DNA from: a virus
DNA: 64,000 bases
Reading direction: 5' to 3' (one strand)
Virus record (IMG/VR): IMGVR_UViG_3300012971_000018
Location: 32,001-96,000 of that record
Position 1 is the first letter of the stretch, and each line of letters starts with the position of its first letter. Positions 1 through 64,000 of the stretch are shown one piece after another. The position numbers and the translations under genes were made by a program. The notes under the pieces were generated by a model. That model was not told the DNA's origin, made no database searches, and saw nothing but the letters and a program-made list of their open reading frames with translations.

Positions 1-127
1 TCATATTCTGCTCCTTTCCTAAAGTGCAACTCCACTGCACCCGGGGGGTTCGGGTGCAGCAGGCTTGCGCTCTATGCTACTTCATATTGTGGTTTCTCCT
101 TTCCACGGCTCCGGTTAGCGAGACCGG

Positions 128-400
128 TTAGCCGACGTTTTCGAGCAGGCCGACGACCTCCTCGACGCTCTCCTTAACAGGGACCGCGCCTCCGTTCGGG
201 AACTCGACGCGGGTGCCGTTGCCCTCGGTCCGCGGCCGGACCGAGCGGATCGCGCCCGGGACGACGTAGAACGGCCGGGTAACCTCGGGCACCTCGGCCT
301 CGACGATCGTGGTAACCATCCGATCGTCCTCGCCCTCCTCGGTGGTGGTAACCGCGGCGCGAGCGTCGGACACGATCTGGGTAAGCTTAACGAACTTCAT
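128..400 (-). CDS. hypothetical phage protein
   Basis: 90-aa ORF, AAGGAG RBS upstream. Confidence 0.75.
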   Translation of the reverse strand: MKFVKLTQIVSDARAAVTTTEEGEDDRMVTTIVEAEVPEVTRPFYVVPGAIRSVRPRTEGNGTRVEFPNGGAVPVKESVEEVVGLLENVG

Positions 401-500
401 AAGATGCTCCTTGCATCTTCGGCGTCGGACAGGCCCGATCGCCGGGTGGGAACGCCACCGCGAGCCGGACCGTGTAGGTCCGGCCTCCGGTAGGGTCCGC

Positions 501-695
501 CTAGTCCTCCTTTGCCCAGATAAGGCTCGGGTCGCGCATTATGTCGGCGGCCGTCGGAGCAGCCTTTCTAGTCCCTTTGGTGGCCTCTTCCTTACGCGCG
601 GCATTGTCGGCCGCTCGTTTTAGTGTGCGGCCGATGGCCTTATAGAGGCGGTGCTCTGACTTTTCCGAGCGTCGCCGTGGTTTCTTGTATTTCAT
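501..695 (-). CDS. hypothetical basic protein
   Basis: 64-aa ORF abutting the upstream gene. Confidence 0.6.
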   Translation of the reverse strand: MKYKKPRRRSEKSEHRLYKAIGRTLKRAADNAARKEEATKGTRKAAPTAADIMRDPSLIWAKED

Positions 696-696
696 G

Positions 697-903
697 TCAA
701 TACTCCATTCCTCGTTCGGCGCGCTCGGCGCAGGAATTGCAGATGCCGTAGTCGGGGCGCAGCTTTACGCGCCGTCCGCACGACCCGCACTTCTTCCACA
801 CGCTCTCGCGCTGGACCTGCTTGTAGAAGTCGATGTCGTCCTGGTCCTCGATCTCGTACCAGCCGTAGTTGTCGTCGTAGAAACCGGGCATCTTAGTCTC
901 CAT
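697..903 (-). CDS. small zinc-ribbon protein
   Basis: CGSC...CNSC motifs. Confidence 0.75.
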   Translation of the reverse strand: METKMPGFYDDNYGWYEIEDQDDIDFYKQVQRESVWKKCGSCGRRVKLRPDYGICNSCAERAERGMEY

Positions 904-1624
904 ATTCGATCATAGCTTTACGCCAAGCGGCATTGCCTGGCGTAACAAGCTTCTGCTTCTGCTCCTCCCACCACCGCTCCTGGGCCAGCTTGCGCCACTG
1001 CTCGCGCTGTTTCGCAAGCCCCTCCTCCCGGTCCTTGCTCTTGCCCTTCTTGGGTTTGGGCTTCTGGGGAAGCTCCGCCATGGCGTCCAGCTTCGCCATC
1101 GCGACCGACATCGGCATGGCCCCGCGGGCCAGTTCGTGCTGGCCACCGTTTTTCTGCCGTCCCCGCCGTTCGATCTCGCGGTGGCTGGGGTTCTTGTGCT
1201 CCCACGAATGTTCGATCGCCGCGTCGAGGAACCGCTCGTCCAGGCCGTGGTCGCGGTAGCCCTTGCGGATACGATCGGCGTAGACCTTGGACGGCGGCAT
1301 AATCCCCGGCGAGGTCATAAGGTAGATTAGCGCCGGCCGACGCGCACCCTTCCACAGCAGGAGGATGTCCTCGGACTTGAAATAGAAACCGCCTGCGATC
1401 CCTTCGAACCGGTCCAGTTCCTGCTCGTCGCGGGCCGAGATTTCGTACAGCGCGCACGGGACCTCGGAGCCTGGGCAGAATTCCAGGTCCGCCACGCCGC
1501 GGAATACGAGCTTGGCGTTGGTTAGCATAAACTTGCCAAGCGACTTCGCGTCCGGGCAACGGCGGCGCATCGACGCCTTGTCGAGGTTGCCGCCGTAGGC
1601 GATGTAGAGCTTAGTCGGCTTCAT
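893..1624 (-). CDS. gamma-glutamyl cyclotransferase family protein
   Basis: YIAYGGNL and LDRFEG motifs; start reset to MKPTK (GAGG RBS). Confidence 0.85.
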   Translation of the reverse strand: MKPTKLYIAYGGNLDKASMRRRCPDAKSLGKFMLTNAKLVFRGVADLEFCPGSEVPCALYEISARDEQELDRFEGIAGGFYFKSEDILLLWKGARRPALIYLMTSPGIMPPSKVYADRIRKGYRDHGLDERFLDAAIEHSWEHKNPSHREIERRGRQKNGGQHELARGAMPMSVAMAKLDAMAELPQKPKPKKGKSKDREEGLAKQREQWRKLAQERWWEEQKQKLVTPGNAAWRKAMIEYGD

Positions 1625-2012
1625 TTCGTTCCTCGTTGAAGTACTCGGACAGAGCCTTAAAGTCGTCCGGGCCGATGCGGCCGAGATCGAACAGCACCTC
1701 GGCGAGGCCATCGTAGTCGCAGTCGTACACCCGCTTCATTTCGATGTACGTCTTGGGCTCGACGATCGTGCTGTTGTTGACGATTAACTGCCCGAGATTG
1801 CCATCGCGCTGCAACACCGGCTCGGTAACGCTATAATGGTGGGCCTGTCCCGCTCGGGTGTTTGCGGAACGCAGCCAGTCGTAGTCGCGGCCCTCGTGCC
1901 ACGTAAACCGCTGGCCCTTGGTAAGCACCGGGACCTTGTTCCAGTCTTTGGACCGGCGATCGGCCTGCGGGTTGGCGACGTCGCAGGTTAGTTCGAGAAC
2001 TTTCGTAGTCAT
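1611..2012 (-). CDS. hypothetical protein
   Basis: start reset to MTTKV, ATGA overlap with the upstream gene. Confidence 0.7.
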   Translation of the reverse strand: MTTKVLELTCDVANPQADRRSKDWNKVPVLTKGQRFTWHEGRDYDWLRSANTRAGQAHHYSVTEPVLQRDGNLGQLIVNNSTIVEPKTYIEMKRVYDCDYDGLAEVLFDLGRIGPDDFKALSEYFNEERNEAD

Positions 2013-2506
2013 AGTTGCACCTTTCGTTGGTTGGATACTGGTTCTCCGGTTAGTTGGTCGAAGCGCCACTGGCGGGGCGCGACCAGCACCCCGTCCTTCG
2101 GTGCGACCCGATGGCCCCACGGCCGGTTGGAGAGATAGACCCAGGCCGTAACCGGAAGCTGGATGTCGGCCTCGGCGATGTCGACCCGGAACGAGCGGCG
2201 CATCCGTTTGTAGAACCGCGGATGGCCTTCGAGCCGGTCGAGCGCGGCGAACGTCTCGCCGTCGACCTGCCAGATTTCTCCGGCGACGCGCCCGGACCCC
2301 AGTGCCAGCACAAATGGTGTATTGATCTTTGCGTGGAGCGAAGTGGGGTTGTACAAGAACGGAATTCCGCCGTTATCCGCAGAGGTCGTCATGCCATAGT
2401 TGGCGCCGTTCGACAGCGCGGTGCCGACGTACTTCGCCCCCTTAAGCAGATGGGAATTCCCTTCGCCGCGGCGAAGGGTCCCATACACGAATACGAGGTG
2501 GTTCAT
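2009..2506 (-). CDS. gamma-glutamylamine cyclotransferase (GGACT/AIG2-like)
   Basis: VFVYGTLRRGEGNSHLL and LDRLEGHP motifs. Confidence 0.9.
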   Translation of the reverse strand: MNHLVFVYGTLRRGEGNSHLLKGAKYVGTALSNGANYGMTTSADNGGIPFLYNPTSLHAKINTPFVLALGSGRVAGEIWQVDGETFAALDRLEGHPRFYKRMRRSFRVDIAEADIQLPVTAWVYLSNRPWGHRVAPKDGVLVAPRQWRFDQLTGEPVSNQRKVQL

Positions 2507-2736
2507 TTTTTCTCCTTTAACAATCCGATCTCGACCAGCCGAGCGATAAACCCGGCTTGGCTGCCTGTCCGCACGCGCTTCCCGGTTAGCCGGTAGGCGC
2601 GCACGGCCAGCTCGTTTACGAACATGTCGAGTGTCCGCTCCGGAGAGCGGGACTTGGCGCGCCAGAACTTAAGGACCGAGCGCGCCGTGGTCCCACTAAT
2701 CCGGGTGCCGTCTGGCGTAAGATACGTGCGCTTCAT
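2503..2736 (-). CDS. hypothetical protein
   Basis: ATGA-coupled on both sides. Confidence 0.7.
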   Translation of the reverse strand: MKRTYLTPDGTRISGTTARSVLKFWRAKSRSPERTLDMFVNELAVRAYRLTGKRVRTGSQAGFIARLVEIGLLKEKK

Positions 2737-3899
2737 CGGGGGTTCCTCCTTATGGGGGGATTGGGGCGGACAATGTCGGTCCCCGGGTAGTACCGGTTAC
2801 GCGCCGGATCGGTCCGCTCCAACGGGACCCGCTCCGCGGCTTCCGCCGCGGCGCGAGCCCGTCCGGCCTCGTCCTGGTGCGACGCGACCCGCGCCTTCCA
2901 GTACGCGCGATCCGCCTCGACCATTTCCAGCTTGGTCGCCAGACCATCGAGCGTAATTTCGAGCGGCAGCGCCTCGCCGGCATTAACCGTCGCCCGCCAG
3001 ACCATTCGGCCGCCACGCCGCAGGCCGGGAACCGGCGCCGCCGCGACCCCCATCTGCCGGAGCAGAGCAGGGAACGACGACCGGGTACCGCGGCCCAACT
3101 CGATCCGCAGTTCCTCGCCGGTTACGCCTTCCGGACGGGTAAACATCCGGTAGGCGGTGCGGTAGGTCTGGCGCGCGAATTGGGGCTCGACCACCGGGGT
3201 TAACCCGGCCTCGACGTCCTTTTTCGCCGTCGCCATTAACGCATGGCAGAAGTGGACCCAGGCGACGATCTTCTTGGCGTCGGTCGTACCGCTATGGTGG
3301 CGAAACTCGATCGTGCCGTGGTCGAGGTACGCCTTCCAGTTAAGCTTTACGAACCGGTCGACCCCGCCGCCGCCGCCTCGTTGCGGCATGGCCGCAATGA
3401 TGTCGTTAACGGTCGTGGCCCGACGCAGCCGGGCGATGTCCACACCCTGGACGGTCTTGCAGTAGCCATTGCCGGCCATCGGTCCACGCCTGCTCGGGGG
3501 CATGAACGTGTCCATAACCGGCTCGTACGCGATAAACAGTTCGGTTAGACGCCGCAGCGTCGCCACGCTCTGGTTCCGCGCATAGACATGGCAGTGCAGC
3601 CCGCACGTCCGGTTCGCGGTCGCACCCAGGCTGTTAAGCACCTCGCAGACGCGGTAGATGTCGTCGACCGCATGGAGCGGCGGGGACACGACCTCGTGGC
3701 TGGTGCGGCCCGCACCCGACACCGAGACGTCGGAGACCACCTTCCACTGGTTGCTGCGCTGGTGCGAGTAGCCGGCGTAAAAGCACGGGATGCCGGCGCC
3801 GTTAATAACGCTCGCGAGCCGGTCCCCGGTCATTATCCGACCGGCATTCGACGGCAGCAGACACTCGATCTCCACGCCAAAGTCGAGCGGGATCGTCAT
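2733..3899 (-). CDS. amidoligase (COOH-NH2 ligase type 2 family)
   Basis: FGVEIE, WKVVSDVS, EVVSPPL, TCGLHCHV, TIEFRHHSGT. Confidence 0.88.
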   Translation of the reverse strand: MTIPLDFGVEIECLLPSNAGRIMTGDRLASVINGAGIPCFYAGYSHQRSNQWKVVSDVSVSGAGRTSHEVVSPPLHAVDDIYRVCEVLNSLGATANRTCGLHCHVYARNQSVATLRRLTELFIAYEPVMDTFMPPSRRGPMAGNGYCKTVQGVDIARLRRATTVNDIIAAMPQRGGGGGVDRFVKLNWKAYLDHGTIEFRHHSGTTDAKKIVAWVHFCHALMATAKKDVEAGLTPVVEPQFARQTYRTAYRMFTRPEGVTGEELRIELGRGTRSSFPALLRQMGVAAAPVPGLRRGGRMVWRATVNAGEALPLEITLDGLATKLEMVEADRAYWKARVASHQDEAGRARAAAEAAERVPLERTDPARNRYYPGTDIVRPNPPIRRNPR

Positions 3900-3934
3900 G
3901 TGTAAACTCCCCTTTCCCTAAACCATACGAGCAG

Positions 3935-4000
3935 ACAAAAGGCCCGCGCCACCAGACCGGACAGCGCCTATGCGCCGCGTGCAGGTTTCGCGCGCGGGCC
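3935..4000 (-). terminator. GC-rich stem followed by TTTT upstream of the amidoligase
   Basis: ggcccgcgc 3941-3949 pairs with gcgcgggcc 3992-4000; minus strand continues TTTTGT. Confidence 0.35.
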
Positions 4001-4003
4001 AAG

Positions 4004-4323
4004 TAGGATTGCAGTGGTATGCTAGGTCTTTCGCCGTAGGCGGTCGCAGCGGGGGCGTTAACAGTTATCGCTGCGACCGGGGGCACTGTACCTCGCCCAC
4101 CCCCTCGGGATTGGTAGATCGGTCGATCGCTCGACCCTGTACCCTCTCCCACGCCTACGGCGGAAGACCTTGCAAATAGACAAACGGCTGTGCGCAACAG
4201 TGGTCGTTGGCTTTCGCTGCCACACTACGTGCCATCCGCCCTTCCCCCGTCGAGACGCTGCTCGATATTCGCTTTACCAGCGGGACTAAACGGATGCTCT
4301 CTTACGCCGCACAGCCAATCCTA
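4004..4323. ncRNA. candidate ~320-nt multibranched structured RNA
   Basis: nested stems 4004-11/4316-23, 4024-42/4152-70, 4041-51/4069-79, 4121-26/4131-36, 4186-94/4308-16, 4233-38/4291-96. Confidence 0.6.
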
Positions 4324-4453
4324 TGTCAGTTAATAGCAGTTCCGGGGACCAGCCACACCGAGCCAGTCGCGCCCGTATAGGTAACCCATATTCCGTTAAC
4401 GGAGTAGGCCAAGAATATCCACCCCGCAACCCGCGTCGCAGCCTTCCAGCACG

Positions 4454-4630
4454 TCATGCCAACACCACCTTTCGTTCGTTGTGTTTAAGAACAAAGGCGA
4501 CCGCGCCGATCGCGGCGGCCAAGCCGGCCACCATGACATCCGACGCGAAGACGCTTTCGTGCAGGTTGGGAACGCATCCCATGCAATCGCCAAGCTTTAC
4601 GCTGGCGTAGCTGGCCAACAGATATTTCAT
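4454..4630 (-). CDS. small membrane protein
   Basis: start MKYLL; hydrophobic VMVAGLAAAIGAVAFVL. Confidence 0.5.
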   Translation of the reverse strand: MKYLLASYASVKLGDCMGCVPNLHESVFASDVMVAGLAAAIGAVAFVLKHNERKVVLA

Positions 4631-4641
4631 GACGAACCCCC

Positions 4642-4854
4642 CTAAGCGGCCTTTCGTTCGGTATCGTACAGCGCGTCGAAGCGGGCCTTGCGGACCGCGT
4701 CGGCGGCGAGCGCCAGATGGTGGGCGGTGTCGCCGACCAGTGTCCAATCCCGGTACGCCAGCGTCTTGTCGGCGTAGGGGTCGCGGACCTTCCACGTAAT
4801 GCCGAGCCCCTCCAGCTCTTTCAGTTCGATTACGAGATTAGGTAACGTCGTCAT
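4642..4854 (-). CDS. hypothetical protein
   Basis: 70-aa ORF within the operon. Confidence 0.65.
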   Translation of the reverse strand: MTTLPNLVIELKELEGLGITWKVRDPYADKTLAYRDWTLVGDTAHHLALAADAVRKARFDALYDTERKAA

Positions 4855-4866
4855 AACATCCCCCGT

Positions 4867-5037
4867 TTAGGCGCCGTAGTAGTGGTCGGCGTAGTCCGGC
4901 TCCTCCTCCGCGAGGCGCGGCGCGCGCCGTGGATGGACCGGTTCGCCCAGCAGCTTGTGGAAATCCTCGAACCCGAAGTCCTCGGGCATTACGCCCAGGA
5001 ACTGTGGGCCACCTTCGTCGAACAGAAAGACGTTCAT
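4867..5037 (-). CDS. hypothetical protein
   Basis: start MNVFL after AGGAGG RBS. Confidence 0.65.
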   Translation of the reverse strand: MNVFLFDEGGPQFLGVMPEDFGFEDFHKLLGEPVHPRRAPRLAEEEPDYADHYYGA

Positions 5038-5060
5038 TTTACCCTCCTGCAATAAACAAA

Positions 5061-5125
5061 CGAGCCCGGGGGATCGAACCCCGGCCACATTCCAGCTAGC
5101 CTTCGCAGGGGGCCAACCCCGCTCG
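5061..5125 (-). ncRNA. tRNA-like small RNA candidate
   Basis: minus strand CGAGC...CCGGGG-TTCGAT-CCCCCGG-GCTCG: T-arm plus closing stem. Confidence 0.35.
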
Positions 5126-5176
5126 TGCTGCTGTGGCCGAATGGAGGACACCAGTCGCTCTGTAGGCTAAGTTGCG

Positions 5177-5200
5177 AGGACCCGGGCGAACCCGGGTCCT
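5177..5200 (-). other. perfect hairpin with UUCG loop
   Basis: AGGACCCGGG-TTCG-CCCGGGTCCT just after the 5207 stop codon. Confidence 0.6.
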
Positions 5201-5206
5201 AACGAT

Positions 5207-5431
5207 TTAGCCGGCGGTCTTTAACCACTTGCCGTCGCCGCGCTTGCGGTAGCGCTGGCCGCGGCCGAGACCGAGACCCATCCCGTAGCGGTAGTAGGAC
5301 GGCGGTGCCATGAACCCCCAGGGTCCCATCTTGGTCTTGCCGTCCACGAACTCGTTATCGATCGGGGCGCCGAAATCGTCGGTTGCCGGGACCGTTCCGA
5401 GCCAGAACTTTTCGACCTTTGCCTTTGCCAT
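5207..5431 (-). CDS. hypothetical phage protein
   Basis: start MAKAK with GGAG RBS; DGKTKMGPW...GLGLGRGQRY. Confidence 0.75.
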   Translation of the reverse strand: MAKAKVEKFWLGTVPATDDFGAPIDNEFVDGKTKMGPWGFMAPPSYYRYGMGLGLGRGQRYRKRGDGKWLKTAG

Positions 5432-5448
5432 TTGAAGCTCCCTTTCTG

Positions 5449-5538
5449 TTAGTACTCGTCGGTCGTGGCCCCGACGAACATGGCCGTAACAGCGAACACC
5501 GCAGCCAGGACCACAGCGACGCCAAGCATCGTGAACAT
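5449..5538 (-). CDS. 29-aa transmembrane peptide
   Basis: MFTMLGVAVVLAAVFAVTAMFVGATTDEY, read by hand. Confidence 0.5.
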   Translation of the reverse strand: MFTMLGVAVVLAAVFAVTAMFVGATTDEY

Positions 5539-5648
5539 TTGCTTCCCCAAGATCGGGGCGTTTCGCTTGGCCCCGTCGCGCGCTTGGCAAGCTCCGCTGC
5601 CAAGTCCGGCCGGCGGTTATCTCCGCCGGGTCCGCAGCACATCGTCTA

Positions 5649-5956
5649 GTGGGACTACCTTCGCGGCGATCCCACCAAGCTTTGTGTTGTTAGTCTGTGG
5701 AGTGTTGTCCCCGCCCAGCGGGTGGCCCAGGCTAACCCAAGCCACCGCCCCCTCCGGCCATTAACCGGTGTAGGGTCGCGGGGTTATTCGAGCGATCGGG
5801 GCACCGCTGCCCCCGGCCGCGTCCCCTCGACGCACTAGCCGACCTGCCGGTCGACCCCAGCCCTGCTAGTCGTACGCAAGGGATGGCTGGCGGATGTGGA
5901 GAGTACGCGGTCGGTTCGACCGCTTATCCATTTCCGGGGGACGATCGACAGAGCTT
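5649..5956. ncRNA. candidate structured leader or ncRNA
   Basis: stems 5649-54/5670-75, 5677-85/5948-56, 5798-803/5808-13, 5834-39/5865-70, 5907-13/5917-23; no credible ORF. Confidence 0.4.
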
Positions 5957-6210
5957 GCTAGGCTCGCAGGACCGTCCGTCGGTGCGCTTCCGGGCTTGCT
6001 TCGGGGTATCCTCTCCACCTGTCCCCGCTCCCGGGCGCTTCTTGCCTTTTTCCCCGTCGTACCTCGGGGGAGGGAGCTTTCCTGCCGGAGACCGCCGTAC
6101 TGGCGACCCCTCGGGGGGAGGCGCTGGAGAGGGTTCCGGCCCTCTGGCGCGTCGGGCGCTTCCGGGTTTCCGAAGTCTTCTTCTTGTTTCTCCGACTTCC
6201 CGACACCCGT

Positions 6211-6238
6211 AATATAGGCCCTCCTGACTAATATTCAA
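6211..6238 (-). promoter_or_regulatory. sigma70-like promoter for the leftward operon
   Basis: minus strand TTGAAT-N16-TATATT with AT-rich DNA upstream. Confidence 0.5.
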
Positions 6239-6273
6239 GAGGTCCAGGGGTGTTATTGATAATTATTTTAGTC

Positions 6274-6809
6274 AATGTTTCCAATGGGTTACGATGGCCG
6301 CACAGGTGTCGATTAATTCCCCAGCCTAGCATATTTTAGGATTAGATTCAAGAGCTTGCGCGAACCGGCCCGGGCGCCGGGAGGCCGTAGGAAGCCCGCT
6401 GGCGCGCCGGCTTTGCGACATTGGTATGTCGGATTGGCGACGTCCATAAAATCTACCGGTGGGCTTCCCTAGGGCCGGGGAGCCCTATATAAGGCGTTGC
6501 CATTCCCGGAGGGGAGCTTGCCTTCTGGCCTCGCAACCTTTGGCAGCCCCCATTTAACGACCCTGGTCCCGACGGACCGGGGTCGTTTTGTTTTCGGTCC
6601 CCGGTCCGGGGTGGTCCGGGTGGTCCCCCGTTTCCGGCGCATCTGGCTGGCTTCCGGCGCTATCTGGAAAGGGGGCCTTATCTACGCTTCTAAGTACTTG
6701 TAATCGTTTCCGAATTCGTAGAATCCCGGCGGGAAACCTCATTTTGCAGTTTCCGTACGGGAAATGCAGATGTGTAATCCCGGACGCCTGCTAAGCCATT
6801 GGAAACATT
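6274..6809. repeat. 18-bp inverted repeat (IHF-site-like) flanking ~500 bp
   Basis: aatgtttccaatgggtta 6274-6291 vs taagccattggaaacatt 6792-6809, 17/18 complementary. Confidence 0.6.
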
Positions 6810-6923
6810 AGGATGTGGCGGTGTGGCGGTTTGTGGAGGGTATGTGGAGAATGATGCGTTTCGGCCCAATTGCCCGCCTGGCGTCGCTTCGCTACGGGGA
6901 TTGCGGGGATAACCCGAGGGGGC

Positions 6924-6953
6924 TTTACAAAAACAGAATTGTGGGAGTAACCT
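6924..6953 (+). promoter_or_regulatory. possible rightward promoter
   Basis: TTTACA-N18-TAACCT followed by several hairpins (6963-7073). Confidence 0.3.
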
Positions 6954-7585
6954 AAAAAAGTTGGTCCCGACGACGCGCTAACGTCTCGGGACCCGGTTCG
7001 ATCGAAATTCGTTGAGGACGCCCGACGATCGAACAGCGCAGAATATAACGACTTCCCCTGCGCAAGGCAATGGGCGCGGCCCGGACTTAAGGTCCGACAG
7101 AGCCGAGAGTTACGTGCCTTAGCAGCCTGGGGGAGGTCGGTGCCCTCCTAAACAACAGCACCCGGAAGGCCGGTTCCGACACAAGGACACCGGCAGTACC
7201 TGCGGGTTCTTTACCGTCGCGGGCTGGATTAGTGGGTGCAGCATTCCCCGCCAGCTCCTGGGTTGGAACAGGGTTAAATCCCCACCAGCCCAACGGGTTT
7301 CCGACCTCGTTGTCCAATAGGGAGTAGGGCATCGATAATCCCACTAACATCGTCCCCCAAGAGAGTACGGGTATGGTTCCTGTACGGAGGGCACCGGAGT
7401 ACGGTCTTCGATACCAAAACGTGGGATAAAGCAGGTTTGCACTCTCTTGCCTTGGTTTTTCCGGTTTCTTTCAAGTTGGTCTAGCTTTGCCTTGGCTTTC
7501 CTTGCCTTGGCCTAGCCCAGCGGGAGGGGAGGGCAACGGAAAGGATAGGCTATGCAAGGATAGGTACCGCGCGAGGGAAACACCT

Positions 7586-7852
7586 ATGAACCAAGATGAA
7601 ACAATACGAAAGCACTACGAGCTACAGCAGACAGCGCTAAACGAGATATCGGAGCTAATAGCGCTACAGGACGAGAAAGGCTTAAGCAGTGGAGAGCTTG
7701 TCGAAGCAATCGATTTAATTACCGGATACGCTGCACAAGTGGACCTATTCAATCCCCACACCAAGCCCGAGGACCTCCAATTCCTCTCGACGTATAACCC
7801 CAACGTCGACGTGCTAATCCAGGCCAGGGAGAAGTTCCGTGACCGAAGATGA
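7586..7852 (+). CDS. hypothetical protein
   Basis: start MNQDE after GAGG RBS. Confidence 0.65.
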   Translation: MNQDETIRKHYELQQTALNEISELIALQDEKGLSSGELVEAIDLITGYAAQVDLFNPHTKPEDLQFLSTYNPNVDVLIQAREKFRDRR

Positions 7853-8099
7853 CATCGTGAAGGCCGTGTGCGCGAAGTTCCCGCATTTTGGCGGGGGCAA
7901 CGACACTGCAAGGACCCCTATCGCCGAAGCCTTTAAGGACGGGCCGCCCGTATTTGCCTTTGGGGTTAATGTTAAGGAGGTGGTCCACTTCGTTGTTGGA
8001 CAAATGTTCGAAGTTGTCCGGGAGTATGCAAATGAGCGGGATACGCACAGTCCTAAACCTGCTGCCGACGCTCGACCGGCCGGCGCTGGAGAAGGTTAA
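7839..8099 (+). CDS. hypothetical protein
   Basis: GTG start, overlaps neighbouring genes. Confidence 0.5.
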   Translation: MTEDDIVKAVCAKFPHFGGGNDTARTPIAEAFKDGPPVFAFGVNVKEVVHFVVGQMFEVVREYANERDTHSPKPAADARPAGAGEG

Positions 8100-8577
8100 G
8101 CAGCGCCTCGACCTCCTGCTCGGAGAGGCCGCCCCCGCCCCGCCGGTCGATGCCGTCGATAGCTGGCTTCTCGACGCGATCGAGAACCTGCTCGTGGCCC
8201 GCGGTATGCTTAAGGCGGGTACGCTGCGGCTCGTCGTGGCCGGCCCCAAGTTCGACCGGGCACGCCGAATGGCACAGCTCCAGCAGGACTTCCTAACCGA
8301 GAAGTTCCCCGTGCGGCTAACCCGGGCGCAAAAGGACGTTCTGGGATACTGGGCCGCGGTTGCCATGGCGGCTCTTATTACGGAATTTAACGCACCGGTG
8401 GCGGTGCGCACGATGCTAGTCAATCTGGATAAGGTGCCGGAGGCGATGGAGTGCTCGTTCCCTGGCTACTTGGCCTCCCAGTCGCGGTACCTGCTAATTC
8501 GGGAAAGGGAGGTAAGGAATGGACGAGCAGCTTCCGAGTTCGTTGCAGGAGAGCATCCTCGCGGTACTGGCCTTTGA
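8032..8577 (+). CDS. hypothetical protein upstream of helicase
   Basis: GGAG RBS; codon usage typical of this window. Confidence 0.7.
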   Translation: MSGIRTVLNLLPTLDRPALEKVKQRLDLLLGEAAPAPPVDAVDSWLLDAIENLLVARGMLKAGTLRLVVAGPKFDRARRMAQLQQDFLTEKFPVRLTRAQKDVLGYWAAVAMAALITEFNAPVAVRTMLVNLDKVPEAMECSFPGYLASQSRYLLIREREVRNGRAASEFVAGEHPRGTGL

Positions 8578-10069
8578 CGCGGGACCTTTCGCTGCCAAGG
8601 TGGTGAACTCGGTCGACGGCCGCGAGTACTTCGACGAGCCGTACCAGAAATTTGCCACGGCATTTCTGGACTACCGGCGCCAATATGGGAAGCCGGTAGG
8701 CCCGGCGCACCTCGACGACGTCTTCGGCTTCGAACTCCAGAGTGGCGATAGTTCCGCTCGGGTCCGCCGCCTGCTTACCGATCTTAGCACGCTGTGGGAG
8801 AGCGGCGTTAACTCGCAGTACGTCGCCGGCCGCGCGGGCGACCACACCCGGGCGCAAATCCTTAAGCAGGCCATTATGCAGGCCGGCGAAATCTATCGGA
8901 TGGGCGGCGGTGCCGACAACATCGCCGAGATCGAGGCGGTGCTCCACACCGCACTGCGCCATCGTGTCGAGACGCTCGACTCCGGCAAATTTCTTAGCGA
9001 CACGAGCTTCCAATTCCTAAAGCGTGCCTCCGCGCAATTCCGTACCGGGATCGATGTGCTGGACGACCGCGACATCGGTCCAATGGTTGGGGACATCCTG
9101 CTATACATCGCACCAAAAAACACCGGCAAGAGCTGGTTCTGTGTTCATATGGGGAAACAGGGCCTAATGCAGCACGAGAAGGTCGTGCACATCTCGTTGG
9201 AGATGTCCGAGGACGCGGTCCTGGGTCGCTATATGCAATCGCTCTTTTCGGTGGCCTGGAAGAAAGAACCCTACGATGTATCCGAGCTACTGCTCGACGC
9301 CAAAAAGAAGGCTATTGGCTGGAAGAAGGAGGACCCGAAGCCGCATCCGCAGCTTAGCTTCGACCAGCCCGACATTAAGCAGGTCTTGCGGAAGAAAATC
9401 GGCGATTGGGGCATCCGGTTTAACAACGTCGTCATAAAGCAGTTTCCCGGTGGGTGGCTAACGGTCCCCCGGCTGGAGACCTATCTCGACCACCTGGAGG
9501 CCGCCGAGAAGTTTATCCCGACGGTGCTAATTGTCGACTATCCGTACCTTATGAAACTAGATGCCAATAACCAACGGATCGATCTCGGGCGGACGATCGT
9601 GGACCTGCGGGGATTATGCACCAAGCGCGGGATGTCGGGCATCTTTCCGGCGCAGGGGCAGCGCGAGGCGATGAAAGCCAAGCGGGTGCGTTCGACGCAC
9701 GCCGCCGAAGACATTACGCAGGTCTGGACATCCGATACGGTCCTTACCTACAGCCAGACAATCGAGGGCGAGTACCCGCTCGGACTGGCCCGGCTGTATG
9801 TCGACCATGCCCGCGAGCGGCAGAAAGGATTTGAAATGGTGATTACCCAGGCGTATGCCATAGGGCAGTACTGTACATCGTCGGCGTTGCATACCGCCGA
9901 GTACAAGGAAAAGATGGACGCACAAGAGGCCACGAGTGCTACCAACAGCAGCAATCCAGCAGTTCCTAACAGCGCCGCGGGACGACCACAGGTGGATGAA
10001 GAAGCTAACCGTCGAGCAGCTAGACGCCGCGTTGGATCGAATGGTTCCACGCCCGCGTCCAGAAATTAA
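8519..10069 (+). CDS. DnaB-like replicative helicase
   Basis: APKNTGKS Walker A, HISLEM, LIVDY. Confidence 0.85.
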   Translation: MDEQLPSSLQESILAVLAFDAGPFAAKVVNSVDGREYFDEPYQKFATAFLDYRRQYGKPVGPAHLDDVFGFELQSGDSSARVRRLLTDLSTLWESGVNSQYVAGRAGDHTRAQILKQAIMQAGEIYRMGGGADNIAEIEAVLHTALRHRVETLDSGKFLSDTSFQFLKRASAQFRTGIDVLDDRDIGPMVGDILLYIAPKNTGKSWFCVHMGKQGLMQHEKVVHISLEMSEDAVLGRYMQSLFSVAWKKEPYDVSELLLDAKKKAIGWKKEDPKPHPQLSFDQPDIKQVLRKKIGDWGIRFNNVVIKQFPGGWLTVPRLETYLDHLEAAEKFIPTVLIVDYPYLMKLDANNQRIDLGRTIVDLRGLCTKRGMSGIFPAQGQREAMKAKRVRSTHAAEDITQVWTSDTVLTYSQTIEGEYPLGLARLYVDHARERQKGFEMVITQAYAIGQYCTSSALHTAEYKEKMDAQEATSATNSSNPAVPNSAAGRPQVDEEANRRAARRRVGSNGSTPASRN

Positions 10070-11522
10070 GACGCTCCGCAAGCACCAGAAGGTCTCGTTT
10101 CTGTTAGGCGTCGCCTATCCGCAGTTTGCCTTCTGGCTCGATCTCGGCACCGGCAAGACCCGGGTCGCGCTGGAGCTACTGCGCTATTGGTGGGATACGA
10201 AGCATATTACCCGGGCGCTGGTGCTAGTCAAAACGGACAAGGCATTCCGGACGTGGACGACCCAGATCGAGCGGTGGGGGATCGACCTGCCCTGCATGGA
10301 GCTGCCAAAGGGCACTTCGCAGGACAAGTGGTCCCGGTTCGACGGGTTCGGCGACGGGATTATATTGGCGGCCTATCCCGGCTTCGTCCGGATGCTAACC
10401 CGCATGGGGCAGGTTAAGCGGCGCAGGAAGTCTGTCCAAGTTCTAAAGATCGTTCCCAGTTGGGTCGAGCAGTTCTGCGAGGGCATCGGCGCCGTCGTGC
10501 TCGACGAGTCGACCGTGTGCGGGTACCAAGACAGTCGGACGACGCAGCTATGCGCGCGGCTGCGCCAGCGTGCGCAGTTCTTTTATCTGCTCGCCGGCCG
10601 GCCATTCGGCCGCGATCCGAAGCTGTTGTGGTCGCAGAACTACATCCTCGACGGCGGCCAGTCGCTCGGCGAAACGCTCGAACTGTTCTATGGCACGTTC
10701 TACACCAAGAAGCCCCATCGTTGGAGCAACAACCCGTACCACCACGAGTACGTGTTTAAGCAGCGCATGAAGCCGCAGCTTATGCAGATGGCGCAACACC
10801 GCTCGATCTCCTACGCCGAGGAGGAGTGCGGCGACGTCCCGCAGTTCAACTCGATTATCGAGGAGGTCGCGCTCCCGGTCGAGGCCCGCGGTTACTACGA
10901 GCGCACGGTCCAGCAGATTATTGCCGCGCGCGGAAACCTTAGCGCCATGGAGAACGCCTTCGTTCGGATGCGCCAGCTATCGAGTGGCTTCCTGGCCATG
11001 CGCAAGGACGGTGGCGGGCGGGTCGAGATCGCATTCGACGAGAACCCCAAGCTGGAGCTGCAACTGGAGCTGCTCGACAGCATTAGCCCGGGGCACAAGG
11101 CGATCGTGTTTTACGATTTTACATGGAGCGGCCGTGCGCTGTTCTCGAAGCTAAGGGAGATCGACCGCGAGGGCATCTGGCTGTGGGCTGGGACCAAGGA
11201 CCCGGCGGGCGACCAGGAGCGGTTTGCTAGCGACCCGAGGTGCACCGTTGCGATATTGAACAGTAAAGTTGGGGCGTACTCGATCGACGGTTTGCAGGAC
11301 GTGGCGAACTACTGCTTTTTCTACGAGAGCCCGGTGCCGGTAATCGACCGCGAGCAGGCCGAGAAGCGGCTGCGGCGCACGGGCCAGAAGCTGCGCGTAT
11401 TTCAATATGACTTGGTGGTCCGCGGCACGATGGACCGGCGTATTCTGGAGTTCCACAAGGAGGGGGACGACCTCCTGGCAGCGCTTCGCGCCAACCCAAA
11501 AGAATTGTTGCAAGGGCTGTAA
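9936..11522 (+). CDS. SNF2-family helicase
   Basis: DLGTGKT, VLDES, QAEKRLRRTGQ. Confidence 0.85.
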   Translation: MLPTAAIQQFLTAPRDDHRWMKKLTVEQLDAALDRMVPRPRPEIKTLRKHQKVSFLLGVAYPQFAFWLDLGTGKTRVALELLRYWWDTKHITRALVLVKTDKAFRTWTTQIERWGIDLPCMELPKGTSQDKWSRFDGFGDGIILAAYPGFVRMLTRMGQVKRRRKSVQVLKIVPSWVEQFCEGIGAVVLDESTVCGYQDSRTTQLCARLRQRAQFFYLLAGRPFGRDPKLLWSQNYILDGGQSLGETLELFYGTFYTKKPHRWSNNPYHHEYVFKQRMKPQLMQMAQHRSISYAEEECGDVPQFNSIIEEVALPVEARGYYERTVQQIIAARGNLSAMENAFVRMRQLSSGFLAMRKDGGGRVEIAFDENPKLELQLELLDSISPGHKAIVFYDFTWSGRALFSKLREIDREGIWLWAGTKDPAGDQERFASDPRCTVAILNSKVGAYSIDGLQDVANYCFFYESPVPVIDREQAEKRLRRTGQKLRVFQYDLVVRGTMDRRILEFHKEGDDLLAALRANPKELLQGL

Positions 11523-11636
11523 AACCCGCTTGCCTTTTCCAGCGGGGGGTTTACCTTAGCCTGCACAGGTTGCGAGTTTTCTCTTCAACTAACACCACCC
11601 GGTGCGCGCCGCGAGGCGCGTAGCAGAGCTTCTACC

Positions 11637-12662
11637 GTGTTCGACTGGCCCCGCTTCCTAAGAGCGCGCGGGATTGCCTTTGTCACGCGGGGACCCAACG
11701 TCGGCGCAGGGCACGTCGGCGTTCGCTGTCCTTGGTGCGGCGCGGCGGACCCGTCCCAGCACCTCTCGATCTCCCTGCGCGGGAGTTCCTACCATTGTTG
11801 GCGGAACTCGCGGGCGCATTCGGGGTCCAGCCGGGCGTGGCTAATCCAGGCGCTGCTGCGCTGCTCCCCCGAGGAGGCCCGCCAGATCGCCGGGGAGGAT
11901 GCGGTTACCGCTACCCCGAGGGATGCGGACCTCTCGGCCCTTCTTGCAAGCCTCCTGGCCGGCCCTAGGGAGCCCGTACGCGCGATTTCCCTCGAATTAG
12001 GTCCCGAGCTACGGCCGCTCCGGCAAAACGTCGGGGTGGCCTCTATTTTCTGGGGCTACCTGCTCGACCGGGGCTTCGAGGAGCGGGACCTGCGGTGGGT
12101 TGCGGAGGCGTATGACCTCCGGTTTGCGATAAAGGGGGTCGACCGTTATCGGGTCGTTATCCCGGTTTATGGCGCCGACGGCCGGCTCGCGACGTGGACC
12201 GGGCGCTCGGTGCTCGTGGACGAGCGGCTACGCTATCGGACGCTGCCGATGCGTCCCCCGTTCCCCGGCTATTCCGGCCCGCTCGCGCGGCTTCCCACGA
12301 CGGACCTGCTCCTGGGGATGCAGGTTCTCCAGCGCGTTGCCAATCCCGAGACATTAGTCGTCGCCGAAGGACCGCTCGACGCGCTTAAGGTTTCCGCGCT
12401 CGGTCGGACCCGCGGCATCTACGGGACATGCCTGTTTGGACTTAACATGAGCGAGGCGCAAGCCTTGCAGATCGAACGGATAGCGACGAGGTTCCGGCGC
12501 GTCGTTGTCCTGCTGGACCCGGATGCACAGACGCTAAATTTGCGAGTGGCGTCGCGTACCATGTGCCCGATGTCCGTTGGCAAACTGCCGGATGGCGTCG
12601 AGGACCCGGGAGCACTAACGCGGAGGAGCTTCGACAAGTTTGTGGAGCTAAGTTATGGGTAA
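11637..12662 (+). CDS. DNA primase (Zn finger + TOPRIM)
   Basis: CPWC...HCW, VAEGPLDAL, LDPD, DPG. Confidence 0.85.
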   Translation: MFDWPRFLRARGIAFVTRGPNVGAGHVGVRCPWCGAADPSQHLSISLRGSSYHCWRNSRAHSGSSRAWLIQALLRCSPEEARQIAGEDAVTATPRDADLSALLASLLAGPREPVRAISLELGPELRPLRQNVGVASIFWGYLLDRGFEERDLRWVAEAYDLRFAIKGVDRYRVVIPVYGADGRLATWTGRSVLVDERLRYRTLPMRPPFPGYSGPLARLPTTDLLLGMQVLQRVANPETLVVAEGPLDALKVSALGRTRGIYGTCLFGLNMSEAQALQIERIATRFRRVVVLLDPDAQTLNLRVASRTMCPMSVGKLPDGVEDPGALTRRSFDKFVELSYG

Positions 12663-13254
12663 TGAGGCACAGGGAAAGTATCTGGACGATGCAGTGCGGG
12701 GCTACATCGTAAACTTCGCCCGCAAGCATTTCTGGCGGGTGTCGTCGTGGTACGAGTTCGACGATCTTGTTCAGGATGGCTACCTGGTCTACGCGAAGTG
12801 CCGCAAGGGGTTTACCCCGGGCGACGCGCCGGAGACCGAGCACCAACGGATGTTCATGGCCTACTTTAAGGGGGCGCTGCAAAACCACATAACCGACTTG
12901 CAGCAGGACCCCCGCTCGCAGCGCATCGAGGTCGCGGTCGCCGATCTTGCCGAGGGCACCAGCCTCGACGGCGAGCAGGACCTCGAAGAGGCGGTGGCCA
13001 CGATTATCGCCCGGGCACCGTCGGAGATCGTCGACCTGCTTAAGCGCATCTTCGTCGATGGGGCGACCGAGGTGCCTTTTCTGGTACGGACGAGGATGGT
13101 GAAACAGCACTTGCCGGGGGCCGCCGTAGCGCGTATAACGCGCTCGCGTTGTCCTATTCGGGAGACCAATATCCAGCGGATCGACCGCTGTCTCGGAGCA
13201 GGCTCTGCGGCTAAGTTGCGCCAGTTTCTTAATGAGAGTGCCGGTTTAGTATGA
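12655..13254 (+). CDS. sigma-factor-like protein
   Basis: region-2-like FDDLVQDGYLVY...FMAYFKGALQNHITD. Confidence 0.6.
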   Translation: MGNEAQGKYLDDAVRGYIVNFARKHFWRVSSWYEFDDLVQDGYLVYAKCRKGFTPGDAPETEHQRMFMAYFKGALQNHITDLQQDPRSQRIEVAVADLAEGTSLDGEQDLEEAVATIIARAPSEIVDLLKRIFVDGATEVPFLVRTRMVKQHLPGAAVARITRSRCPIRETNIQRIDRCLGAGSAAKLRQFLNESAGLV

Positions 13255-13287
13255 TTTAACGCAACCCCCCGCAGAAGGAACGATCCC

Positions 13288-14043
13288 ATGCCCGAGACAA
13301 TGGAATTTAAGGATGGCATCTTTACCGCGACCACCCTCGACCCGAACGGCGAGACCGTGGTTTCGACGGCGTCCGCGGAGGATGTCCAGAAGGTGCTTAT
13401 CGAAGCGGCCAAGGTTAAGCGCAAGCCCGGCGAGACAGCGGAAGAGTTTACGACCCGACTGGTCCTAAAGCTTAACAGGATGGTGGATGAGTCGAAGGAC
13501 CTCTGGGCCAGTCTCGGCACGGTGGCACAGTTCTGGATGAACGAGAATGTTGGTCCGCTGGACGATCCGCCGCAGCCGGTTCTGTATTTGTTGAGTGTCG
13601 GGGAGGCCGAGGCCGAGCCCGAGCCCGAAGTGCAGGAGGAGACAGTGGAAGCATCTACCCACACGAATGGCGTAAAGCGCGCGAAGCCGGGCAGACCCAA
13701 GGCCGCCGCCAAGAAGGTACAGCCGGTTGTCCAGGCCGCCAAGAAGGCCAAGAAGGCCGCGCCGCCCAAAGCCAAGGCCAAGTCGATTAAGGCCAAGCTG
13801 GGCAGGCCGGCCAAGGTCGCCACCAAGAAGGCGGTGGATAACCGTGGCCGCGCGGCGACTTACGGTCTCGACCAGAAGATAAAGATGCTGGTTAAGAAGA
13901 ACCCGCACCGGGAGGGCTCCGGCCGCTACAAGCGGTGGCCGAAGTACCGGGATGGGATGACGGTCGGGGAGGCGCTAAAGGCCGGCTTTATCCGCCAGAA
14001 CCTGTACTGGTCGATCCAAGACGGCCACATCCAGATCAAATAA
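13288..14043 (+). CDS. Lys/Ala-rich putative DNA-binding protein
   Basis: H1-like KKAKKAAP tract plus C-terminal NPHREGS...GMTVGEALKAG domain. Confidence 0.6.
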   Translation: MPETMEFKDGIFTATTLDPNGETVVSTASAEDVQKVLIEAAKVKRKPGETAEEFTTRLVLKLNRMVDESKDLWASLGTVAQFWMNENVGPLDDPPQPVLYLLSVGEAEAEPEPEVQEETVEASTHTNGVKRAKPGRPKAAAKKVQPVVQAAKKAKKAAPPKAKAKSIKAKLGRPAKVATKKAVDNRGRAATYGLDQKIKMLVKKNPHREGSGRYKRWPKYRDGMTVGEALKAGFIRQNLYWSIQDGHIQIK

Positions 14044-14044
14044 C

Positions 14045-14842
14045 GTGGTCGTCGAGGGAACCCCGCTAGAGGACTATCTCGTCGAGTACGGTTTGGTTGT
14101 GAAGCGGGAGGACCTGTGCTGCCCCGACGGGCCACGGTTCTCGAAGGCGCGCGGCGTCTACGCACACATTAAGAAGCAGCCGACAAAGTCGATCGCCGTG
14201 CTCGACACCCTCCATTCGCGTGGAGGGTGGGCGGTCGCGCAGGCTTGTGCGCTGCTCGGCAAGCGCTGCCAAGTCTTCTTTCCGGTTCGGAAGTATGCCG
14301 ACGCCGTCCCTGGCCTGTACCAGCGCGCCGCGGCGAAGTTCGGTGCGGAGCTATGCCCTGTTCCGGCCGTACGCTCGGCGATCCTCTATTCGCAGGTACG
14401 GAAGACGCTCGGGGCCGACGTTTACCTAATGCCCAATGCGCTTAAGCTCGACGAGAGCATTTCCGAGACGGCAAGCGAAGTGCTGCGGACGAAGCTCCCG
14501 CCGGGGATATCCACCATGCTGGTCTCGGTGTCGTCGGGGACGATCGCGGCGGGGGTTATCTGTGGGCTGCGATCGGCGGGCTGGCGTGGGAACATACTTA
14601 TTCATTTAGGCTACTCCCGTTCGAAGGCGGGGTTGCTAAACTATATTCGGTCTCGACAGCCGTGGGGCGGCTATCCGCCGACAACAGCGATCGACGAGGG
14701 GTATGCTTATTCGGACGTAGCCCGGTCCGGCCAGACGCCACCGTTCCCGTGCGACCAGTACTATGATTTGAAGGCGTTTCGGTGGTGGGATGCGGTGGGC
14801 CGGGAGCGCTACAAGAGGGCCATATTCTGGAATATTGGCTAA
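14045..14842 (+). CDS. PLP-dependent enzyme (fold type II), putative DNA-linked amino-acid decarboxylase
   Basis: VKREDL...SKARG, SVSSGTIAAG, YYDLKA, FWNIG; location in modification cluster. Confidence 0.8.
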   Translation: MVVEGTPLEDYLVEYGLVVKREDLCCPDGPRFSKARGVYAHIKKQPTKSIAVLDTLHSRGGWAVAQACALLGKRCQVFFPVRKYADAVPGLYQRAAAKFGAELCPVPAVRSAILYSQVRKTLGADVYLMPNALKLDESISETASEVLRTKLPPGISTMLVSVSSGTIAAGVICGLRSAGWRGNILIHLGYSRSKAGLLNYIRSRQPWGGYPPTTAIDEGYAYSDVARSGQTPPFPCDQYYDLKAFRWWDAVGRERYKRAIFWNIG

Positions 14843-14843
14843 T

Positions 14844-15758
14844 ATGGCAACCAAGCATAAATATTCTTGTACTGATACTCATTGGACCTACGGCGCCGAG
14901 TTCGAGCTGGACGACTGGCCGCGAAACGAGCCGTTGCCGGATGGGATGCACATCGATTACGACTGGTCGCTGGTAAATTCCAACGGCGTGGCGGTCGACG
15001 GACCGGGCGAGCTGTACCATCTGGGCGGCGAAATCCTGGCCCGTCCGTCCAATACGGTTAGCGGGGTCGCCGACCAGCTTGCGACGATTATGCACAAGTG
15101 GCCGCAGATTACGATTAACCACCGGACCGGGGTCCACATTCATATTAGGGTGCCCGGGCTGCGCGACGACCTGGAGAAGCTAAAAACGCTCCAGCGCAAT
15201 ATCCACGCCTGGATGCCGATACTGCTCCCGCTGGTCGAGCCGATCCCGCTTCCCCGGCCGGGGTGCGGCCCGGTGTGGAAGGGGGAGATTTGGTGCTACA
15301 AGAGGTGGAAGAAGCAGCACCAATATCTGCTGGAACCGTGGCGGGTAGCGCGCCAGATGGCGGCGCGAACCCCGCGGGAATTCTTCGAGGCCGAGGCGCT
15401 CCACGTTCCGTCCGGGCGGGTGCCCTGGGCGACCCGCCCGCGAGCTTGCGTAAACCTCCGCCAACTCCTGCAAACCGATACGATCGAGTTCCGGCACTTC
15501 CCGGGCAGTACGTCTCCTCACATTGTGAAGAACTGGGGGCTGTGGTGCCAGTTATTTTTGGAGCTTGCTTTGGAGCTTGTTCTGGGCGAGGACATTCCGT
15601 ATGATTTGACGGAATTCCTAAAAGGCTGGCAGACGCCGAAGTTCCCTCCGTACGACCATTGGTTGGAGACCGGTTATCGGTTTACCTCGCGGCGCTACCA
15701 TTCGAAGGACGAGGTCCGGGCGAACATAAAGACGTGGTTGGGAAGGAAGCGACCATGA
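14844..15758 (+). CDS. amidoligase-family protein in the modification cluster
   Basis: TYGAEFE, GGEILARP, TGVHIHI, TIEFRHFPGS. Confidence 0.75.
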   Translation: MATKHKYSCTDTHWTYGAEFELDDWPRNEPLPDGMHIDYDWSLVNSNGVAVDGPGELYHLGGEILARPSNTVSGVADQLATIMHKWPQITINHRTGVHIHIRVPGLRDDLEKLKTLQRNIHAWMPILLPLVEPIPLPRPGCGPVWKGEIWCYKRWKKQHQYLLEPWRVARQMAARTPREFFEAEALHVPSGRVPWATRPRACVNLRQLLQTDTIEFRHFPGSTSPHIVKNWGLWCQLFLELALELVLGEDIPYDLTEFLKGWQTPKFPPYDHWLETGYRFTSRRYHSKDEVRANIKTWLGRKRP

Positions 15759-16405
15759 AGCGGTTGGCGATCGTTACCGGGGCGGCTGGGGGCATTGGCA
15801 AGGCCGTTTGCGATAAGTTCCGGCAAGATGGTTGGGATGTCGTTGGCGTCGATATCGAGACCGACTGCGGGATTGGGAGATACGATGTGTCCGATCCGGG
15901 TGCAGTGCGCGAGCTTTTCCAAAAGATTAAAGGGGGCCGGAGCGAGAGGAAGGCGTTGGTAAACTGTGCGGGAGCGATCGAGTTCAATTCGATCCCCGAC
16001 ACTACTCTCCAAGACTGGAACCTTATGCTCCAGCATAATCTAACGACGGCGTTCGTTATGACCCGCGAGTTTGCCAAGTTCGGGTTGGGGACGATTGTAA
16101 ATGTTAGCTCGGTTAACGCGACCCTTTCGAGCGAGCACCGGGTAGGCTATGCGGCGGCGAAGGGCGGCATCGAGGCGTTTACCCGCATTTCGGCAACCCA
16201 GCTCGGCCCTAATATCCGGGTTAATTGCGTGGCGCTGGGGCCGATCCAGACCCGACAGGCAAACGGCCTGTCGCGACGGAATGTGCTGGGCCGGATCGGC
16301 TTGCCGGTCGAGGCGGCGGACCCGATCGTGTGGCTCTGTGGCGATGGAGCGTCGTACATTACCGGAGCAACGCTGGCAGTGGATGGGGGCTACGGGCTTA
16401 TTTAG
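15755..16405 (+). CDS. short-chain dehydrogenase/reductase
   Basis: TGAAGGIG, NCAG, VSS, YAAAK, VDGG. Confidence 0.92.
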   Translation: MKRLAIVTGAAGGIGKAVCDKFRQDGWDVVGVDIETDCGIGRYDVSDPGAVRELFQKIKGGRSERKALVNCAGAIEFNSIPDTTLQDWNLMLQHNLTTAFVMTREFAKFGLGTIVNVSSVNATLSSEHRVGYAAAKGGIEAFTRISATQLGPNIRVNCVALGPIQTRQANGLSRRNVLGRIGLPVEAADPIVWLCGDGASYITGATLAVDGGYGLI

Positions 16406-16414
16406 GAGGGCCGA

Positions 16415-16771
16415 ATGGTGGTGTCTGCTCGGTGGGCAAATCGAGAGGATGCTCAACTAGATGGATACGGTATATTCTGGTGCGATGGGAAATCGCATCG
16501 TGCCCATCGTTGGATTTTTGAGAGGTGTGTTCGTAAGCTTAAGCCTTATGAGCAGGTTCTACATAAATTCGATAACACATGCTGCGTTAATTTAGACTGT
16601 TTGTATGTGGGAACCCACGCGGATAACATGCGGGACCTTCGCGAGCGGGGTAATGCTAAGGGCATTCCAAAGAGTGAGGAATGGAAGCGAAAAGCTCGTG
16701 CTGTCCCACAAGAAGTCCGCCGTCGTGCGGCTTTATTGGCTTGGAGACGTCGCCATGCAAAGCGAACTTGA
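16415..16771 (+). CDS. free-standing HNH homing endonuclease
   Basis: AHRW...VLHKFDNTCCVN...GTHADNMRD; lower GC. Confidence 0.8.
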   Translation: MVVSARWANREDAQLDGYGIFWCDGKSHRAHRWIFERCVRKLKPYEQVLHKFDNTCCVNLDCLYVGTHADNMRDLRERGNAKGIPKSEEWKRKARAVPQEVRRRAALLAWRRRHAKRT

Positions 16772-18137
16772 TTGGATTAACCAGGACACCGCTAAGGAAA
16801 CGTACAATTACTACATGCGTACCGACCCGTCTATGCGCGAGATACTCGGCCCTATCGAGGAAGTATACGATGAGCACACAGGTCGGAAAATGCGTAGGCG
16901 GTTAGCAAAAGTGGCGATGATCCGAGGCTCAAAAGACGGTAAGGAAACTATAATCTATCTAGACCCGCTGCCACATGTTAGACTTGACAAGGCCAAGGAT
17001 TTGCAAGGTTGGTACAGTGGAAAAACAGACGGTGCTACTCGTGGGCAAAGAGACCGTCCTTGTATGACGGATGCTATCCTTACCCAACCCTATGGGGGCA
17101 CTTGCGAGGTCCAATGTGGGTTTTGCTACGTGAATTCTGGGTTTAGAGGATATCGCGGAGCTGGATTGACTACAGTTCCAATGGGATATGGAACGCATGT
17201 GCGCGCGCAGCTTAGTTCTATGAAGGTTGCTACGGCTGGATATTTTACGAGCTTTCACGATCCTTTCAACAGTTTGGAGGAGTACTACCACAACACCCAG
17301 CAGGGAGCCCAGGCATTTGTTGATTATGACCTTCCAATATTCTTCCTATCGCGGCTGTCCTATCCGGAGTGGGCGATAAACCTGCTACGTACTAACCCTT
17401 ACAGCTACGCGCAGAAATCGATCAATACGCCGGACCCCGAGGATTGGAAGAAGCTAAGCCCGGGTGCGCTGCCGCTCGCCGACCACTTCGCGGAGATTGC
17501 CAAGCTGCGCGCGGCCGGCATCTACGTGTCGATCCAGGTTAACCCCGTCGTCCCCGGCATTACGACCCACGAGGAGGTGGAGCAGCTATTCGAGAAGCTC
17601 GCCGCGGCCGGTGCCAACCACGTAATCGTTAAGTTCGTCGAGGCGAGCCACGCCTGGGTCGGCGCGATGGTGGAGCGGATGGCTACCCGGTTCGGCGCCA
17701 ACCGGGCGGCGCATTTCCGCGAGCTGTTCGTCGAGAATTCCTGCGGCGGGCAGAAGACCATAGCCGAGGAGTACCGGCGCGAGGGCCATACGCGGTACCG
17801 TAAGCGGGCTACTGAATTGGGGATGACCTATGCGTTGTGCTACGAGTACACGCGCACGCCCGACGGCTGGAAGTCGATGGGACCGGAGTTTCTAACGTCG
17901 GAGCAGTGCCACGGCCACCGGGTGCCGATGCATGTGCGACGAATGGGCAGATTTAGTCCGCTCTCGGTATGTCCTCCATCGGGGTGCCTGTCGTGCGCCG
18001 ACGAGAGCGGGAAAGGAAAATGCGGTTCGACCCTGCTCGGAGCGGCGAAGGCACTACGGATATCCGATTTGCGCAAGGATTGGGATGGAGACCCGGAGCA
18101 TGTTAGGACCCGCCGAGTTCGGGCGCCAGCTAATTAA
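16755..18137 (+). CDS. radical SAM enzyme (putative DNA-base isomerase)
   Basis: CEVQCGFC (CxxxCxxC); start MQSEL after GGAG; extra C-terminal Cys cluster. Confidence 0.85.
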   Translation: MQSELDWINQDTAKETYNYYMRTDPSMREILGPIEEVYDEHTGRKMRRRLAKVAMIRGSKDGKETIIYLDPLPHVRLDKAKDLQGWYSGKTDGATRGQRDRPCMTDAILTQPYGGTCEVQCGFCYVNSGFRGYRGAGLTTVPMGYGTHVRAQLSSMKVATAGYFTSFHDPFNSLEEYYHNTQQGAQAFVDYDLPIFFLSRLSYPEWAINLLRTNPYSYAQKSINTPDPEDWKKLSPGALPLADHFAEIAKLRAAGIYVSIQVNPVVPGITTHEEVEQLFEKLAAAGANHVIVKFVEASHAWVGAMVERMATRFGANRAAHFRELFVENSCGGQKTIAEEYRREGHTRYRKRATELGMTYALCYEYTRTPDGWKSMGPEFLTSEQCHGHRVPMHVRRMGRFSPLSVCPPSGCLSCADESGKGKCGSTLLGAAKALRISDLRKDWDGDPEHVRTRRVRAPAN

Positions 18138-18876
18138 GACCGGAGACCTCGATCCGGTCTACATCGCCATTAACGGTGCAAAGCTCCCCCACAAGCAACT
18201 GGCCAAGCTCCTGTTCGCCTATTGGTGTTTCTACCATCTGGGCCTCGCGGCGTGGCTATCCGAGCAGAAACACTATTGGCGATCGATGCGGACCGCGGCG
18301 GAGAACGTAACCGAGACCCCGTACGGCGGTCCCTGGCCGCGCGGTACGGAGCGTCGCCACTTCCGCGGTTACCTGGCGGTGCGTGCGGTGGACATCCTGT
18401 CGAGGAAGTCCCCCGAGGCGTATGTCGAGGCTCTGTTGAAGATGCGGACCGTGGCGGAGATTATGGGCGCTACCAGCCAATGGCCGCTGTTTGGACCGTG
18501 GATCGGCTACAAGATTGCGGATATGGTCGATCGGTGTCTTGGCTCTCCGGTCGAGTTTACCCCGGACGTCTGCCTGCTCTACAAGGAGCCCCGGGCCGCA
18601 CTCGATCTTATCCCCGGGGCGGTTTCGGCCGAGCAGAAGCTGGTCGATTTGCTGGGCGAGCTGGACGACCAGAAAGCCCCGCCAACGGGCGACCGGGCGC
18701 TGGGCTTCGCCGAGGTCGAGACCGTGCTGTGTAAGTGGAAGTCCTACCGTAGCAAGCATTATTTCATTGGGAAGGACATCTACGAGGTGCGCCACCACTT
18801 GGCCCATTGGGGTGCGGGCACGATGCTAAAGGCCATGCCGGCGGTGCCGTTCATATTCCGGGGGCGGATGCCATGA
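18100..18876 (+). CDS. amino acid:DNA transferase (aGPT-Pplase2 family)
   Basis: GDLDPVY, RGTERRHFRG, FGPWIGYKIADM, EVETVLCKWKS. Confidence 0.8.
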   Translation: MLGPAEFGRQLIKTGDLDPVYIAINGAKLPHKQLAKLLFAYWCFYHLGLAAWLSEQKHYWRSMRTAAENVTETPYGGPWPRGTERRHFRGYLAVRAVDILSRKSPEAYVEALLKMRTVAEIMGATSQWPLFGPWIGYKIADMVDRCLGSPVEFTPDVCLLYKEPRAALDLIPGAVSAEQKLVDLLGELDDQKAPPTGDRALGFAEVETVLCKWKSYRSKHYFIGKDIYEVRHHLAHWGAGTMLKAMPAVPFIFRGRMP

Positions 18877-19436
18877 TCGTTAATGTGCGCGGCGGGAGCG
18901 GAAGTGGCAAGACCCATGTGGTGCGCGAGCTAATGAATGGCGGCAGGCCGGTCTCGCTCTATGGGGTGCTAGGGATAAAGTATCCCGAAGCCTATCGGGT
19001 CTCGCTCCCAGGCGTAACGCAGCCCCTGCACATTATCGGACCCTACACGACGAACGTCGGGGGATGCGACAGGCTGTCCTACGATAAGATCATTCCTCTG
19101 CTGGAGAAGTACGAGAAGCGGGGCCACGTCCTGTTCGAAGGTCTGCTCGTATCGGACAACTACGGCATTATCGGAGAGTGGCTTACCAAGCGCGGCCACA
19201 ACGCGCTTATCGTGTTCCTGGATACTTCGCTGGCAGTATGTCTGGAACGGCTGCGCATCCGTTCGGGCTACGATGCAGACTTGCGGAAGCCGCTAACGAC
19301 GGTGGCCATGCGGTACGAGACCATAAAGCGCGCGAAGGCAAAGTTCGAGAAGGAAGCCAAGGTTAGCCTGCTCGAAGTTTCCTCGACAAGCGCGGCGGAC
19401 CAGATACACCAATGGATAATTGACAATGATAGATGA
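18873..19436 (+). CDS. P-loop kinase, putative 5-hmdU DNA kinase
   Basis: NVRGGSGSGKT, GGCD, LFEGL; adjacent to the transferase. Confidence 0.8.
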   Translation: MIVNVRGGSGSGKTHVVRELMNGGRPVSLYGVLGIKYPEAYRVSLPGVTQPLHIIGPYTTNVGGCDRLSYDKIIPLLEKYEKRGHVLFEGLLVSDNYGIIGEWLTKRGHNALIVFLDTSLAVCLERLRIRSGYDADLRKPLTTVAMRYETIKRAKAKFEKEAKVSLLEVSSTSAADQIHQWIIDNDR

Positions 19437-20301
19437 ACAACTGCATTGGTTTACGCACTGGGTATCCGAGCGCGAGAAGGTTCGGATCGCCAAGCTGGGC
19501 GGCGCCCGGCCGCCGTGGACGAACGACCCGATTATCGCCAAGTACCGGTTCTGTAACGTCCGGCGGAAGGACGATCGCGTCTCGCGCTGGTTAATCAAGA
19601 ATGTCCTTACCGCGGAAATCTTCCACCGTGTCGGCCCCAAGGCGTTTATGGAGTTTACCGCGTTCTGCCGGTGGAACAATTGGCCGCCGTCGATCGGTGC
19701 GGTCTTAGAGCGCGATCTTTTGCGGCCTAGCATCGATTGGGGTGCCGTCGTGCGGGTCCTGCAAGATCGCAAGCGGCGCGGGGAGAAGGTGTGGACGGGT
19801 GCCTACGTGGTCTATGCCGATGCCAAGACCGACAAGGCGGAATACGTGGCCAGTGTCGCGCGGGCCGTCGGCGAGATGTGGGACCGGCTACAGACCGATA
19901 CCCGGATTGGATATCGCCAGCGGGTGTGGGAGACGCTAACCGATATCCGTGGCATGGGCTCGTTCATGGCTGGGCAGATCGTCGACGATTGGACGTGGAC
20001 ACCGTTGCTGTGGCTATCGCGCGATCTCTACGAATGGGCGCCGCAAGGCCCGGGGTCGCTGCGGGGGCTAAACCGGATTATCGGCCACCCGCTTACCCAG
20101 AGCATAATTATGAACGACTGGATGGCCCATCTTAACGCTTGCCGCAGGCACATAATCGAGACGCTTGGCAAGGACTATCGCAACCTTACGGCGCACGATG
20201 TGCAGAATTGCCTGTGCGAGTTCGACAAGTACATGCGGGTTAAGAACGGGGAAGGCAAGCCGCGGTCGACGTACCAGCCGGAGACGGGGTATGTGGTATG
20301 A
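19420..20301 (+). CDS. aGPT-Pplase1 family protein (thymine hypermodification)
   Basis: ERE...PWTNDPIIAKYRFCNVRRKDDRVS, GPGSLRGL, QNCLCEFDKY. Confidence 0.88.
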   Translation: MTMIDEQLHWFTHWVSEREKVRIAKLGGARPPWTNDPIIAKYRFCNVRRKDDRVSRWLIKNVLTAEIFHRVGPKAFMEFTAFCRWNNWPPSIGAVLERDLLRPSIDWGAVVRVLQDRKRRGEKVWTGAYVVYADAKTDKAEYVASVARAVGEMWDRLQTDTRIGYRQRVWETLTDIRGMGSFMAGQIVDDWTWTPLLWLSRDLYEWAPQGPGSLRGLNRIIGHPLTQSIIMNDWMAHLNACRRHIIETLGKDYRNLTAHDVQNCLCEFDKYMRVKNGEGKPRSTYQPETGYVV

Positions 20302-20501
20302 GTAAGAAACCTGTCGGCTACTTCGTCTGGACCCGCCGTAATGGCAGGCTGTCCCCCCGGAAGTATGGCGAGGACTTCCACCGTGCCGGTCGCAAGGATG
20401 GCACAGAATACGACCACGATGCCCCACCGGCTTATCCACTAACCGAAGCCGAGTGGGGTATGTCTTTGGACGAGCTGGCAAGGAGATATCCGCATGGGTA
20501 G
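20298..20501 (+). CDS. hypothetical protein
   Basis: ATGA-coupled ORF. Confidence 0.55.
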   Translation: MSKKPVGYFVWTRRNGRLSPRKYGEDFHRAGRKDGTEYDHDAPPAYPLTEAEWGMSLDELARRYPHG

Positions 20502-20892
20502 CCAAGCAGGACGCAAAGTACAGAGCTGGGTTAGCACCCCGCAGGGCTGTTTTCTTAAGGGGCTCCTGCATGCTCTTGGGAACCGGGGATGGATGGACAT
20601 GGGGCTGCGTGGAAGTGCCTATAACGAATACGTCTACAGGCATTACGCTCGCCTCGTGCCTTACCACCAGGATTATTGGGAACGTCCGCGGACCAAAAAG
20701 AGCATTGTGGGTCGCGCTATGACCACGACAAGATCGCACCATGCTTCGAGGGAGAATGCATTCGAAAATGACTATACTGCGCCATACATGGGATTGGTCT
20801 TTAATCTGTTGGAGCGCGACAAGCCCTGGGAACGTGCGGAGCTGGACGCGCGTATCGCGCGTATCGCTGCGATAGCAGCGAGGGCGGCATGA
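20494..20892 (+). CDS. hypothetical protein
   Basis: fills the gap, overlaps neighbouring genes. Confidence 0.45.
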   Translation: MGSQAGRKVQSWVSTPQGCFLKGLLHALGNRGWMDMGLRGSAYNEYVYRHYARLVPYHQDYWERPRTKKSIVGRAMTTTRSHHASRENAFENDYTAPYMGLVFNLLERDKPWERAELDARIARIAAIAARAA

Positions 20893-21446
20893 CCCCGTTG
20901 GAGCGCGTAATTGCGATCCGGACCGGCGGCGGCACCGAGCGCGCCCACGGCATTCGCCACCATGGCTCCTATTCGGTCGCCAGCCATACATGGGGCGTTC
21001 TAACGCTGGTCTACGTGCTGTGGGGACCCGAGTTCTTTGCCCGGGTCGCCGCCGCGGTAACGTTCCACGACGTTCCCGAGGCTTGGGTCGGCGACATCCC
21101 GGCGCCGACGAAGCGTTACAATATGTCGGTTAAGCTCGCGGTCGACCAGATGGACCAAGCCGTGCTTAAGCGGCTCGATCTGCTTACGCCGTACGTGGGT
21201 CTTAGCTTAGAGGACAAGGCCAGGATTAAGGCCGCGGACATGCTGGAGCTGTATCTGTGGGCGGCGGAGGAAGTCGCGGGGGGCAACAGGCACGCCGCCT
21301 GTCTTATGCGGGAGCTAATACGCTATTTCGGCGAGCAGAGGATGCCGGACGAGTTCTACCCGATATGGACGGAGCTTGCCACCGGCGGCAGCGTAGAGCA
21401 CGCGAGCGACGGCCTTATCTACGAGATAAACAAGAAAGCGGAATAG
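20889..21446 (+). CDS. HD-domain nucleotidase (YfbR-like)
   Basis: SVASH, FHDVPEAWVGDIPAP, KAADMLE. Confidence 0.85.
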   Translation: MTPLERVIAIRTGGGTERAHGIRHHGSYSVASHTWGVLTLVYVLWGPEFFARVAAAVTFHDVPEAWVGDIPAPTKRYNMSVKLAVDQMDQAVLKRLDLLTPYVGLSLEDKARIKAADMLELYLWAAEEVAGGNRHAACLMRELIRYFGEQRMPDEFYPIWTELATGGSVEHASDGLIYEINKKAE

Positions 21447-23336
21447 ATGATTACACTTATGGTGGGTTCGGTGGACGAGGCGCTCTGTCGGGGCGTCGCG
21501 CTCCTGCGCAAGGTCGGCGTAAAGCAGACGTCCCGGGCCGGCGATGTGTGGGTCGCACCCAGCCCGGTTACGACGATCTTCCACGATCCGGTAAAGCGGG
21601 TGCTGTTTAATGCGCATCGCGATGCCAATCCGTTCTTCCATCTGTTCGAAAGCCTGTGGCTGCTGGCCGGTCGCGACGATGCTACGTGGCTGGACCAGTT
21701 TGTCGGCGACTTCTCTTCGCGCTTCGCCGAGAGCGACGGAGTGCTCCATGGTTCCTACGGCCACCGGTGGCGGGAGGCGCTCGGCCTCGACCAGCTATTT
21801 GAGGTCGTGGAGAAGCTAAAGGCCAACCCCGACGATCGGCAATGCGTCCTCCAGATGTGGGACGCGCGGGACGACTGGCACGCGGATGGAGAGTATTCCG
21901 CGCACTCCGGATGCAACGATTTGCTAGGCAATTGGAAGGATCGGCCGTGTTTGGCGGGGGATACCGTTGTGTGGTCGCCCGAGGGGGACCTTCCTATTGC
22001 TGCGTTGGCGGAAAAGTTTGCGGCTGGTGTAAAACGTTGGCCCGTTTATTCCGTGAACGAGATGTCCAAGAAGTTGGAGATAAGGTGGGCTACAAATTGC
22101 TGGAGAAGCGGACGAAGGCGTACTGTAGTTCTAACTTTTGATGATGGTACGTCAATTCGAGCAACAGCGGACCACGTATTTTACGTATATCCTAAGAGGA
22201 TTGGTAGAAATGGGAAGGTAAGCGCCTTGGCGGCAAAACCGTGTCGGGTAGATAAGCTGCGGCCGGGGGATCGGGTATTAGCAACACAGCGGTTTTCCGG
22301 CAAGAAGGGCCACGAGGTAATTAAAAAGTGTTTGGCCGGGAATACGGCCTTTCGCAATATGCAGCAGACGCACAATGCGTATTATCGTCTTGTGTATGGC
22401 TCAATTCCAGAAGATTGTGAGCTTCATCATGTAGACGAAGTTAAGCGTAACAATAAGATCGCCAATTTGGAGCCACTCGATCCAGGAGAACATAGCCGAT
22501 TGCACAAAGTTGGGGATCGAAATCCGATGAGAAACATGACGGCTGCGCAGCACCGAGCGCGTGGTCGTAAGCAGTCGGTGTCGCTAAAGGCTGCTTGGGC
22601 TAAGCTTACTCCGATGCAGCGTGTTGCGAGATCGAAGGGTCTCCCCATAACCAACCACAGGATTGTTAGTATCGGTCCGGGACCGATCGAGGATGTATAC
22701 GATTTTACGGTTCCCGGTTTCCACACTGCAATAGTTGGTACTGGTGTGGTAACTCATAATTGCAACACCCATGCCTACCTTCGGGTTCGGGATGGGCTCT
22801 TGGACCTTACGGTGTGCTGCCGGTCGAACGATATTATCTGGGGCGCATACGGTGCCAATGCTGTGCAATTTTCCATGCTGCAAGAGTACCTCGCGGCGCG
22901 GATCGGCGTCGGCGTCGGCATCTATTACCAGATTAGCAACAACTACCACGCTTACGACAATGTTATCGACTGGAGCTTGGGCGAGAAGAACGCGCTAACG
23001 GATTGGGGGTGGTCGTACCGGGACTTCTGTGTCGAGCCGCTTGCGTTGGTTACCAATCCGGAGACGTTCGACCGGGAGCTGTCGTGCTTCTTTAAGCGGC
23101 CGGAGAGTTTTCTTCCGCTCGATCCCGTCCTTGCCCTGCGCACAGGTGGGCGGAACGAGTACGAGAACTTGTTCTTCCCTCGGGTAGCTGTCCCGCTTTA
23201 CCGCGCCATTCGGACGTGGAAGGACAAAGCGGTAGAGGACCGGAAGAAATTGGCAATACAGGAGTTGGATAGCGCACCAGCCGAGAACGACTGGAAGCTG
23301 GCCGCCCAGCAGTGGATGCAGAAGAGGATTAAATGA
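21447..23336 (+). CDS. thymidylate synthase-family enzyme, likely dUMP hydroxymethylase, intein-containing
   Basis: RDANPFFH, GSYGHRW, RSNDIIWGAYGAN, NYHAY; catalytic PC restored after splicing. Confidence 0.85.
   Translation: MITLMVGSVDEALCRGVALLRKVGVKQTSRAGDVWVAPSPVTTIFHDPVKRVLFNAHRDANPFFHLFESLWLLAGRDDATWLDQFVGDFSSRFAESDGVLHGSYGHRWREALGLDQLFEVVEKLKANPDDRQCVLQMWDARDDWHADGEYSAHSGCNDLLGNWKDRPCLAGDTVVWSPEGDLPIAALAEKFAAGVKRWPVYSVNEMSKKLEIRWATNCWRSGRRRTVVLTFDDGTSIRATADHVFYVYPKRIGRNGKVSALAAKPCRVDKLRPGDRVLATQRFSGKKGHEVIKKCLAGNTAFRNMQQTHNAYYRLVYGSIPEDCELHHVDEVKRNNKIANLEPLDPGEHSRLHKVGDRNPMRNMTAAQHRARGRKQSVSLKAAWAKLTPMQRVARSKGLPITNHRIVSIGPGPIEDVYDFTVPGFHTAIVGTGVVTHNCNTHAYLRVRDGLLDLTVCCRSNDIIWGAYGANAVQFSMLQEYLAARIGVGVGIYYQISNNYHAYDNVIDWSLGEKNALTDWGWSYRDFCVEPLALVTNPETFDRELSCFFKRPESFLPLDPVLALRTGGRNEYENLFFPRVAVPLYRAIRTWKDKAVEDRKKLAIQELDSAPAENDWKLAAQQWMQKRIK
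21948..22760 (+). mobile_element. intein with in-frame HNH domain
   Basis: CLAGDT...ATADH...LHHVDEVKRNN...VYDFTV...THN/C; 271 aa. Confidence 0.92.
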
Positions 23337-23767
23337 CAAACTATGTCGCGCAGGTCGGTGGCGACCACTACAAGTCGGCGTACGCGCATTGGGACCTCGC
23401 GATCGATATTCGTTGGGGCTATCTCGACGGTTCCGCGGCGAAGTACATATCGCGGTGGCGCAAGAAGGGTGGGGTCCAAGACCTGCGCAAGGCGCTAAGC
23501 TACATCGACAAGCTAATTGGGACGTTGGCGACCGAGAAACAGCAGCTTCCGCCGGCTGTTGCAAACACTCTCCAATTGGAACGGTTTTGCGATGCGCATG
23601 GCTTCGTTAAGGGTTCGCTGGAGCGGACTGCAATAATTTATCTGGGGTCGTGGGCGTTTCGCAGCGACCTCGAAGTCGCGCGGGTAGCAGTGGTGGAGCT
23701 TATCGCCGAAAACGAGGTCCCGACGACCGACAGTAACAAGCACGCCAAGCAGGAGGAGCAATGCTAG
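23333..23767 (+). CDS. DUF3310-family protein
   Basis: QVGGDHY, KYISRWRKKGGVQDLRKA. Confidence 0.8.
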   Translation: MTNYVAQVGGDHYKSAYAHWDLAIDIRWGYLDGSAAKYISRWRKKGGVQDLRKALSYIDKLIGTLATEKQQLPPAVANTLQLERFCDAHGFVKGSLERTAIIYLGSWAFRSDLEVARVAVVELIAENEVPTTDSNKHAKQEEQC

Positions 23768-24834
23768 TAAAGCGGGAAGCGTTAAAGGCGTCGCTGGACC
23801 GGGTTAGGCCGGCAATCGCCACCGGGGACAAGGCACACGAGCCGCTAAAGCATGTGTGGTGGGATGCCGGTTATCTCTACGGGTTCAATGGTGGTCTCGG
23901 CATCCGGACGATATGGGAGATGGGACTGCCGCCGGCCGGGGTCCTGGCTACAGTGCGAAACGGTGTGGTCGGGAGCACGGCCGCGGAGGAGCTGGATATC
24001 GCGGTCGAGGGCGACCAGATGACCGTAAAGGTCGGACGGTCGAAGACCAAGCTGGCGACGCTGCCGCCTAGCAGTTTCCCGTGGCCGCCCGAGTACAGCG
24101 CCGACATTGGCGGTGCGCAGTGCTCGATCGATCTTAACAAGGACGTGGCCATGGCGATCCGGCACGCGGGCGCGATCCGGGCCAAGAACCCGCATCGCGT
24201 CGAGCACCATGGAGTATCGCTATTCCCGTTCGCAGACTTTATCTCGCTGTACTCGACCGATGCGCAGACCCTCGCCGAGGTTCGGCTAAAGGGAAGGTAC
24301 TCCAAGGACCTAACGAAGATGGTGCTGCCCCACGACTTCGTGCGGCAGATTATGACGCTCGACCTGCCGTCCAAGGTCCACTTTATGCCGAGTGCGATTA
24401 TTGCCGAGGCGACCGGCGTGCGGGTGTGTGCCAACCTGCTCGACAACAGCGAAGTGTGGGACCTGCCCAAGCTAATGGACGAGTCGATCCCGAGCGAAGA
24501 CCCAACGATAATTCCGAAGGGCTGGGACGAGGCTATCCGGCGGGCGCGGGTGCTTACGAAGGGCGATGACGATCCGTTCCTTACGCTTAGCGTAAGTCCG
24601 AAGGCCAAAGAGCTTATTATCGAAGGCAAGCTCCGGTATGGCTTGTTGGAGGAACGTTTCGCGCTTACCGGCCCCCTAACGGAAGCCAAGGTCGCCGTGG
24701 GGCTGGGCTACCTGGAGACGATCGGGCGCGAGGCCCGGGAGTTCAACATTGTAACCGACACGTCGCTGGTGCTCGTCGGCAAGAATGCCGAGACGTTTGT
24801 TATCGGTTCGCACGAGGCAAAGACCGAGGAGTAG
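23761..24834 (+). CDS. DNA polymerase III beta-like sliding clamp
   Basis: 357 aa, LYSTDAQTLA motif, replication context. Confidence 0.7.
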   Translation: MLVKREALKASLDRVRPAIATGDKAHEPLKHVWWDAGYLYGFNGGLGIRTIWEMGLPPAGVLATVRNGVVGSTAAEELDIAVEGDQMTVKVGRSKTKLATLPPSSFPWPPEYSADIGGAQCSIDLNKDVAMAIRHAGAIRAKNPHRVEHHGVSLFPFADFISLYSTDAQTLAEVRLKGRYSKDLTKMVLPHDFVRQIMTLDLPSKVHFMPSAIIAEATGVRVCANLLDNSEVWDLPKLMDESIPSEDPTIIPKGWDEAIRRARVLTKGDDDPFLTLSVSPKAKELIIEGKLRYGLLEERFALTGPLTEAKVAVGLGYLETIGREAREFNIVTDTSLVLVGKNAETFVIGSHEAKTEE

Positions 24835-24847
24835 GGAAGTGTGGACC

Positions 24848-24931
24848 ATGTGGGTTGCATTAGCCACCGGAATGTTGCTCGGAGTGGTAATCGTTGTCGT
24901 CGTCGTCGCGAGCCTACCAAGGCAGAGTTGA
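24848..24931 (+). CDS. 27-aa transmembrane peptide
   Basis: MWVALATGMLLGVVIVVVVVASLPRQS, read by hand. Confidence 0.4.
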   Translation: MWVALATGMLLGVVIVVVVVASLPRQS

Positions 24932-25028
24932 GTAGCTTGGGCGTCGGCGCATAGCGCTGGCGAAATCTGCTCTGGACCGTAGCACCCCAAACACGGTCGT
25001 TTGCGGAACGGAGGACGGATGGAAAGTC

Positions 25029-25135
25029 AGGGGCTCGTAGCAGCCGTTTTCGGCGGAGAGACGCCAAGGCCGTCAAGTTCTCCAAAGCTCCAAACCGAAA
25101 GCTGGGTGTGCCGGTTCGATCCCAGCAGCGCCCCT
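25029..25135 (+). ncRNA. tRNA-like structured RNA candidate
   Basis: AGGGGC.../...GCCCCT closing stem, GGTTCGATCC loop, internal hairpins. Confidence 0.35.
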
Positions 25136-25175
25136 CTTGCTCCGTTCTGCAATTAAACACCGAGGAGGTCTTTAG

Positions 25176-25370
25176 ATGTTGGTATGGGTCCTGTGGGTTA
25201 CGCTCGTTACCGGCGAGCGGGTCGAGGCCGGTATGTACCAGACCGAGGGCTGGTGTTATGCGGGCGCGGCGAGACAGCGCGGCTACTTCCTTAAGCACCA
25301 GCCACGGCCGGTGCGGATGTCCTGCGAGCAGGAAACGGTAACGTGGACGCCTAACAAGGGAAACGGCTAG
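25176..25370 (+). CDS. hypothetical small protein
   Basis: GAGGAGG RBS; hydrophobic N-terminus. Confidence 0.6.
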   Translation: MLVWVLWVTLVTGERVEAGMYQTEGWCYAGAARQRGYFLKHQPRPVRMSCEQETVTWTPNKGNG

Positions 25371-28300
25371 ATGGGGTTGTTGTATGCGGCCCAGGCTACA
25401 GTCGATGTTAGGGCGCGCCAGGAAGCCGTGCTCTACCAACGGATGGGCTGCAATATGTGCCCGCTTAACGATGTGCAGCCGGGGCGCGCCAATGCGACGG
25501 GTTCGGAGCATCCGCTAATATTATTCATAGGCGAAGCCCCCGGCAAGGAGGAGCAACGGACCGGCGAGCAGTTCGTCGGCGAGTCCGGGCAACTTCTGCG
25601 CCCGCGCATCCCGGAGGAATGGCTGCCGGATATTCGATGGACCAATACTGTTCATTGTCGTCCCTCGTATGGCAACGGCCACAATCGGACCCCCGAGCAC
25701 GACGAGATCGAGTGCTGCCGGCCGCGGTGGGTTGCCGACATCGAACGGACCAAGCCGAAGGCGATCTTTGCTTTCGGTAACGTCCCACTCCTGGCGATTA
25801 CCAACTTTACCGGCATAACGCTGTGGCGCGGGAGGCGGCTGCCGGTAAGGATCGGGTCGCACGTCTGCTGGCTCTATCCCATGCTCCATCCGGCCCACAT
25901 CCTGCGCCAGCGGCGGGACGAGGATCGTGGCAAGGATGCCAGGTTTGTTGGCTCCGAAGAGGAGCGGATGTTCGAGTTCGATCTCTACAAGGCATTGGAC
26001 GAGGTCGACGCCGGACTGCCACGGCCGATCGTCCACGACGAGAAGGAAGCCCGCCGCGGCGTCGAGATTGTAACCGAGGGCGGGCGGGAAGGGCTGCACC
26101 GGATCGAGGCCGCGCTTAGGTGGGCGTCCGCGCAGGACGATATCGGGTTCGACTACGAGACGCTGGGGCTACGGCCGTATGGTGCCAATGCCAAGATACT
26201 TACGGTCGCGGTCGCGACTGCGGACCGTGCGATTGCGTTTCCGATCCACCATCGCGAAGCCCGGTTCTCCGACAAGGAGCGCAAGACAATCGAGGATTTG
26301 GTCTGCAATTTCCTGTGCCAGTCCGGGCGTGTGTGGGTGCATAATCTGTCCTTCGAGATGGAATGGACGGCGGTTAAGTTCGGCCGCGACCTGCTGTACG
26401 CTACGCAGTGGCAGGACACGGCGACGCAGGCTTCCATTATTGACGAGCGGAAAGGCAATACCAAGCCGGGATGCTTTTCCCTCGAATGGCTCGTAATGCA
26501 GTACTTCGGCTTTAACCTTAAGAAGCTGTCCCCGCTAAACAAAGCTAATCTCGACCGCGAGCCGCTGCCAAAGGTGCTCGCCTATAATGCGATGGACGCC
26601 AAGTACCATCTGCGGCTTGGGCTGGAGCAGCAGGTAGTCATAAAGCAGCAGGGTCTGCAATCGGTCTACGAGCTGTCGTTGCGGCGGGTGCCGGCGGTCG
26701 TTACGTCGCAGGTCCTGGGCGTGCCGGTCGACCAGGACGAGAACGAGCGTCTGCACGCCAAGTACGCCAAGCGGGTCGCCAGCCTGGAGGCCGAAATCCA
26801 GCAGGTGCCGTTAATCCAGGGGTACAACAGCGACAACGCCGAGCCGTTTAACCCCGGCTCGAACCCGCAGTGCGTCGACGTTTTCTATCGGCGGCTAAAG
26901 CGCAAGGAGTGTCTGGTCGTCGACAAGTTCTCCAAGCGGGAGCGGCTGTCCTGCAATGAAGACGTACTAACCAAGATCGAGCACCCGCTGTCGAAGCTAA
27001 TCGTCCGCTGGCGCAAGGCGAAGCGGCAGGACTCGACCTACATCCAAGCATTGGCCCCGGGGACCGAGAATTCGGCGCTGTGGCCCGACGGTCTTCTGCA
27101 TAGTACGTTCAACACTTACTGGGTCGAGACCGGCCGGCTAAGCTGCTCGGCCCCTTGGACCGAGGTTAAGACCAGTCGTGGTGTGGTCCAGATCAAGGAC
27201 GTTATTGCAGGCGATTTGGTGTGGACCCACAGACAACGCTGGCGTTTAGTTACGCGGGCTTGGAGCAAAGGCTTCGAACAGATGTTCGACGTTGTATTGT
27301 CTAATGGGAAAGTTTTGACTTGCACCAAAAACCACCGTCTGCTATCCAAGGCCAGTGGCTGGATAACGGTTGGAGAGTTGTATGACGTATTCCAAGAGAT
27401 GGGTCGAGACGCCGGGGAATATAAAGCGCGTACTGGCGCTTTATCGCAGCAAGGAGTTGGTTCCAACAGAGCAGATAGCCAAGACGTTGGGCACATCGGT
27501 ACCAAACGTCTACGAGGCTATCAAACGGAACATGCCATTGGTCGAGAAGCAGGCTCTATCATCTGTTCGCTATTCGGCATCGAAGCTGGGCACAAAAAAT
27601 CCGATGCTGGGGCGAACTGGAGATCGGCATCCGAATTGGAAGGGGGAATGTTTGGATGGTCATGGTGGTTATTTGACCATAAAGGTTGGAAAGCGTCGTA
27701 TTTTTCTCCACCACCACTTGCTTATGCAGGCATTGGGTCTACCAGAAGTCCCACGCGGTTGGATGGTACACCATATCGATGGCGACCCGTTGAACAACGA
27801 CGTGGACAATTTGGCTTTGGTGACGGCTCGCGGACACAAAGCTATCCACTACAGACAGTTGGAGACCAAGACGTTGCGATTAAAGAAATCAAAGCTGGCG
27901 GAAGCTTTGAAGTATTTGATCTAACAGTAGAGGAGGACGCCAGCTATGAGACCTGTGGAGTATTTTCGCACAATAGCGAATTTCCAAACCTTCAGAATTT
28001 CCCGAAGCGCGACGGCGAGGCCGTCGAGGTCCGCCGGCAGGTCCAGGCCGCCCCTGGATATAGTATCATATCTCTGGACCTGGGCCAGATCGAAGCCCGT
28101 GTCGTCGCGATGTTTACCAAGGACCCGGTCTATGTAAAGCAATTGTGGGACAAGTTCGACATCCACAAGGATTGGGCCGAGCGGATCGCTTTCGCCTATC
28201 CGGATCGGATCGGCGGGTCGAAGAACCTAAAAGACCCGAAGGTAATGAAGACCTTTCGCAGTGACATAAAGAACCAGTGGACCTTCCCTCTGCTCTACGG

Positions 28301-28838
28301 TGCATCGTGCAAGTCGGTGGCTGGTTCTCTAAGCATTCCCGAGGACAAGCTAACGCCGCTGTACGACCAGTTCTGGAGCGAGTTCTCGACGGTAAAGAAA
28401 TGGCAGGAGGACCAGCTAAGGTTCTACCGTCGGCACGGCTATGTGGAATGCCTAACCGGCCGTCGGCGCCACGGTCCGCTGTCCCTTAACAAGGTCTACA
28501 ACACCCCGGTCCAGGGCACCGCAGCCGAGATAATCATGGACCGTATGTGTTACATGGTCGAGAGCGGCGATCCCGAGCTGCTGCCCGAGCTGCAAATCCA
28601 CGACGATCTAACCTTCCTGCGGGTGCGGGAGGAACGGGCCGAGGAAGTCGCGGGGAAGATATTGGACATTATGCTGGACCTGCGGCACTTCCCATGGGTG
28701 AACGTGCCGATATCCGTCGAGGTGGCAACCGGCTTTAACTGGATGCCTTGGGACAAGGACAACAACCCGGAAGGGCTAAGGGCGATGCCGGAAAGCTATT
28801 TCTCGAACGAGTGGCTAAAGGCGAGAGGAATAACATGA
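25371..28838 (+). CDS. DNA polymerase A with N-terminal family-4 UDG domain and 3'-5' exonuclease, intein-containing
   Basis: GEAPG/HCRP/HPA (UDG); DYET, HN, YNAMD (exo); TGRLS..PNLQN, DLGQIEAR, QIHDDL (PolA). Confidence 0.93.
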   Translation: MGLLYAAQATVDVRARQEAVLYQRMGCNMCPLNDVQPGRANATGSEHPLILFIGEAPGKEEQRTGEQFVGESGQLLRPRIPEEWLPDIRWTNTVHCRPSYGNGHNRTPEHDEIECCRPRWVADIERTKPKAIFAFGNVPLLAITNFTGITLWRGRRLPVRIGSHVCWLYPMLHPAHILRQRRDEDRGKDARFVGSEEERMFEFDLYKALDEVDAGLPRPIVHDEKEARRGVEIVTEGGREGLHRIEAALRWASAQDDIGFDYETLGLRPYGANAKILTVAVATADRAIAFPIHHREARFSDKERKTIEDLVCNFLCQSGRVWVHNLSFEMEWTAVKFGRDLLYATQWQDTATQASIIDERKGNTKPGCFSLEWLVMQYFGFNLKKLSPLNKANLDREPLPKVLAYNAMDAKYHLRLGLEQQVVIKQQGLQSVYELSLRRVPAVVTSQVLGVPVDQDENERLHAKYAKRVASLEAEIQQVPLIQGYNSDNAEPFNPGSNPQCVDVFYRRLKRKECLVVDKFSKRERLSCNEDVLTKIEHPLSKLIVRWRKAKRQDSTYIQALAPGTENSALWPDGLLHSTFNTYWVETGRLSCSAPWTEVKTSRGVVQIKDVIAGDLVWTHRQRWRLVTRAWSKGFEQMFDVVLSNGKVLTCTKNHRLLSKASGWITVGELYDVFQEMGRDAGEYKARTGALSQQGVGSNRADSQDVGHIGTKRLRGYQTEHAIGREAGSIICSLFGIEAGHKKSDAGANWRSASELEGGMFGWSWWLFDHKGWKASYFSPPPLAYAGIGSTRSPTRLDGTPYRWRPVEQRRGQFGFGDGSRTQSYPLQTVGDQDVAIKEIKAGGSFEVFDLTVEEDASYETCGVFSHNSEFPNLQNFPKRDGEAVEVRRQVQAAPGYSIISLDLGQIEARVVAMFTKDPVYVKQLWDKFDIHKDWAERIAFAYPDRIGGSKNLKDPKVMKTFRSDIKNQWTFPLLYGASCKSVAGSLSIPEDKLTPLYDQFWSEFSTVKKWQEDQLRFYRRHGYVECLTGRRRHGPLSLNKVYNTPVQGTAAEIIMDRMCYMVESGDPELLPELQIHDDLTFLRVREERAEEVAGKILDIMLDLRHFPWVNVPISVEVATGFNWMPWDKDNNPEGLRAMPESYFSNEWLKARGIT
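27144..27974 (+). mobile_element. intein in PolA
   Basis: CSAPWT...CTKNHRL...VFDLTVEE...SHN/S; 277 aa. Confidence 0.9.
27382..27924 (+). CDS. HNH endonuclease overprinted in the +1 frame inside the intein
   Basis: GGAG RBS at 27372; HPNWKG, VHHIDGDPLNNDVDNL...HKAIH. Confidence 0.85.
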   Translation: MTYSKRWVETPGNIKRVLALYRSKELVPTEQIAKTLGTSVPNVYEAIKRNMPLVEKQALSSVRYSASKLGTKNPMLGRTGDRHPNWKGECLDGHGGYLTIKVGKRRIFLHHHLLMQALGLPEVPRGWMVHHIDGDPLNNDVDNLALVTARGHKAIHYRQLETKTLRLKKSKLAEALKYLI

Positions 28839-29179
28839 AAGCGAAAAAGAAACTTGTGCATCTCCTTATAACTGTCGATCTAACACCAGAGGTGCGGATG
28901 CATTCCTATGTCATCTGCCCCAAAGAACGCGAGCGGGCAGTAATGGAGGGAGTTATAGACACGATGTTTAAGAAGGCCGAAAAAATGGGTGTTACACCTT
29001 GGCCAGCAATTGTTCTGTGTACCAAGCTAGGTACTGGTGTTGCCATCGTTCGTGGAGTTTTGTCCGAGAAATATCCAGAATCAATTCCGAAATACGACGA
29101 GGTAAAAGACTTTCATTGCACGGTATGGGCCATGGCAGCAAGCCATCCGGCCGACAAAAAACTTATGGAGCTGCACTAG
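28835..29179 (+). CDS. hypothetical protein (lower GC)
   Basis: ATGA-coupled to the polymerase. Confidence 0.6.
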   Translation: MKAKKKLVHLLITVDLTPEVRMHSYVICPKERERAVMEGVIDTMFKKAEKMGVTPWPAIVLCTKLGTGVAIVRGVLSEKYPESIPKYDEVKDFHCTVWAMAASHPADKKLMELH

Positions 29180-29181
29180 GT

Positions 29182-29372
29182 ATGGAGCGCTATCGAGACG
29201 AGGGAGACAGATGCGCCGTATGCAAGTTCTTTGCCTCTACCGGCGGTGCCATGGGCGAGTGCCACAGGCGCTCGCCACGGAGCACGGCAAGTCGCCTGCG
29301 GCGGTATGGCCTAATGTGTCGGGGGACCATTGGTGCGGAGAGTTCGAGAAGGGGAGCGAGGAGGAGGAATGA
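29182..29372 (+). pseudogene. frameshifted small Cys-rich protein
   Basis: CAVCKF..GECHRRSP in one frame; WPNVSGDHWCGEF in another frame ending at an ATGA overlap. Confidence 0.55.
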
Positions 29373-30304
29373 GCCTGCTTATAAAGTATCGCCCTAGCTC
29401 CTGGGACGAAGTTCTCGGCCAGGACCGTGTGCTCGACTCGCTGGAGACGGTCGTTAGCAAGCGGCAGACCCATTCTTTCCTGCTGGTCGGTCCGTCGGGC
29501 TGTGGGAAGACGACGCTGGCCCGGCTTATCGCCAAGAACCTGGGATGTAGTGAGCTAAACCTTATCGAGACCGATCCGGCGACCCACCCGGGGGTCGAGG
29601 ATATCCGCGAGGTTATCTCGACGCTTAATACCCGGCCGCCCGGCGGCGGGACGCGGGTCGTTATCGTCGACGAGTGCCAGTTGTATTCGAAGAACGTCTG
29701 GACGGCGTTGCTAAAGATATCCGAGGACCCGCCGTCCTGGGTCTACTGGGTGTTCTGCACGACCGATGCGGGTAAGGTTCCGAGCGCAATGAAGACCCGG
29801 GCGGCGAGCTACGAGCTTCGCCCGGTAGCGCGCGCGGACCTCGAAGACATCGTTGTGTTTATCGCCCGATCCGAGAAGATGGACGTTCGCGCCGACGTTA
29901 TGGCGCTGTGCGCAGACGAAGCCGGCGGTTCGCCGCGACAGGCGATCTCCAATCTTGTGGTGTGCGCCGGTGCGAAATCGAGGGCGGAAGCGATCGAGTT
30001 GCTAAAGAACGGTTACGCGGAGGACGAGGCCGGCGCATTCGAGCTGGCGCAGGTGCTCTACAAGACCGGCGGAGCATCGTGGGAGGAGATGCGAAGCGTG
30101 CTGGCGAAGTTGCACGAGGCCGGCGCCAATCCCGAGGGCGTGCGGCAAGTCGTCCGGGCCTACGGCACCAAGATGCTGCTGGGCAATCCCAAAAGTCCGC
30201 AGTCGGTGTGTGCAGTCCTAAATGCCTTTTCTACTCCGTTCAATTCTGCCGACAAGGTAACGCCGGTCTTGCTGGCGTGTGCCAATTTGTGCTTTGGAGA
30301 TTAG
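29369..30304 (+). CDS. clamp loader (DnaX-like AAA+ ATPase)
   Basis: KYRPSSWDEVLGQ, GPSGCGKTT, IVDECQ, GSPRQA. Confidence 0.92.
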   Translation: MSLLIKYRPSSWDEVLGQDRVLDSLETVVSKRQTHSFLLVGPSGCGKTTLARLIAKNLGCSELNLIETDPATHPGVEDIREVISTLNTRPPGGGTRVVIVDECQLYSKNVWTALLKISEDPPSWVYWVFCTTDAGKVPSAMKTRAASYELRPVARADLEDIVVFIARSEKMDVRADVMALCADEAGGSPRQAISNLVVCAGAKSRAEAIELLKNGYAEDEAGAFELAQVLYKTGGASWEEMRSVLAKLHEAGANPEGVRQVVRAYGTKMLLGNPKSPQSVCAVLNAFSTPFNSADKVTPVLLACANLCFGD

Positions 30305-30305
30305 G

Positions 30306-30513
30306 GTAGGTTAGGTGGTGTAGGGCAAGGTGAGGTAGGGTTTGGTTCGGTAGGATGCGGTCTGGTACGGTTAGGTCGGGTCCGGTGCGGTCAGGTAAGG
30401 TAAGGCGCGGTGGGGTTAGGTCCGGTGGGGTAGGGTCGTGTCGGGTTGGGTTCGGTGAGGTCTGGCGAGGTCAGGTTGGGTTGGTTGGGGTATGGTTTGG
30501 TAAGGTAAGGGTA
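30306..30513 (+). repeat. (GGTNN)n pentamer tract, about 40 units
   Basis: ggtga ggtag ggttt ggttc ggtag ... Confidence 0.9.
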
Positions 30514-30518
30514 ATAGC

Positions 30519-31055
30519 ATGGTCGAGCGCAGACGATCCCAACCGGCGGAAACGCCAATCGATCCCCAGCCGCGGATGTCGATCGAGCAGCTACGCGAGA
30601 GCATGGAAATCCGCCAGGAGGGCCAGGCGCTCGACGCCTGCCTGGGCGAGCAGCCCGATCTGTTCTTCCATGCCGCGGACGGTTACCGGCTGGCGGTCGC
30701 GGCCCGCGATGCGCTCGATCTCGATCTCGATTTTCTAAAGGCCGATCTGGCCGAAAGCTTCCGCGACGAAGCCTTGCAGAACGAAGAGAAGATTACCGAG
30801 GCGGCGATAACCCGCAAGCTGGCGCTTAACGATGTGGTGCAGGACATGGAGCGCGACCTGCTCCGCCTGCGTGGCGAGGTCGACCACTGGGCGGCGATTA
30901 AGGACGGCTATACCCAGCGATCGTTCATGTTGCGCGAGCTGGTTCGGCTAATCACTGCCCGTATGGCTAACCTGCATCTGGAGCGTTCCGTCGCCGGCTC
31001 GCAGGAGGACCTCGTGGAGGCGCGACGGCGGGCGGCGAGAGCGGCAGGCCAATAA
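30519..31055 (+). CDS. UvsY-like recombination mediator
   Basis: helical, KITEAAI...QRSFML; next to SSB and RecA. Confidence 0.55.
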   Translation: MVERRRSQPAETPIDPQPRMSIEQLRESMEIRQEGQALDACLGEQPDLFFHAADGYRLAVAARDALDLDLDFLKADLAESFRDEALQNEEKITEAAITRKLALNDVVQDMERDLLRLRGEVDHWAAIKDGYTQRSFMLRELVRLITARMANLHLERSVAGSQEDLVEARRRAARAAGQ

Positions 31056-31204
31056 TGGAGCTGGTCCTCTACGGCGTTGCCCTGCTGCTGTTTATCGCCG
31101 TCGCCTGCTACGTGGGCGCCCGGGCGATCGGTATAGCTTGGTATCGCACCAAGCTGGAGTACATGCGATCTGTGTTCCGAGAAGGAGACCAAAATGGCAA
31201 ATAA
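31055..31204 (+). CDS. small membrane protein
   Basis: MELVLYGVALLLFIAVACYVGARAIG...; TAATG coupling. Confidence 0.55.
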   Translation: MELVLYGVALLLFIAVACYVGARAIGIAWYRTKLEYMRSVFREGDQNGK

Positions 31205-32312
31205 GCCGAAGCTAAGATACTATGGTGCCAACCGTACGGTCGAGGACGTAATGCGGACGCAATACGTCCCGTCCGGGAATTACGACGCCATTATCCAGGA
31301 GGGCTTCCCGGTATTCAAGCCGAAGGACGGCGAGAACGTTATCCGGCTTATGCAGGCGAGCTGGCCGGAGGAGGAAATTCCGAAATGGGGCACGGACTGG
31401 GCGATCCTCATTTCGGTCCACAACAATGTCGGCGACCGCGGCACCTTCCTGTGTCTCGATGCCATGTATGGCGAGCCTTGCCCGGTCTGCGAGGCGGCCA
31501 TGGAGGAGCCCGACAAGGACATTCGCTTCGAGCTGGAGGCCAACAAGCGCGCGCTGGCGTGGCTTATTAACCGGAAAGACCCGAGCGTCGGACCGCAGGC
31601 ATGGTCGATGCCGTTAAAGAAAGTCTGGAAGGTTATTAATGCCCGCTCGCGCGACCGCAAGACCGGTGCGTTGCTGCACATTGACGATCCGGAGGCAGGG
31701 TACGACGTGGTCTTTACCGGCGAGAATACCGGCAAGAAGACCGCCGACTACCAGGGGATCGAGATCGAGCGCGAGGCCACCATGCTAGGCCCCGACGACG
31801 CGACGCAGCAGAAGTGGATCGACTACATTGTGGAGAACCCGCTGCCGTCGATCCTAAACATCCCGGACCCCGAGTACATTCGTAAGCGCCTGTTCGGGAG
31901 GGTAAGCCGCGCCCGCCCGGCCGACGCTGTGGAGGAGGCGACCGGTGCGATGCCCGCGCGGCGGCGACCGGTAGCCCGGTCCGACGACGGTGTGCCGACC
32001 GAGCGGGACCCTACAGAGCCCGCCGACGCCGCGGCCGATACCCCGGCCACGGATGGCCGCGTACCGCGTCGTACGGCCCGCGCTGTGGCACCGGAGGAGC
32101 CTCCATTCGAACCCGACCCCTCCGCTGCTGCCGATCCGGGCGAGAGCGACCACGACCCCGAGACCGGAGAGGTAATGGACGGCACCGCGCCGCCGGTCCG
32201 TCCGGGGCGCCGTCCACCCCGGGACCCCGCGCCCGCGCCCGCGGAGACGCCGGCCCCGTCCCGCGCCACGCGGCAAGCCCTCGATCGCGTGCGGCCAAGT
32301 GCCCGCAGGTAG
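31194..32312 (+). CDS. gp32-like ssDNA-binding protein
   Basis: FKPKDGENVIR, H...C...CPVC, DPEAGYD, acidic/Pro tail. Confidence 0.75.
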   Translation: MANKPKLRYYGANRTVEDVMRTQYVPSGNYDAIIQEGFPVFKPKDGENVIRLMQASWPEEEIPKWGTDWAILISVHNNVGDRGTFLCLDAMYGEPCPVCEAAMEEPDKDIRFELEANKRALAWLINRKDPSVGPQAWSMPLKKVWKVINARSRDRKTGALLHIDDPEAGYDVVFTGENTGKKTADYQGIEIEREATMLGPDDATQQKWIDYIVENPLPSILNIPDPEYIRKRLFGRVSRARPADAVEEATGAMPARRRPVARSDDGVPTERDPTEPADAAADTPATDGRVPRRTARAVAPEEPPFEPDPSAAADPGESDHDPETGEVMDGTAPPVRPGRRPPRDPAPAPAETPAPSRATRQALDRVRPSARR

Positions 32313-33408
32313 GCGAGTGTTGGTAAGGCGGGTGCTGCCATCGCAGGTTGGAGCCCGCGCGGTAACCCCCGCGCGGGTAGCAACCGACTACTTCCCGGAC
32401 GAGGAACTGGCGCTCGTACCGTCGGGCTGCACGGTGCTCGACTGCGGGGCGACCGGAGGCGGCCAGCGTTCGCTCGAAGGGGCTTGGCCGCTGGGCAGGA
32501 TAGTCAATATTGTCGGCGACAAGAGCGTCGGCAAGACCTTAATTGCGATCGAGGCGTGTGCGAATTTCGCCAGGAAGTACCCGCGCGGCCGTATCCGCTA
32601 TCGCGAGGCCGAGGCGGCCTTTGACGTTAACTATGCGGCATCCCTGGGACTGCCGGTAGACCGGGTTAACTTCGGTCCCAAGGGCATTAAGACCTACTGG
32701 AGCACGGTCGAGGACATCTTCGAGGACCTGCGCGCGGCGGTCATTGCGGACCAGAGGAGCAAGGTCCCATCGCTCTATATCGTTGACTCGCTCGACGCGC
32801 TGGGCTCGCGCGACCTTATCGGCCGCGACCTCGACAAAGGCACGTATTTTACCGCCAAAGCCAAGCTTATGTCCGAGATGCTGCAAGAGCTGGCGAGCGA
32901 GTTTAACGCCGCCAACATGCTGCTTATATTCATATCCCAGATACGCGACAAGATCGGCGTAACGTTCGGTTCGAAGGTGGCCCGCGCGGGCGGCCACGCG
33001 CTCGACTTCTATGCCTCCCACATCGTGTTCCTGCGGCATGTCGCGTGGCTGGTCGAGACCGTAAAGGGGGTCGAGCGCACGACCGGCGTGCGCATCGGGT
33101 TTAATTTCCAGAAGAACAAGATCGCAGTGCCGGCGCGCAAGGGCGAATTCGTGCTCCGGTTCGGCTACGGGATCGACGATCTGGCGGCGTGCGTTAACTG
33201 GATGCAGTCCGAGGCCAAGGACTGGCTGCCCGAGATCGGCCTAAAGGCGACAGCGACCATGGCCGAAGTGGCTAAGTTCCTTGTTCGACAGGAGATGCTG
33301 GAAGATGCCGCGTACAAGACGCTTGCCAAGGACGTCCGCAGGATTACCACGGAGGCGTGGGTCGACGTCGAGAACGGCTTTAGGCCGAAGCGGCAGAAGT
33401 ACGGCTAG
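32299..33408 (+). CDS. recA: RecA/UvsX recombinase
   Basis: GDKSVGKT, IVDSLDAL, SQIRDKIG, GGHALDFYAS, KNK. Confidence 0.9.
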   Translation: MPAGRRVLVRRVLPSQVGARAVTPARVATDYFPDEELALVPSGCTVLDCGATGGGQRSLEGAWPLGRIVNIVGDKSVGKTLIAIEACANFARKYPRGRIRYREAEAAFDVNYAASLGLPVDRVNFGPKGIKTYWSTVEDIFEDLRAAVIADQRSKVPSLYIVDSLDALGSRDLIGRDLDKGTYFTAKAKLMSEMLQELASEFNAANMLLIFISQIRDKIGVTFGSKVARAGGHALDFYASHIVFLRHVAWLVETVKGVERTTGVRIGFNFQKNKIAVPARKGEFVLRFGYGIDDLAACVNWMQSEAKDWLPEIGLKATATMAEVAKFLVRQEMLEDAAYKTLAKDVRRITTEAWVDVENGFRPKRQKYG

Positions 33409-33526
33409 CTAGGTCTGGTGTCGCCTTTCCGACCTACCCCCTTGCCTTTGGGGCCAAAATCGCAGTAAGGTCGCCCAAATCGGTCCATGCGAGGCAAAAT
33501 AGGACCATTTTCCGGGACATGCAGCC

Positions 33527-34036
33527 GTGGCATCGGGTTGGGTCGTAGCACGCGCGAAGACGAACCAGGAGCAGAAAGCGGCCGAGCACGTCACAAACCA
33601 ACTTCCCCTCTACGGCGGTGGCGAGTTCTACTACCCGAAGGTGCTGGTTAAGGTCCGCCACATGTTCTGCACCAAGCCGCTGTTCGGCGGCTATTTCTTT
33701 GTCCGCACGGTTTCGGGAGCGTGGCACTTCCTTGGCAATACCTTTGGCGTCCAGGGCGTCGTCCGGTTCGGCGAGAACGTCGCGACGATAGCCGACGAGC
33801 AGATACGGAATATCCGCGCCCGCGAGGTCGACAGCATTGTCGTCCTGCCACCCCCGCCGGTCCCCGAGCTGCGCTGGAAGCGGGGCACCATGCTGCGGGT
33901 AAAGGGCGGCGTGTTTTCTGGGAATACCGGTATCTACCAGGGCATGGGCACGCGGCAACGCGAACAGTTGCTCATGGACTTTCTAGGTCGCAAGACCGTC
34001 ATTTTGCTACAATCGGAGCTGCTGGAAGCTGCGTAG
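33527..34036 (+). CDS. NusG/RfaH-family transcription factor
   Basis: WVVAR, PLFGGYFFV, GVQGVVRFG, KOW motif VKGGVFSG. Confidence 0.88.
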   Translation: MASGWVVARAKTNQEQKAAEHVTNQLPLYGGGEFYYPKVLVKVRHMFCTKPLFGGYFFVRTVSGAWHFLGNTFGVQGVVRFGENVATIADEQIRNIRAREVDSIVVLPPPPVPELRWKRGTMLRVKGGVFSGNTGIYQGMGTRQREQLLMDFLGRKTVILLQSELLEAA

Positions 34037-34186
34037 AACGTGTCGTTGGTGTGCCACGTTGGAGGTCGTATCGTGCAACCCAGAAGAGCCGTACATCGGT
34101 CGACACAAACGGGGCTCGCCACGAGCGACCGTAACGGCGGTAGCGTATCTGTGGTCGATATTATTCCCTGGTAGGAGGCCACGAAA

Positions 34187-34609
34187 ATGCCCAGACCGCC
34201 GCACCCGCCGCGCCCGCCCCGCAGAGCACCCCCACACCCGGCCTGGATTAGGCGGGTCGATCTGCACACCCTGCTGCAATGGAGCTACAACATGAGCACC
34301 GCAACGCTTACCTGGACCCTGCCCACGACCCGCGTCGACAACACCCCGCTCGCCCCTGGCGACATCGCCCAGGTCGATATCTACGACACCTCGTCGCCTA
34401 CCCCCGATGTCCCGATCTTTTCCTTGGCTGGAGGTGGCACATCGTACACCACGGATGTCCTGGCTGTCGGCGTGCATAATTTCTGGGTCGCCGTCCAGGA
34501 CACGACCGGCCATCGCTCTGCGCCATCCAACATGGCGACCGTTACCGTCCCGGCTGTCCTTGCCAATCCGTCTGCCGTAACCGATCTCGCCGCTACGCTA
34601 AACTCGTAG
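34187..34609 (+). CDS. fibronectin type III-like protein (alternative start 34292)
   Basis: ATLTWTLP...FWVAVQDTTGHRSAPSN. Confidence 0.7.
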   Translation: MPRPPHPPRPPRRAPPHPAWIRRVDLHTLLQWSYNMSTATLTWTLPTTRVDNTPLAPGDIAQVDIYDTSSPTPDVPIFSLAGGGTSYTTDVLAVGVHNFWVAVQDTTGHRSAPSNMATVTVPAVLANPSAVTDLAATLNS

Positions 34610-34856
34610 GTTTTACCGTAGCCATGCTTCGGTAGTCCAACAGACGTGGGTCTGTTGGCTCACAAACGGAGTCGAGAAGCCAACCGGTGTCGGGACCCGT
34701 TCCGTTACCCGAGCACGAAAAACGACGATCCTGGAAGCCAACTCTGGGCGTGGCGTCGAAAGGGTCTTCGGGGGCTGGCCTCGCCTGGACGTACAGGCTT
34801 TGCCCTACCATTATAGTCAATTCAAGTGAAGGTCTAAGTAGCGTTTGGGAAATGCG

Positions 34857-35321
34857 ATGCCTGGCGAACATCTGTTTAAGAAGGGCAACAAGCTCGGTGT
34901 CGTTGGTCGTCCCAAGGGCGTACCAAATAGACAAACGCGGCTTATCCGACAGGATATTCTCGACTCCGGCGACGAGCTGGGCTTTCCAAGATGGGACGAG
35001 GAAAACGAATGCTGGGTCGCCACTGGCGAAGCTGGTGGAGGCCGCAAGGGCTATCTGGTCTGGCTGGGGCTGTACGAGCCTAAAGCCTATGCCACGCTAA
35101 TGGGCCGCGTGCTCCCGCTCCAGATTACCGGTGCCGATGGTGGACCGGTGCGCATCTTCGATGCGACGATGCCGTCGGCGGTGGTGGCGAATATGTATGC
35201 TGAATCCCTTAAGGCCGCGCCGCCGCCAATGCTCGACATTACACCCCAGAAGGAAACCAAGAAGCTGCCGATAAAGGCAGCATTGCCGCCAATAGCGCGG
35301 AGACAGCCAACAAGGGGTTAA
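34857..35321 (+). CDS. terminase small subunit
   Basis: FKKGN..GRPKGVPN; upstream of TerL. Confidence 0.7.
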   Translation: MPGEHLFKKGNKLGVVGRPKGVPNRQTRLIRQDILDSGDELGFPRWDEENECWVATGEAGGGRKGYLVWLGLYEPKAYATLMGRVLPLQITGADGGPVRIFDATMPSAVVANMYAESLKAAPPPMLDITPQKETKKLPIKAALPPIARRQPTRG

Positions 35322-35328
35322 ATGAACT

Positions 35329-35538
35329 ATGTCGATCGAACGTGTGCAAGGCCGGGTAAAGTGGTACGATCCCCGCAAGGGCTTCGGGTTCGCTACGCCG
35401 CAGGTGGATGGGATGGACGTCTTTATCGCTGCCGCCAGCCTGCCGCCGGGCGTTAACAAGCTTAACGAGGACCAGACCATAAGCTACATCGTCGAGACAT
35501 CGCGTAAAGGTCCGAGGGCTGCTTGCGTACAGGTCTAG
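35329..35538 (+). CDS. cold-shock domain protein
   Basis: GRVKWYDPRKGFGF, DVF, KGPRA. Confidence 0.9.
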   Translation: MSIERVQGRVKWYDPRKGFGFATPQVDGMDVFIAAASLPPGVNKLNEDQTISYIVETSRKGPRAACVQV

Positions 35539-37340
35539 CCGAAGAACGTGCACATTGGCCGCCGGATTACAACGCGCATTTCGCGTGGCGTACCCGCCAG
35601 CGGGCTTGGCTGTGCGAAGACCCCCGCCGGATTGAAAGCGCGTTGGAGTACTACCGCACTAGGCCGGTGGCTTTTATCGAGCATTGGGGCATAACCTTCG
35701 ATCCGCGCAATCTGGGTCGCGAGGATCGCGCGGCCTATATGCCGTTCATTATGTTCGAACGCCAGCGGCAGCTAATCGAGTTCCTAACCGAATGTGTCCG
35801 GGACCAGCAATCCGGTCTGGTCGAGAAGGCCCGCGACATGGGTGCGACGTGGACCTGCTGCGCCTTTAGCGTCCACCAGTGGCTGTTCGTTCCCGGGGCG
35901 GCGATCGGCTGGGGCTCGCGGTTGCTCGATCTGGTGGACCGGGTTGGCATTAAGGATAGCATCTTCGAGAAGATTAGGGACTTCATTCGCTGGATGCCCC
36001 CCGAGTTCTGGCCCAAAGGCTTCTGGCCCGAGGAGCACATGCCGTTCCTGCGGATTATTAATCCCGAGAACGGCGCCACGATTGCCGGCGAAGGCGGCGA
36101 CAACATGGGCCGCGGTGGCCGCAAGACGATGTACTTCAAGGATGAAAGTGCACACTACGCCAGGCCCGACCTGGTCGAGGCCGCACTGACGTCCAATACC
36201 GCGGTGCAAATCGACATCTCCTCGGTGCATGGTCTGGGCGGGGCGTTCCAGCGCCGTCGCGAGGCCGGCCAGGAGTGGGAGCCCGGCCGTACCATAGCGC
36301 CCGGCATTACCCGGGTCTTCGTTATGGACTGGCGCCACAATCCGGCCAAGACGCAGGACTGGTACGACCGCGAAAAGCGCCGATACATTAATGAAGGCAA
36401 CGCCCACATCTGGGCGCAGGAGGTCGACCGCAACTACGCCGCCAGCGTTATCGGCACGATTATCCCGCGGGAGTGGGTGGTTGCTGCGGTCGATGCCCAC
36501 AAGAAGCTGGGCTTTGGCGACGATGGCGCGTGGGGCGGGGCGCTCGACGTCGCCGATGGTGGGGCCGATACCAACGCAATCGCCATTCGCAAGGGCAACG
36601 TGCTTAAGCACGTCGAGGAATGGGTCGCCCCCGATGCGGCCGTTACCGCGCGCCGGGCTATTGGATTGTGCCGTCCCCATATGCCCGATCCACCGTTTGT
36701 TACGGCGTTCGAGCTGCAATACGACTGCATCGGCGTGGGCTCGACCGTTAAGGCGGAAGGCAATCGGCTGCATGAAGAAAGGTTGCTGCCGCGGGGCTTC
36801 GTGCTCGCACCGTGGAATGCCGGCGATAGTCCGCTAAATGCCGACAAGCCGATAATCCCCGGCGATCGGCAGTCCCCATTGAACGGCGATTTCTACGCCA
36901 ATCTAAAGGCCCAGGGGTGGTGGCAGCTACGCGGGCGTTTCGAGCGGACATGGCGCGCGGTTACCCACAAGGAGCTAACCGAGCTGGCGACGCTTACCGA
37001 TCGTACGCTCGACCAGCAACGCAGGTTCCAGGCGCTCAAGGAGGCATTGTCCGGTGCGCTTGAAGACCCGCTGGGCGATTACACCTACGACGACGAGGAC
37101 CTAATCGCGATCGATGCGGAGGCGATCCCGCTGGCCACCCGGCTAAAGCTCGAAAAGGAGTTAAGCCAGCCGACCATCGGCTATAGCTCGAAGCTTAAGC
37201 TGTTAGTCAATAAGCAACCCGACGGCACCAAATCCCCGAATCTGGCGGATAGCGTTATGATGGCCTTCTGGCCGGTACCCACGCGGCGTATGGGTTACAT
37301 TAGCCCGCAGGTTCTGGCGCGGGCGGGAACCAGAGGATAA
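35523..37340 (+). CDS. terminase large subunit
   Basis: EKARDMGATW, FKDESAH, LDVADGGADTN, SPNLADS. Confidence 0.9.
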   Translation: MRTGLAEERAHWPPDYNAHFAWRTRQRAWLCEDPRRIESALEYYRTRPVAFIEHWGITFDPRNLGREDRAAYMPFIMFERQRQLIEFLTECVRDQQSGLVEKARDMGATWTCCAFSVHQWLFVPGAAIGWGSRLLDLVDRVGIKDSIFEKIRDFIRWMPPEFWPKGFWPEEHMPFLRIINPENGATIAGEGGDNMGRGGRKTMYFKDESAHYARPDLVEAALTSNTAVQIDISSVHGLGGAFQRRREAGQEWEPGRTIAPGITRVFVMDWRHNPAKTQDWYDREKRRYINEGNAHIWAQEVDRNYAASVIGTIIPREWVVAAVDAHKKLGFGDDGAWGGALDVADGGADTNAIAIRKGNVLKHVEEWVAPDAAVTARRAIGLCRPHMPDPPFVTAFELQYDCIGVGSTVKAEGNRLHEERLLPRGFVLAPWNAGDSPLNADKPIIPGDRQSPLNGDFYANLKAQGWWQLRGRFERTWRAVTHKELTELATLTDRTLDQQRRFQALKEALSGALEDPLGDYTYDDEDLIAIDAEAIPLATRLKLEKELSQPTIGYSSKLKLLVNKQPDGTKSPNLADSVMMAFWPVPTRRMGYISPQVLARAGTRG

Positions 37341-37341
37341 C

Positions 37342-37560
37342 GGTTCGGTGTGGCGAGGTGGGGTGAGGCAGGTCTGGTGAGGTTAGGTGGGATAGGGCGA
37401 GGTAAGGTCTGGTGGGGTGAGGTATGGTCCGGTACGGTGAGGCTGGGTAGGGTACGGTGAGGTTAGGTGGGATAGGGCGAGGTAGGGTTGGGTGCGGTAT
37501 GGTGAGGCGAGGTTAGGTCCGGTCAGGTTCGGTGTGGTCCGGTAGGGTAAGGTTTGGTAT
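37342..37560 (+). repeat. (GGTNN)n pentamer tract, about 43 units
   Basis: ggttc ggtgt ggcga ggtgg ...; 29-bp direct repeat at 37376 and 37456. Confidence 0.9.
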
Positions 37561-37744
37561 GCCGAATTTAGAGCCAAAGAACCTCCCGGCCGATTGGGTA
37601 TATGAGCCAGAGACCAATTGCGTAATTTGCGGGGGATGTGCCTTTCGCTACGGGGCGGAACATCCGGACGGGGACGGGAACTGGACTTGCCCAAACTGTG
37701 GTGCCGGCAATGGTAGCGACCAGAAACGCCTAGAAGGATCGTAA
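37559..37744 (+). CDS. small zinc-ribbon protein
   Basis: CGGC...CPNC. Confidence 0.55.
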   Translation: MPNLEPKNLPADWVYEPETNCVICGGCAFRYGAEHPDGDGNWTCPNCGAGNGSDQKRLEGS

Positions 37745-38025
37745 TGACGCTGGCCGAATTGCAAGAGCTAATGCCGAAGGGCTCGCTGGTTATTTGCGAG
37801 TGCCACTATCCGGCCAAGGACGAGTACGGGAACGATTGCCCGCAGCATGGTATGGTCTACACGATCCGGGATTACGTCGAGGAGCCGAGCCTGCCCGACA
37901 TCCTGGGTATCTTCCTAAACGAAATCCACAACAAGCCGTTGCCAACTCGACCCGATGGCCGGTTGCTGGAGCGCGCCTTCCTCGCGAGCTTCTTCCGTCC
38001 GGTATCGCGCAAGGACCTAAACTAA
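37744..38025 (+). CDS. hypothetical protein
   Basis: TAATG-coupled. Confidence 0.65.
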   Translation: MTLAELQELMPKGSLVICECHYPAKDEYGNDCPQHGMVYTIRDYVEEPSLPDILGIFLNEIHNKPLPTRPDGRLLERAFLASFFRPVSRKDLN

Positions 38026-38318
38026 TGGCTGTTTACGTCGACGACATGCGGGCACCGTACAAGCCAAGCCACGCTCCCGGACGGCGTTACGTTATGTGCC
38101 ACATGGTTGCCGATAGCGAAAACGAACTGCACGCGATGGCCGATCGGATCGGCGTAGCCCGTAAGTGGTACCAAGGCGACCACTACGACATCGCGCTGTC
38201 GAAACGTGCCTTGGCCGTCGCTGCCGGTGCCAAGGAGATAACAAGACGCGAACTCGCGCGGATTGTTATGGATCGTCGTCGTGCGGCAGCGGAAGCAATA
38301 CGGGCCAAGGGGCAATGA
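38025..38318 (+). CDS. DUF4031-family protein
   Basis: MAVYVDD...CHMVADSENELH...WYQGDHYD. Confidence 0.85.
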   Translation: MAVYVDDMRAPYKPSHAPGRRYVMCHMVADSENELHAMADRIGVARKWYQGDHYDIALSKRALAVAAGAKEITRRELARIVMDRRRAAAEAIRAKGQ

Positions 38319-38345
38319 CCGATCCGGAGAAAGCGGCCATCGGCG

Positions 38346-38573
38346 ATGGGTGCTGTTAATCCTAATCGGACTTGCCCTGTTCGCCATCTGGATGGGGTAT
38401 TATGGACCATGACCCAAACGCAGTTTAACTACGCTGCCAACTTTGTCTTCGTGTCGATCTTGGCGGCGGCATTGCTGGCTTCGCTCCATTTGGTTGGGAC
38501 CAACCCGTGGGTGGGCGGATTTATTGCCGGAGCGTGGTGGATGCATACGTTTAGGTATATGAACAATGAGTAG
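38346..38573 (+). CDS. small membrane protein
   Basis: two hydrophobic segments. Confidence 0.45.
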   Translation: MGAVNPNRTCPVRHLDGVLWTMTQTQFNYAANFVFVSILAAALLASLHLVGTNPWVGGFIAGAWWMHTFRYMNNE

Positions 38574-38790
38574 GCCAGACGAAGAAATCGAGAAAATCGC
38601 TCGTGCTGTGGTCCGCGAGCAGGAGATGGAAGCGCTGCGTACAGCGCGCCGGGAGTGCATTAGCGAAGACCAAGTCGCCGAGCGCATGCGCATCTGGCGC
38701 GAGAAAAAATGAGAACCCGCACGGTTACGCTCTGGCGGGGATTGCAGATGGCGATTATCCATCGCCGCGAAGCTGCCCGGAGGAACCCCC

Positions 38791-38991
38791 ATGCCATTAC
38801 CCGAGAGCCCCGTGCCGCGGCGCCGGCAGTGGTTCCACCTAATAACCCCGGAACTGTTAGAGCGCGCTGGCCCGAGCCGCCGCGCCTTACGGGGAAGTGA
38901 TGTCTACGCAGGGCAGCCCGCCGAGCAGCCGCAGACCGGCGTAACGGTCGACAAGTACGACCTGGCCGAGCACCAGGTTGGCCGCAAATGA
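38791..38991 (+). CDS. hypothetical protein
   Basis: GGAGGA RBS. Confidence 0.45.
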   Translation: MPLPESPVPRRRQWFHLITPELLERAGPSRRALRGSDVYAGQPAEQPQTGVTVDKYDLAEHQVGRK

Positions 38992-39025
38992 TTGCGACGG
39001 TAATCGGATCACGCACGGGGCGAAA

Positions 39026-40840
39026 ATGATAGAACGGATACGCCCCGGCAAGAAAACGACCCCGCCTAAGAAGGCGGTTAACTGGTCGAATGCCCTGCTT
39101 ACGTCGGCCGCGGTGCGCCGCCGGATGCCAAATACCGAGCCGTTTACCGTCCGGCCCGATCTGCATCCGCCCAATGCGCGGCCGAATGGCCATATGGCCA
39201 TGGACACGGCGCCGACGACCGTGGTCTCCACGGCCTGGGCCAATGCGGTTATCTCGACTTCGTTTTCCGAGGGTCTGCAATTCCTGGGCTATCCCTTCCT
39301 CGCAGAGCTGGCGCAACGGCCCGAGTACCGGGTTATCTCGCAGACGATTGCAGAGGAGATGACGCGGAAGTGGGGCAAGTTCGAAGCCAAGGGCGAGGCC
39401 GAGCGGCAGAAGGAAACCCACCTTACGCCCGAGGCCGAGCAGGCCCAGCATCCCGAGGACCCCGAGGCGGCGGTCGAGGCCGAGCAGGAGGAGCGCGAGG
39501 AAGAGGAGGCGTCCGCGGTCTCCGAGGAGAAGCAGGACCGCATCGACGAACTCGAAGAGATGTTCAAAGAACTGCACATTCGCGAGTGCTGCAAGGACCT
39601 CGTCGAGCAGGACGGCTATTTCGGCCGCGCCCATCTCTATCTCGACACTGGCGATACCGACAATCGCGACGAGCTGCGGCAGTCGATCGGATCGGGCAAG
39701 GACAGTTTGTCGAAGGTTAAGGTCTCGCCGCAGAAGCCATTGCAGCGGGTAAAGACCGTCGAGGCGGTGTGGTGCTATCCGACGACGTATGAATCCGTCG
39801 ATCCGCTTAAGTCCGACTGGTACGCGCCGACGCAATGGTACGTTATGGGCAAGGAGATACATGCCTCGCGTCTCTTAAAGATTGTCGGCAATCCGGTCCC
39901 CGATCTGCTTAAGCCGGCGTACAGCTTCGGCGGACTGTCGATGTCGCAGATGGCACAGCCCTATGTCGACAACTGGCTGCGGACCCGACAATCTGTGAAC
40001 GACCTAATCCAGGCATTCGTGGTATGGGGGTTAAAGACCAATCTCCAGGAGACGCTTAGTCTCCAGGGCGACCAGTTGTTTGCCCGCCTGGAATTGTTTA
40101 ATCGCCTGCGCAACAACCGCGGCGTTATGGCGATCGACAAGGACGCGGAGGAGTTCTTTAACGTTACGGCGCCTCTTAGCGGTCTGGAGAGCCTGCAAGC
40201 CCAGAGCCAGGAGCACATGGCCGCGGTATCCCGCATCCCACTTGTCAAGTTGCTCGGCATACAACCCACGGGTCTTAATGCGTCTTCCGAAGGGGAAATC
40301 CGTGTTTTCTACGACACGATACGTGGCCGGCAAGAGTGGATACTTACGCCTATAGTGACTAGGCTTATGCACTTCTGTATGCTTAGCAAGTGGGGCGAGA
40401 TCGACCCCGACATCCAGTTTAATTGGGAGCCGTTGTGGGCGCTCGACGAGAAGCAGCAGGCCGAGGTCGACGAGGTTAATGCGCGCACAGCCCAGATACG
40501 GATCGATACCGGTGTTATCGACAAGATGGAAGAGCGGCGCCGCGTGGCGAACGACCACCAGACCCCGTACCCGGGCATCGATCCGGATTACGAGCCCGAG
40601 CTGGCGGCCGAGGAGGAGGAGGGGCTTATCCCGAAGGGTGCCGGCGCTGGGCTTCGGGCCATTATGGGGACCGGAGGCGGAGCCGCAGCGCCGGGCCTAC
40701 AGGAGCCGGACAACCCGACCCCTAGCGAGGGTAGCGGGGAGCCCGGGGAAGACGCTGTGGAGGCTTCCCTGGCCGATCTGCCGCCTATGCCGGCGGACAC
40801 CGGAGGGCGCAAGGTCTTCGTAGCGGCGAGGAGACGGTAA
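39026..40840 (+). CDS. portal protein (DUF1073-type)
   Basis: FLGYPFLAELAQRPEY, IHASRL, IPLVKLLGIQPTGLNASSEGE. Confidence 0.88.
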   Translation: MIERIRPGKKTTPPKKAVNWSNALLTSAAVRRRMPNTEPFTVRPDLHPPNARPNGHMAMDTAPTTVVSTAWANAVISTSFSEGLQFLGYPFLAELAQRPEYRVISQTIAEEMTRKWGKFEAKGEAERQKETHLTPEAEQAQHPEDPEAAVEAEQEEREEEEASAVSEEKQDRIDELEEMFKELHIRECCKDLVEQDGYFGRAHLYLDTGDTDNRDELRQSIGSGKDSLSKVKVSPQKPLQRVKTVEAVWCYPTTYESVDPLKSDWYAPTQWYVMGKEIHASRLLKIVGNPVPDLLKPAYSFGGLSMSQMAQPYVDNWLRTRQSVNDLIQAFVVWGLKTNLQETLSLQGDQLFARLELFNRLRNNRGVMAIDKDAEEFFNVTAPLSGLESLQAQSQEHMAAVSRIPLVKLLGIQPTGLNASSEGEIRVFYDTIRGRQEWILTPIVTRLMHFCMLSKWGEIDPDIQFNWEPLWALDEKQQAEVDEVNARTAQIRIDTGVIDKMEERRRVANDHQTPYPGIDPDYEPELAAEEEEGLIPKGAGAGLRAIMGTGGGAAAPGLQEPDNPTPSEGSGEPGEDAVEASLADLPPMPADTGGRKVFVAARRR

Positions 40841-40854
40841 AGGGATACGTAATC

Positions 40855-42228
40855 GTGCTAATCCCGGTTAACGACCTGCTCGACCTCCATTGTGGCGACT
40901 GCCTCGACGTGTTGCCAACATTACAGCCGGACAGCGTGGACGCCTGCATTACCGACCCGCCCTATGGGCTGGAGTTTATGGGCAAGGAATGGGACGCATT
41001 TGGCAAGGAAGCAAACCATCGAAGTTTCGAACGTAGTGGTTTTGGGCTTTCAAGATTTGGGGCATGGACACCAACTGCGTCTATGGACGGTGTAGCCAAG
41101 GTTCGGCGTGGAAATCTTGGTTTTCAAGAATTCTCCAAGAGATGGGCGACAGAAGTTTATCGTGTGCTCCGGCCCGGCGCGCACCTCGCGGCATTCGGCG
41201 GAACCCGAACCTACCATCGCATGGCGTGCGCGATCGAGGATGCCGGCTTCGAGATACGCGATTGCTTAATGTGGTTGTACGGGACGGGATTTCCGAAAAG
41301 CCACGATATTAGCAAGGCGATCGATGCGGCGGCCGGGGCGCAAAGGGAGATCGTAGGTCAACGCAAGAAGCTCGAAAGCTATGGACCAAACGAGGTTTAT
41401 GGCGACGGCCCGGACCACGGTGGTATTCAATTAATAACCGCTCCCGCAACCGATGCCGTTCGCCAATGGGAAGGCTGGGGCACCGCTCTTAAGCCCGCAG
41501 TGGAGCCGATCGTGCTCGCCCGGAAGCCATTGAGCGAGCCAACCGTAGCAGCAAACGTCCTGCGGTGGGGAACGGGGGCGCTGAATATTGATGAATGCCG
41601 CATTGCAACTAATTGGGCCACCGATCCGACAAGACGTGGATGGCAAGGATGCGATGAGGCGGGAACAAATCAGGTTAATGGATTGGGATTCAAAAATCCG
41701 AATAATTTAGGCCGCTGGCCCGCCAACGTTGTCCACGACGGCAGCGAGGAAGTGGTAGGGATGTTTCCGAGTACGAAAGGGGGTGTAGCTGTTAGACGTA
41801 ATGGCGGGGGCGGCAAGATAGGCGGAAGAGGAATATATGGCGGCGCTGCCGGCGATCCTGATGATGATATCGGTTATGGCGACTCCGGCTCCGCCGCCCG
41901 CTTCTTCTATTCCGCCAAGGCCGATGCAGACGACCGGCTCGACTCGAAGCACCCGACCGTAAAGCCGATCGACCTGTTGCGATGGCTCGTGCGCTTGGTT
42001 ACCCCGCCGGGAGGATTGGTAATCGATCCGTTTGCCGGCACCGGCACGACGGCGTCGGCGTGCTTGCGGGAAGGCTGTTGCTGCATCTTAATCGAACGCG
42101 AGCAGGAATACGTGGCGGACATTAAGTACAGGTTTACCGGGTTGGGCAAGCTGCGCCGCGGCACGCCCAACGAGACGGCCATGGACAACCTGCGCGACGT
42201 GCGACTGTCTCGGTATTCACAGACTTAA
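40855..42228 (+). CDS. N6/N4 DNA methyltransferase, beta class
   Basis: TDPPY, HPTVKP, DPFAGTGTT. Confidence 0.92.
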   Translation: MLIPVNDLLDLHCGDCLDVLPTLQPDSVDACITDPPYGLEFMGKEWDAFGKEANHRSFERSGFGLSRFGAWTPTASMDGVAKVRRGNLGFQEFSKRWATEVYRVLRPGAHLAAFGGTRTYHRMACAIEDAGFEIRDCLMWLYGTGFPKSHDISKAIDAAAGAQREIVGQRKKLESYGPNEVYGDGPDHGGIQLITAPATDAVRQWEGWGTALKPAVEPIVLARKPLSEPTVAANVLRWGTGALNIDECRIATNWATDPTRRGWQGCDEAGTNQVNGLGFKNPNNLGRWPANVVHDGSEEVVGMFPSTKGGVAVRRNGGGGKIGGRGIYGGAAGDPDDDIGYGDSGSAARFFYSAKADADDRLDSKHPTVKPIDLLRWLVRLVTPPGGLVIDPFAGTGTTASACLREGCCCILIEREQEYVADIKYRFTGLGKLRRGTPNETAMDNLRDVRLSRYSQT

Positions 42229-42322
42229 TTGGGGTGCCGGCGCCCACCACCGGCGATGTCGGAGACTGTCCCCCGCCGTTTAGCACGGCATATGGCACAC
42301 ACAACCCACATAGCGGAGAAGA

Positions 42323-42348
42323 GGGGGACCGTAGTACGACGGTCCCCC
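42323..42348 (+). other. hairpin upstream of a head-region gene
   Basis: ggggaccgt...acggtcccc. Confidence 0.5.
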
Positions 42349-42377
42349 AACTATTTTATAGAACCGGAGGATTTCCC

Positions 42378-43415
42378 ATGGCACAAGGTTTCCCGTTCCG
42401 CAGCGAAGGCTTCGACCGTGTTGGCCAGCTTGTCGGTCATATCGGTGGGCGCCTTGTCGCGCAGGGCCTCGCGCTCGACAGCGGTCTCGGCTTTGTCCAG
42501 CTTGGAAATGAATGGCGCCGGTTCGATACGATCGCCGAAGCGAAGGATTACGCCGCCGAGTTGGCGCAGGACGATCTCCCTGGTTACACCTCGCAGGACG
42601 AGGACATGCCGGGCTATGCCATGGACCCGCTTACGGCCAAGGGCGAGAAGATAAAGTCTGCCATGGAAGACCAGTACGGCAGCAAGAAGGGCGAGCAGGT
42701 CTTCTATGCGTCGCGCAATGCCGGCAAGATTAAAGGGGTCGACCACGAAGGTCCGCCGTCGGTGGCCGAGCTTAGCGGCGAAGCTCCCATTCCGTCAAGA
42801 GACGCCGAACGCAACACCGCGACGGGTGCACCTTGGGACTACGGCCCGACGAAGGGTTTTGGCACCCGAGCGGTGCCATCCAATCCGCATCCTGACTCTC
42901 CGATGGGTCGGCGCATGACTTCCAAGGGCGAAGGTCCACAGCTACAGCTTTTTGGCGACCCTAAGCATCCCGTGGAAGGCATGGAGGAGGACGCGGGGTT
43001 TAACTCTTTCGAGATGTGGCGACGGGCCGCCGAAGCCAAGGGCTACGAGGTCTTTGCCATGCCCGAGTTCGGCCGCTCCGGAAGCCCCGAGCCCGGCGAA
43101 GGTGCCTGGCAGGCGTACTCCAACGGCCAGCGCAAGGGCGAATGGGATGGCGGCATGGCCCACGGCAATGTTAGCTTCCCGGGCCGCGGTACGGTCGATG
43201 CGGAGGCGATGTCGGAATTGAAGGAGCCGCCCGAGGAGATGGTGCCCGAGGCCGAGGACATCCCGCTCCCAGAGTATGCCTCGCCCGATCTGGAGAAGGC
43301 CGCGGAAGAGGCCAAGACCATGGCGCAGAACCGCATGCTCGACCGTACGGTCCTTAACAAGATCGCGCAGAAGTACCGGATCGATCCGGGAGTTCTGGAG
43401 CGCTATCTAACTTGA
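42378..43415 (+). CDS. modular head-region protein
   Basis: GGAGG RBS; module PLTAKGEKI...GEQVFYASRNAG; recurring x-x-D junctions. Confidence 0.7.
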   Translation: MAQGFPFRSEGFDRVGQLVGHIGGRLVAQGLALDSGLGFVQLGNEWRRFDTIAEAKDYAAELAQDDLPGYTSQDEDMPGYAMDPLTAKGEKIKSAMEDQYGSKKGEQVFYASRNAGKIKGVDHEGPPSVAELSGEAPIPSRDAERNTATGAPWDYGPTKGFGTRAVPSNPHPDSPMGRRMTSKGEGPQLQLFGDPKHPVEGMEEDAGFNSFEMWRRAAEAKGYEVFAMPEFGRSGSPEPGEGAWQAYSNGQRKGEWDGGMAHGNVSFPGRGTVDAEAMSELKEPPEEMVPEAEDIPLPEYASPDLEKAAEEAKTMAQNRMLDRTVLNKIAQKYRIDPGVLERYLT

Positions 43416-43422
43416 GGCGGCC

Positions 43423-43647
43423 ATGGCTACCTCCACCGACGCCTTTATGCAGACCTATATCGACTTGACGCAGTCGGAGAATTACAACGCTGGCGTCCAG
43501 TCGTGCATCGAGGCGTATATTCGTAACGGGCGCGTTGTCGTCGCGTACGCCGATGCGGCCAATCGTTTTAGCGCGTTCCCCTCTTCCACCGGGTTTACCG
43601 ATTGGAAGAATGGCTATAATCACGTAGCAGGACTTATAAGCGGATGA
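43423..43647 (+). CDS. hypothetical protein
   Basis: GAGG RBS. Confidence 0.6.
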   Translation: MATSTDAFMQTYIDLTQSENYNAGVQSCIEAYIRNGRVVVAYADAANRFSAFPSSTGFTDWKNGYNHVAGLISG

Positions 43648-43826
43648 CGATGACGATCCAGGGTTGGGTGGTGCTGGCTGTTCTTAGTGGCATACCGCTC
43701 GGCAGCGAGCGGTTCGACAGTCGGGAAGCCTGCGTGGCGGCGCTCGCCAAGCTGCCACCCGATGCATATTATTGCAGTCCGAAGTTTGGATTGCGGGGCG
43801 ATTTCGATCCGGAAAAGATTAAGTAA
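43644..43826 (+). CDS. hypothetical small protein
   Basis: coupled on both sides. Confidence 0.55.
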   Translation: MTMTIQGWVVLAVLSGIPLGSERFDSREACVAALAKLPPDAYYCSPKFGLRGDFDPEKIK

Positions 43827-44797
43827 TGCAGACGGAATTGAATGCACTGTTCGACAGCAACTACGCGCTTAACCGCAAGCTAAAGACGGCCAGAGCGGCC
43901 GTGCTCGCCAAGGATGCCCAGCTAAATGCGCTCGCCAGCGAGAACGCACGGCTAAAGACGCGGCTTGCGCTCGATGCCCGCAAGAAGCCGAAGCTGTTGC
44001 GTCCCGTCCATGCGTCCGCGGGACTGGAGGCCGAGTACCGCCGCCGGCTCGACGCGCTAATCTGCAAGATGTGCGAGTCGGTTAATTACTGGATACGCTC
44101 CAACTACCGGGCCAACGAGCCGCGGCTTAGCGAGCTAAAGGACACGGACGTCGAGCTTGCGCTCGATGTGGTCCCGGCTAATGAACTAAGGCGCGTGGTG
44201 CGCCGGCTGGCACGGCGCTGGCAGAAGAATTTCGCCATTGCCGCCAATCGCCTTGCACGCTGGTTCGCACAATCCAATCGCAATCGTTCGGTCGAGCAGC
44301 TCCACCGCATCCTGCGCGAGGGCGGATGGAGCGTTAACGTCCCGCTAACGCAGGCGCAGCGCGATATCCTGGCGGCCACTGTCCACGAGAATGTCTCGCT
44401 TATCCGCTCGATCCCGAGCCGTTACTTTACCGAGATCGAAGGCATGGTTATGCGATCGGTCCAGACCGGCCGCGATCTCGGCCAGCTAACGAAGGACCTG
44501 CAACGGCAATACGGTGTTACGCGCAAGCGGGCGACGCTTATCGCGCGCGACCAGAACAACAAGGCGACGGGTGCCTTCCATCGCACCCACCAGTTGGAGC
44601 TGGGCATAACCGAGGCCATTTGGGTCCACTCCCATGCCGGCAAGACTTGGCGCCGGACCCACATTGCGAACGACGGCAAGAAGTACGATGTCCGCCGCGG
44701 GTGGTTCGATCCGGACCCCAAGGTGCGCAAATACATCCAGCCCGGCGAGCTTATAAACTGCCGCTGCTTTAGCCGTTCAATTATCCCGGGGTTCTAG
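43826..44797 (+). CDS. head morphogenesis protein (SPP1 gp7/MuF)
   Basis: RATLIARDQNNK, RRTH, PGELINCRC. Confidence 0.9.
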   Translation: MQTELNALFDSNYALNRKLKTARAAVLAKDAQLNALASENARLKTRLALDARKKPKLLRPVHASAGLEAEYRRRLDALICKMCESVNYWIRSNYRANEPRLSELKDTDVELALDVVPANELRRVVRRLARRWQKNFAIAANRLARWFAQSNRNRSVEQLHRILREGGWSVNVPLTQAQRDILAATVHENVSLIRSIPSRYFTEIEGMVMRSVQTGRDLGQLTKDLQRQYGVTRKRATLIARDQNNKATGAFHRTHQLELGITEAIWVHSHAGKTWRRTHIANDGKKYDVRRGWFDPDPKVRKYIQPGELINCRCFSRSIIPGF

Positions 44798-44928
44798 GTG
44801 CACGCGGTCCCCTACCTCGCAGTCGCCATAGCCGAATACGCCCCTTGGGGGCAGATAGTCGTTTTCTACATTCTTAGCGGCTTCGCCGTCGGCGCTGTTA
44901 TCGGAATAATCCAGATACTAAGCGGGCG

Positions 44929-45093
44929 TTAGTGCAGGACGCCGATCCGGCTAAGGCCACCAAATATCTCGGCGGCGATCCACAGCGCGACGCCCAATGG
45001 CAGCATCTGCCACGAGCCGACCGTCGGTATGCGCACTGCGATGCAGGTTATAACGAAGGCGAACGCCAGCAGAACCAGTCCCAGGTTGGCCAT
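44929..45093 (-). CDS. small two-TM membrane protein, antisense to the late operon
   Basis: MANLGLVLLAFAFVITCIA...; GGAG RBS. Confidence 0.65.
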   Translation of the reverse strand: MANLGLVLLAFAFVITCIAVRIPTVGSWQMLPLGVALWIAAEIFGGLSRIGVLH

Positions 45094-45253
45094 GGTGTCT
45101 CTCCTCCAAAGCCGCGGCCATAAAACGCCCGGCCCCAAATAAAGTTCCCCCTGCGATAACGTCGAGAACCGCCCTCCAACCCCGTTCTCGATGTTTGGCC
45201 GTCCGGGCAACGCTTCCCTCCCCGGACGGCCTTCCTAATGGGGAGTTTTTCCA

Positions 45254-45511
45254 ATGCAGAAACTCTGGACGTCCGAAGAGGACAAAATCCTCTTAGAGCA
45301 GCGCCGCGTCCACGGCCCTGCCTGGCGGGTGTACTACGACCCGATGATGACCGGGCAGCGGCGTTCGATCGACGCCTGCGAGCGGCGCCTTAACTTTCTG
45401 CGCCGCCGGCACCGCCCGGTGCGCCCTACGCCCGACGGCGAACCCTTGCGGGTGGGCGACGACCGCCTGCTCCAGCTCCTGCGCCAGCACCACGTCCTTG
45501 TAGAAAGGTAA
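45254..45511 (+). CDS. Myb/GcrA-like HTH protein
   Basis: WTSEEDKIL...RRSIDACERR. Confidence 0.5.
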   Translation: MQKLWTSEEDKILLEQRRVHGPAWRVYYDPMMTGQRRSIDACERRLNFLRRRHRPVRPTPDGEPLRVGDDRLLQLLRQHHVLVER

Positions 45512-45517
45512 GAGACT

Positions 45518-45895
45518 ATGATCTTTTCGAAACGGTCCCACGAAGGCTGTCTTATGATCGACCATCGGGCCTCGCCGGGCATTCCCCGCGCGAAGGCGAT
45601 CGAGATGGGGATGGACCCCGCTCTGGTCGGCGAGGGCAAGCTGTTCGAAACGGTTACGCTAGGGTGTAACCATTGTGGTGGTTGCTGGGTTAAGAACCCC
45701 GATCGCCAACGCGATCGGCACCACTGCGTAAAATGCGATCGGTATCTGTGTGACTGGTGTCACGCGGAAACCACGAAACCAGACTACGTACATCGGTCGT
45801 TCCAGGAACTTGTCGATATAGTGCGCAGCGGCAAGTTCATTATTGCTGGTGGTTACGCGCACGCTCCACTCCTCATCCCTTCTAATGGAGGATAG
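45518..45895 (+). CDS. zinc-finger protein
   Basis: CNHC, CVKC, CDWC. Confidence 0.7.
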   Translation: MIFSKRSHEGCLMIDHRASPGIPRAKAIEMGMDPALVGEGKLFETVTLGCNHCGGCWVKNPDRQRDRHHCVKCDRYLCDWCHAETTKPDYVHRSFQELVDIVRSGKFIIAGGYAHAPLLIPSNGG

Positions 45896-45898
45896 CAA

Positions 45899-46414
45899 AT
45901 GTCCAAGCGTGTATACGCCACTGGCGGGCAGACGTTCACTGCTGCGGCGACCGGTGGTGCGATTGCGAACAACACCTACATGGCGTTGTTCGGTGCGGCT
46001 TCGACCCAGCTAATCGACGTGCTCGAAGTCCTCGTATCCGGAATGGCGACCGCCTCGACGGTGGCGGCGATGCGGCTTGGTCGAGCTTCGACCATCCACT
46101 CGTCCGCGACTGCGCTGGCCTCGCCTTCTTCGGACGGCTTCGAATTCCCCAATGCGTCGGCGCTGTCGTCGTCGGTGGTGTCGTTCAACTCCGCCGTTAC
46201 CGGCCCGACCCCGTCGGCGACCGTTACCGATGCGGGATTGAATCTGGGACTGAATCTTTTCGGTGGCATCCTGCGCTGGAACGCTGCGCCAACCCAGCAA
46301 TGGCAAGTCATCGGCAACACCGCCCCTGGCGGCGAGAGCGTTCTGTGGAACTCCTCGACCCATGGCGGTTCGTCGGGCCTCGCCAACGCCCACCTGCTCT
46401 ACGAGCCGTATTAG
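45899..46414 (+). CDS. putative virion structural protein
   Basis: Ala/Ser/Thr/Gly-rich; GGAGGA RBS. Confidence 0.6.
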   Translation: MSKRVYATGGQTFTAAATGGAIANNTYMALFGAASTQLIDVLEVLVSGMATASTVAAMRLGRASTIHSSATALASPSSDGFEFPNASALSSSVVSFNSAVTGPTPSATVTDAGLNLGLNLFGGILRWNAAPTQQWQVIGNTAPGGESVLWNSSTHGGSSGLANAHLLYEPY

Positions 46415-46476
46415 GACCGGTGGACTAACTGTCGGGGGAGCAGTCCTCCGACAGTTAACGTTTAGGGAAGCGTACC

Positions 46477-47361
46477 ATGCGACTAACCATGGTTATTGCG
46501 ACGCGGGGGCGCCCTGCGCTGCTCGCCGAGACCGTGCGCCATACCGTACTCAACATGTCCAGGTCCTCGTCGGCGATGCTAATCTGTATCGACGACGACG
46601 ACGGACCGACGCTCGACAGTATTAGGTTATTGCCAAAGGACGATCGCATAGTCGTATCGGTTAAGCCGCGCGAGGACAGCCGCGGCGAGAAATACGACCG
46701 GGCGCTAACGGAAGCGCCGGCCGATGTCTACCTGCCGGCGGTCGATTGTGCGCCGATCCTAACACCGGCCTTCGACCAGATTATTATCAATGCCGCTCGC
46801 ATCTTCCCGGATGGGATCGGGTGCGTCTATACCCCGATGGCGAACCAGTTCTTCCCCGGGCTCCAGGCGATAACGGCGCGCATGGTGCAGCACCTGGGGC
46901 ATATCTACAGCCACGACTATCCGTTCTGGTTCGTCGACCACGAGCTGGACGATATCGCGCGCATGGTCGGGCGCTACTGCGTCTGCCCTAATATTCATGT
47001 TGCCAGTGCTGGGCTGCGCCCGGCCAAGACGATCCGGATGCGCGACCTTGCATTCTGGGCGAGCTACTTCGATACTGCGACGCTCGCGCGCCGCACCGCG
47101 GCCAGCCAAATCCTTAATGCCCCCGACTTCGAGGAGACGGAGTGGCGCAAGGTAGTTATGGCGAATTGGTTCCATGTTGTCGAAGCCCGCACCCATGGCA
47201 TAATCGCGAACCTGCACCAGAACGCCAAAGCGATCGAAGCCGAGCGCGGCGAGAGCGGCCCTCCGGACGAAGGCTATCTCCGCATTAAGGCGCTGGCCGA
47301 GACGAAGATGGAGGGGATGCTGGCCGTCCAGAAGGTCGTCCGGGGTATGGATGGTGCATGA
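46477..47361 (+). CDS. glycosyltransferase, GT2-like
   Basis: VIATRGRP, IDDDD, FWFVDHE. Confidence 0.75.
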   Translation: MRLTMVIATRGRPALLAETVRHTVLNMSRSSSAMLICIDDDDGPTLDSIRLLPKDDRIVVSVKPREDSRGEKYDRALTEAPADVYLPAVDCAPILTPAFDQIIINAARIFPDGIGCVYTPMANQFFPGLQAITARMVQHLGHIYSHDYPFWFVDHELDDIARMVGRYCVCPNIHVASAGLRPAKTIRMRDLAFWASYFDTATLARRTAASQILNAPDFEETEWRKVVMANWFHVVEARTHGIIANLHQNAKAIEAERGESGPPDEGYLRIKALAETKMEGMLAVQKVVRGMDGA

Positions 47362-48032
47362 AGGTAATGTTCGCTACGCCGTGCTATGGGTCGCAGGTAG
47401 GAATGAACTACCTGGCATCGATGTTTAGCCTGGCGCTCGACGCCCAACTCGAAGGTCTCGACTGCGTGCTCTATACGCATAGCGAGAGCCTAATAACGCG
47501 TGCCCGCAACCGGATGCTGGCGACGTTCCTGGAGCGCAAGGATTGCACCCATCTGTTCTGGATCGACGCCGACGTCTCGTTCCGCCCGCGCAATGTGTTT
47601 AAGCTGTTGGCATACAATCTCGACGTCGTTGCCGCCGTTCCGCCGCTAAAGGCGCCGGGCGATACCCAGTACCCGGTAAAGCTGGTCGGCCCGCGGGTCG
47701 GCGATCTGGTCGAGGCTATCGAAGCCCCGACGGGCTTTATGGCGATAAAGCGCGACGTGTTCGATAAGATGGCCGAAGCGTATCCCGGGCTTGGTAGTTG
47801 GGTCGAGGAGCCGGACGGCAGCAAGCGTGGGATTTGGCGCTTCTTCGATACGATGGTCGAGCCGGACCCAAAGTCCCCGCACTTTTCCCGCTACCTTTCC
47901 GAGGACTATGCATTCTGTCGGCGCTGGCGCGATGCTGGGGGCAAGATATATGTTGACGTCGAATGTCGGTTGGGGCATCTAGGCCAGCGTATGTACGAAG
48001 GCGAGTTGGGGGATAGCCTGCGTGGCGACTAA
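47358..48032 (+). CDS. glycosyltransferase, GT-A fold
   Basis: ATPCY, ITRARN, FWIDAD, TGFMAI, SEDYAFC. Confidence 0.85.
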   Translation: MKVMFATPCYGSQVGMNYLASMFSLALDAQLEGLDCVLYTHSESLITRARNRMLATFLERKDCTHLFWIDADVSFRPRNVFKLLAYNLDVVAAVPPLKAPGDTQYPVKLVGPRVGDLVEAIEAPTGFMAIKRDVFDKMAEAYPGLGSWVEEPDGSKRGIWRFFDTMVEPDPKSPHFSRYLSEDYAFCRRWRDAGGKIYVDVECRLGHLGQRMYEGELGDSLRGD

Positions 48033-48705
48033 CATCCCATCCGTTGCCGAGCGCGCCAAGCTGTTCCGGATTTGGGAAGCCTACGACCAGTCGCTCCCGC
48101 CGTTTGCTCCGACCAAGAAGATGGTCGTCGGTTATCTGCGCCTTCCGTCGGATGCCGCCGCTATCGTCGAGCGCGCGCCGGAAGTCCGGTTTGTGTCGGG
48201 CCTAACCCTGCCTGGATGGGTAACGGTGGAATTTAATGCGGACGAGGAAAGGGTATTCAACGATACCAGCACCTTCCGCATAATTAACGGACCGCTCGAA
48301 GACCTGCTAACCGAATGCGTGCGGCAACTGCGCGATCCGGTTACGGCCTATCTGGAGAGCTGCTGGCGTATATTGAACGTCCGGGTGTGGACGACCCCGC
48401 CGCATTCGACGATTTCGCAGATGTACAGTTGGCACATGGACGGAATGCCGGACCAGATATTTAAGATTATGGTCTACTTTACGCCGATGGACGCGGCCCA
48501 CGGTGGCCTGGAGACGCTTAAGGGTCCGCTGCTCGGCCCGGCCGGGACGTGGGTGCTGTTCTGGAATTCCAAGATCGACCACCGAGGCAAGGCCGGCGCC
48601 AGCCGTATCCGGGCTTCGGCCGAGATTACCCTGTGCCGATCTGTGCGGTACGATCTCGTGCTGCACCAGCCCGGAATTAATGCCCACTGGCCCGAGAGAC
48701 CATGA
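48022..48705 (+). CDS. 2OG-Fe(II) dioxygenase-like protein
   Basis: WHMDG...KIMVYF...HRG (HxD...H triad). Confidence 0.65.
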   Translation: MATNIPSVAERAKLFRIWEAYDQSLPPFAPTKKMVVGYLRLPSDAAAIVERAPEVRFVSGLTLPGWVTVEFNADEERVFNDTSTFRIINGPLEDLLTECVRQLRDPVTAYLESCWRILNVRVWTTPPHSTISQMYSWHMDGMPDQIFKIMVYFTPMDAAHGGLETLKGPLLGPAGTWVLFWNSKIDHRGKAGASRIRASAEITLCRSVRYDLVLHQPGINAHWPERP

Positions 48706-49466
48706 TCCATTCGCTAAACATAGGCGGCGGCCCGGGATTTAGAGCCGACGGCTGGCTTAACCTCGACGAGATGCAGAATGTCGCAGGCGAGGGTTTTATA
48801 TTCGACGCTACTTGCATCGTACCGCTCGCCGACAAATCGGTGCGGTTGGTCTACAGCTCCCATACGCTGGAGCATCTAGACGATCCCACGGTTGCACGCT
48901 TGCTGGAGGAGAGCCACCGTGTCCTTGCACCGGATGGCACATTGGTCATAAAGATACCCGACTTCGACGCACTGCTGGCGGCGTATCGCAATGATGACTT
49001 CGCCTATTTGGACCTGCCGCTGTGGAACATGCCCGCGGTGGTTAACACGCTGGCCAATCGTGGCATGGTCGACTCGATCGCGACGCGGACGGCGTGGCTG
49101 TTCTGTGGCTGGTGGAACCGGGAATTCGGCCATCTGTTCGGCAATTACAGTCCGTACCGGCCCGGGGCCTACAATGGGCCACCCGTGCTAACCCAGGACA
49201 GGCTAAAGGGCATTCTCGCAATGTATTCGCCACACGACATCGCCGCGCGATTGCGGGAGCATGTCGTGGCCAAAGAGAAGCACTATACGTTTAACCACCA
49301 GAATGCCTGGAGCCGCAAGGAGTTTATAACGTTGTTGCAGGACCACGACTTTATCTGGACCTGCGACGACAAGGACTGGGTAATCGCGAGCCAGAGCGCC
49401 ATCCCCGGGATCGAGGAAATGCGTAACATAAGCTACTACGTACAAGCGAGGAAAGGTCATGGGTGA
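48702..49466 (+). CDS. class I SAM-dependent methyltransferase
   Basis: LNIGGG, WLNLD, SHTLEHL, RVLAPDG. Confidence 0.8.
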   Translation: MIHSLNIGGGPGFRADGWLNLDEMQNVAGEGFIFDATCIVPLADKSVRLVYSSHTLEHLDDPTVARLLEESHRVLAPDGTLVIKIPDFDALLAAYRNDDFAYLDLPLWNMPAVVNTLANRGMVDSIATRTAWLFCGWWNREFGHLFGNYSPYRPGAYNGPPVLTQDRLKGILAMYSPHDIAARLREHVVAKEKHYTFNHQNAWSRKEFITLLQDHDFIWTCDDKDWVIASQSAIPGIEEMRNISYYVQARKGHG

Positions 49467-50598
49467 GTTAATAGGACTGGTTGGTAAGCCGCCGTCGCTG
49501 CGGAACGTCTACGGCAATGCCGAGGTAATTGAGTTCCTGGAGAAATGGCTAAAGGCCGCGAAGCTCGGCAACATTAACTACGTTGCGCTAACTGCGACCT
49601 TGCCCCCCGATATTGCAATTAACGACTTTGCCGGCTCGATCGAGGGCGAGGAGAACGTCCTCGAAGCCATTATCGAGGGTCTGGTCCCGTTAATCCGGGA
49701 GTCACTTGCCAAGAAGGAACCGCCCCCGCAGGACGACGAGCTAAATGCCAGCTATCTAAGCTATCCGGTAACCAAGCTCTCGGTCGGCTTCGACTTTATC
49801 TTTAGCCTCGTTGCGCAGAAGATGGTCTGCAAGCGGGAAGGCATTGCCGGTCCGGTACGGATCGGCTTCTGGGCCGGCAAGTCCGGCACGATGGGGGTCG
49901 AGGGCGGTTACCGCAAGGGAATGTTCGACAACGTGGTTAAGCCGCTGCTGCCGATGTTCGGTGTGCTGGAGGACGAGCGCGCGATCTACGGCCACCGCTT
50001 CCACAAGTACGACTTCCGGCTGCGGGAGATCGTCGAGGCGTCGCTGGCCGGCGAGAAGGTGCCGACCTATATCCCGTCCGCGGCAGCTATGAACGCCGTT
50101 AACGAGACCGTCGGGCCGGAAGACCCGATCGTCATAACGCTGCGCGAGAGCGATGCTTGGTCCCACCGCAATACGAACAACGATGCCTGGATTGCGTTTG
50201 CCAAAGACCGCGAGCGCGAGGGCTACCCGGTCGTCTTCGTGCGCGATACCGCGAAGTACTCCGAGCCATTGGCCAACATGGCGACCTACCCCGCGGCTTC
50301 GCTGTCGCTGCCGATCCGCGCTGCACTCTACGAGCGCGCCCGGGTTAACTTCTTCGTCGGCAACGGTCCTTGCGATCTCGCCCTGTTTGGCTCGCGTCCC
50401 TGGATACGCATCCAGCGCTACGACAAGGGGAGCCAGCACGAGGTCGAGAACGAGCGGTGGTGGAAGGCGATCGGGCTGGAGCCGGGGACCCAGATGCCCT
50501 GGTGCTCGGACGAGCAGAGGATTATCCTTGGCACCGACGACTACCGGACGATCTCGCAGGCTTGGGAAGAGCTAACCCGGCCGCGCATTCTCTCTTAG
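49459..50598 (+). CDS. putative glycosyltransferase-like protein
   Basis: ITLRE...RNTN...RAALYERA..NFFVGNGP; island context. Confidence 0.45.
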   Translation: MGELIGLVGKPPSLRNVYGNAEVIEFLEKWLKAAKLGNINYVALTATLPPDIAINDFAGSIEGEENVLEAIIEGLVPLIRESLAKKEPPPQDDELNASYLSYPVTKLSVGFDFIFSLVAQKMVCKREGIAGPVRIGFWAGKSGTMGVEGGYRKGMFDNVVKPLLPMFGVLEDERAIYGHRFHKYDFRLREIVEASLAGEKVPTYIPSAAAMNAVNETVGPEDPIVITLRESDAWSHRNTNNDAWIAFAKDREREGYPVVFVRDTAKYSEPLANMATYPAASLSLPIRAALYERARVNFFVGNGPCDLALFGSRPWIRIQRYDKGSQHEVENERWWKAIGLEPGTQMPWCSDEQRIILGTDDYRTISQAWEELTRPRILS

Positions 50599-50624
50599 AG
50601 AGGCTGGAGCAGGGAGGCAATGCC

Positions 50625-50939
50625 ATGGCGGCCACATTTTCCCAACTGGGCGAGATCGCCGGCCATCCAGATTTTATACGGCGTGTTAACGTCGCTATGA
50701 ACAATGCTGCGCTCAATGTCTACAACGAGTCGAGTACCACACCTGGGCACCAGGCACGCGCGTCGTTTGCGACTAAGGTCGTCAATGGCCAGTATAATCT
50801 GGAAGCCGCAGTTTATGGCATTTTAACCGGAACCGCGATTATTAACGAGGCCAATCCAGCCATTCCTGGGGACGGCATCGCGGACGCCGACATATCGACC
50901 GAAGTCGCGGCAGCCTGGAACGTGTTCGCGGGAGCATAA
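50625..50939 (+). CDS. hypothetical (virion-associated) protein
   Basis: GGAGG RBS. Confidence 0.65.
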   Translation: MAATFSQLGEIAGHPDFIRRVNVAMNNAALNVYNESSTTPGHQARASFATKVVNGQYNLEAAVYGILTGTAIINEANPAIPGDGIADADISTEVAAAWNVFAGA

Positions 50940-50942
50940 GCC

Positions 50943-51392
50943 GTGGCAAATATCGGCAAATGGAATGCACCTAGTGCTACCCTTACGGTGCTCTCGACCG
51001 GGCTTAATTCGCTCGCCAACAATACCATGTCGGCGGCTTCCTCGAACATTGCAAACCAGACCAATCTCGACATCTATGTGGACATCGAAATTGCTCTTGC
51101 CTCGTTGTCGCCGACCTCCGGTGCATATGTGGCGCTTTACATTCTAGAGGCGGTAGATGGTTCCAACTTTCCGGCACAGTCCGACGCCGATCTCCGACTA
51201 ACCGGCACGCAGTTGTTGTGTGTTGTGCCAATAGGCACAACTGCCAGCACGGCGCAGCGGGTTGCCGTGCGCAACGTCGTAATCCCGCCCGGCCTGTTCC
51301 AGATTAAGCTCGATAACCAGACTGGCGTGTCGCTTAACGCCAGCACCAATACAGTTAAGTTTAACGCCTACAACGTAAACCTCAATGGCTAG
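50943..51392 (+). CDS. putative virion structural protein
   Basis: beta-strand-like composition; precedes LamG gene. Confidence 0.6.
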   Translation: MANIGKWNAPSATLTVLSTGLNSLANNTMSAASSNIANQTNLDIYVDIEIALASLSPTSGAYVALYILEAVDGSNFPAQSDADLRLTGTQLLCVVPIGTTASTAQRVAVRNVVIPPGLFQIKLDNQTGVSLNASTNTVKFNAYNVNLNG

Positions 51393-52152
51393 AAATTTCA
51401 ACGGCACGAGCGACGTTATCGATATCGGCACGCCAGCTCCGCTGAACATCTCTGCCAACTCCCAGATCGCTGTTTCGGTGTGGATGAATCCGACAGCCCA
51501 GCCTTCGTCGGGCTCCGATGCTGACATTTCTGGCAAGGGGTTTGATGGGACCACCACATCCTATGAAATGAAAATTTCGGGTTCTGGGGCAGGAAACCTT
51601 ATTTTCTTCGGTTCATTTTCTGGTGGCGGTCACGGCGCAGGCAGTGGTGGTCTCGCTACAACAAATGGGGTTTGGACCCATCTCTACGGTGATTACGATG
51701 GCGCCACTTGGCATCTGTATGTCAATGGCATCTTGCAAGGCAGTTCGACCGACGCCATCGGCCCGCAGAACAATACGATGCGCAGCAGTATCGGCGCGCT
51801 GTGGCTGAACGGCTCGTTTGGCAACTGGTTCAATGGTCGTGTTGCACATCGCTGCGAGTGGAACCAGGCGCTGACCGCACCGGAAGTCAAGCAACTCGCG
51901 CTCGGGCGTTCGCCGTTGACGATCCGCCCAGGTCGTATACTCGGCTACTGGCCGCTGTCCATGGGATATGGACAGCCGGCGATCGACCGCGGTCCGTTCA
52001 ATCTTGGTAGTGGTACCATTACTGGAACCAAGCTCGCGCCTGATCCGCCGCTCACTACAATTAGTCAGATTAACTTGCTCGATTTGGAAGCACCATTTCC
52101 ATTTGTTATGGTAGCGCCACCGGCGCTTTTGATGGCCCAAATCGTGCTCTAA
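51385..52152 (+). CDS. LamG/ConA-like lectin domain protein
   Basis: FNGTSD, SVWM, WTHL..YDG...LYVNG, WNQALTAPEV. Confidence 0.85.
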   Translation: MARNFNGTSDVIDIGTPAPLNISANSQIAVSVWMNPTAQPSSGSDADISGKGFDGTTTSYEMKISGSGAGNLIFFGSFSGGGHGAGSGGLATTNGVWTHLYGDYDGATWHLYVNGILQGSSTDAIGPQNNTMRSSIGALWLNGSFGNWFNGRVAHRCEWNQALTAPEVKQLALGRSPLTIRPGRILGYWPLSMGYGQPAIDRGPFNLGSGTITGTKLAPDPPLTTISQINLLDLEAPFPFVMVAPPALLMAQIVL

Positions 52153-52153
52153 C

Positions 52154-55100
52154 GTGGCCAACATATTTAGAGGTCCACTTTATGTAAAAACCTGGTGGCC
52201 GGAGCTACAACCACCAGACAATAGCCTGCGCACATGGACGGCTAATTATACATTGGCGCTGTTCGCGCCTCCTCCCCCGGTCGTCAGTCCGCAAACTGTC
52301 CGCGCCCCGCTGTACATAAAGGTTCGCTGGCCGGAGTACGAAGATAATCTGCGGTCTTGGACGTGGAAGTACATTCCGGAACTTATTGGCAGGGATAGGC
52401 TGCCGACCGGCAAGCAAGTCTACGATCTCCCGCCGGTCGCCAAGTACACGCGACAAGTTGATCTAAATACCTGGACTTGGAAATACAACAATCTTCTAAT
52501 TGGCAGGGATAGGCTGCCGACCGGAAAGCAGTCTTATGAGCTGCCGCCGGTCGCCAAGTACACGCGACAAGTTGATCTAAATACCTGGACTTGGACATAC
52601 AACAATCTTCTAATTGGCAGGGATAGGCTCCCGACCGGAAAGCAGTACACCGACCGTCCGCCGCCGGTTTATTGGTACCAGACCTGGACCCTAAACCTGC
52701 TGCAAGGCACGTTGTCGATTACGCCGGTCTTCCCGTTTGTACAAACCGATTGGCCACTACCCCGTGCTCCACAACAAGCTGCGCCGTCCTGGACTTGGTC
52801 CTACAACTTAAATCTGGTTGGTAAAGACCAGCTTCCGGTTGGCGACCAGTTCTTCGACACTGCGAAAGGTCCAATACAGCCCGATCGCGGCTTTACGTTT
52901 ACATTCCCGCGCGAGCTTATCGGGCAAGACCAGCTTCCACCCGGCGAGAACGTCTTCGATCCGCCGCCACCGCCACCGCCGATACCCACACTAAGGACGT
53001 GGGTCTATTCGGCGCTTCTGCTCCTTACGGCGGTCGGCCTGCCCCCGGGACAGCAAAGCACCGATCGGCCGCAGATTGCGCCGCCATGGCGTCCGGAAAC
53101 GGTCCAGCAGAACGTTCTCCAGAGCGTTCTCGCTCCGCTGCCCCCCGGCAAGCAGAGTGTCGATCTCCCGCCACGCGACCCACGCGAGGTGCGGACCTGG
53201 ACGTGGTCCTATCCGCTGGAGCTAATCGGGCAAGACCAGCTTCCGGTTGGGGAAAATGTATTCGATCTAACGCCGACAGGGCCTCCAAAGGAGTGGCCGA
53301 GATATTGGAGTTGGAGCTATAACTTAAATCTAGTCGGCCAGGACCGGTTCCCGGCCGGTAAGGCGGTCTACGACCGCCCGCCGATCGGTCCAGTCCCGAT
53401 CCCGCAGAGCTGGACGTGGTCCTATTCGCTGGAGCTAATAGGGCAGGACAAATTCCCGCCCGGCGAAAATCTATTTGACCTTACAGCGTCGCCGCTACGT
53501 CCGGGGTTAACGTGGACCGCTAGCCTTAACGTAGCTGCGCAGCCTGCGATCCCGCCCGGCGAGAACGTCTTCGACCAAACCCCGGTCGGCCCCGTCCCGA
53601 TCCCGCAATCGTGGGCGCAGTCCTATCTTTTAACCCTTATTGGGCAGGACCGGCTACCGGTTGGCGAGAATGTCTTCGAGCTTCCCCCGCGGGACCCGCG
53701 CGAAGTCCGCTCGTGGACTTGGTCGTTTAATCTAAATCTTATCGGTAGGGACAGGCTTACCGCGGGCGCCCAGGTCTACGATCGGCCGCCGGTCGGACCC
53801 GTCCCGATCCCGCAAAGCTGGACGTGGTCATATAACCTAAACTTAGTCGGCAAAGACCAGCTACCACCCGGCGAGAATGCTTTCGACCTATGGCCGGCCG
53901 GACCGCGACAGCCGGCGATTACGTGGACCTCCTTCGTTGCCGAAGGCGTCGAGGTCCAGCCGATCGGCAAGGCATCTTATGACCTTGCTCCGCGCGGCTA
54001 TCCGCCCCAGGTCCCATCGTGGGCTTGGTGGTATTCGCTAGAGCTAACCGGGCAAGACAAGCTTCCGGTCGGCAAGGCGATCTACGACCTAACGCCGAAG
54101 GGTCCACAGCCGCTACTCCAGGTCTGGACCGTAAGCGTTAATCTGGCCGAGACGATCGGCGCCCAAATCCCGCCCGGCGGGATAATCTACGACCTCGCTC
54201 GCGGACCGCCTCCACTCGTTCCGTCCTGGGCGTGGTGGTACGCGCTGGAGCTAATCGGCCAGGACCAGCTTCCGGCCGGCAAGGCGGTCTACGATCTCCC
54301 GCCGCGCGCCGAAGACCCCTTCCCACGCTCGCTGCGATCGTGGACGTGGTCGTACCTGTTAGAGCTAATTGGACAAGACGTCCTGCCCCCGGGTGAGAAC
54401 GTCTTCGATCTAACGCCGAAAGGCCCGGCGCCGCTTCTACAGGTCTGGACGCAGAGCCTTTACGTCGTAGCGGTAACGCCGCCGCCACTCCCGCCCGGCG
54501 CAAATGTCTACGACCTCGCCCGTGGCCCGGCCCCGCTAGTCCCATCGTGGACTTGGTCTTATTCATTAGAGCTAATCGGAAAGGACCAGCTACCCGCCGG
54601 CAAGGCGATCTACGACCTAGCGCGCGGCTATCCGCCCCAGGTCCCATCGTGGACTTGGTCCTATTCGTTGGTTCTCGTTGGCAAAGACCAGCTACCCACA
54701 GGTAAGCAGGTCTACGATCTCGCGCCGCGAGGCTACCCGCCACAAGTTCCGTCGTGGACGTGGTGGTACCCGCTAGAGCTAATCGGCAAGGACCGGCTAC
54801 CCGCGGGTATGCAGGTCTACGACCTCGCTCCGGTCGGACCGTTCCAGCCTGCTCGTGGCTATGCCGCGTTCTTCCCGCGCGTCCTTATCGGACAGGACCA
54901 GCTTCCACCCGGCGAAGACGTCTTCGATCTCGCCCGTGGACCACCTCCACTCGTTCCGTCGTGGACGTGGTTTAGTACCCAGGCCGCGGCTGTCGTCGCT
55001 CCGGTCGGCGTTGCGGTAACAGACCTCCCGCGGGCACCGCAGCAGCCGGCGCTCGGGCAGACCTCGTCGTTCCCGCTCGAATTGGTCGGGCAAGACCAGC

Positions 55101-56641
55101 TACCGGTTGGCAAGAACGTCTTTGATCTTACTCCGGCAGGTCCACGACAGCCGGCACCGTCTTGGACCCAGAGCTTCCCGCTGGAGACGTTCCAGCAGCT
55201 TCCCCCCGGCGTCCAATCGACCGATCTCGCCCGCGGCCCGATCCAACCAGACCGGGGCTTTACCGCTTTCTTCCCACGGGTCCTTAGTGGCCAGGACCAG
55301 CGCGCGACGGGTACCCAGGTCTACGACCGCGCCCCGGTCGGACCGTTCCAGCCCGATCGCAGCTTTACATTCACATTCCCGCGCGTCCTTATCGGGCAAG
55401 ACAAGCTACCGCCCGGTGCGCAATCGACCGATCTCGCCCGCGGCCCGATCCAACCGGACCGAGGATTTACCGCTTCCTTCCCGCGCGTCCTTATCGGGCA
55501 GGACCAGCTTCCGCCCGGCCAGGACGTCTTCGATCTCGCGCCTGCGGGACCCCGCCAGCCGACGACGATCTTTGCGGCGGCGCCAAGCCTCGCGCTAACG
55601 TCGGCGGTTCTCGCCCCGCCCGGTGCGGCGATCTACGATCTGGCGAAAGGCCCACCCCCGCAAGTTCCGTCGTGGACGTGGTGGTACCCGCTAGAGCTAA
55701 TCGGCAAGGACCAGTTCCCGCCCGGCAAGGTCCTGTACGACCGCACGCCGATCGGTCCGCAGCCGCTTCTGCAAGTCTGGACGTACTACACTCCGCTTAC
55801 GATCGCTCCGGTTATCCGTCCGTTCGTCCAGACGGACTGGCCGCCACCGCCCAGCGGCCCGATCCAGCCCAATCGTGGCTTTGCGTTCACATTCCCTCGC
55901 GAGCTTATCGGTCAGGATAGGTTCCCGCCCGGCAAGCAGGTTTGGGACCCGGGCGTTGGCATTCCGTTAACCTCGTGGCCGCGGTTCTACAGCTTCTCGT
56001 TCCCGCTGGAGCTTATCGGCCGGGACAGGCTGCCGCCCGGCCGGCAGACGACAGAGCTAACCGGCCGGTATCCGTTCCCGACGGCGACGTTCTGGACCTG
56101 GAGCTTTAACCTTAATCTCCGCGGTCGCGACCAGCTCCTCGTCGGCGTCCAGCTTTACGATCTAACGCCACGCGACCCGCGCGGATTTGGGCTTACCTGG
56201 ACGCAGCGTTTCGGGCTAAAGACCCTCCAAGGCCCGACGCCGTTTGCGCAATACGATTGGCCGTTAACACCCGCCGCGTTCCAGTTCAATCGTGGGTCTG
56301 CCTTTACATTCCCACGCGAGCTAATTGGCAAGGACAAATTCCCGCCCGGCGTCCAGACCACCGACAGAACGCCGCGCGGCCCGCAGCCGCTGCTCCAGAC
56401 TTGGTACTACACCGAGCCGATCCCGAACTACCCGATAATCGGCCGGATAAAGCATATCTGCATGACGATAGCGGCGCAGACGACGACGACCGTCGTTGTT
56501 AAGGCGCTGCCGCCGAGTGTTACAGTAGCGGCACAGACGACGGCGACCGTCGTTATTAAGTCGCTGCCGCCGAGCGTTAGCGTGGCTCCGACGATTAATG
56601 TGGGAGTAACCATCGATGCCCCGGACGACAAATGCTCCTAA
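52154..56641 (+). CDS. 1495-aa Pro/Trp-rich tandem repeat protein
   Basis: about 27 full and 8 variant ~38-aa units, consensus WTWSYxLELIGxDxLPxGxxVYDLxPxGP. Confidence 0.85.
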   Translation: MANIFRGPLYVKTWWPELQPPDNSLRTWTANYTLALFAPPPPVVSPQTVRAPLYIKVRWPEYEDNLRSWTWKYIPELIGRDRLPTGKQVYDLPPVAKYTRQVDLNTWTWKYNNLLIGRDRLPTGKQSYELPPVAKYTRQVDLNTWTWTYNNLLIGRDRLPTGKQYTDRPPPVYWYQTWTLNLLQGTLSITPVFPFVQTDWPLPRAPQQAAPSWTWSYNLNLVGKDQLPVGDQFFDTAKGPIQPDRGFTFTFPRELIGQDQLPPGENVFDPPPPPPPIPTLRTWVYSALLLLTAVGLPPGQQSTDRPQIAPPWRPETVQQNVLQSVLAPLPPGKQSVDLPPRDPREVRTWTWSYPLELIGQDQLPVGENVFDLTPTGPPKEWPRYWSWSYNLNLVGQDRFPAGKAVYDRPPIGPVPIPQSWTWSYSLELIGQDKFPPGENLFDLTASPLRPGLTWTASLNVAAQPAIPPGENVFDQTPVGPVPIPQSWAQSYLLTLIGQDRLPVGENVFELPPRDPREVRSWTWSFNLNLIGRDRLTAGAQVYDRPPVGPVPIPQSWTWSYNLNLVGKDQLPPGENAFDLWPAGPRQPAITWTSFVAEGVEVQPIGKASYDLAPRGYPPQVPSWAWWYSLELTGQDKLPVGKAIYDLTPKGPQPLLQVWTVSVNLAETIGAQIPPGGIIYDLARGPPPLVPSWAWWYALELIGQDQLPAGKAVYDLPPRAEDPFPRSLRSWTWSYLLELIGQDVLPPGENVFDLTPKGPAPLLQVWTQSLYVVAVTPPPLPPGANVYDLARGPAPLVPSWTWSYSLELIGKDQLPAGKAIYDLARGYPPQVPSWTWSYSLVLVGKDQLPTGKQVYDLAPRGYPPQVPSWTWWYPLELIGKDRLPAGMQVYDLAPVGPFQPARGYAAFFPRVLIGQDQLPPGEDVFDLARGPPPLVPSWTWFSTQAAAVVAPVGVAVTDLPRAPQQPALGQTSSFPLELVGQDQLPVGKNVFDLTPAGPRQPAPSWTQSFPLETFQQLPPGVQSTDLARGPIQPDRGFTAFFPRVLSGQDQRATGTQVYDRAPVGPFQPDRSFTFTFPRVLIGQDKLPPGAQSTDLARGPIQPDRGFTASFPRVLIGQDQLPPGQDVFDLAPAGPRQPTTIFAAAPSLALTSAVLAPPGAAIYDLAKGPPPQVPSWTWWYPLELIGKDQFPPGKVLYDRTPIGPQPLLQVWTYYTPLTIAPVIRPFVQTDWPPPPSGPIQPNRGFAFTFPRELIGQDRFPPGKQVWDPGVGIPLTSWPRFYSFSFPLELIGRDRLPPGRQTTELTGRYPFPTATFWTWSFNLNLRGRDQLLVGVQLYDLTPRDPRGFGLTWTQRFGLKTLQGPTPFAQYDWPLTPAAFQFNRGSAFTFPRELIGKDKFPPGVQTTDRTPRGPQPLLQTWYYTEPIPNYPIIGRIKHICMTIAAQTTTTVVVKALPPSVTVAAQTTATVVIKSLPPSVSVAPTINVGVTIDAPDDKCS
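52385..52645 (+). repeat. near-identical 114-bp tandem duplication
   Basis: attggcagggataggct at 52385, 52499 and 52613. Confidence 0.9.
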
Positions 56642-56982
56642 GCGGCGTTAACTCCCAAATCCGCGGCAATTCGATTGGCTTTACCGTGACGTTCACGGAT
56701 GCCAACAACTTGCCGGTTTCGCCAGTAAGCGTAAACCTAACGCTGGCGTATATGAACTACGCGGCGCCAAACCCTCCTCCGGCGACGTGTGGAACCACCA
56801 TTCCGGAGATCGTGCGGCAGACCCTGCCAATGACGCTTACGGGTCCGGGGACGTTTTTCGTCGCGTGGGACAGTTCCGTTGCCGGTCCAGGCAAGGTATC
56901 GTGGGTCGTGCAGTCGCAAGGCCCCGAGGCGGCGTGGGAAGGGTTCTTCCTGCTCGAAGCAAATCTGGCGAATGTAGCATGA
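56632..56982 (+). CDS. hypothetical beta-sandwich-like protein
   Basis: FTVTFTD...GTFFVAWD. Confidence 0.6.
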   Translation: MLLSGVNSQIRGNSIGFTVTFTDANNLPVSPVSVNLTLAYMNYAAPNPPPATCGTTIPEIVRQTLPMTLTGPGTFFVAWDSSVAGPGKVSWVVQSQGPEAAWEGFFLLEANLANVA

Positions 56983-58067
56983 ACGGCATTTTCGTATGCG
57001 TCCCGGTCTGGGGCGAGAACCACGTAAACCGGCTGCTCGACGTCGCGATCCCATGCTTGTTGGCGGAAGGTAATCTGCCGACGCTCGCCCGCATCTACCG
57101 GGTCGCGATGGTTATCTACACCAACGAGTACGACGCCGAGGTGCTGCGGGCTTCGAGCAGAATGAAGGCGCTCGAAGCGGTTATCGACGTGGTCTACGAG
57201 ACCTACGGGCACAATCCCGCCGAGATGGTCCAGATACTCCACCCGGGTTTCGGACACGGTGGGACCGTAATGAAGATATGCCATAACTACGGCATCGTCC
57301 GGGCCTGGAAGGCCGGCTTCGGGCTATGCCCGATCGTGGCGGACGAGTTCTTCTCGAATGCCTGGGGCGAGACGATCCTGTACTGCCTTAAGACCGGCCG
57401 GCGCGCCGTTATGGAGGTCGGCTACGCGCTTCCCAACACATTCCTGGAAGTCCTCGACCGGCACCGCAAGGGCGATGTTATCTCGATCTCGCCACGGGAT
57501 GCCTCTCGCGAGATGATTAAGCTTATTAATCCGCCTTCGATCGCCGAGCACGACGATCGCCAATGGCGGTTGCTCTGGGGGGCGCTCTCGGGCCACGGCT
57601 TCCTAATGCGCCCGCACCACATCCCGGTCGACTTTATCTGGCCGACGAAGGGACCGGTGTGGTGCAATCGGAGCCAGGACAATGACTTTGCACACCAGGC
57701 GCTCGATACGCCCAACGATGTTCTGCTAATTACCTCCTCGCTCCAGTCCGTTAACGGTGGCATCGAGGGCATGGGCAACTCCGCACCCCCAAAGCCGACA
57801 TCGTGGGACGCTGCGCGGGCCGCTTGCGTTAACGCCGAGCTACAGGCGGTTTGGCTTAAGCACGCCTGCAACGATTGGCACAAGCAATGGATGTCGACGA
57901 ATTTCTGGTGCGAGGATGGCGAGCTGGGCACGGACGAGCGCAAGTATATTGAAGACCATGCCGCCGCGGTTGTCGCCGAATGTTTCGTGCAATACGATAA
58001 TCTAATGGCTGGCCGTGGACGTGCCGAGATGCATGCGGCCGATCGCGAGATTAGCACTTGGTGGTGA
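56979..58067 (+). CDS. glycosyltransferase-like protein
   Basis: CVPVWG...IPCLLAEGNLP, IVADEFFS. Confidence 0.5.
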   Translation: MNGIFVCVPVWGENHVNRLLDVAIPCLLAEGNLPTLARIYRVAMVIYTNEYDAEVLRASSRMKALEAVIDVVYETYGHNPAEMVQILHPGFGHGGTVMKICHNYGIVRAWKAGFGLCPIVADEFFSNAWGETILYCLKTGRRAVMEVGYALPNTFLEVLDRHRKGDVISISPRDASREMIKLINPPSIAEHDDRQWRLLWGALSGHGFLMRPHHIPVDFIWPTKGPVWCNRSQDNDFAHQALDTPNDVLLITSSLQSVNGGIEGMGNSAPPKPTSWDAARAACVNAELQAVWLKHACNDWHKQWMSTNFWCEDGELGTDERKYIEDHAAAVVAECFVQYDNLMAGRGRAEMHAADREISTWW

Positions 58068-58073
58068 ACACAC

Positions 58074-61000
58074 ATGGCGCTGCCTAGCTTTTCCAGCAAC
58101 AAGGGCTGCTATGTAAATGGTAGGTGGCAGAGCGAGTGCGACCGGCAGGCTCGTGAATGGCTGCAAAAGCAAGGAGCTAAACAGCGCGAGGCATCGGTTA
58201 CCAAGAACGTAACTCTTGCTAATGGCAAGGTGCTGCCTAACAGAACGCTAAAGGACACGGTGTGGGACCTCCCGAGTGGCCAGACGGTTAAGCTTGAGTC
58301 CCATCCCGGAAGTTTTGGTAACCTAGCGGCTCCGAGAAGTGCCAGCACCCGCATTGTGGAAGCACCGCGCCATTTTTGGCGTGGAGGGGGCGACGAGATG
58401 GCTCCTAAAGAGGAAGCAGAGGACCTTGGCATCGGGGAGCTTTCCTCCACCGATATGGCGAAGTTTTCTGCGCTTCCGCGTGCGAAGAAGGCGCAGGTCG
58501 CCGAGCTTATGACCCAAGCGCGCAAGTGGAAGGACCGCGGCCAGGAGGCTCGCGCCAACACCTACATTCGCCAAGCCGAGGCGATCCTGGGACAGGACGG
58601 CTGGGCGCAGGATATCCCGTACCAGGTAACCCAGGGCAAAGAGGCCAAGGCCGCCGGCAAGTCCGAGGCCGACAATCCCTATCCGAAAGGCTCCAACCCT
58701 GCGCGCTTCTGGCGCGACGGCTTCCGCGATACCTGGGAAGCCCCCTATTCGCCCGGTGCCATGCCGGGCGGACGGGACGAAGAGCGCCCCGACGAGCTAA
58801 GGCACGCCGCGGGCGTAATGTTCATAGACCCCGAAGGCCAAGTCCTTCTTATGCGCCGGGCGGGCAATAGCGACCATAGCGGCGAATGGTCCTGGCCCGC
58901 GGGCGGGATGGAGGAGGGCGAAGGCCCCGAGGAGACTGCGTACCGCGAGGCCGGCGAAGAGACTGGATACCTCCCCGAGAATTTGAGCTTTATCCACCAG
59001 GAGACCTCGCCCGATAACGTCGACTTCGTTACGTTTGGCTCGCAGGTCGATGCCCCGTTTAGGCCCGAGCTAAACGACGAGCACGACGAGCACGGCTGGT
59101 TTCCGCTCGACCAGCTTCCCGAGAATGTGCACCCGGGCGTGCGTTCGCTGTTCGATGGGGATGCCGATCCCATGGCCGAATGGCAGAAGAAGAACCAGCC
59201 ATGGAAGCTGCGCGAGCAGGAGCACGAGCTTCCGCCCGGGGGCGATCCCGAGGCGGAGGAGCGCGTTAACGAATACGCGCGCGCCGGCACGCCGAGGAAG
59301 GCGAACGACGCGCCTACTATGAGCAAGGAAGAGGCCGGCTACATCGACGCGGCTCCCGGTCCGAGGTTCTGCCAGGATTGCACGATGTTCCGGGAGGGCG
59401 GCGCTTGCACGCTGGTCGAGGGCGATATCGCACCGAAGGGTTGTTGCGACCACTTCGAGGCCAAAGGGGCGAACGACGAAGAGCCGGAGATTATCGTCGA
59501 CGACGACTATGCGGATATTGAGGTCGACTCGGACCACGATGGCCCTTGGATGTCTTGCATGTCCAAGGACGGGACGAAGATGTACGTTAATTCCAATCTC
59601 CCCGACGAGGTCGATATCCTTGGCACCAAGGTCGACCCGGTTAACGTTCTGCTCCGGCACGAAGCCCCCGAGTGGCAGGACCTGCGGGAGCGGATCGAGG
59701 AGTTTAAGCTGGAGCACGGCCGCGAGCCGAAGACGTCCGAGCGCGAGCAGATTTATCTAAAGGCACACAACGCCGCCGGAACGCCGAACGAGCGCGCCTA
59801 CTGCAAAGAGCAGGGCATTGATTGGGATGCCTGGTCGGCTTGGTGCCGCGGCCAGGAGTCGAAAATCGAGAATATGGAGCCGAAGAACATGCCGGCCGAC
59901 GCCGATGTCTGGCCGGTCCGGCACTACCATGGCGACCTCGAAGTAACGATGGACAGCTACGTTACGGTCGATATGGAGGAGGAGGACTTGGAGGAGGCCG
60001 AGGACTTGCCGCTCGGCCAGCACCAACAGGAGACCGACTTCCTTAGAAAGTACCGCGCTGGAAAGCGCGGGGTCGAGGGACTTAGCATTCTTGGCCGCAG
60101 GCCCCCGCCGCCACCCGAAAGATTGCACCATACGCAGAAGCACATAGAACATAGTGGCCATCTTGAGCGAAAGGGGGCGTACCGGTTCGATCCGCTGTTT
60201 GCCGGCGATGCTGGCGAGGACACATTTATTACGGTTATGGGCGGCGACTTGTCGATGGTCGATGCCACGACCGGGCGTGCGCTGGGTACGCTCTCGCGCG
60301 TTGGCGTATGGAAGTACGATCCGTCCAGTGGACAACATCGGGTGGTCGAGGTCTCCAACGATCTCGGCGCAATGCAGCACAAGTATGGAGTACCGGACCA
60401 GAACGTACACCACCAGGGATCGGACGAGGCGATCGATGAATTCCGCGAGGAAGAGCACAAGCGCGACCAGGGTGGGAAGTTTAGCTCTACAGGTGGCGGT
60501 GGCGGTGGCGCAGTGGCTGGCGGCCCACCCAAGCAAAACAAGGCGGGATTTAAGCGTGCTGCCGGGTATGGAGCGCCAACCCAAAAGCCCGCGGCCCCAT
60601 CGCCCGCGAAGGCCGAACAAAAGGCACCCGAGGTAGCGGCGCCCAAGAAGATTTCCGAGAAGGTTAAGGCGGCCCCCAAGCAGGTTGCGCAGAAAGCCGC
60701 CACCGCGATTAAGCAGAAGAAGGAGAAGGTTAAAACCTTATTGAATAGCAAAGAGGCGCGCAAGGAATTGCGCAGCCATTTAACACATGAATCGCTGCAC
60801 CATGTGGGCAAGATCGCCGAGGGCATGGCCTACAAGGCGGCGGTTGTCCCCGCTGTCCATCTGGCCATGGAGCACATCCTTCCGCACCTGGGGCTGCATG
60901 GCTCGGGGGCGATGTTTACGGCGGTTGGGGTGGGTGCCTACGCCGTCCACCATCTTATGGACAAGCTGCACATCGACAGCCACGGCGCCACGAAGCTTCT

Positions 61001-62891
61001 AGTCGCTGGCGCGAAAGGACTGGTTAAGGCGATCCAAGGTCTCCGCGAAGTTTCCGGCGAAGCCCATTCCCAGGCGCGGGCCAAGGTGCCGTACTCGCAC
61101 GACGCGGCGGACGATTACGCCGACATTCTCCAGTCCTTGCAGGAGCTAATTAAGCTGCTCGAAGACGATCCCGACGAGGTTATTAACGCCGAGCCGGCCG
61201 ATCTCGACGAGGAGGAGGAACCCGGGGAGGATAGCCTGGGGCATGACTCGGCGCTCGCAATGGACCGCATCCCGGACCGCCACAAGTCGCTCTTCCTTGC
61301 GCGACGGGTCGGTATCCAATTTGCTTTCGACGATAACGAGAGCCAGCGTTCGCTCGACAAGGACGGCCGGCTCCACGTCGCGATATCGCCGATTAGCAAG
61401 GCCAACATCTGCCCCTATATCGGCCACGAGATACCGGGCTACCAAGAGCTGGGGCTGGAGGCCGACAAGGTCTACAAGCTGCTGCGCGATCCGCGCGAGC
61501 TGGCCAAGGCGGTTCCGACCTTTAACGGAATTCAAATCCTGCAAAAGCACATCCCGGTAAACTCCGAGGACCACCAGCCCTACGACGTTATCGGCGCGAC
61601 CGGGACCGACGCCAACTTCGCGCACCCGTACCTAACGAACTCGCTGCACATCTGGCCGCAGTTTGCCATTAACGATATCGACAAGAAGGTAAAGCACCAG
61701 CTTAGTTCCGCCTATCGGTATACGCCGGACATGACCCCTGGGACGTACGAGGGCGAGCCGTACGATGGCGTTATGCGGGACATCGTCGGCAACCACGTCG
61801 CACTGGTCGAGGAAGGCCGGGCCGGCGACGACGTTGCGGTTAGCGATGCGCTGCCCGACGAGCTGCGCATGCTGGAGTTCGATGTTAACGCCTACGAATA
61901 CGGTCGTGGGCTGCGGATGGCGCTCGACGAGGCGACGTTCCGCGAGGAAGACCATAAGCGGGACCAGGGTGGCAAGTTCTCCTCGACCGGTGCCGGCGGT
62001 GGGGCGGCGGCGAAGACCGAGGCCAAGACCGAAACCAAGACCGCGGAGAAGCCGGCCGAGAAGGCCGGGGGCGAGGCGCCCACAGCCCAGAAGTCGAATG
62101 GCGCCGCCAAGGAAGCAAGTACCGAGCCCGAGACCAGGGGCGAGCAGCTTCGTAAGAAATACAAGACCGAGGCGAACACGCCTAAATCCGCTGGCAAGGC
62201 GGGAACGCACCCCGGCAAGGGCTATTCGAAGAACGCCAAGATCGACGACTACGGCACCATCCAGACCGACAATGTCGACGATGCGGCGCGTGCCTTGTGG
62301 GAGAACAAGAAAGTCGAGCTTACCCAGGTAAAGCAGGTTAGCACGCTAATCGACAAGCTCGGCAAGATCGCAGCCCAATGGGAGAAGCACACCGGTTCGA
62401 AGAAGAAGTTCAATTTGTGCAACGTTAGCGTTAAGGGCACCAACCTGTTCTGCGCCGAGAGCCAGGGCATCCCGCGCGTTCGCATGCCGCAGTTTAAGGA
62501 CAATGCCCACGCGCTGGCGTTCGTCGACTATCTAAAAGCCAAGGGCATAAAGACTGACGCCGGCACCGAGGTCGCCGCCAATCTTAAGGCAACGCAGGAC
62601 GAGCTGGGCGCCACCAACGTTGCCGGGATTATGAAGGTCCTGCGCTCCGGCAACGATCCCACCGATCTGGCGGGACGGCCGCTTGTTATCTCGCGCGACG
62701 GCTATGTCGTAGACGGCCACCACACCTGGGCCGCGAAGCTCGGGATCGATGTGGCAGATGGCAAAACGGTCGATGGCAAGAAGATGAACGTAGAGCGTAT
62801 TAATCTGCCGATTATTGAAATCCTGTACGAGGCCAACAAGTTTACCGGCAAGTCCGGCCGCAAGGCGATGGACAGGAGGCGGTACCTATGA
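58074..62891 (+). CDS. multidomain head polyprotein: RMF-like, NUDIX, HiPIP-like, DUF2213, ParB-like
   Basis: NPYP..WRDGF; [22 protein letters not shown]; CQDC..C..CC; [26 protein letters not shown]; DGHHTWA. Confidence 0.85.
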
Positions 62892-63946
62892 GGGTCGATC
62901 CGATTGCATATGGGCTTGGCCTCGCGCTTGCGATGGACCGGAAGGTTTGCAACATCTTCGGGGAATGTGTCGAGCAGAGCGAGGAGGCGGGCCGCAAAGA
63001 GGTCCAGCAGGCCAGGAAGGGGGAAAAGCAGCGGGAGAAGGAAGCCACGAAATATTTGAAGGGCAGGGACGCTCTCGCCCCCGAGCAGCAAAAGCCATTG
63101 GTAACGTGGAAGGTCGGCGACCCCGAGGATACCGAGCGCGTCGCGCGCGAAGTCGGAGTGCCCCCCGAGAAGCTCCACGAGATGGCGCGCAACTTCCACA
63201 ACTACAAGGCCCACGATGCCGAGGAGACCGTCGTGCCCGCAGGCGGTGCCAATGCCGAGACCCATGGCGCCGCCCATGCGACCGAGCGTGCCGAGATCGC
63301 CGGCAAGACCGGCATTACCGGCGGTCCGCCGACGCGCCATCCGACCGACGGCGGCGGTGCGGGTCTTACGGCGACGGGGCACATGAAAGTCCCGGACAAC
63401 ATCGATTGGCCGAGCAAGGATGCGGAGCCGGACCCACACGAAGAAGAGAAAGCCGGGATCGCCGCCGAGTGGCGGCGAAACAAGCGGGCCGCGGCGGATC
63501 GCGAGAGCGAGCTGTTGCGCGAGCCGGGTGAGGACCAGCGTCGGGAGCTAACGCACAACGAGTTGGCCGAGCTGTACAATCTTTACCATCTCGCTCGCAC
63601 GGCGTTGGCGGGGGAAAGCCCATCCCAGTACGATCGTAAGCTCTGGGCCACCAAGGAGTTTGCAAAACTCCACCCGGATATCCCTTCCAAATGGATATAT
63701 CTCGGGTTCGAACAATCCGGGCCGGGCAGGGACAGCATTGCTGGGGACGCCAAAGCGTTTCCTTCCTGGAAGGAGGCGCATACGGCTGCGGTCCAGTTAG
63801 CACGGCAATTGGGACGCGAAGTTGGTATCGAGCGGACCAAGGAATATGGCAAAGAGGTTTATTTGGTGCACCATCTGCCAAATCCTGGTAATCGCTACGG
63901 GTTCGAATTAAGGGTCGAGGTGGTAAAGCCAACCGACCCCCTTTGA
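62888..63946 (+). CDS. modular head-region hypothetical protein
   Basis: ATGA-coupled; begins [10 protein letters not shown], resembling [10 protein letters not shown] in the upstream polyprotein. Confidence 0.7.
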
Positions 63947-64000
63947 GAATTAGCAAATAGCTACTGCCACAAGGCAGAGCAATCTATCCGTTCCAGTTGG

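Follow-up and report, generated by a model that had tools for sequence, protein, structure and literature searches.

A composite island of predicted surface-protein and glycosyltransferase-like genes in the head operon of an uncultured myovirus, a candidate locus for virion glycosylation

Introduction

To our knowledge, experimental proof of glycosylated virions exists only for actinobacteriophages, whose virion glycans shield the particles from antibodies. In bacteria, Maf-type domains have flagellin as their target. The seroconversion enzymes of phages are usually located at lysogeny or moron positions. Among mycobacteriophages it is established that phage glycosyltransferases glycosylate the virion (Freeman et al. 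2023, cited in PMC12619734 and PMC11256854). Hypermodification of DNA by phage glycosyltransferases has likewise been described (Pyle et al. 2024, cited in PMC12619734).

Here we describe an island of enzyme and predicted surface-protein genes inside the head-gene operon of a 112-kb uncultured myovirus. The window that we analysed is a 64,000-nucleotide stretch of this genome (positions 32,001 to 96,000 of IMG/VR record IMGVR_UViG_3300012971_000018), and all coordinates below refer to it. An earlier note, made from the sequence alone, had read the island as a virion glycosylation system, and several of its claims are assessed here.

Results

Layout of the island

The genome carries on one strand, in this order, the portal gene, the MuF gene, the island, and the genes for protease/scaffold, decoration protein and major capsid protein. 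The MuF gene (PF04233, phrog_324) ends at 44797 and a 1605-aa DUF2213/NUDIX gene, encoding a DUF2213 protease, starts at 58074. The 13 plus-strand ORFs between them are tightly packed, with stop and start codons overlapping in many cases, which agrees with the earlier description of a co-oriented, close-packed gene group located in the head module between MuF and DUF2213. One gene model was corrected, in that a 426-aa ORF was replaced by a 116-aa gene (56632-56982) and a 362-aa gene (56979-58067).

No convincing plus-strand terminator was found in the interval from MuF to DUF2213. A terminator-like hairpin with a T-run is present at 45231-45245, just 5' of an 85-aa gene, and because this is the first gene past the hairpin it is the probable start of a transcription unit. 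A scan for sigma-70 promoters returned background level only.

Table 1. Genes of the island, with window coordinates and the basis for each assignment
Gene	Description	Position	Strand	Basis
85-aa gene	Myb/SANT-like small protein	45254..45511	+	weak Myb_DNA-binding match (0.0032)
CYS	125-aa Cys/His-rich protein, zinc-ribbon-like	45518..45895	+	conserved DHRASPG motif
P171	171-aa jelly-roll protein	45899..46414	+	AF2 model, cassette core
GT294	probable glycosyltransferase of GT-A type, paired with GT224	46477..47361	+	homologue annotations
GT224	GT2-like (GT-A fold) glycosyltransferase	47358..48032	+	profile-profile comparison
OX227	PhyH-like 2OG/Fe(II) oxygenase candidate	48022..48705	+	motif, ESM Atlas neighbours
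MT254	class I SAM-dependent methyltransferase	48702..49466	+	PF08241
E379	enzyme-like; belongs to a large uncharacterised family	49459..50598	+	association with capsid genes and Maf-type (MptE-like) domain
P104	small protein	50626..50939	+	start inferred at internal ATG; weak phrog_33419 match
P149	small cassette protein preceding LamG	50943..51392	+	homologues upstream of LamG
LamG	LamG/concanavalin-A-like lectin-fold protein	51385..52152	+	PF13385
REP	1495-aa giant repeat protein	52154..56641	+	38 units of ~34 aa each
P116	small domain protein, start overlaps REP stop	56632..56982	+	similarity to REP-type C-terminal domain
P362	362-aa protein, true start ATG 56979	56979..58067	+	corrected gene model

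Among 50,697 GenBank phage records there is no near match to the island and no protein-level match to REP, CYS, P171, GT294, E379 or P362. CYS and P362 also lack a match to any Pfam or PHROG family, REP belongs to no Pfam family, and relatives of P104 are absent from the loci that we fetched.

A composite of two layers

Comparison with other viral contigs indicates that the island is a composite, in which enzymes have been inserted into a mobile cassette of late structural genes. The cassette core (CYS and P171, then LamG and REP) recurs in 34 uncultured viral contigs, and those that are annotated represent T7-like podoviruses, otherwise unrelated to the source myovirus. One layer is this mobile cassette, with the predicted virion-surface proteins CYS, P171, P149, LamG, REP and P116. 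The other, comprising GT294 with GT224, the OX227/MT254 unit and E379, is an insertion between P171 and P149. The island enzymes share the purge of TCA/TGA that marks the genome, which argues that they are long-resident genes and not a fresh insertion. The linkage of cassette and enzymes is partial, because the GT294/GT224 pair and E379 occur mostly without REP, while OX227, MT254 and P362 accompany no other cassette.

The surface-protein cassette

Homologues of CYS are present in 29 of the 34 REP loci and in 14 of 70 E379 loci, and P171 adjoins them every time. Six CYS residues (C50, H52, C53, C70, C73 and C78) are invariant in our alignment (A5). P171, described earlier as a small structural-type gene product, is indeed predicted to be an all-beta jelly roll (AF2 pLDDT 91), and it is a candidate capsid-surface or fibre-base protein. 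Homologues of P149 with 55-69% identity are found immediately 5' of LamG in three loci (L020, L016 and L009). P149 has no family match in Pfam or PHROGs, and hhalign detected no relation of P149 or P104 to P171 or to the N-terminal domains of REP homologues.

The LamG lectin proposed in the earlier note is upheld by a PF13385 match at 5.3e-19. This gene resembles LamG regions in large ‘virion structural protein’ and baseplate PHROGs, and in three REP homologues (P0020, P0030 and P0041) LamG is fused to the repeat region. As a separate observation, the TCA/TGA purge is common to all genes of the genome except the LamG gene.

REP corresponds to the very large Pro-rich repeat protein of the earlier description. 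It contains 15.3% Pro and 4.3% Trp, and it has 38 detectable units of about 34 aa with the consensus VRSWTWSYPLELIGQDQLPPGKQVYDLAPRGPR, in addition to conserved LPxG and PxGP motifs; Ser-Pro(n) tracts of the extensin type are absent from it. REP is represented in 34 viral loci, and its 46 metagenomic homologues differ from one another in their N- and C-terminal domains. A search of the ESM Atlas with REP yielded nothing (best score 0.78, no model). The neighbouring P116 is 35% identical (1e-9) to residues 813-911 of a 916-aa REP homologue (P0029) and is a C-terminal domain of REP-type proteins that has split off.

The glycosyltransferase pair

The earlier note counted two clear and two probable glycosyltransferases. 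None of GT224, GT294, E379 and P362 scores above Pfam thresholds as a glycosyltransferase, and the part of this count that stands is GT224 as a GT2-like enzyme and GT294 as a probable one; E379 and P362 have no detectable similarity to such enzymes.

GT224 matches phrog_1574 at 2e-33, shows weak matches to the glycosyltransferase family phrog_34859 and to Anp1, and falls below the Pfam gathering score in a direct Pfam scan. An hhalign comparison of 27 GT224 family sequences with 17 PF00535 proteins taken from genomes gave a probability of 90% (E 1.7e-6, 113 columns), compared with 0.1-0.2% for control comparisons with unrelated profiles. The WIDADV segment of GT224 lies in register with the lDaD segment of GT2 enzymes (DxD motif), and the downstream ED motif is aligned as well. 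These comparisons support GT224 as a GT2-like glycosyltransferase with the GT-A fold. Its homologues are carried by cyanophages and by Sinorhizobium and Caulobacter phages.

GT294 has more than 350 metagenomic homologues; among the 120 listed, two carry PF00535/PF13641 and one is named a glycosyltransferase by JGI. Against the GT2 profile the hhalign probability is 1.8% (E 0.027), with the N-terminal 108 columns aligned in register, and neither single-sequence nor family-profile searches of PDB sequences produced a match. GT294 is therefore classed as only a probable GT-A-type glycosyltransferase.

The two genes travel together. Among 46 other viral contigs with a GT294 locus, 39 also have GT224, and in 31 the genes are less than 2 kb apart. 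In many unrelated viral contigs, the pair is usually found just 3' of a capsid gene. A recognisable capsid gene (phrog_1328, phrog_283) is followed by the pair either directly or after one or two genes. Of the 19 loci with a verified capsid gene, 12 have it at most four genes from the pair. Two further families, H9 in the GT-pair contigs of ‘type C’ and K60 in T7-like E379 contigs, are putative capsid families only. A GT224 homologue also sits between P171 and REP in three loci (L028, L030 and L034), and REP is present in none of the 46 GT-pair contigs. On six of these contigs, the cluster with the pair also includes a homologue of the source phage's split thiamine-dependent enzyme and genes for a sugar nucleotidyltransferase-like protein and a radical-SAM protein. 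The source phage has sugar-pathway genes of its own, DegT (2e-58) and an NAD-epimerase/dehydratase beside this thiamine-dependent enzyme, ~25 kb downstream of the island.

E379 and P362

The E379 family comprises 1198 representatives. All six long forms among the 30 relatives scanned have an N-terminal PF01973 domain (best 5e-24), and some relatives have methyltransferase domains. E379 itself matches no Pfam family and lacks the PF01973 domain, and searches of PDB sequences and profiles and hhalign comparisons revealed no similarity to PDB entries, GT9 or GT2. A motif-based guess that E379 is a GT9 heptosyltransferase-like GT-B enzyme was rejected, as hhalign of its alignment (A7) against 15 PF01075 proteins gave a probability of 0.9%.

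E379 directly adjoins CYS/P171 in 14 of 70 viral loci, and this arrangement is seen in locus L007 also. In other lineages an E379 homologue lies one or two genes past a verified capsid gene (K11, which corresponds to the PDB 7eel major capsid protein at 1.6e-57). REP is missing from 69 of the 70 E379 contigs. A scan of genome contigs located E379 at only two loci, in Bradyrhizobium oligotrophicum S58 and in a Solirubrobacteraceae MAG. For P362, hhalign revealed no similarity to the GT2, GT9, GT224, GT294 or E379 profiles.

The oxygenase and the methyltransferase

In all five known sequences of the OX227 family, H138-x-D140, H187 and R197 are invariant, giving the facial triad HxD...H and a basic 2-oxoglutarate-binding residue. 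The nearest named neighbours of OX227 in the ESM Atlas are PhyH clusters (feature score 0.95), and its ESM Atlas model (pTM 0.81) has TM values of 0.6-0.73 to clusters annotated in part as PhyH. An AF2 model built from the five-sequence alignment reached a pLDDT of 40 and was left out of the fold search. OX227 matches nothing in Pfam at any threshold and nothing among PDB sequences. The combination of the HxD...H...R pattern and PhyH neighbours supports OX227 as a candidate PhyH-like 2OG/Fe(II) oxygenase, in line with the oxygenase-like gene of the earlier note. Its relatives are rare, with four homologues in 5.8 billion proteins and none in the 34 REP loci or in the viral contigs searched. 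A metagenome scan located three loci, of which L188 is the informative one.

MT254 is confirmed as a methyltransferase by its match to PF08241 (2.3e-8, 35 bits versus a cut-off of 21.2); it also matches phrog_6636, and its translation has an IGGGPG motif I near the N-terminus. The C-terminal half of a 495-aa fusion ORF in L188 is 45% identical to MT254. OX227-like and MT254-like domains are fused in this ORF and again in a 518-aa ESM cluster. The evidence points to a pair that may hydroxylate and then methylate its target, rather than an extensin-like proline hydroxylase, because OX227 is PhyH-like, is fused to a methyltransferase elsewhere and is missing from the 34 REP contigs.

The co-occurrence across phages to which the earlier note had looked was recovered in part. 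It exists for GT294 with GT224 (39 of 46) and for E379 with CYS/P171 (14 of 70), but not for the pair with REP (0 of 46) or for OX227 with REP (0 of 34).

Discussion

The best reading of the island, and one that we consider somewhat probable, is that phage-encoded enzymes glycosylate part of the phage's own virion. Late in infection, nucleotide sugars would be made by the phage's DegT aminotransferase, SDR epimerase/dehydratase and split thiamine-dependent enzyme. GT294, GT224 and possibly E379 would transfer these to a surface-exposed virion protein, for which P171 or REP of the cassette, or the capsid itself, are candidate acceptors. The OX227/MT254 pair would hydroxylate and methylate either the glycan or the acceptor. 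This reading is supported by the position in the head operon, by the linkage of the enzyme families to capsid genes, and by their linkage to each other and to sugar-pathway genes. The earlier note had envisaged a dedicated system that builds a methylated glycan on a surface protein. Virion glycosylation and tailoring are backed by the comparative context, but a single dedicated system is too simple a picture, the genes being a mobile cassette with inserted enzymes.

Some observations count against this reading. Ser/Thr-tract tails of the type linked to phage glycosylation were not found on the capsid, decoration or cassette proteins; no ORF of the capsid and decoration set has a 15-aa window with nine or more Ser/Thr residues, and the capsid C-terminus is ordinary. 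REP is not the general acceptor, because none of the 46 GT-pair contigs has it and 69 of the 70 E379 contigs lack it. The partial linkage to the cassette also counts against the reading, as does the finding that GT294, E379 and P362 resemble no solved or curated glycosyltransferase significantly. Moreover, a gene position next to the capsid gene shows late co-expression and not the substrate, and enzymes expressed late may equally well act on the host envelope.

Such a target would mean that the enzymes are late-expressed morons altering LPS, capsule, S-layer or flagellin glycans of the host, for example to keep other phages out or to block re-adsorption of progeny to cells that are lysing. 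The proteins of the cassette would then be unrelated, whether part of the virion or not, and merely share the operon. GT2-like enzymes and sugar genes of the DegT and SDR types are characteristic of pathways for O-antigen and capsule, flagellin is the bacterial target of the Maf-type domains that E379 relatives carry as fusions, the enzymes mostly occur without REP, and an acceptor motif was not found on virion proteins. We nonetheless think this explanation unlikely. In dozens of unrelated phages the enzymes lie between capsid and connector genes, unlike seroconversion enzymes, and E379 is repeatedly joined to the CYS/P171 pair; no flippase or polymerase partner was recognised in the island with Pfam and PHROGs. 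A tail-associated role, in which REP and the cassette form a receptor-binding fibre set that the enzymes glycosylate or accompany, has a slightly better claim but is still rather doubtful. REP is no more than three genes from tail tubular A/B genes in at least eight podovirus loci, its homologues have swapped terminal domains, LamG among them, in the manner of receptor-binding proteins, and LamG is similar to parts of large PHROGs named ‘virion structural protein’ and of baseplate PHROGs. Against this, the cassette here belongs to the head module, and tens of kb of the map separate it from the genes for sheath, baseplate and tail fibres; in L007 it is upstream of the portal gene. Podovirus and myovirus copies of REP also have one type of N-terminus, which argues for a shared attachment site such as the capsid.

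Two further explanations seem less probable. If the glycosyltransferases, oxygenase and methyltransferase decorated hypermodified thymidines or other bases, they would belong with the 5-hmdU DNA kinase (PF18723, 1.7e-44), thymidylate-synthase homologue and amidoligase-like gene of this genome; an N6/N4 DNA methylase gene adjoins the portal gene, and DNA-hypermodifying phage glycosyltransferases do exist, as noted in PMC12619734. However, the genes for thymidine hypermodification are grouped apart, in the replication module ~25 kb upstream, and this separate cluster explains the DNA modification of the phage. In other phages the GT pair and E379 lie beside capsid genes and the kinase is found in none of 150 fetched loci, OX227 looks PhyH-like and not TET/JBP-like, and MT254 is a Methyltransf_11 enzyme of the small-molecule/protein type, all of which makes modification of DNA by these enzymes quite improbable. 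Least credible of all is the extensin-like scheme suggested in the earlier note, whereby OX227 hydroxylates REP prolines and a methylated glycan is built on the hydroxyprolines. The scheme draws on the 15% Pro content of REP with its conserved LPxG and PxGP motifs, and on an operon that REP shares with glycosyltransferases and a 2OG oxygenase candidate. It is not supported, since relatives of OX227 are absent from all 34 REP loci and from the viral contigs searched, its nearest named neighbours are PhyH and not prolyl 4-hydroxylase, and the oxygenase is fused to a methyltransferase elsewhere. Likewise, all 46 contigs with the GT pair lack REP, and REP has no extensin-type Ser-Pro(n) tracts.

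Returning to virion glycosylation, a more specific and tentative proposal is that CYS, P171, REP and in some cases P149 and LamG form a previously undescribed mobile virion-appendage module. P171 would be the base carrying a fibre of REP with its Trp/Pro-rich 34-aa repeats, and the module would move between podoviruses and myoviruses and recruit E379, as a new protein-glycosyltransferase family, along with GT294/GT224. The acceptor would be P171 or REP. This arrangement is possible, though we would not count on it.

The distribution of these families suggests that virion glycosylation is much wider than the actinobacteriophages, because the enzyme families adjoin capsid genes, some together with a sugar pathway, and here with a mobile surface set. 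Cultured phages lack the GT294, GT224 and E379 families or have them without annotation, yet well over 100 uncultured viral contigs carry these families by capsid genes, and some phages combine them with a dedicated pathway for unusual sugars. The mobile surface-protein set of this phage has no characterised relative, and the cassette and enzyme families alike are uncharacterised. The analysis names candidates for the acceptor (P171, REP), for a new transferase family (E379) and for an oxygenase-methyltransferase tailoring pair. If the reading is true, it would matter for host recognition by phages, for how stable their particles are in soil and water, and for designing phage particles whose surface glycans are defined.

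Comparison with known systems

The island resembles the mycobacteriophage systems (Che8, Rita, Corndog and Myrna), as far as these are described in PMC12619734 and PMC11256854, in that phage glycosyltransferases and a methyltransferase are proposed or shown to coat virion proteins. As in the mycobacteriophage type, the glycosyltransferase genes are linked to structural genes. The enzyme families differ, however, and GT294, E379 and P362 have no tblastn match to GenBank phages. The capsid of the island phage shows no C-terminal acceptor tail, its host is not evidently an actinobacterium, and the island adds an oxygenase, the mobile cassette of jelly-roll, LamG and giant-repeat proteins, and a dedicated sugar pathway.

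The Maf flagellin O-glycosyltransferases (PF01973 MptE-like, formerly MAF_flag10) are related through the long E379 relatives that carry PF01973 at the N-terminus. E379 is the counterpart of their C-terminal partner domain alone, which is uncharacterised, and no nonulosonic-acid synthase genes were recognised in the genome. Protein O-glycosylation of a surface polymer would be the analogous activity. GT224 aligns with the inverting GT-A enzymes of CAZy family GT2 (PF00535), with DxD and ED in register, but is only 224 aa long. OX227 has the HxD...H...R pattern of PhyH-family 2OG/Fe(II) oxygenases (PF05721) and differs from that family in its lack of a Pfam match, its four sequence relatives and the methyltransferase fusion in other contigs. 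Also among the closest known systems are the jelly-roll proteins of capsid turrets and of capsid cement or decoration, exemplified by the HFTV1 turret (PDB 8QPG) and the cement protein of H. pylori phage KHP40 (PDB 7DOU).

Gene content and genomic setting

The island lies in a complete myovirus genome of 111,906 bp (an IMG/VR virus with direct terminal repeats, its morphotype assigned by family scans), whose tail sheath, tape measure, baseplate and tail-fibre genes occupy genome positions 5.7-18.4 kb; the window corresponds to genome bases 32001-96000. The earlier note correctly placed it in the head module, with MuF before it and a DUF2213 gene after it. The stretch from the hairpin downstream of MuF to position 58067 holds 14 plus-strand ORFs, which overlap or are separated by short gaps, and 13 of them fall within the range 45518-58067 proposed as a virion glycosylation and decoration system. 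They include a cassette (CYS, P171, P149, LamG, REP and P116) and five enzyme genes (GT294, GT224, OX227, MT254 and E379). A hydrophobic, membrane-like minus-strand ORF of ~54 aa lies between MuF and the island (within 44931-45511). The 1605-aa head protein downstream carries a NUDIX hydrolase domain at residues 243-357 (PF00293, 6e-23) along with other N-terminal modules, and a DUF2213 prohead protease/scaffold region at residues 1082-1381; this fusion may represent cargo targeted to the capsid.

Features of the island, its surroundings and related modules (window coordinates unless labeled)
Feature	Position	Strand	Remarks
Amidoligase-like gene	14790-15758		
5-hmdU DNA kinase	19420-20301		
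Thymidylate-synthase homologue	21447-23336		
DNA polymerase	25371-28838		family A
Portal	38978-40840		head region, first in order
N6/N4 DNA methyltransferase	40855-42228		PF01555, 1e-27; between portal and MuF, within head module
393-aa unknown			after N6/N4 DNA methylase, before MuF
MuF	43826-44797		before island in head region
Terminator-like hairpin	45231-45245		between MuF and island
Myb/SANT-like ORF	45254-45511	+	85 aa; just 5′ of 45518-58067
CYS	45518-45895	+	Cys/His-rich; no family
P171	45899-46414	+	jelly roll
GT294	46477-47361	+	probable GT-A
GT224	47358-48032	+	GT2-like
OX227	48022-48705	+	PhyH-like oxygenase candidate
MT254	48702-49466	+	PF08241, above cut-off
E379	49459-50598	+	enzyme-like
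P104	about 50626-50939	+	no assignment
P149	50943-51392	+	no assignment
LamG	51385-52152	+	PF13385, 5e-19
REP	52154-56641	+	giant repeat protein
P116	56632-56982	+	split-off C-terminal domain of REP type
P362	56979-58067	+	no assignment
NUDIX + DUF2213 protease fusion	58074-62891		1605 aa; just after island
Scaffold-like, decoration-like and major capsid genes			in that order after the fusion gene
Nucleotide-sugar gene set	L004 (distal part of same genome) 9066-13757; genome 105066-109757		split thiamine enzyme, DegT, NAD epimerase/dehydratase

The genome is strongly purged of TCA and TGA (6.1 per kb). GT294, GT224, OX227, E379 and REP are as depleted as the portal and MuF genes (3.3-4.5 sites per kb), which marks the enzymes as long-resident. 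LamG has the highest density among 122 ORFs (21 sites, 27.4 per kb; genome median 5.2) and therefore looks like a recent acquisition or replacement that is not yet purged. CYS is also high, at 16 per kb.

A cassette shared with T7-like podoviruses

REP had been described as a Pro-rich repeat protein, an accurate label for a protein with 15.3% Pro and 4.3% Trp. Its repeat unit of ~34 residues, with the consensus VRSWTWSYPLELIGQDQLPPGKQVYDLAPRGPR, is detectable 38 times, 27 of them as complete copies. No Pfam family, relative among GenBank phages or ESM Atlas neighbour was found, and its 46 metagenomic homologues, nearly all singleton clusters, join the repeat region to varied N- and C-terminal domains, including LamG in three cases. 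The 426-aa ORF originally called downstream was replaced by P116 and P362, because the N-terminus of the long frame, which starts at GTG, does not look like protein. The start ATG of P116 (116 aa) overlaps the stop codon of REP in the -1 frame, and its product matches the C-terminal domain of the REP homologue P0029, a 916-aa protein (35% identity, 1e-9). Either the gene has been split and is translationally coupled, or P116 arises by frameshifting; no slippery site of the canonical kind was seen. P362 gave no match in family scans, the GenBank phage search or profile comparison.

An IMG/VR scan with the REP alignment yielded 34 loci, against which every protein of the source genome was compared. 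Matches are essentially restricted to island proteins. CYS has matches at 29 loci and P171 at 30; the pair is always adjacent and 2-4 kb upstream of REP. P149 and LamG are matched in six each. Annotated contigs are T7-like podoviruses (portal phrog_332, capsid phrog_212, tail tubular A/B phrog_394/phrog_376) that carry the cassette in the late region, often just 5′ of the tail tubular genes. With so little else in common, these phages are unrelated outside the cassette and differ in morphotype, so the cassette is mobile among them; in the source phage the five enzyme genes are an insertion between P171 and P149. The AlphaFold model of P171 (21-sequence alignment) is confidently all-beta (pLDDT 91.3, pTM 0.88), with only weak viral jelly-roll matches in the PDB by Foldseek and TM scores of ~0.5-0.63 to uncharacterised phage proteins in BFVD.

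Two of the enzymes co-occur with REP in these loci. GT224 is matched in three (L028, L030 and L034), where it always lies between P171 and REP, and E379 in one (L007), directly upstream of CYS, but GT294, OX227 and MT254, like P362, have no match in any of the 34.

Glycosyltransferases and a linked sugar pathway

The original gene list was right in outline but overstated the glycosyltransferases: of four claimed, GT224 is demonstrable, GT294 is probable, and E379 and P362 are unsupported. GT224 matches phrog_1574 (2e-33) and, weakly, a glycosyltransferase PHROG and Anp1. Against a profile built from 17 genuine PF00535 members encoded in bacterial genomes, its family scored 90% probability (E 1.7e-6), the DxD and ED motifs lining up; unrelated control profiles scored 0.1-0.2%. 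The GT294 family (>350 members) scored 1.8%; GT2 Pfam hits occur on two of the 120 members listed, and PDB profile searches were empty. The E379 family has 1198 representatives at 50% identity, and E379 shows no similarity in Pfam or PDB searches. A motif resemblance to GT9 was rejected (hhalign 0.9%). Long E379 relatives carry a Maf-type PF01973 domain at the N-terminus in all six scanned, and others carry methyltransferase domains.

Scanning IMG/VR with the GT294 alignment recovered 46 loci, with GT224 present in 39 and within 2 kb in 31. Gene orders and PHROG scans reveal a recurring arrangement of portal, scaffold, major capsid protein (phrog_1328 or phrog_283), GT294-GT224 pair and connector/structural genes, the pair lying directly 3′ of the capsid gene or one to two genes further on. 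By crude ORF calling, 19 loci contain a verified capsid gene, and in 12 of these it is no more than four genes from GT294. For E379, a close alignment found 70 viral loci, in 14 of which CYS and P171 immediately adjoin it, one of these also having REP. In another lineage E379 lies two genes 3′ of a capsid gene matching PDB 7EEL (1.6e-57), and in T7-like contigs E379 sits between scaffold-position and capsid-position genes. The only complete bacterial genome matching the family is that of Bradyrhizobium oligotrophicum S58 (L159, chromosome 4033124-4049993), where a 570-aa fused form is followed by the K40 and K99 neighbour families, as in viral loci L117, L120 and L139; it may lie within a prophage, which would give a hint of the hosts that phages of this kind infect.

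In six loci (L073, L074, L076, L079, L081 and L083) the cluster with the glycosyltransferase pair also holds radical-SAM genes, sugar-type nucleotidyltransferase-like genes and homologues of a split thiamine-dependent enzyme (E1_dh-like plus Transket_pyr-like) that the source genome encodes ~25 kb 3′ of the pair, with a DegT aminotransferase (2e-58) and an NAD-dependent epimerase/dehydratase as neighbours. Because of this clustering in other contigs, the distal sugar genes and the island pair probably form one pathway, with an unusual branched or amino sugar as the predicted product.

OX227 has only four relatives among 5.8 billion proteins, across which H138-x-D140, H187 and R197 are invariant. 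It lies beside PhyH clusters in the ESM Atlas (score 0.95; structural TM 0.6-0.73). Fusion of OX227-like and MT254-like domains in one 495-aa ORF (metagenome contig Ga0209062_1000893, L188 9923-11410), and of a neighbouring 518-aa ESM cluster, mainly from Pseudomonadota, to Methyltransf_11, points to the two enzymes working as a pair.

Target of the enzymes

DNA is a conceivable substrate, since the phage encodes a 5-hmdU DNA kinase (PF18723, 1.7e-44), a thymidylate-synthase homologue interrupted by an intein and HNH, and an amidoligase-like gene, which with the polymerase indicate a thymidine hypermodification system. However, this cluster (14.8-23.3 kb) is self-contained within the replication module, and the island enzyme families associate with capsid genes in other phages, making DNA modification by the island improbable. 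The polymerase itself carries an intein and, at its N-terminus, a UDG-superfamily domain.

The reading that fits best, and is somewhat favoured overall, is glycosylation and tailoring directed at the virion, because capsid-gene linkage recurs, a sugar pathway is linked, and E379 and GT224 are linked to CYS and P171. Comparative linkage supports the general function originally proposed, but not REP as its partner or an extensin-like step. None of the 46 GT294 loci has REP (or CYS or P171), so REP is not a general partner of the enzymes. Hydroxylation of its prolines as glycan acceptor sites finds no comparative support, given the absence of OX227 from REP loci; the prolines are located in LPxG and PxGP motifs, and extensin-type Ser-Pro tracts were not seen in REP. 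Ser/Thr tails as candidate acceptors are likewise not present on the capsid, decoration or cassette proteins.

The CYS/P171/REP cassette, the E379 family and the oxygenase-methyltransferase pair are uncharacterised. According to the passages of PMC12619734 and PMC11256854 that draw on Freeman et al. (2023), virion glycosylation is established in actinobacteriophages only.
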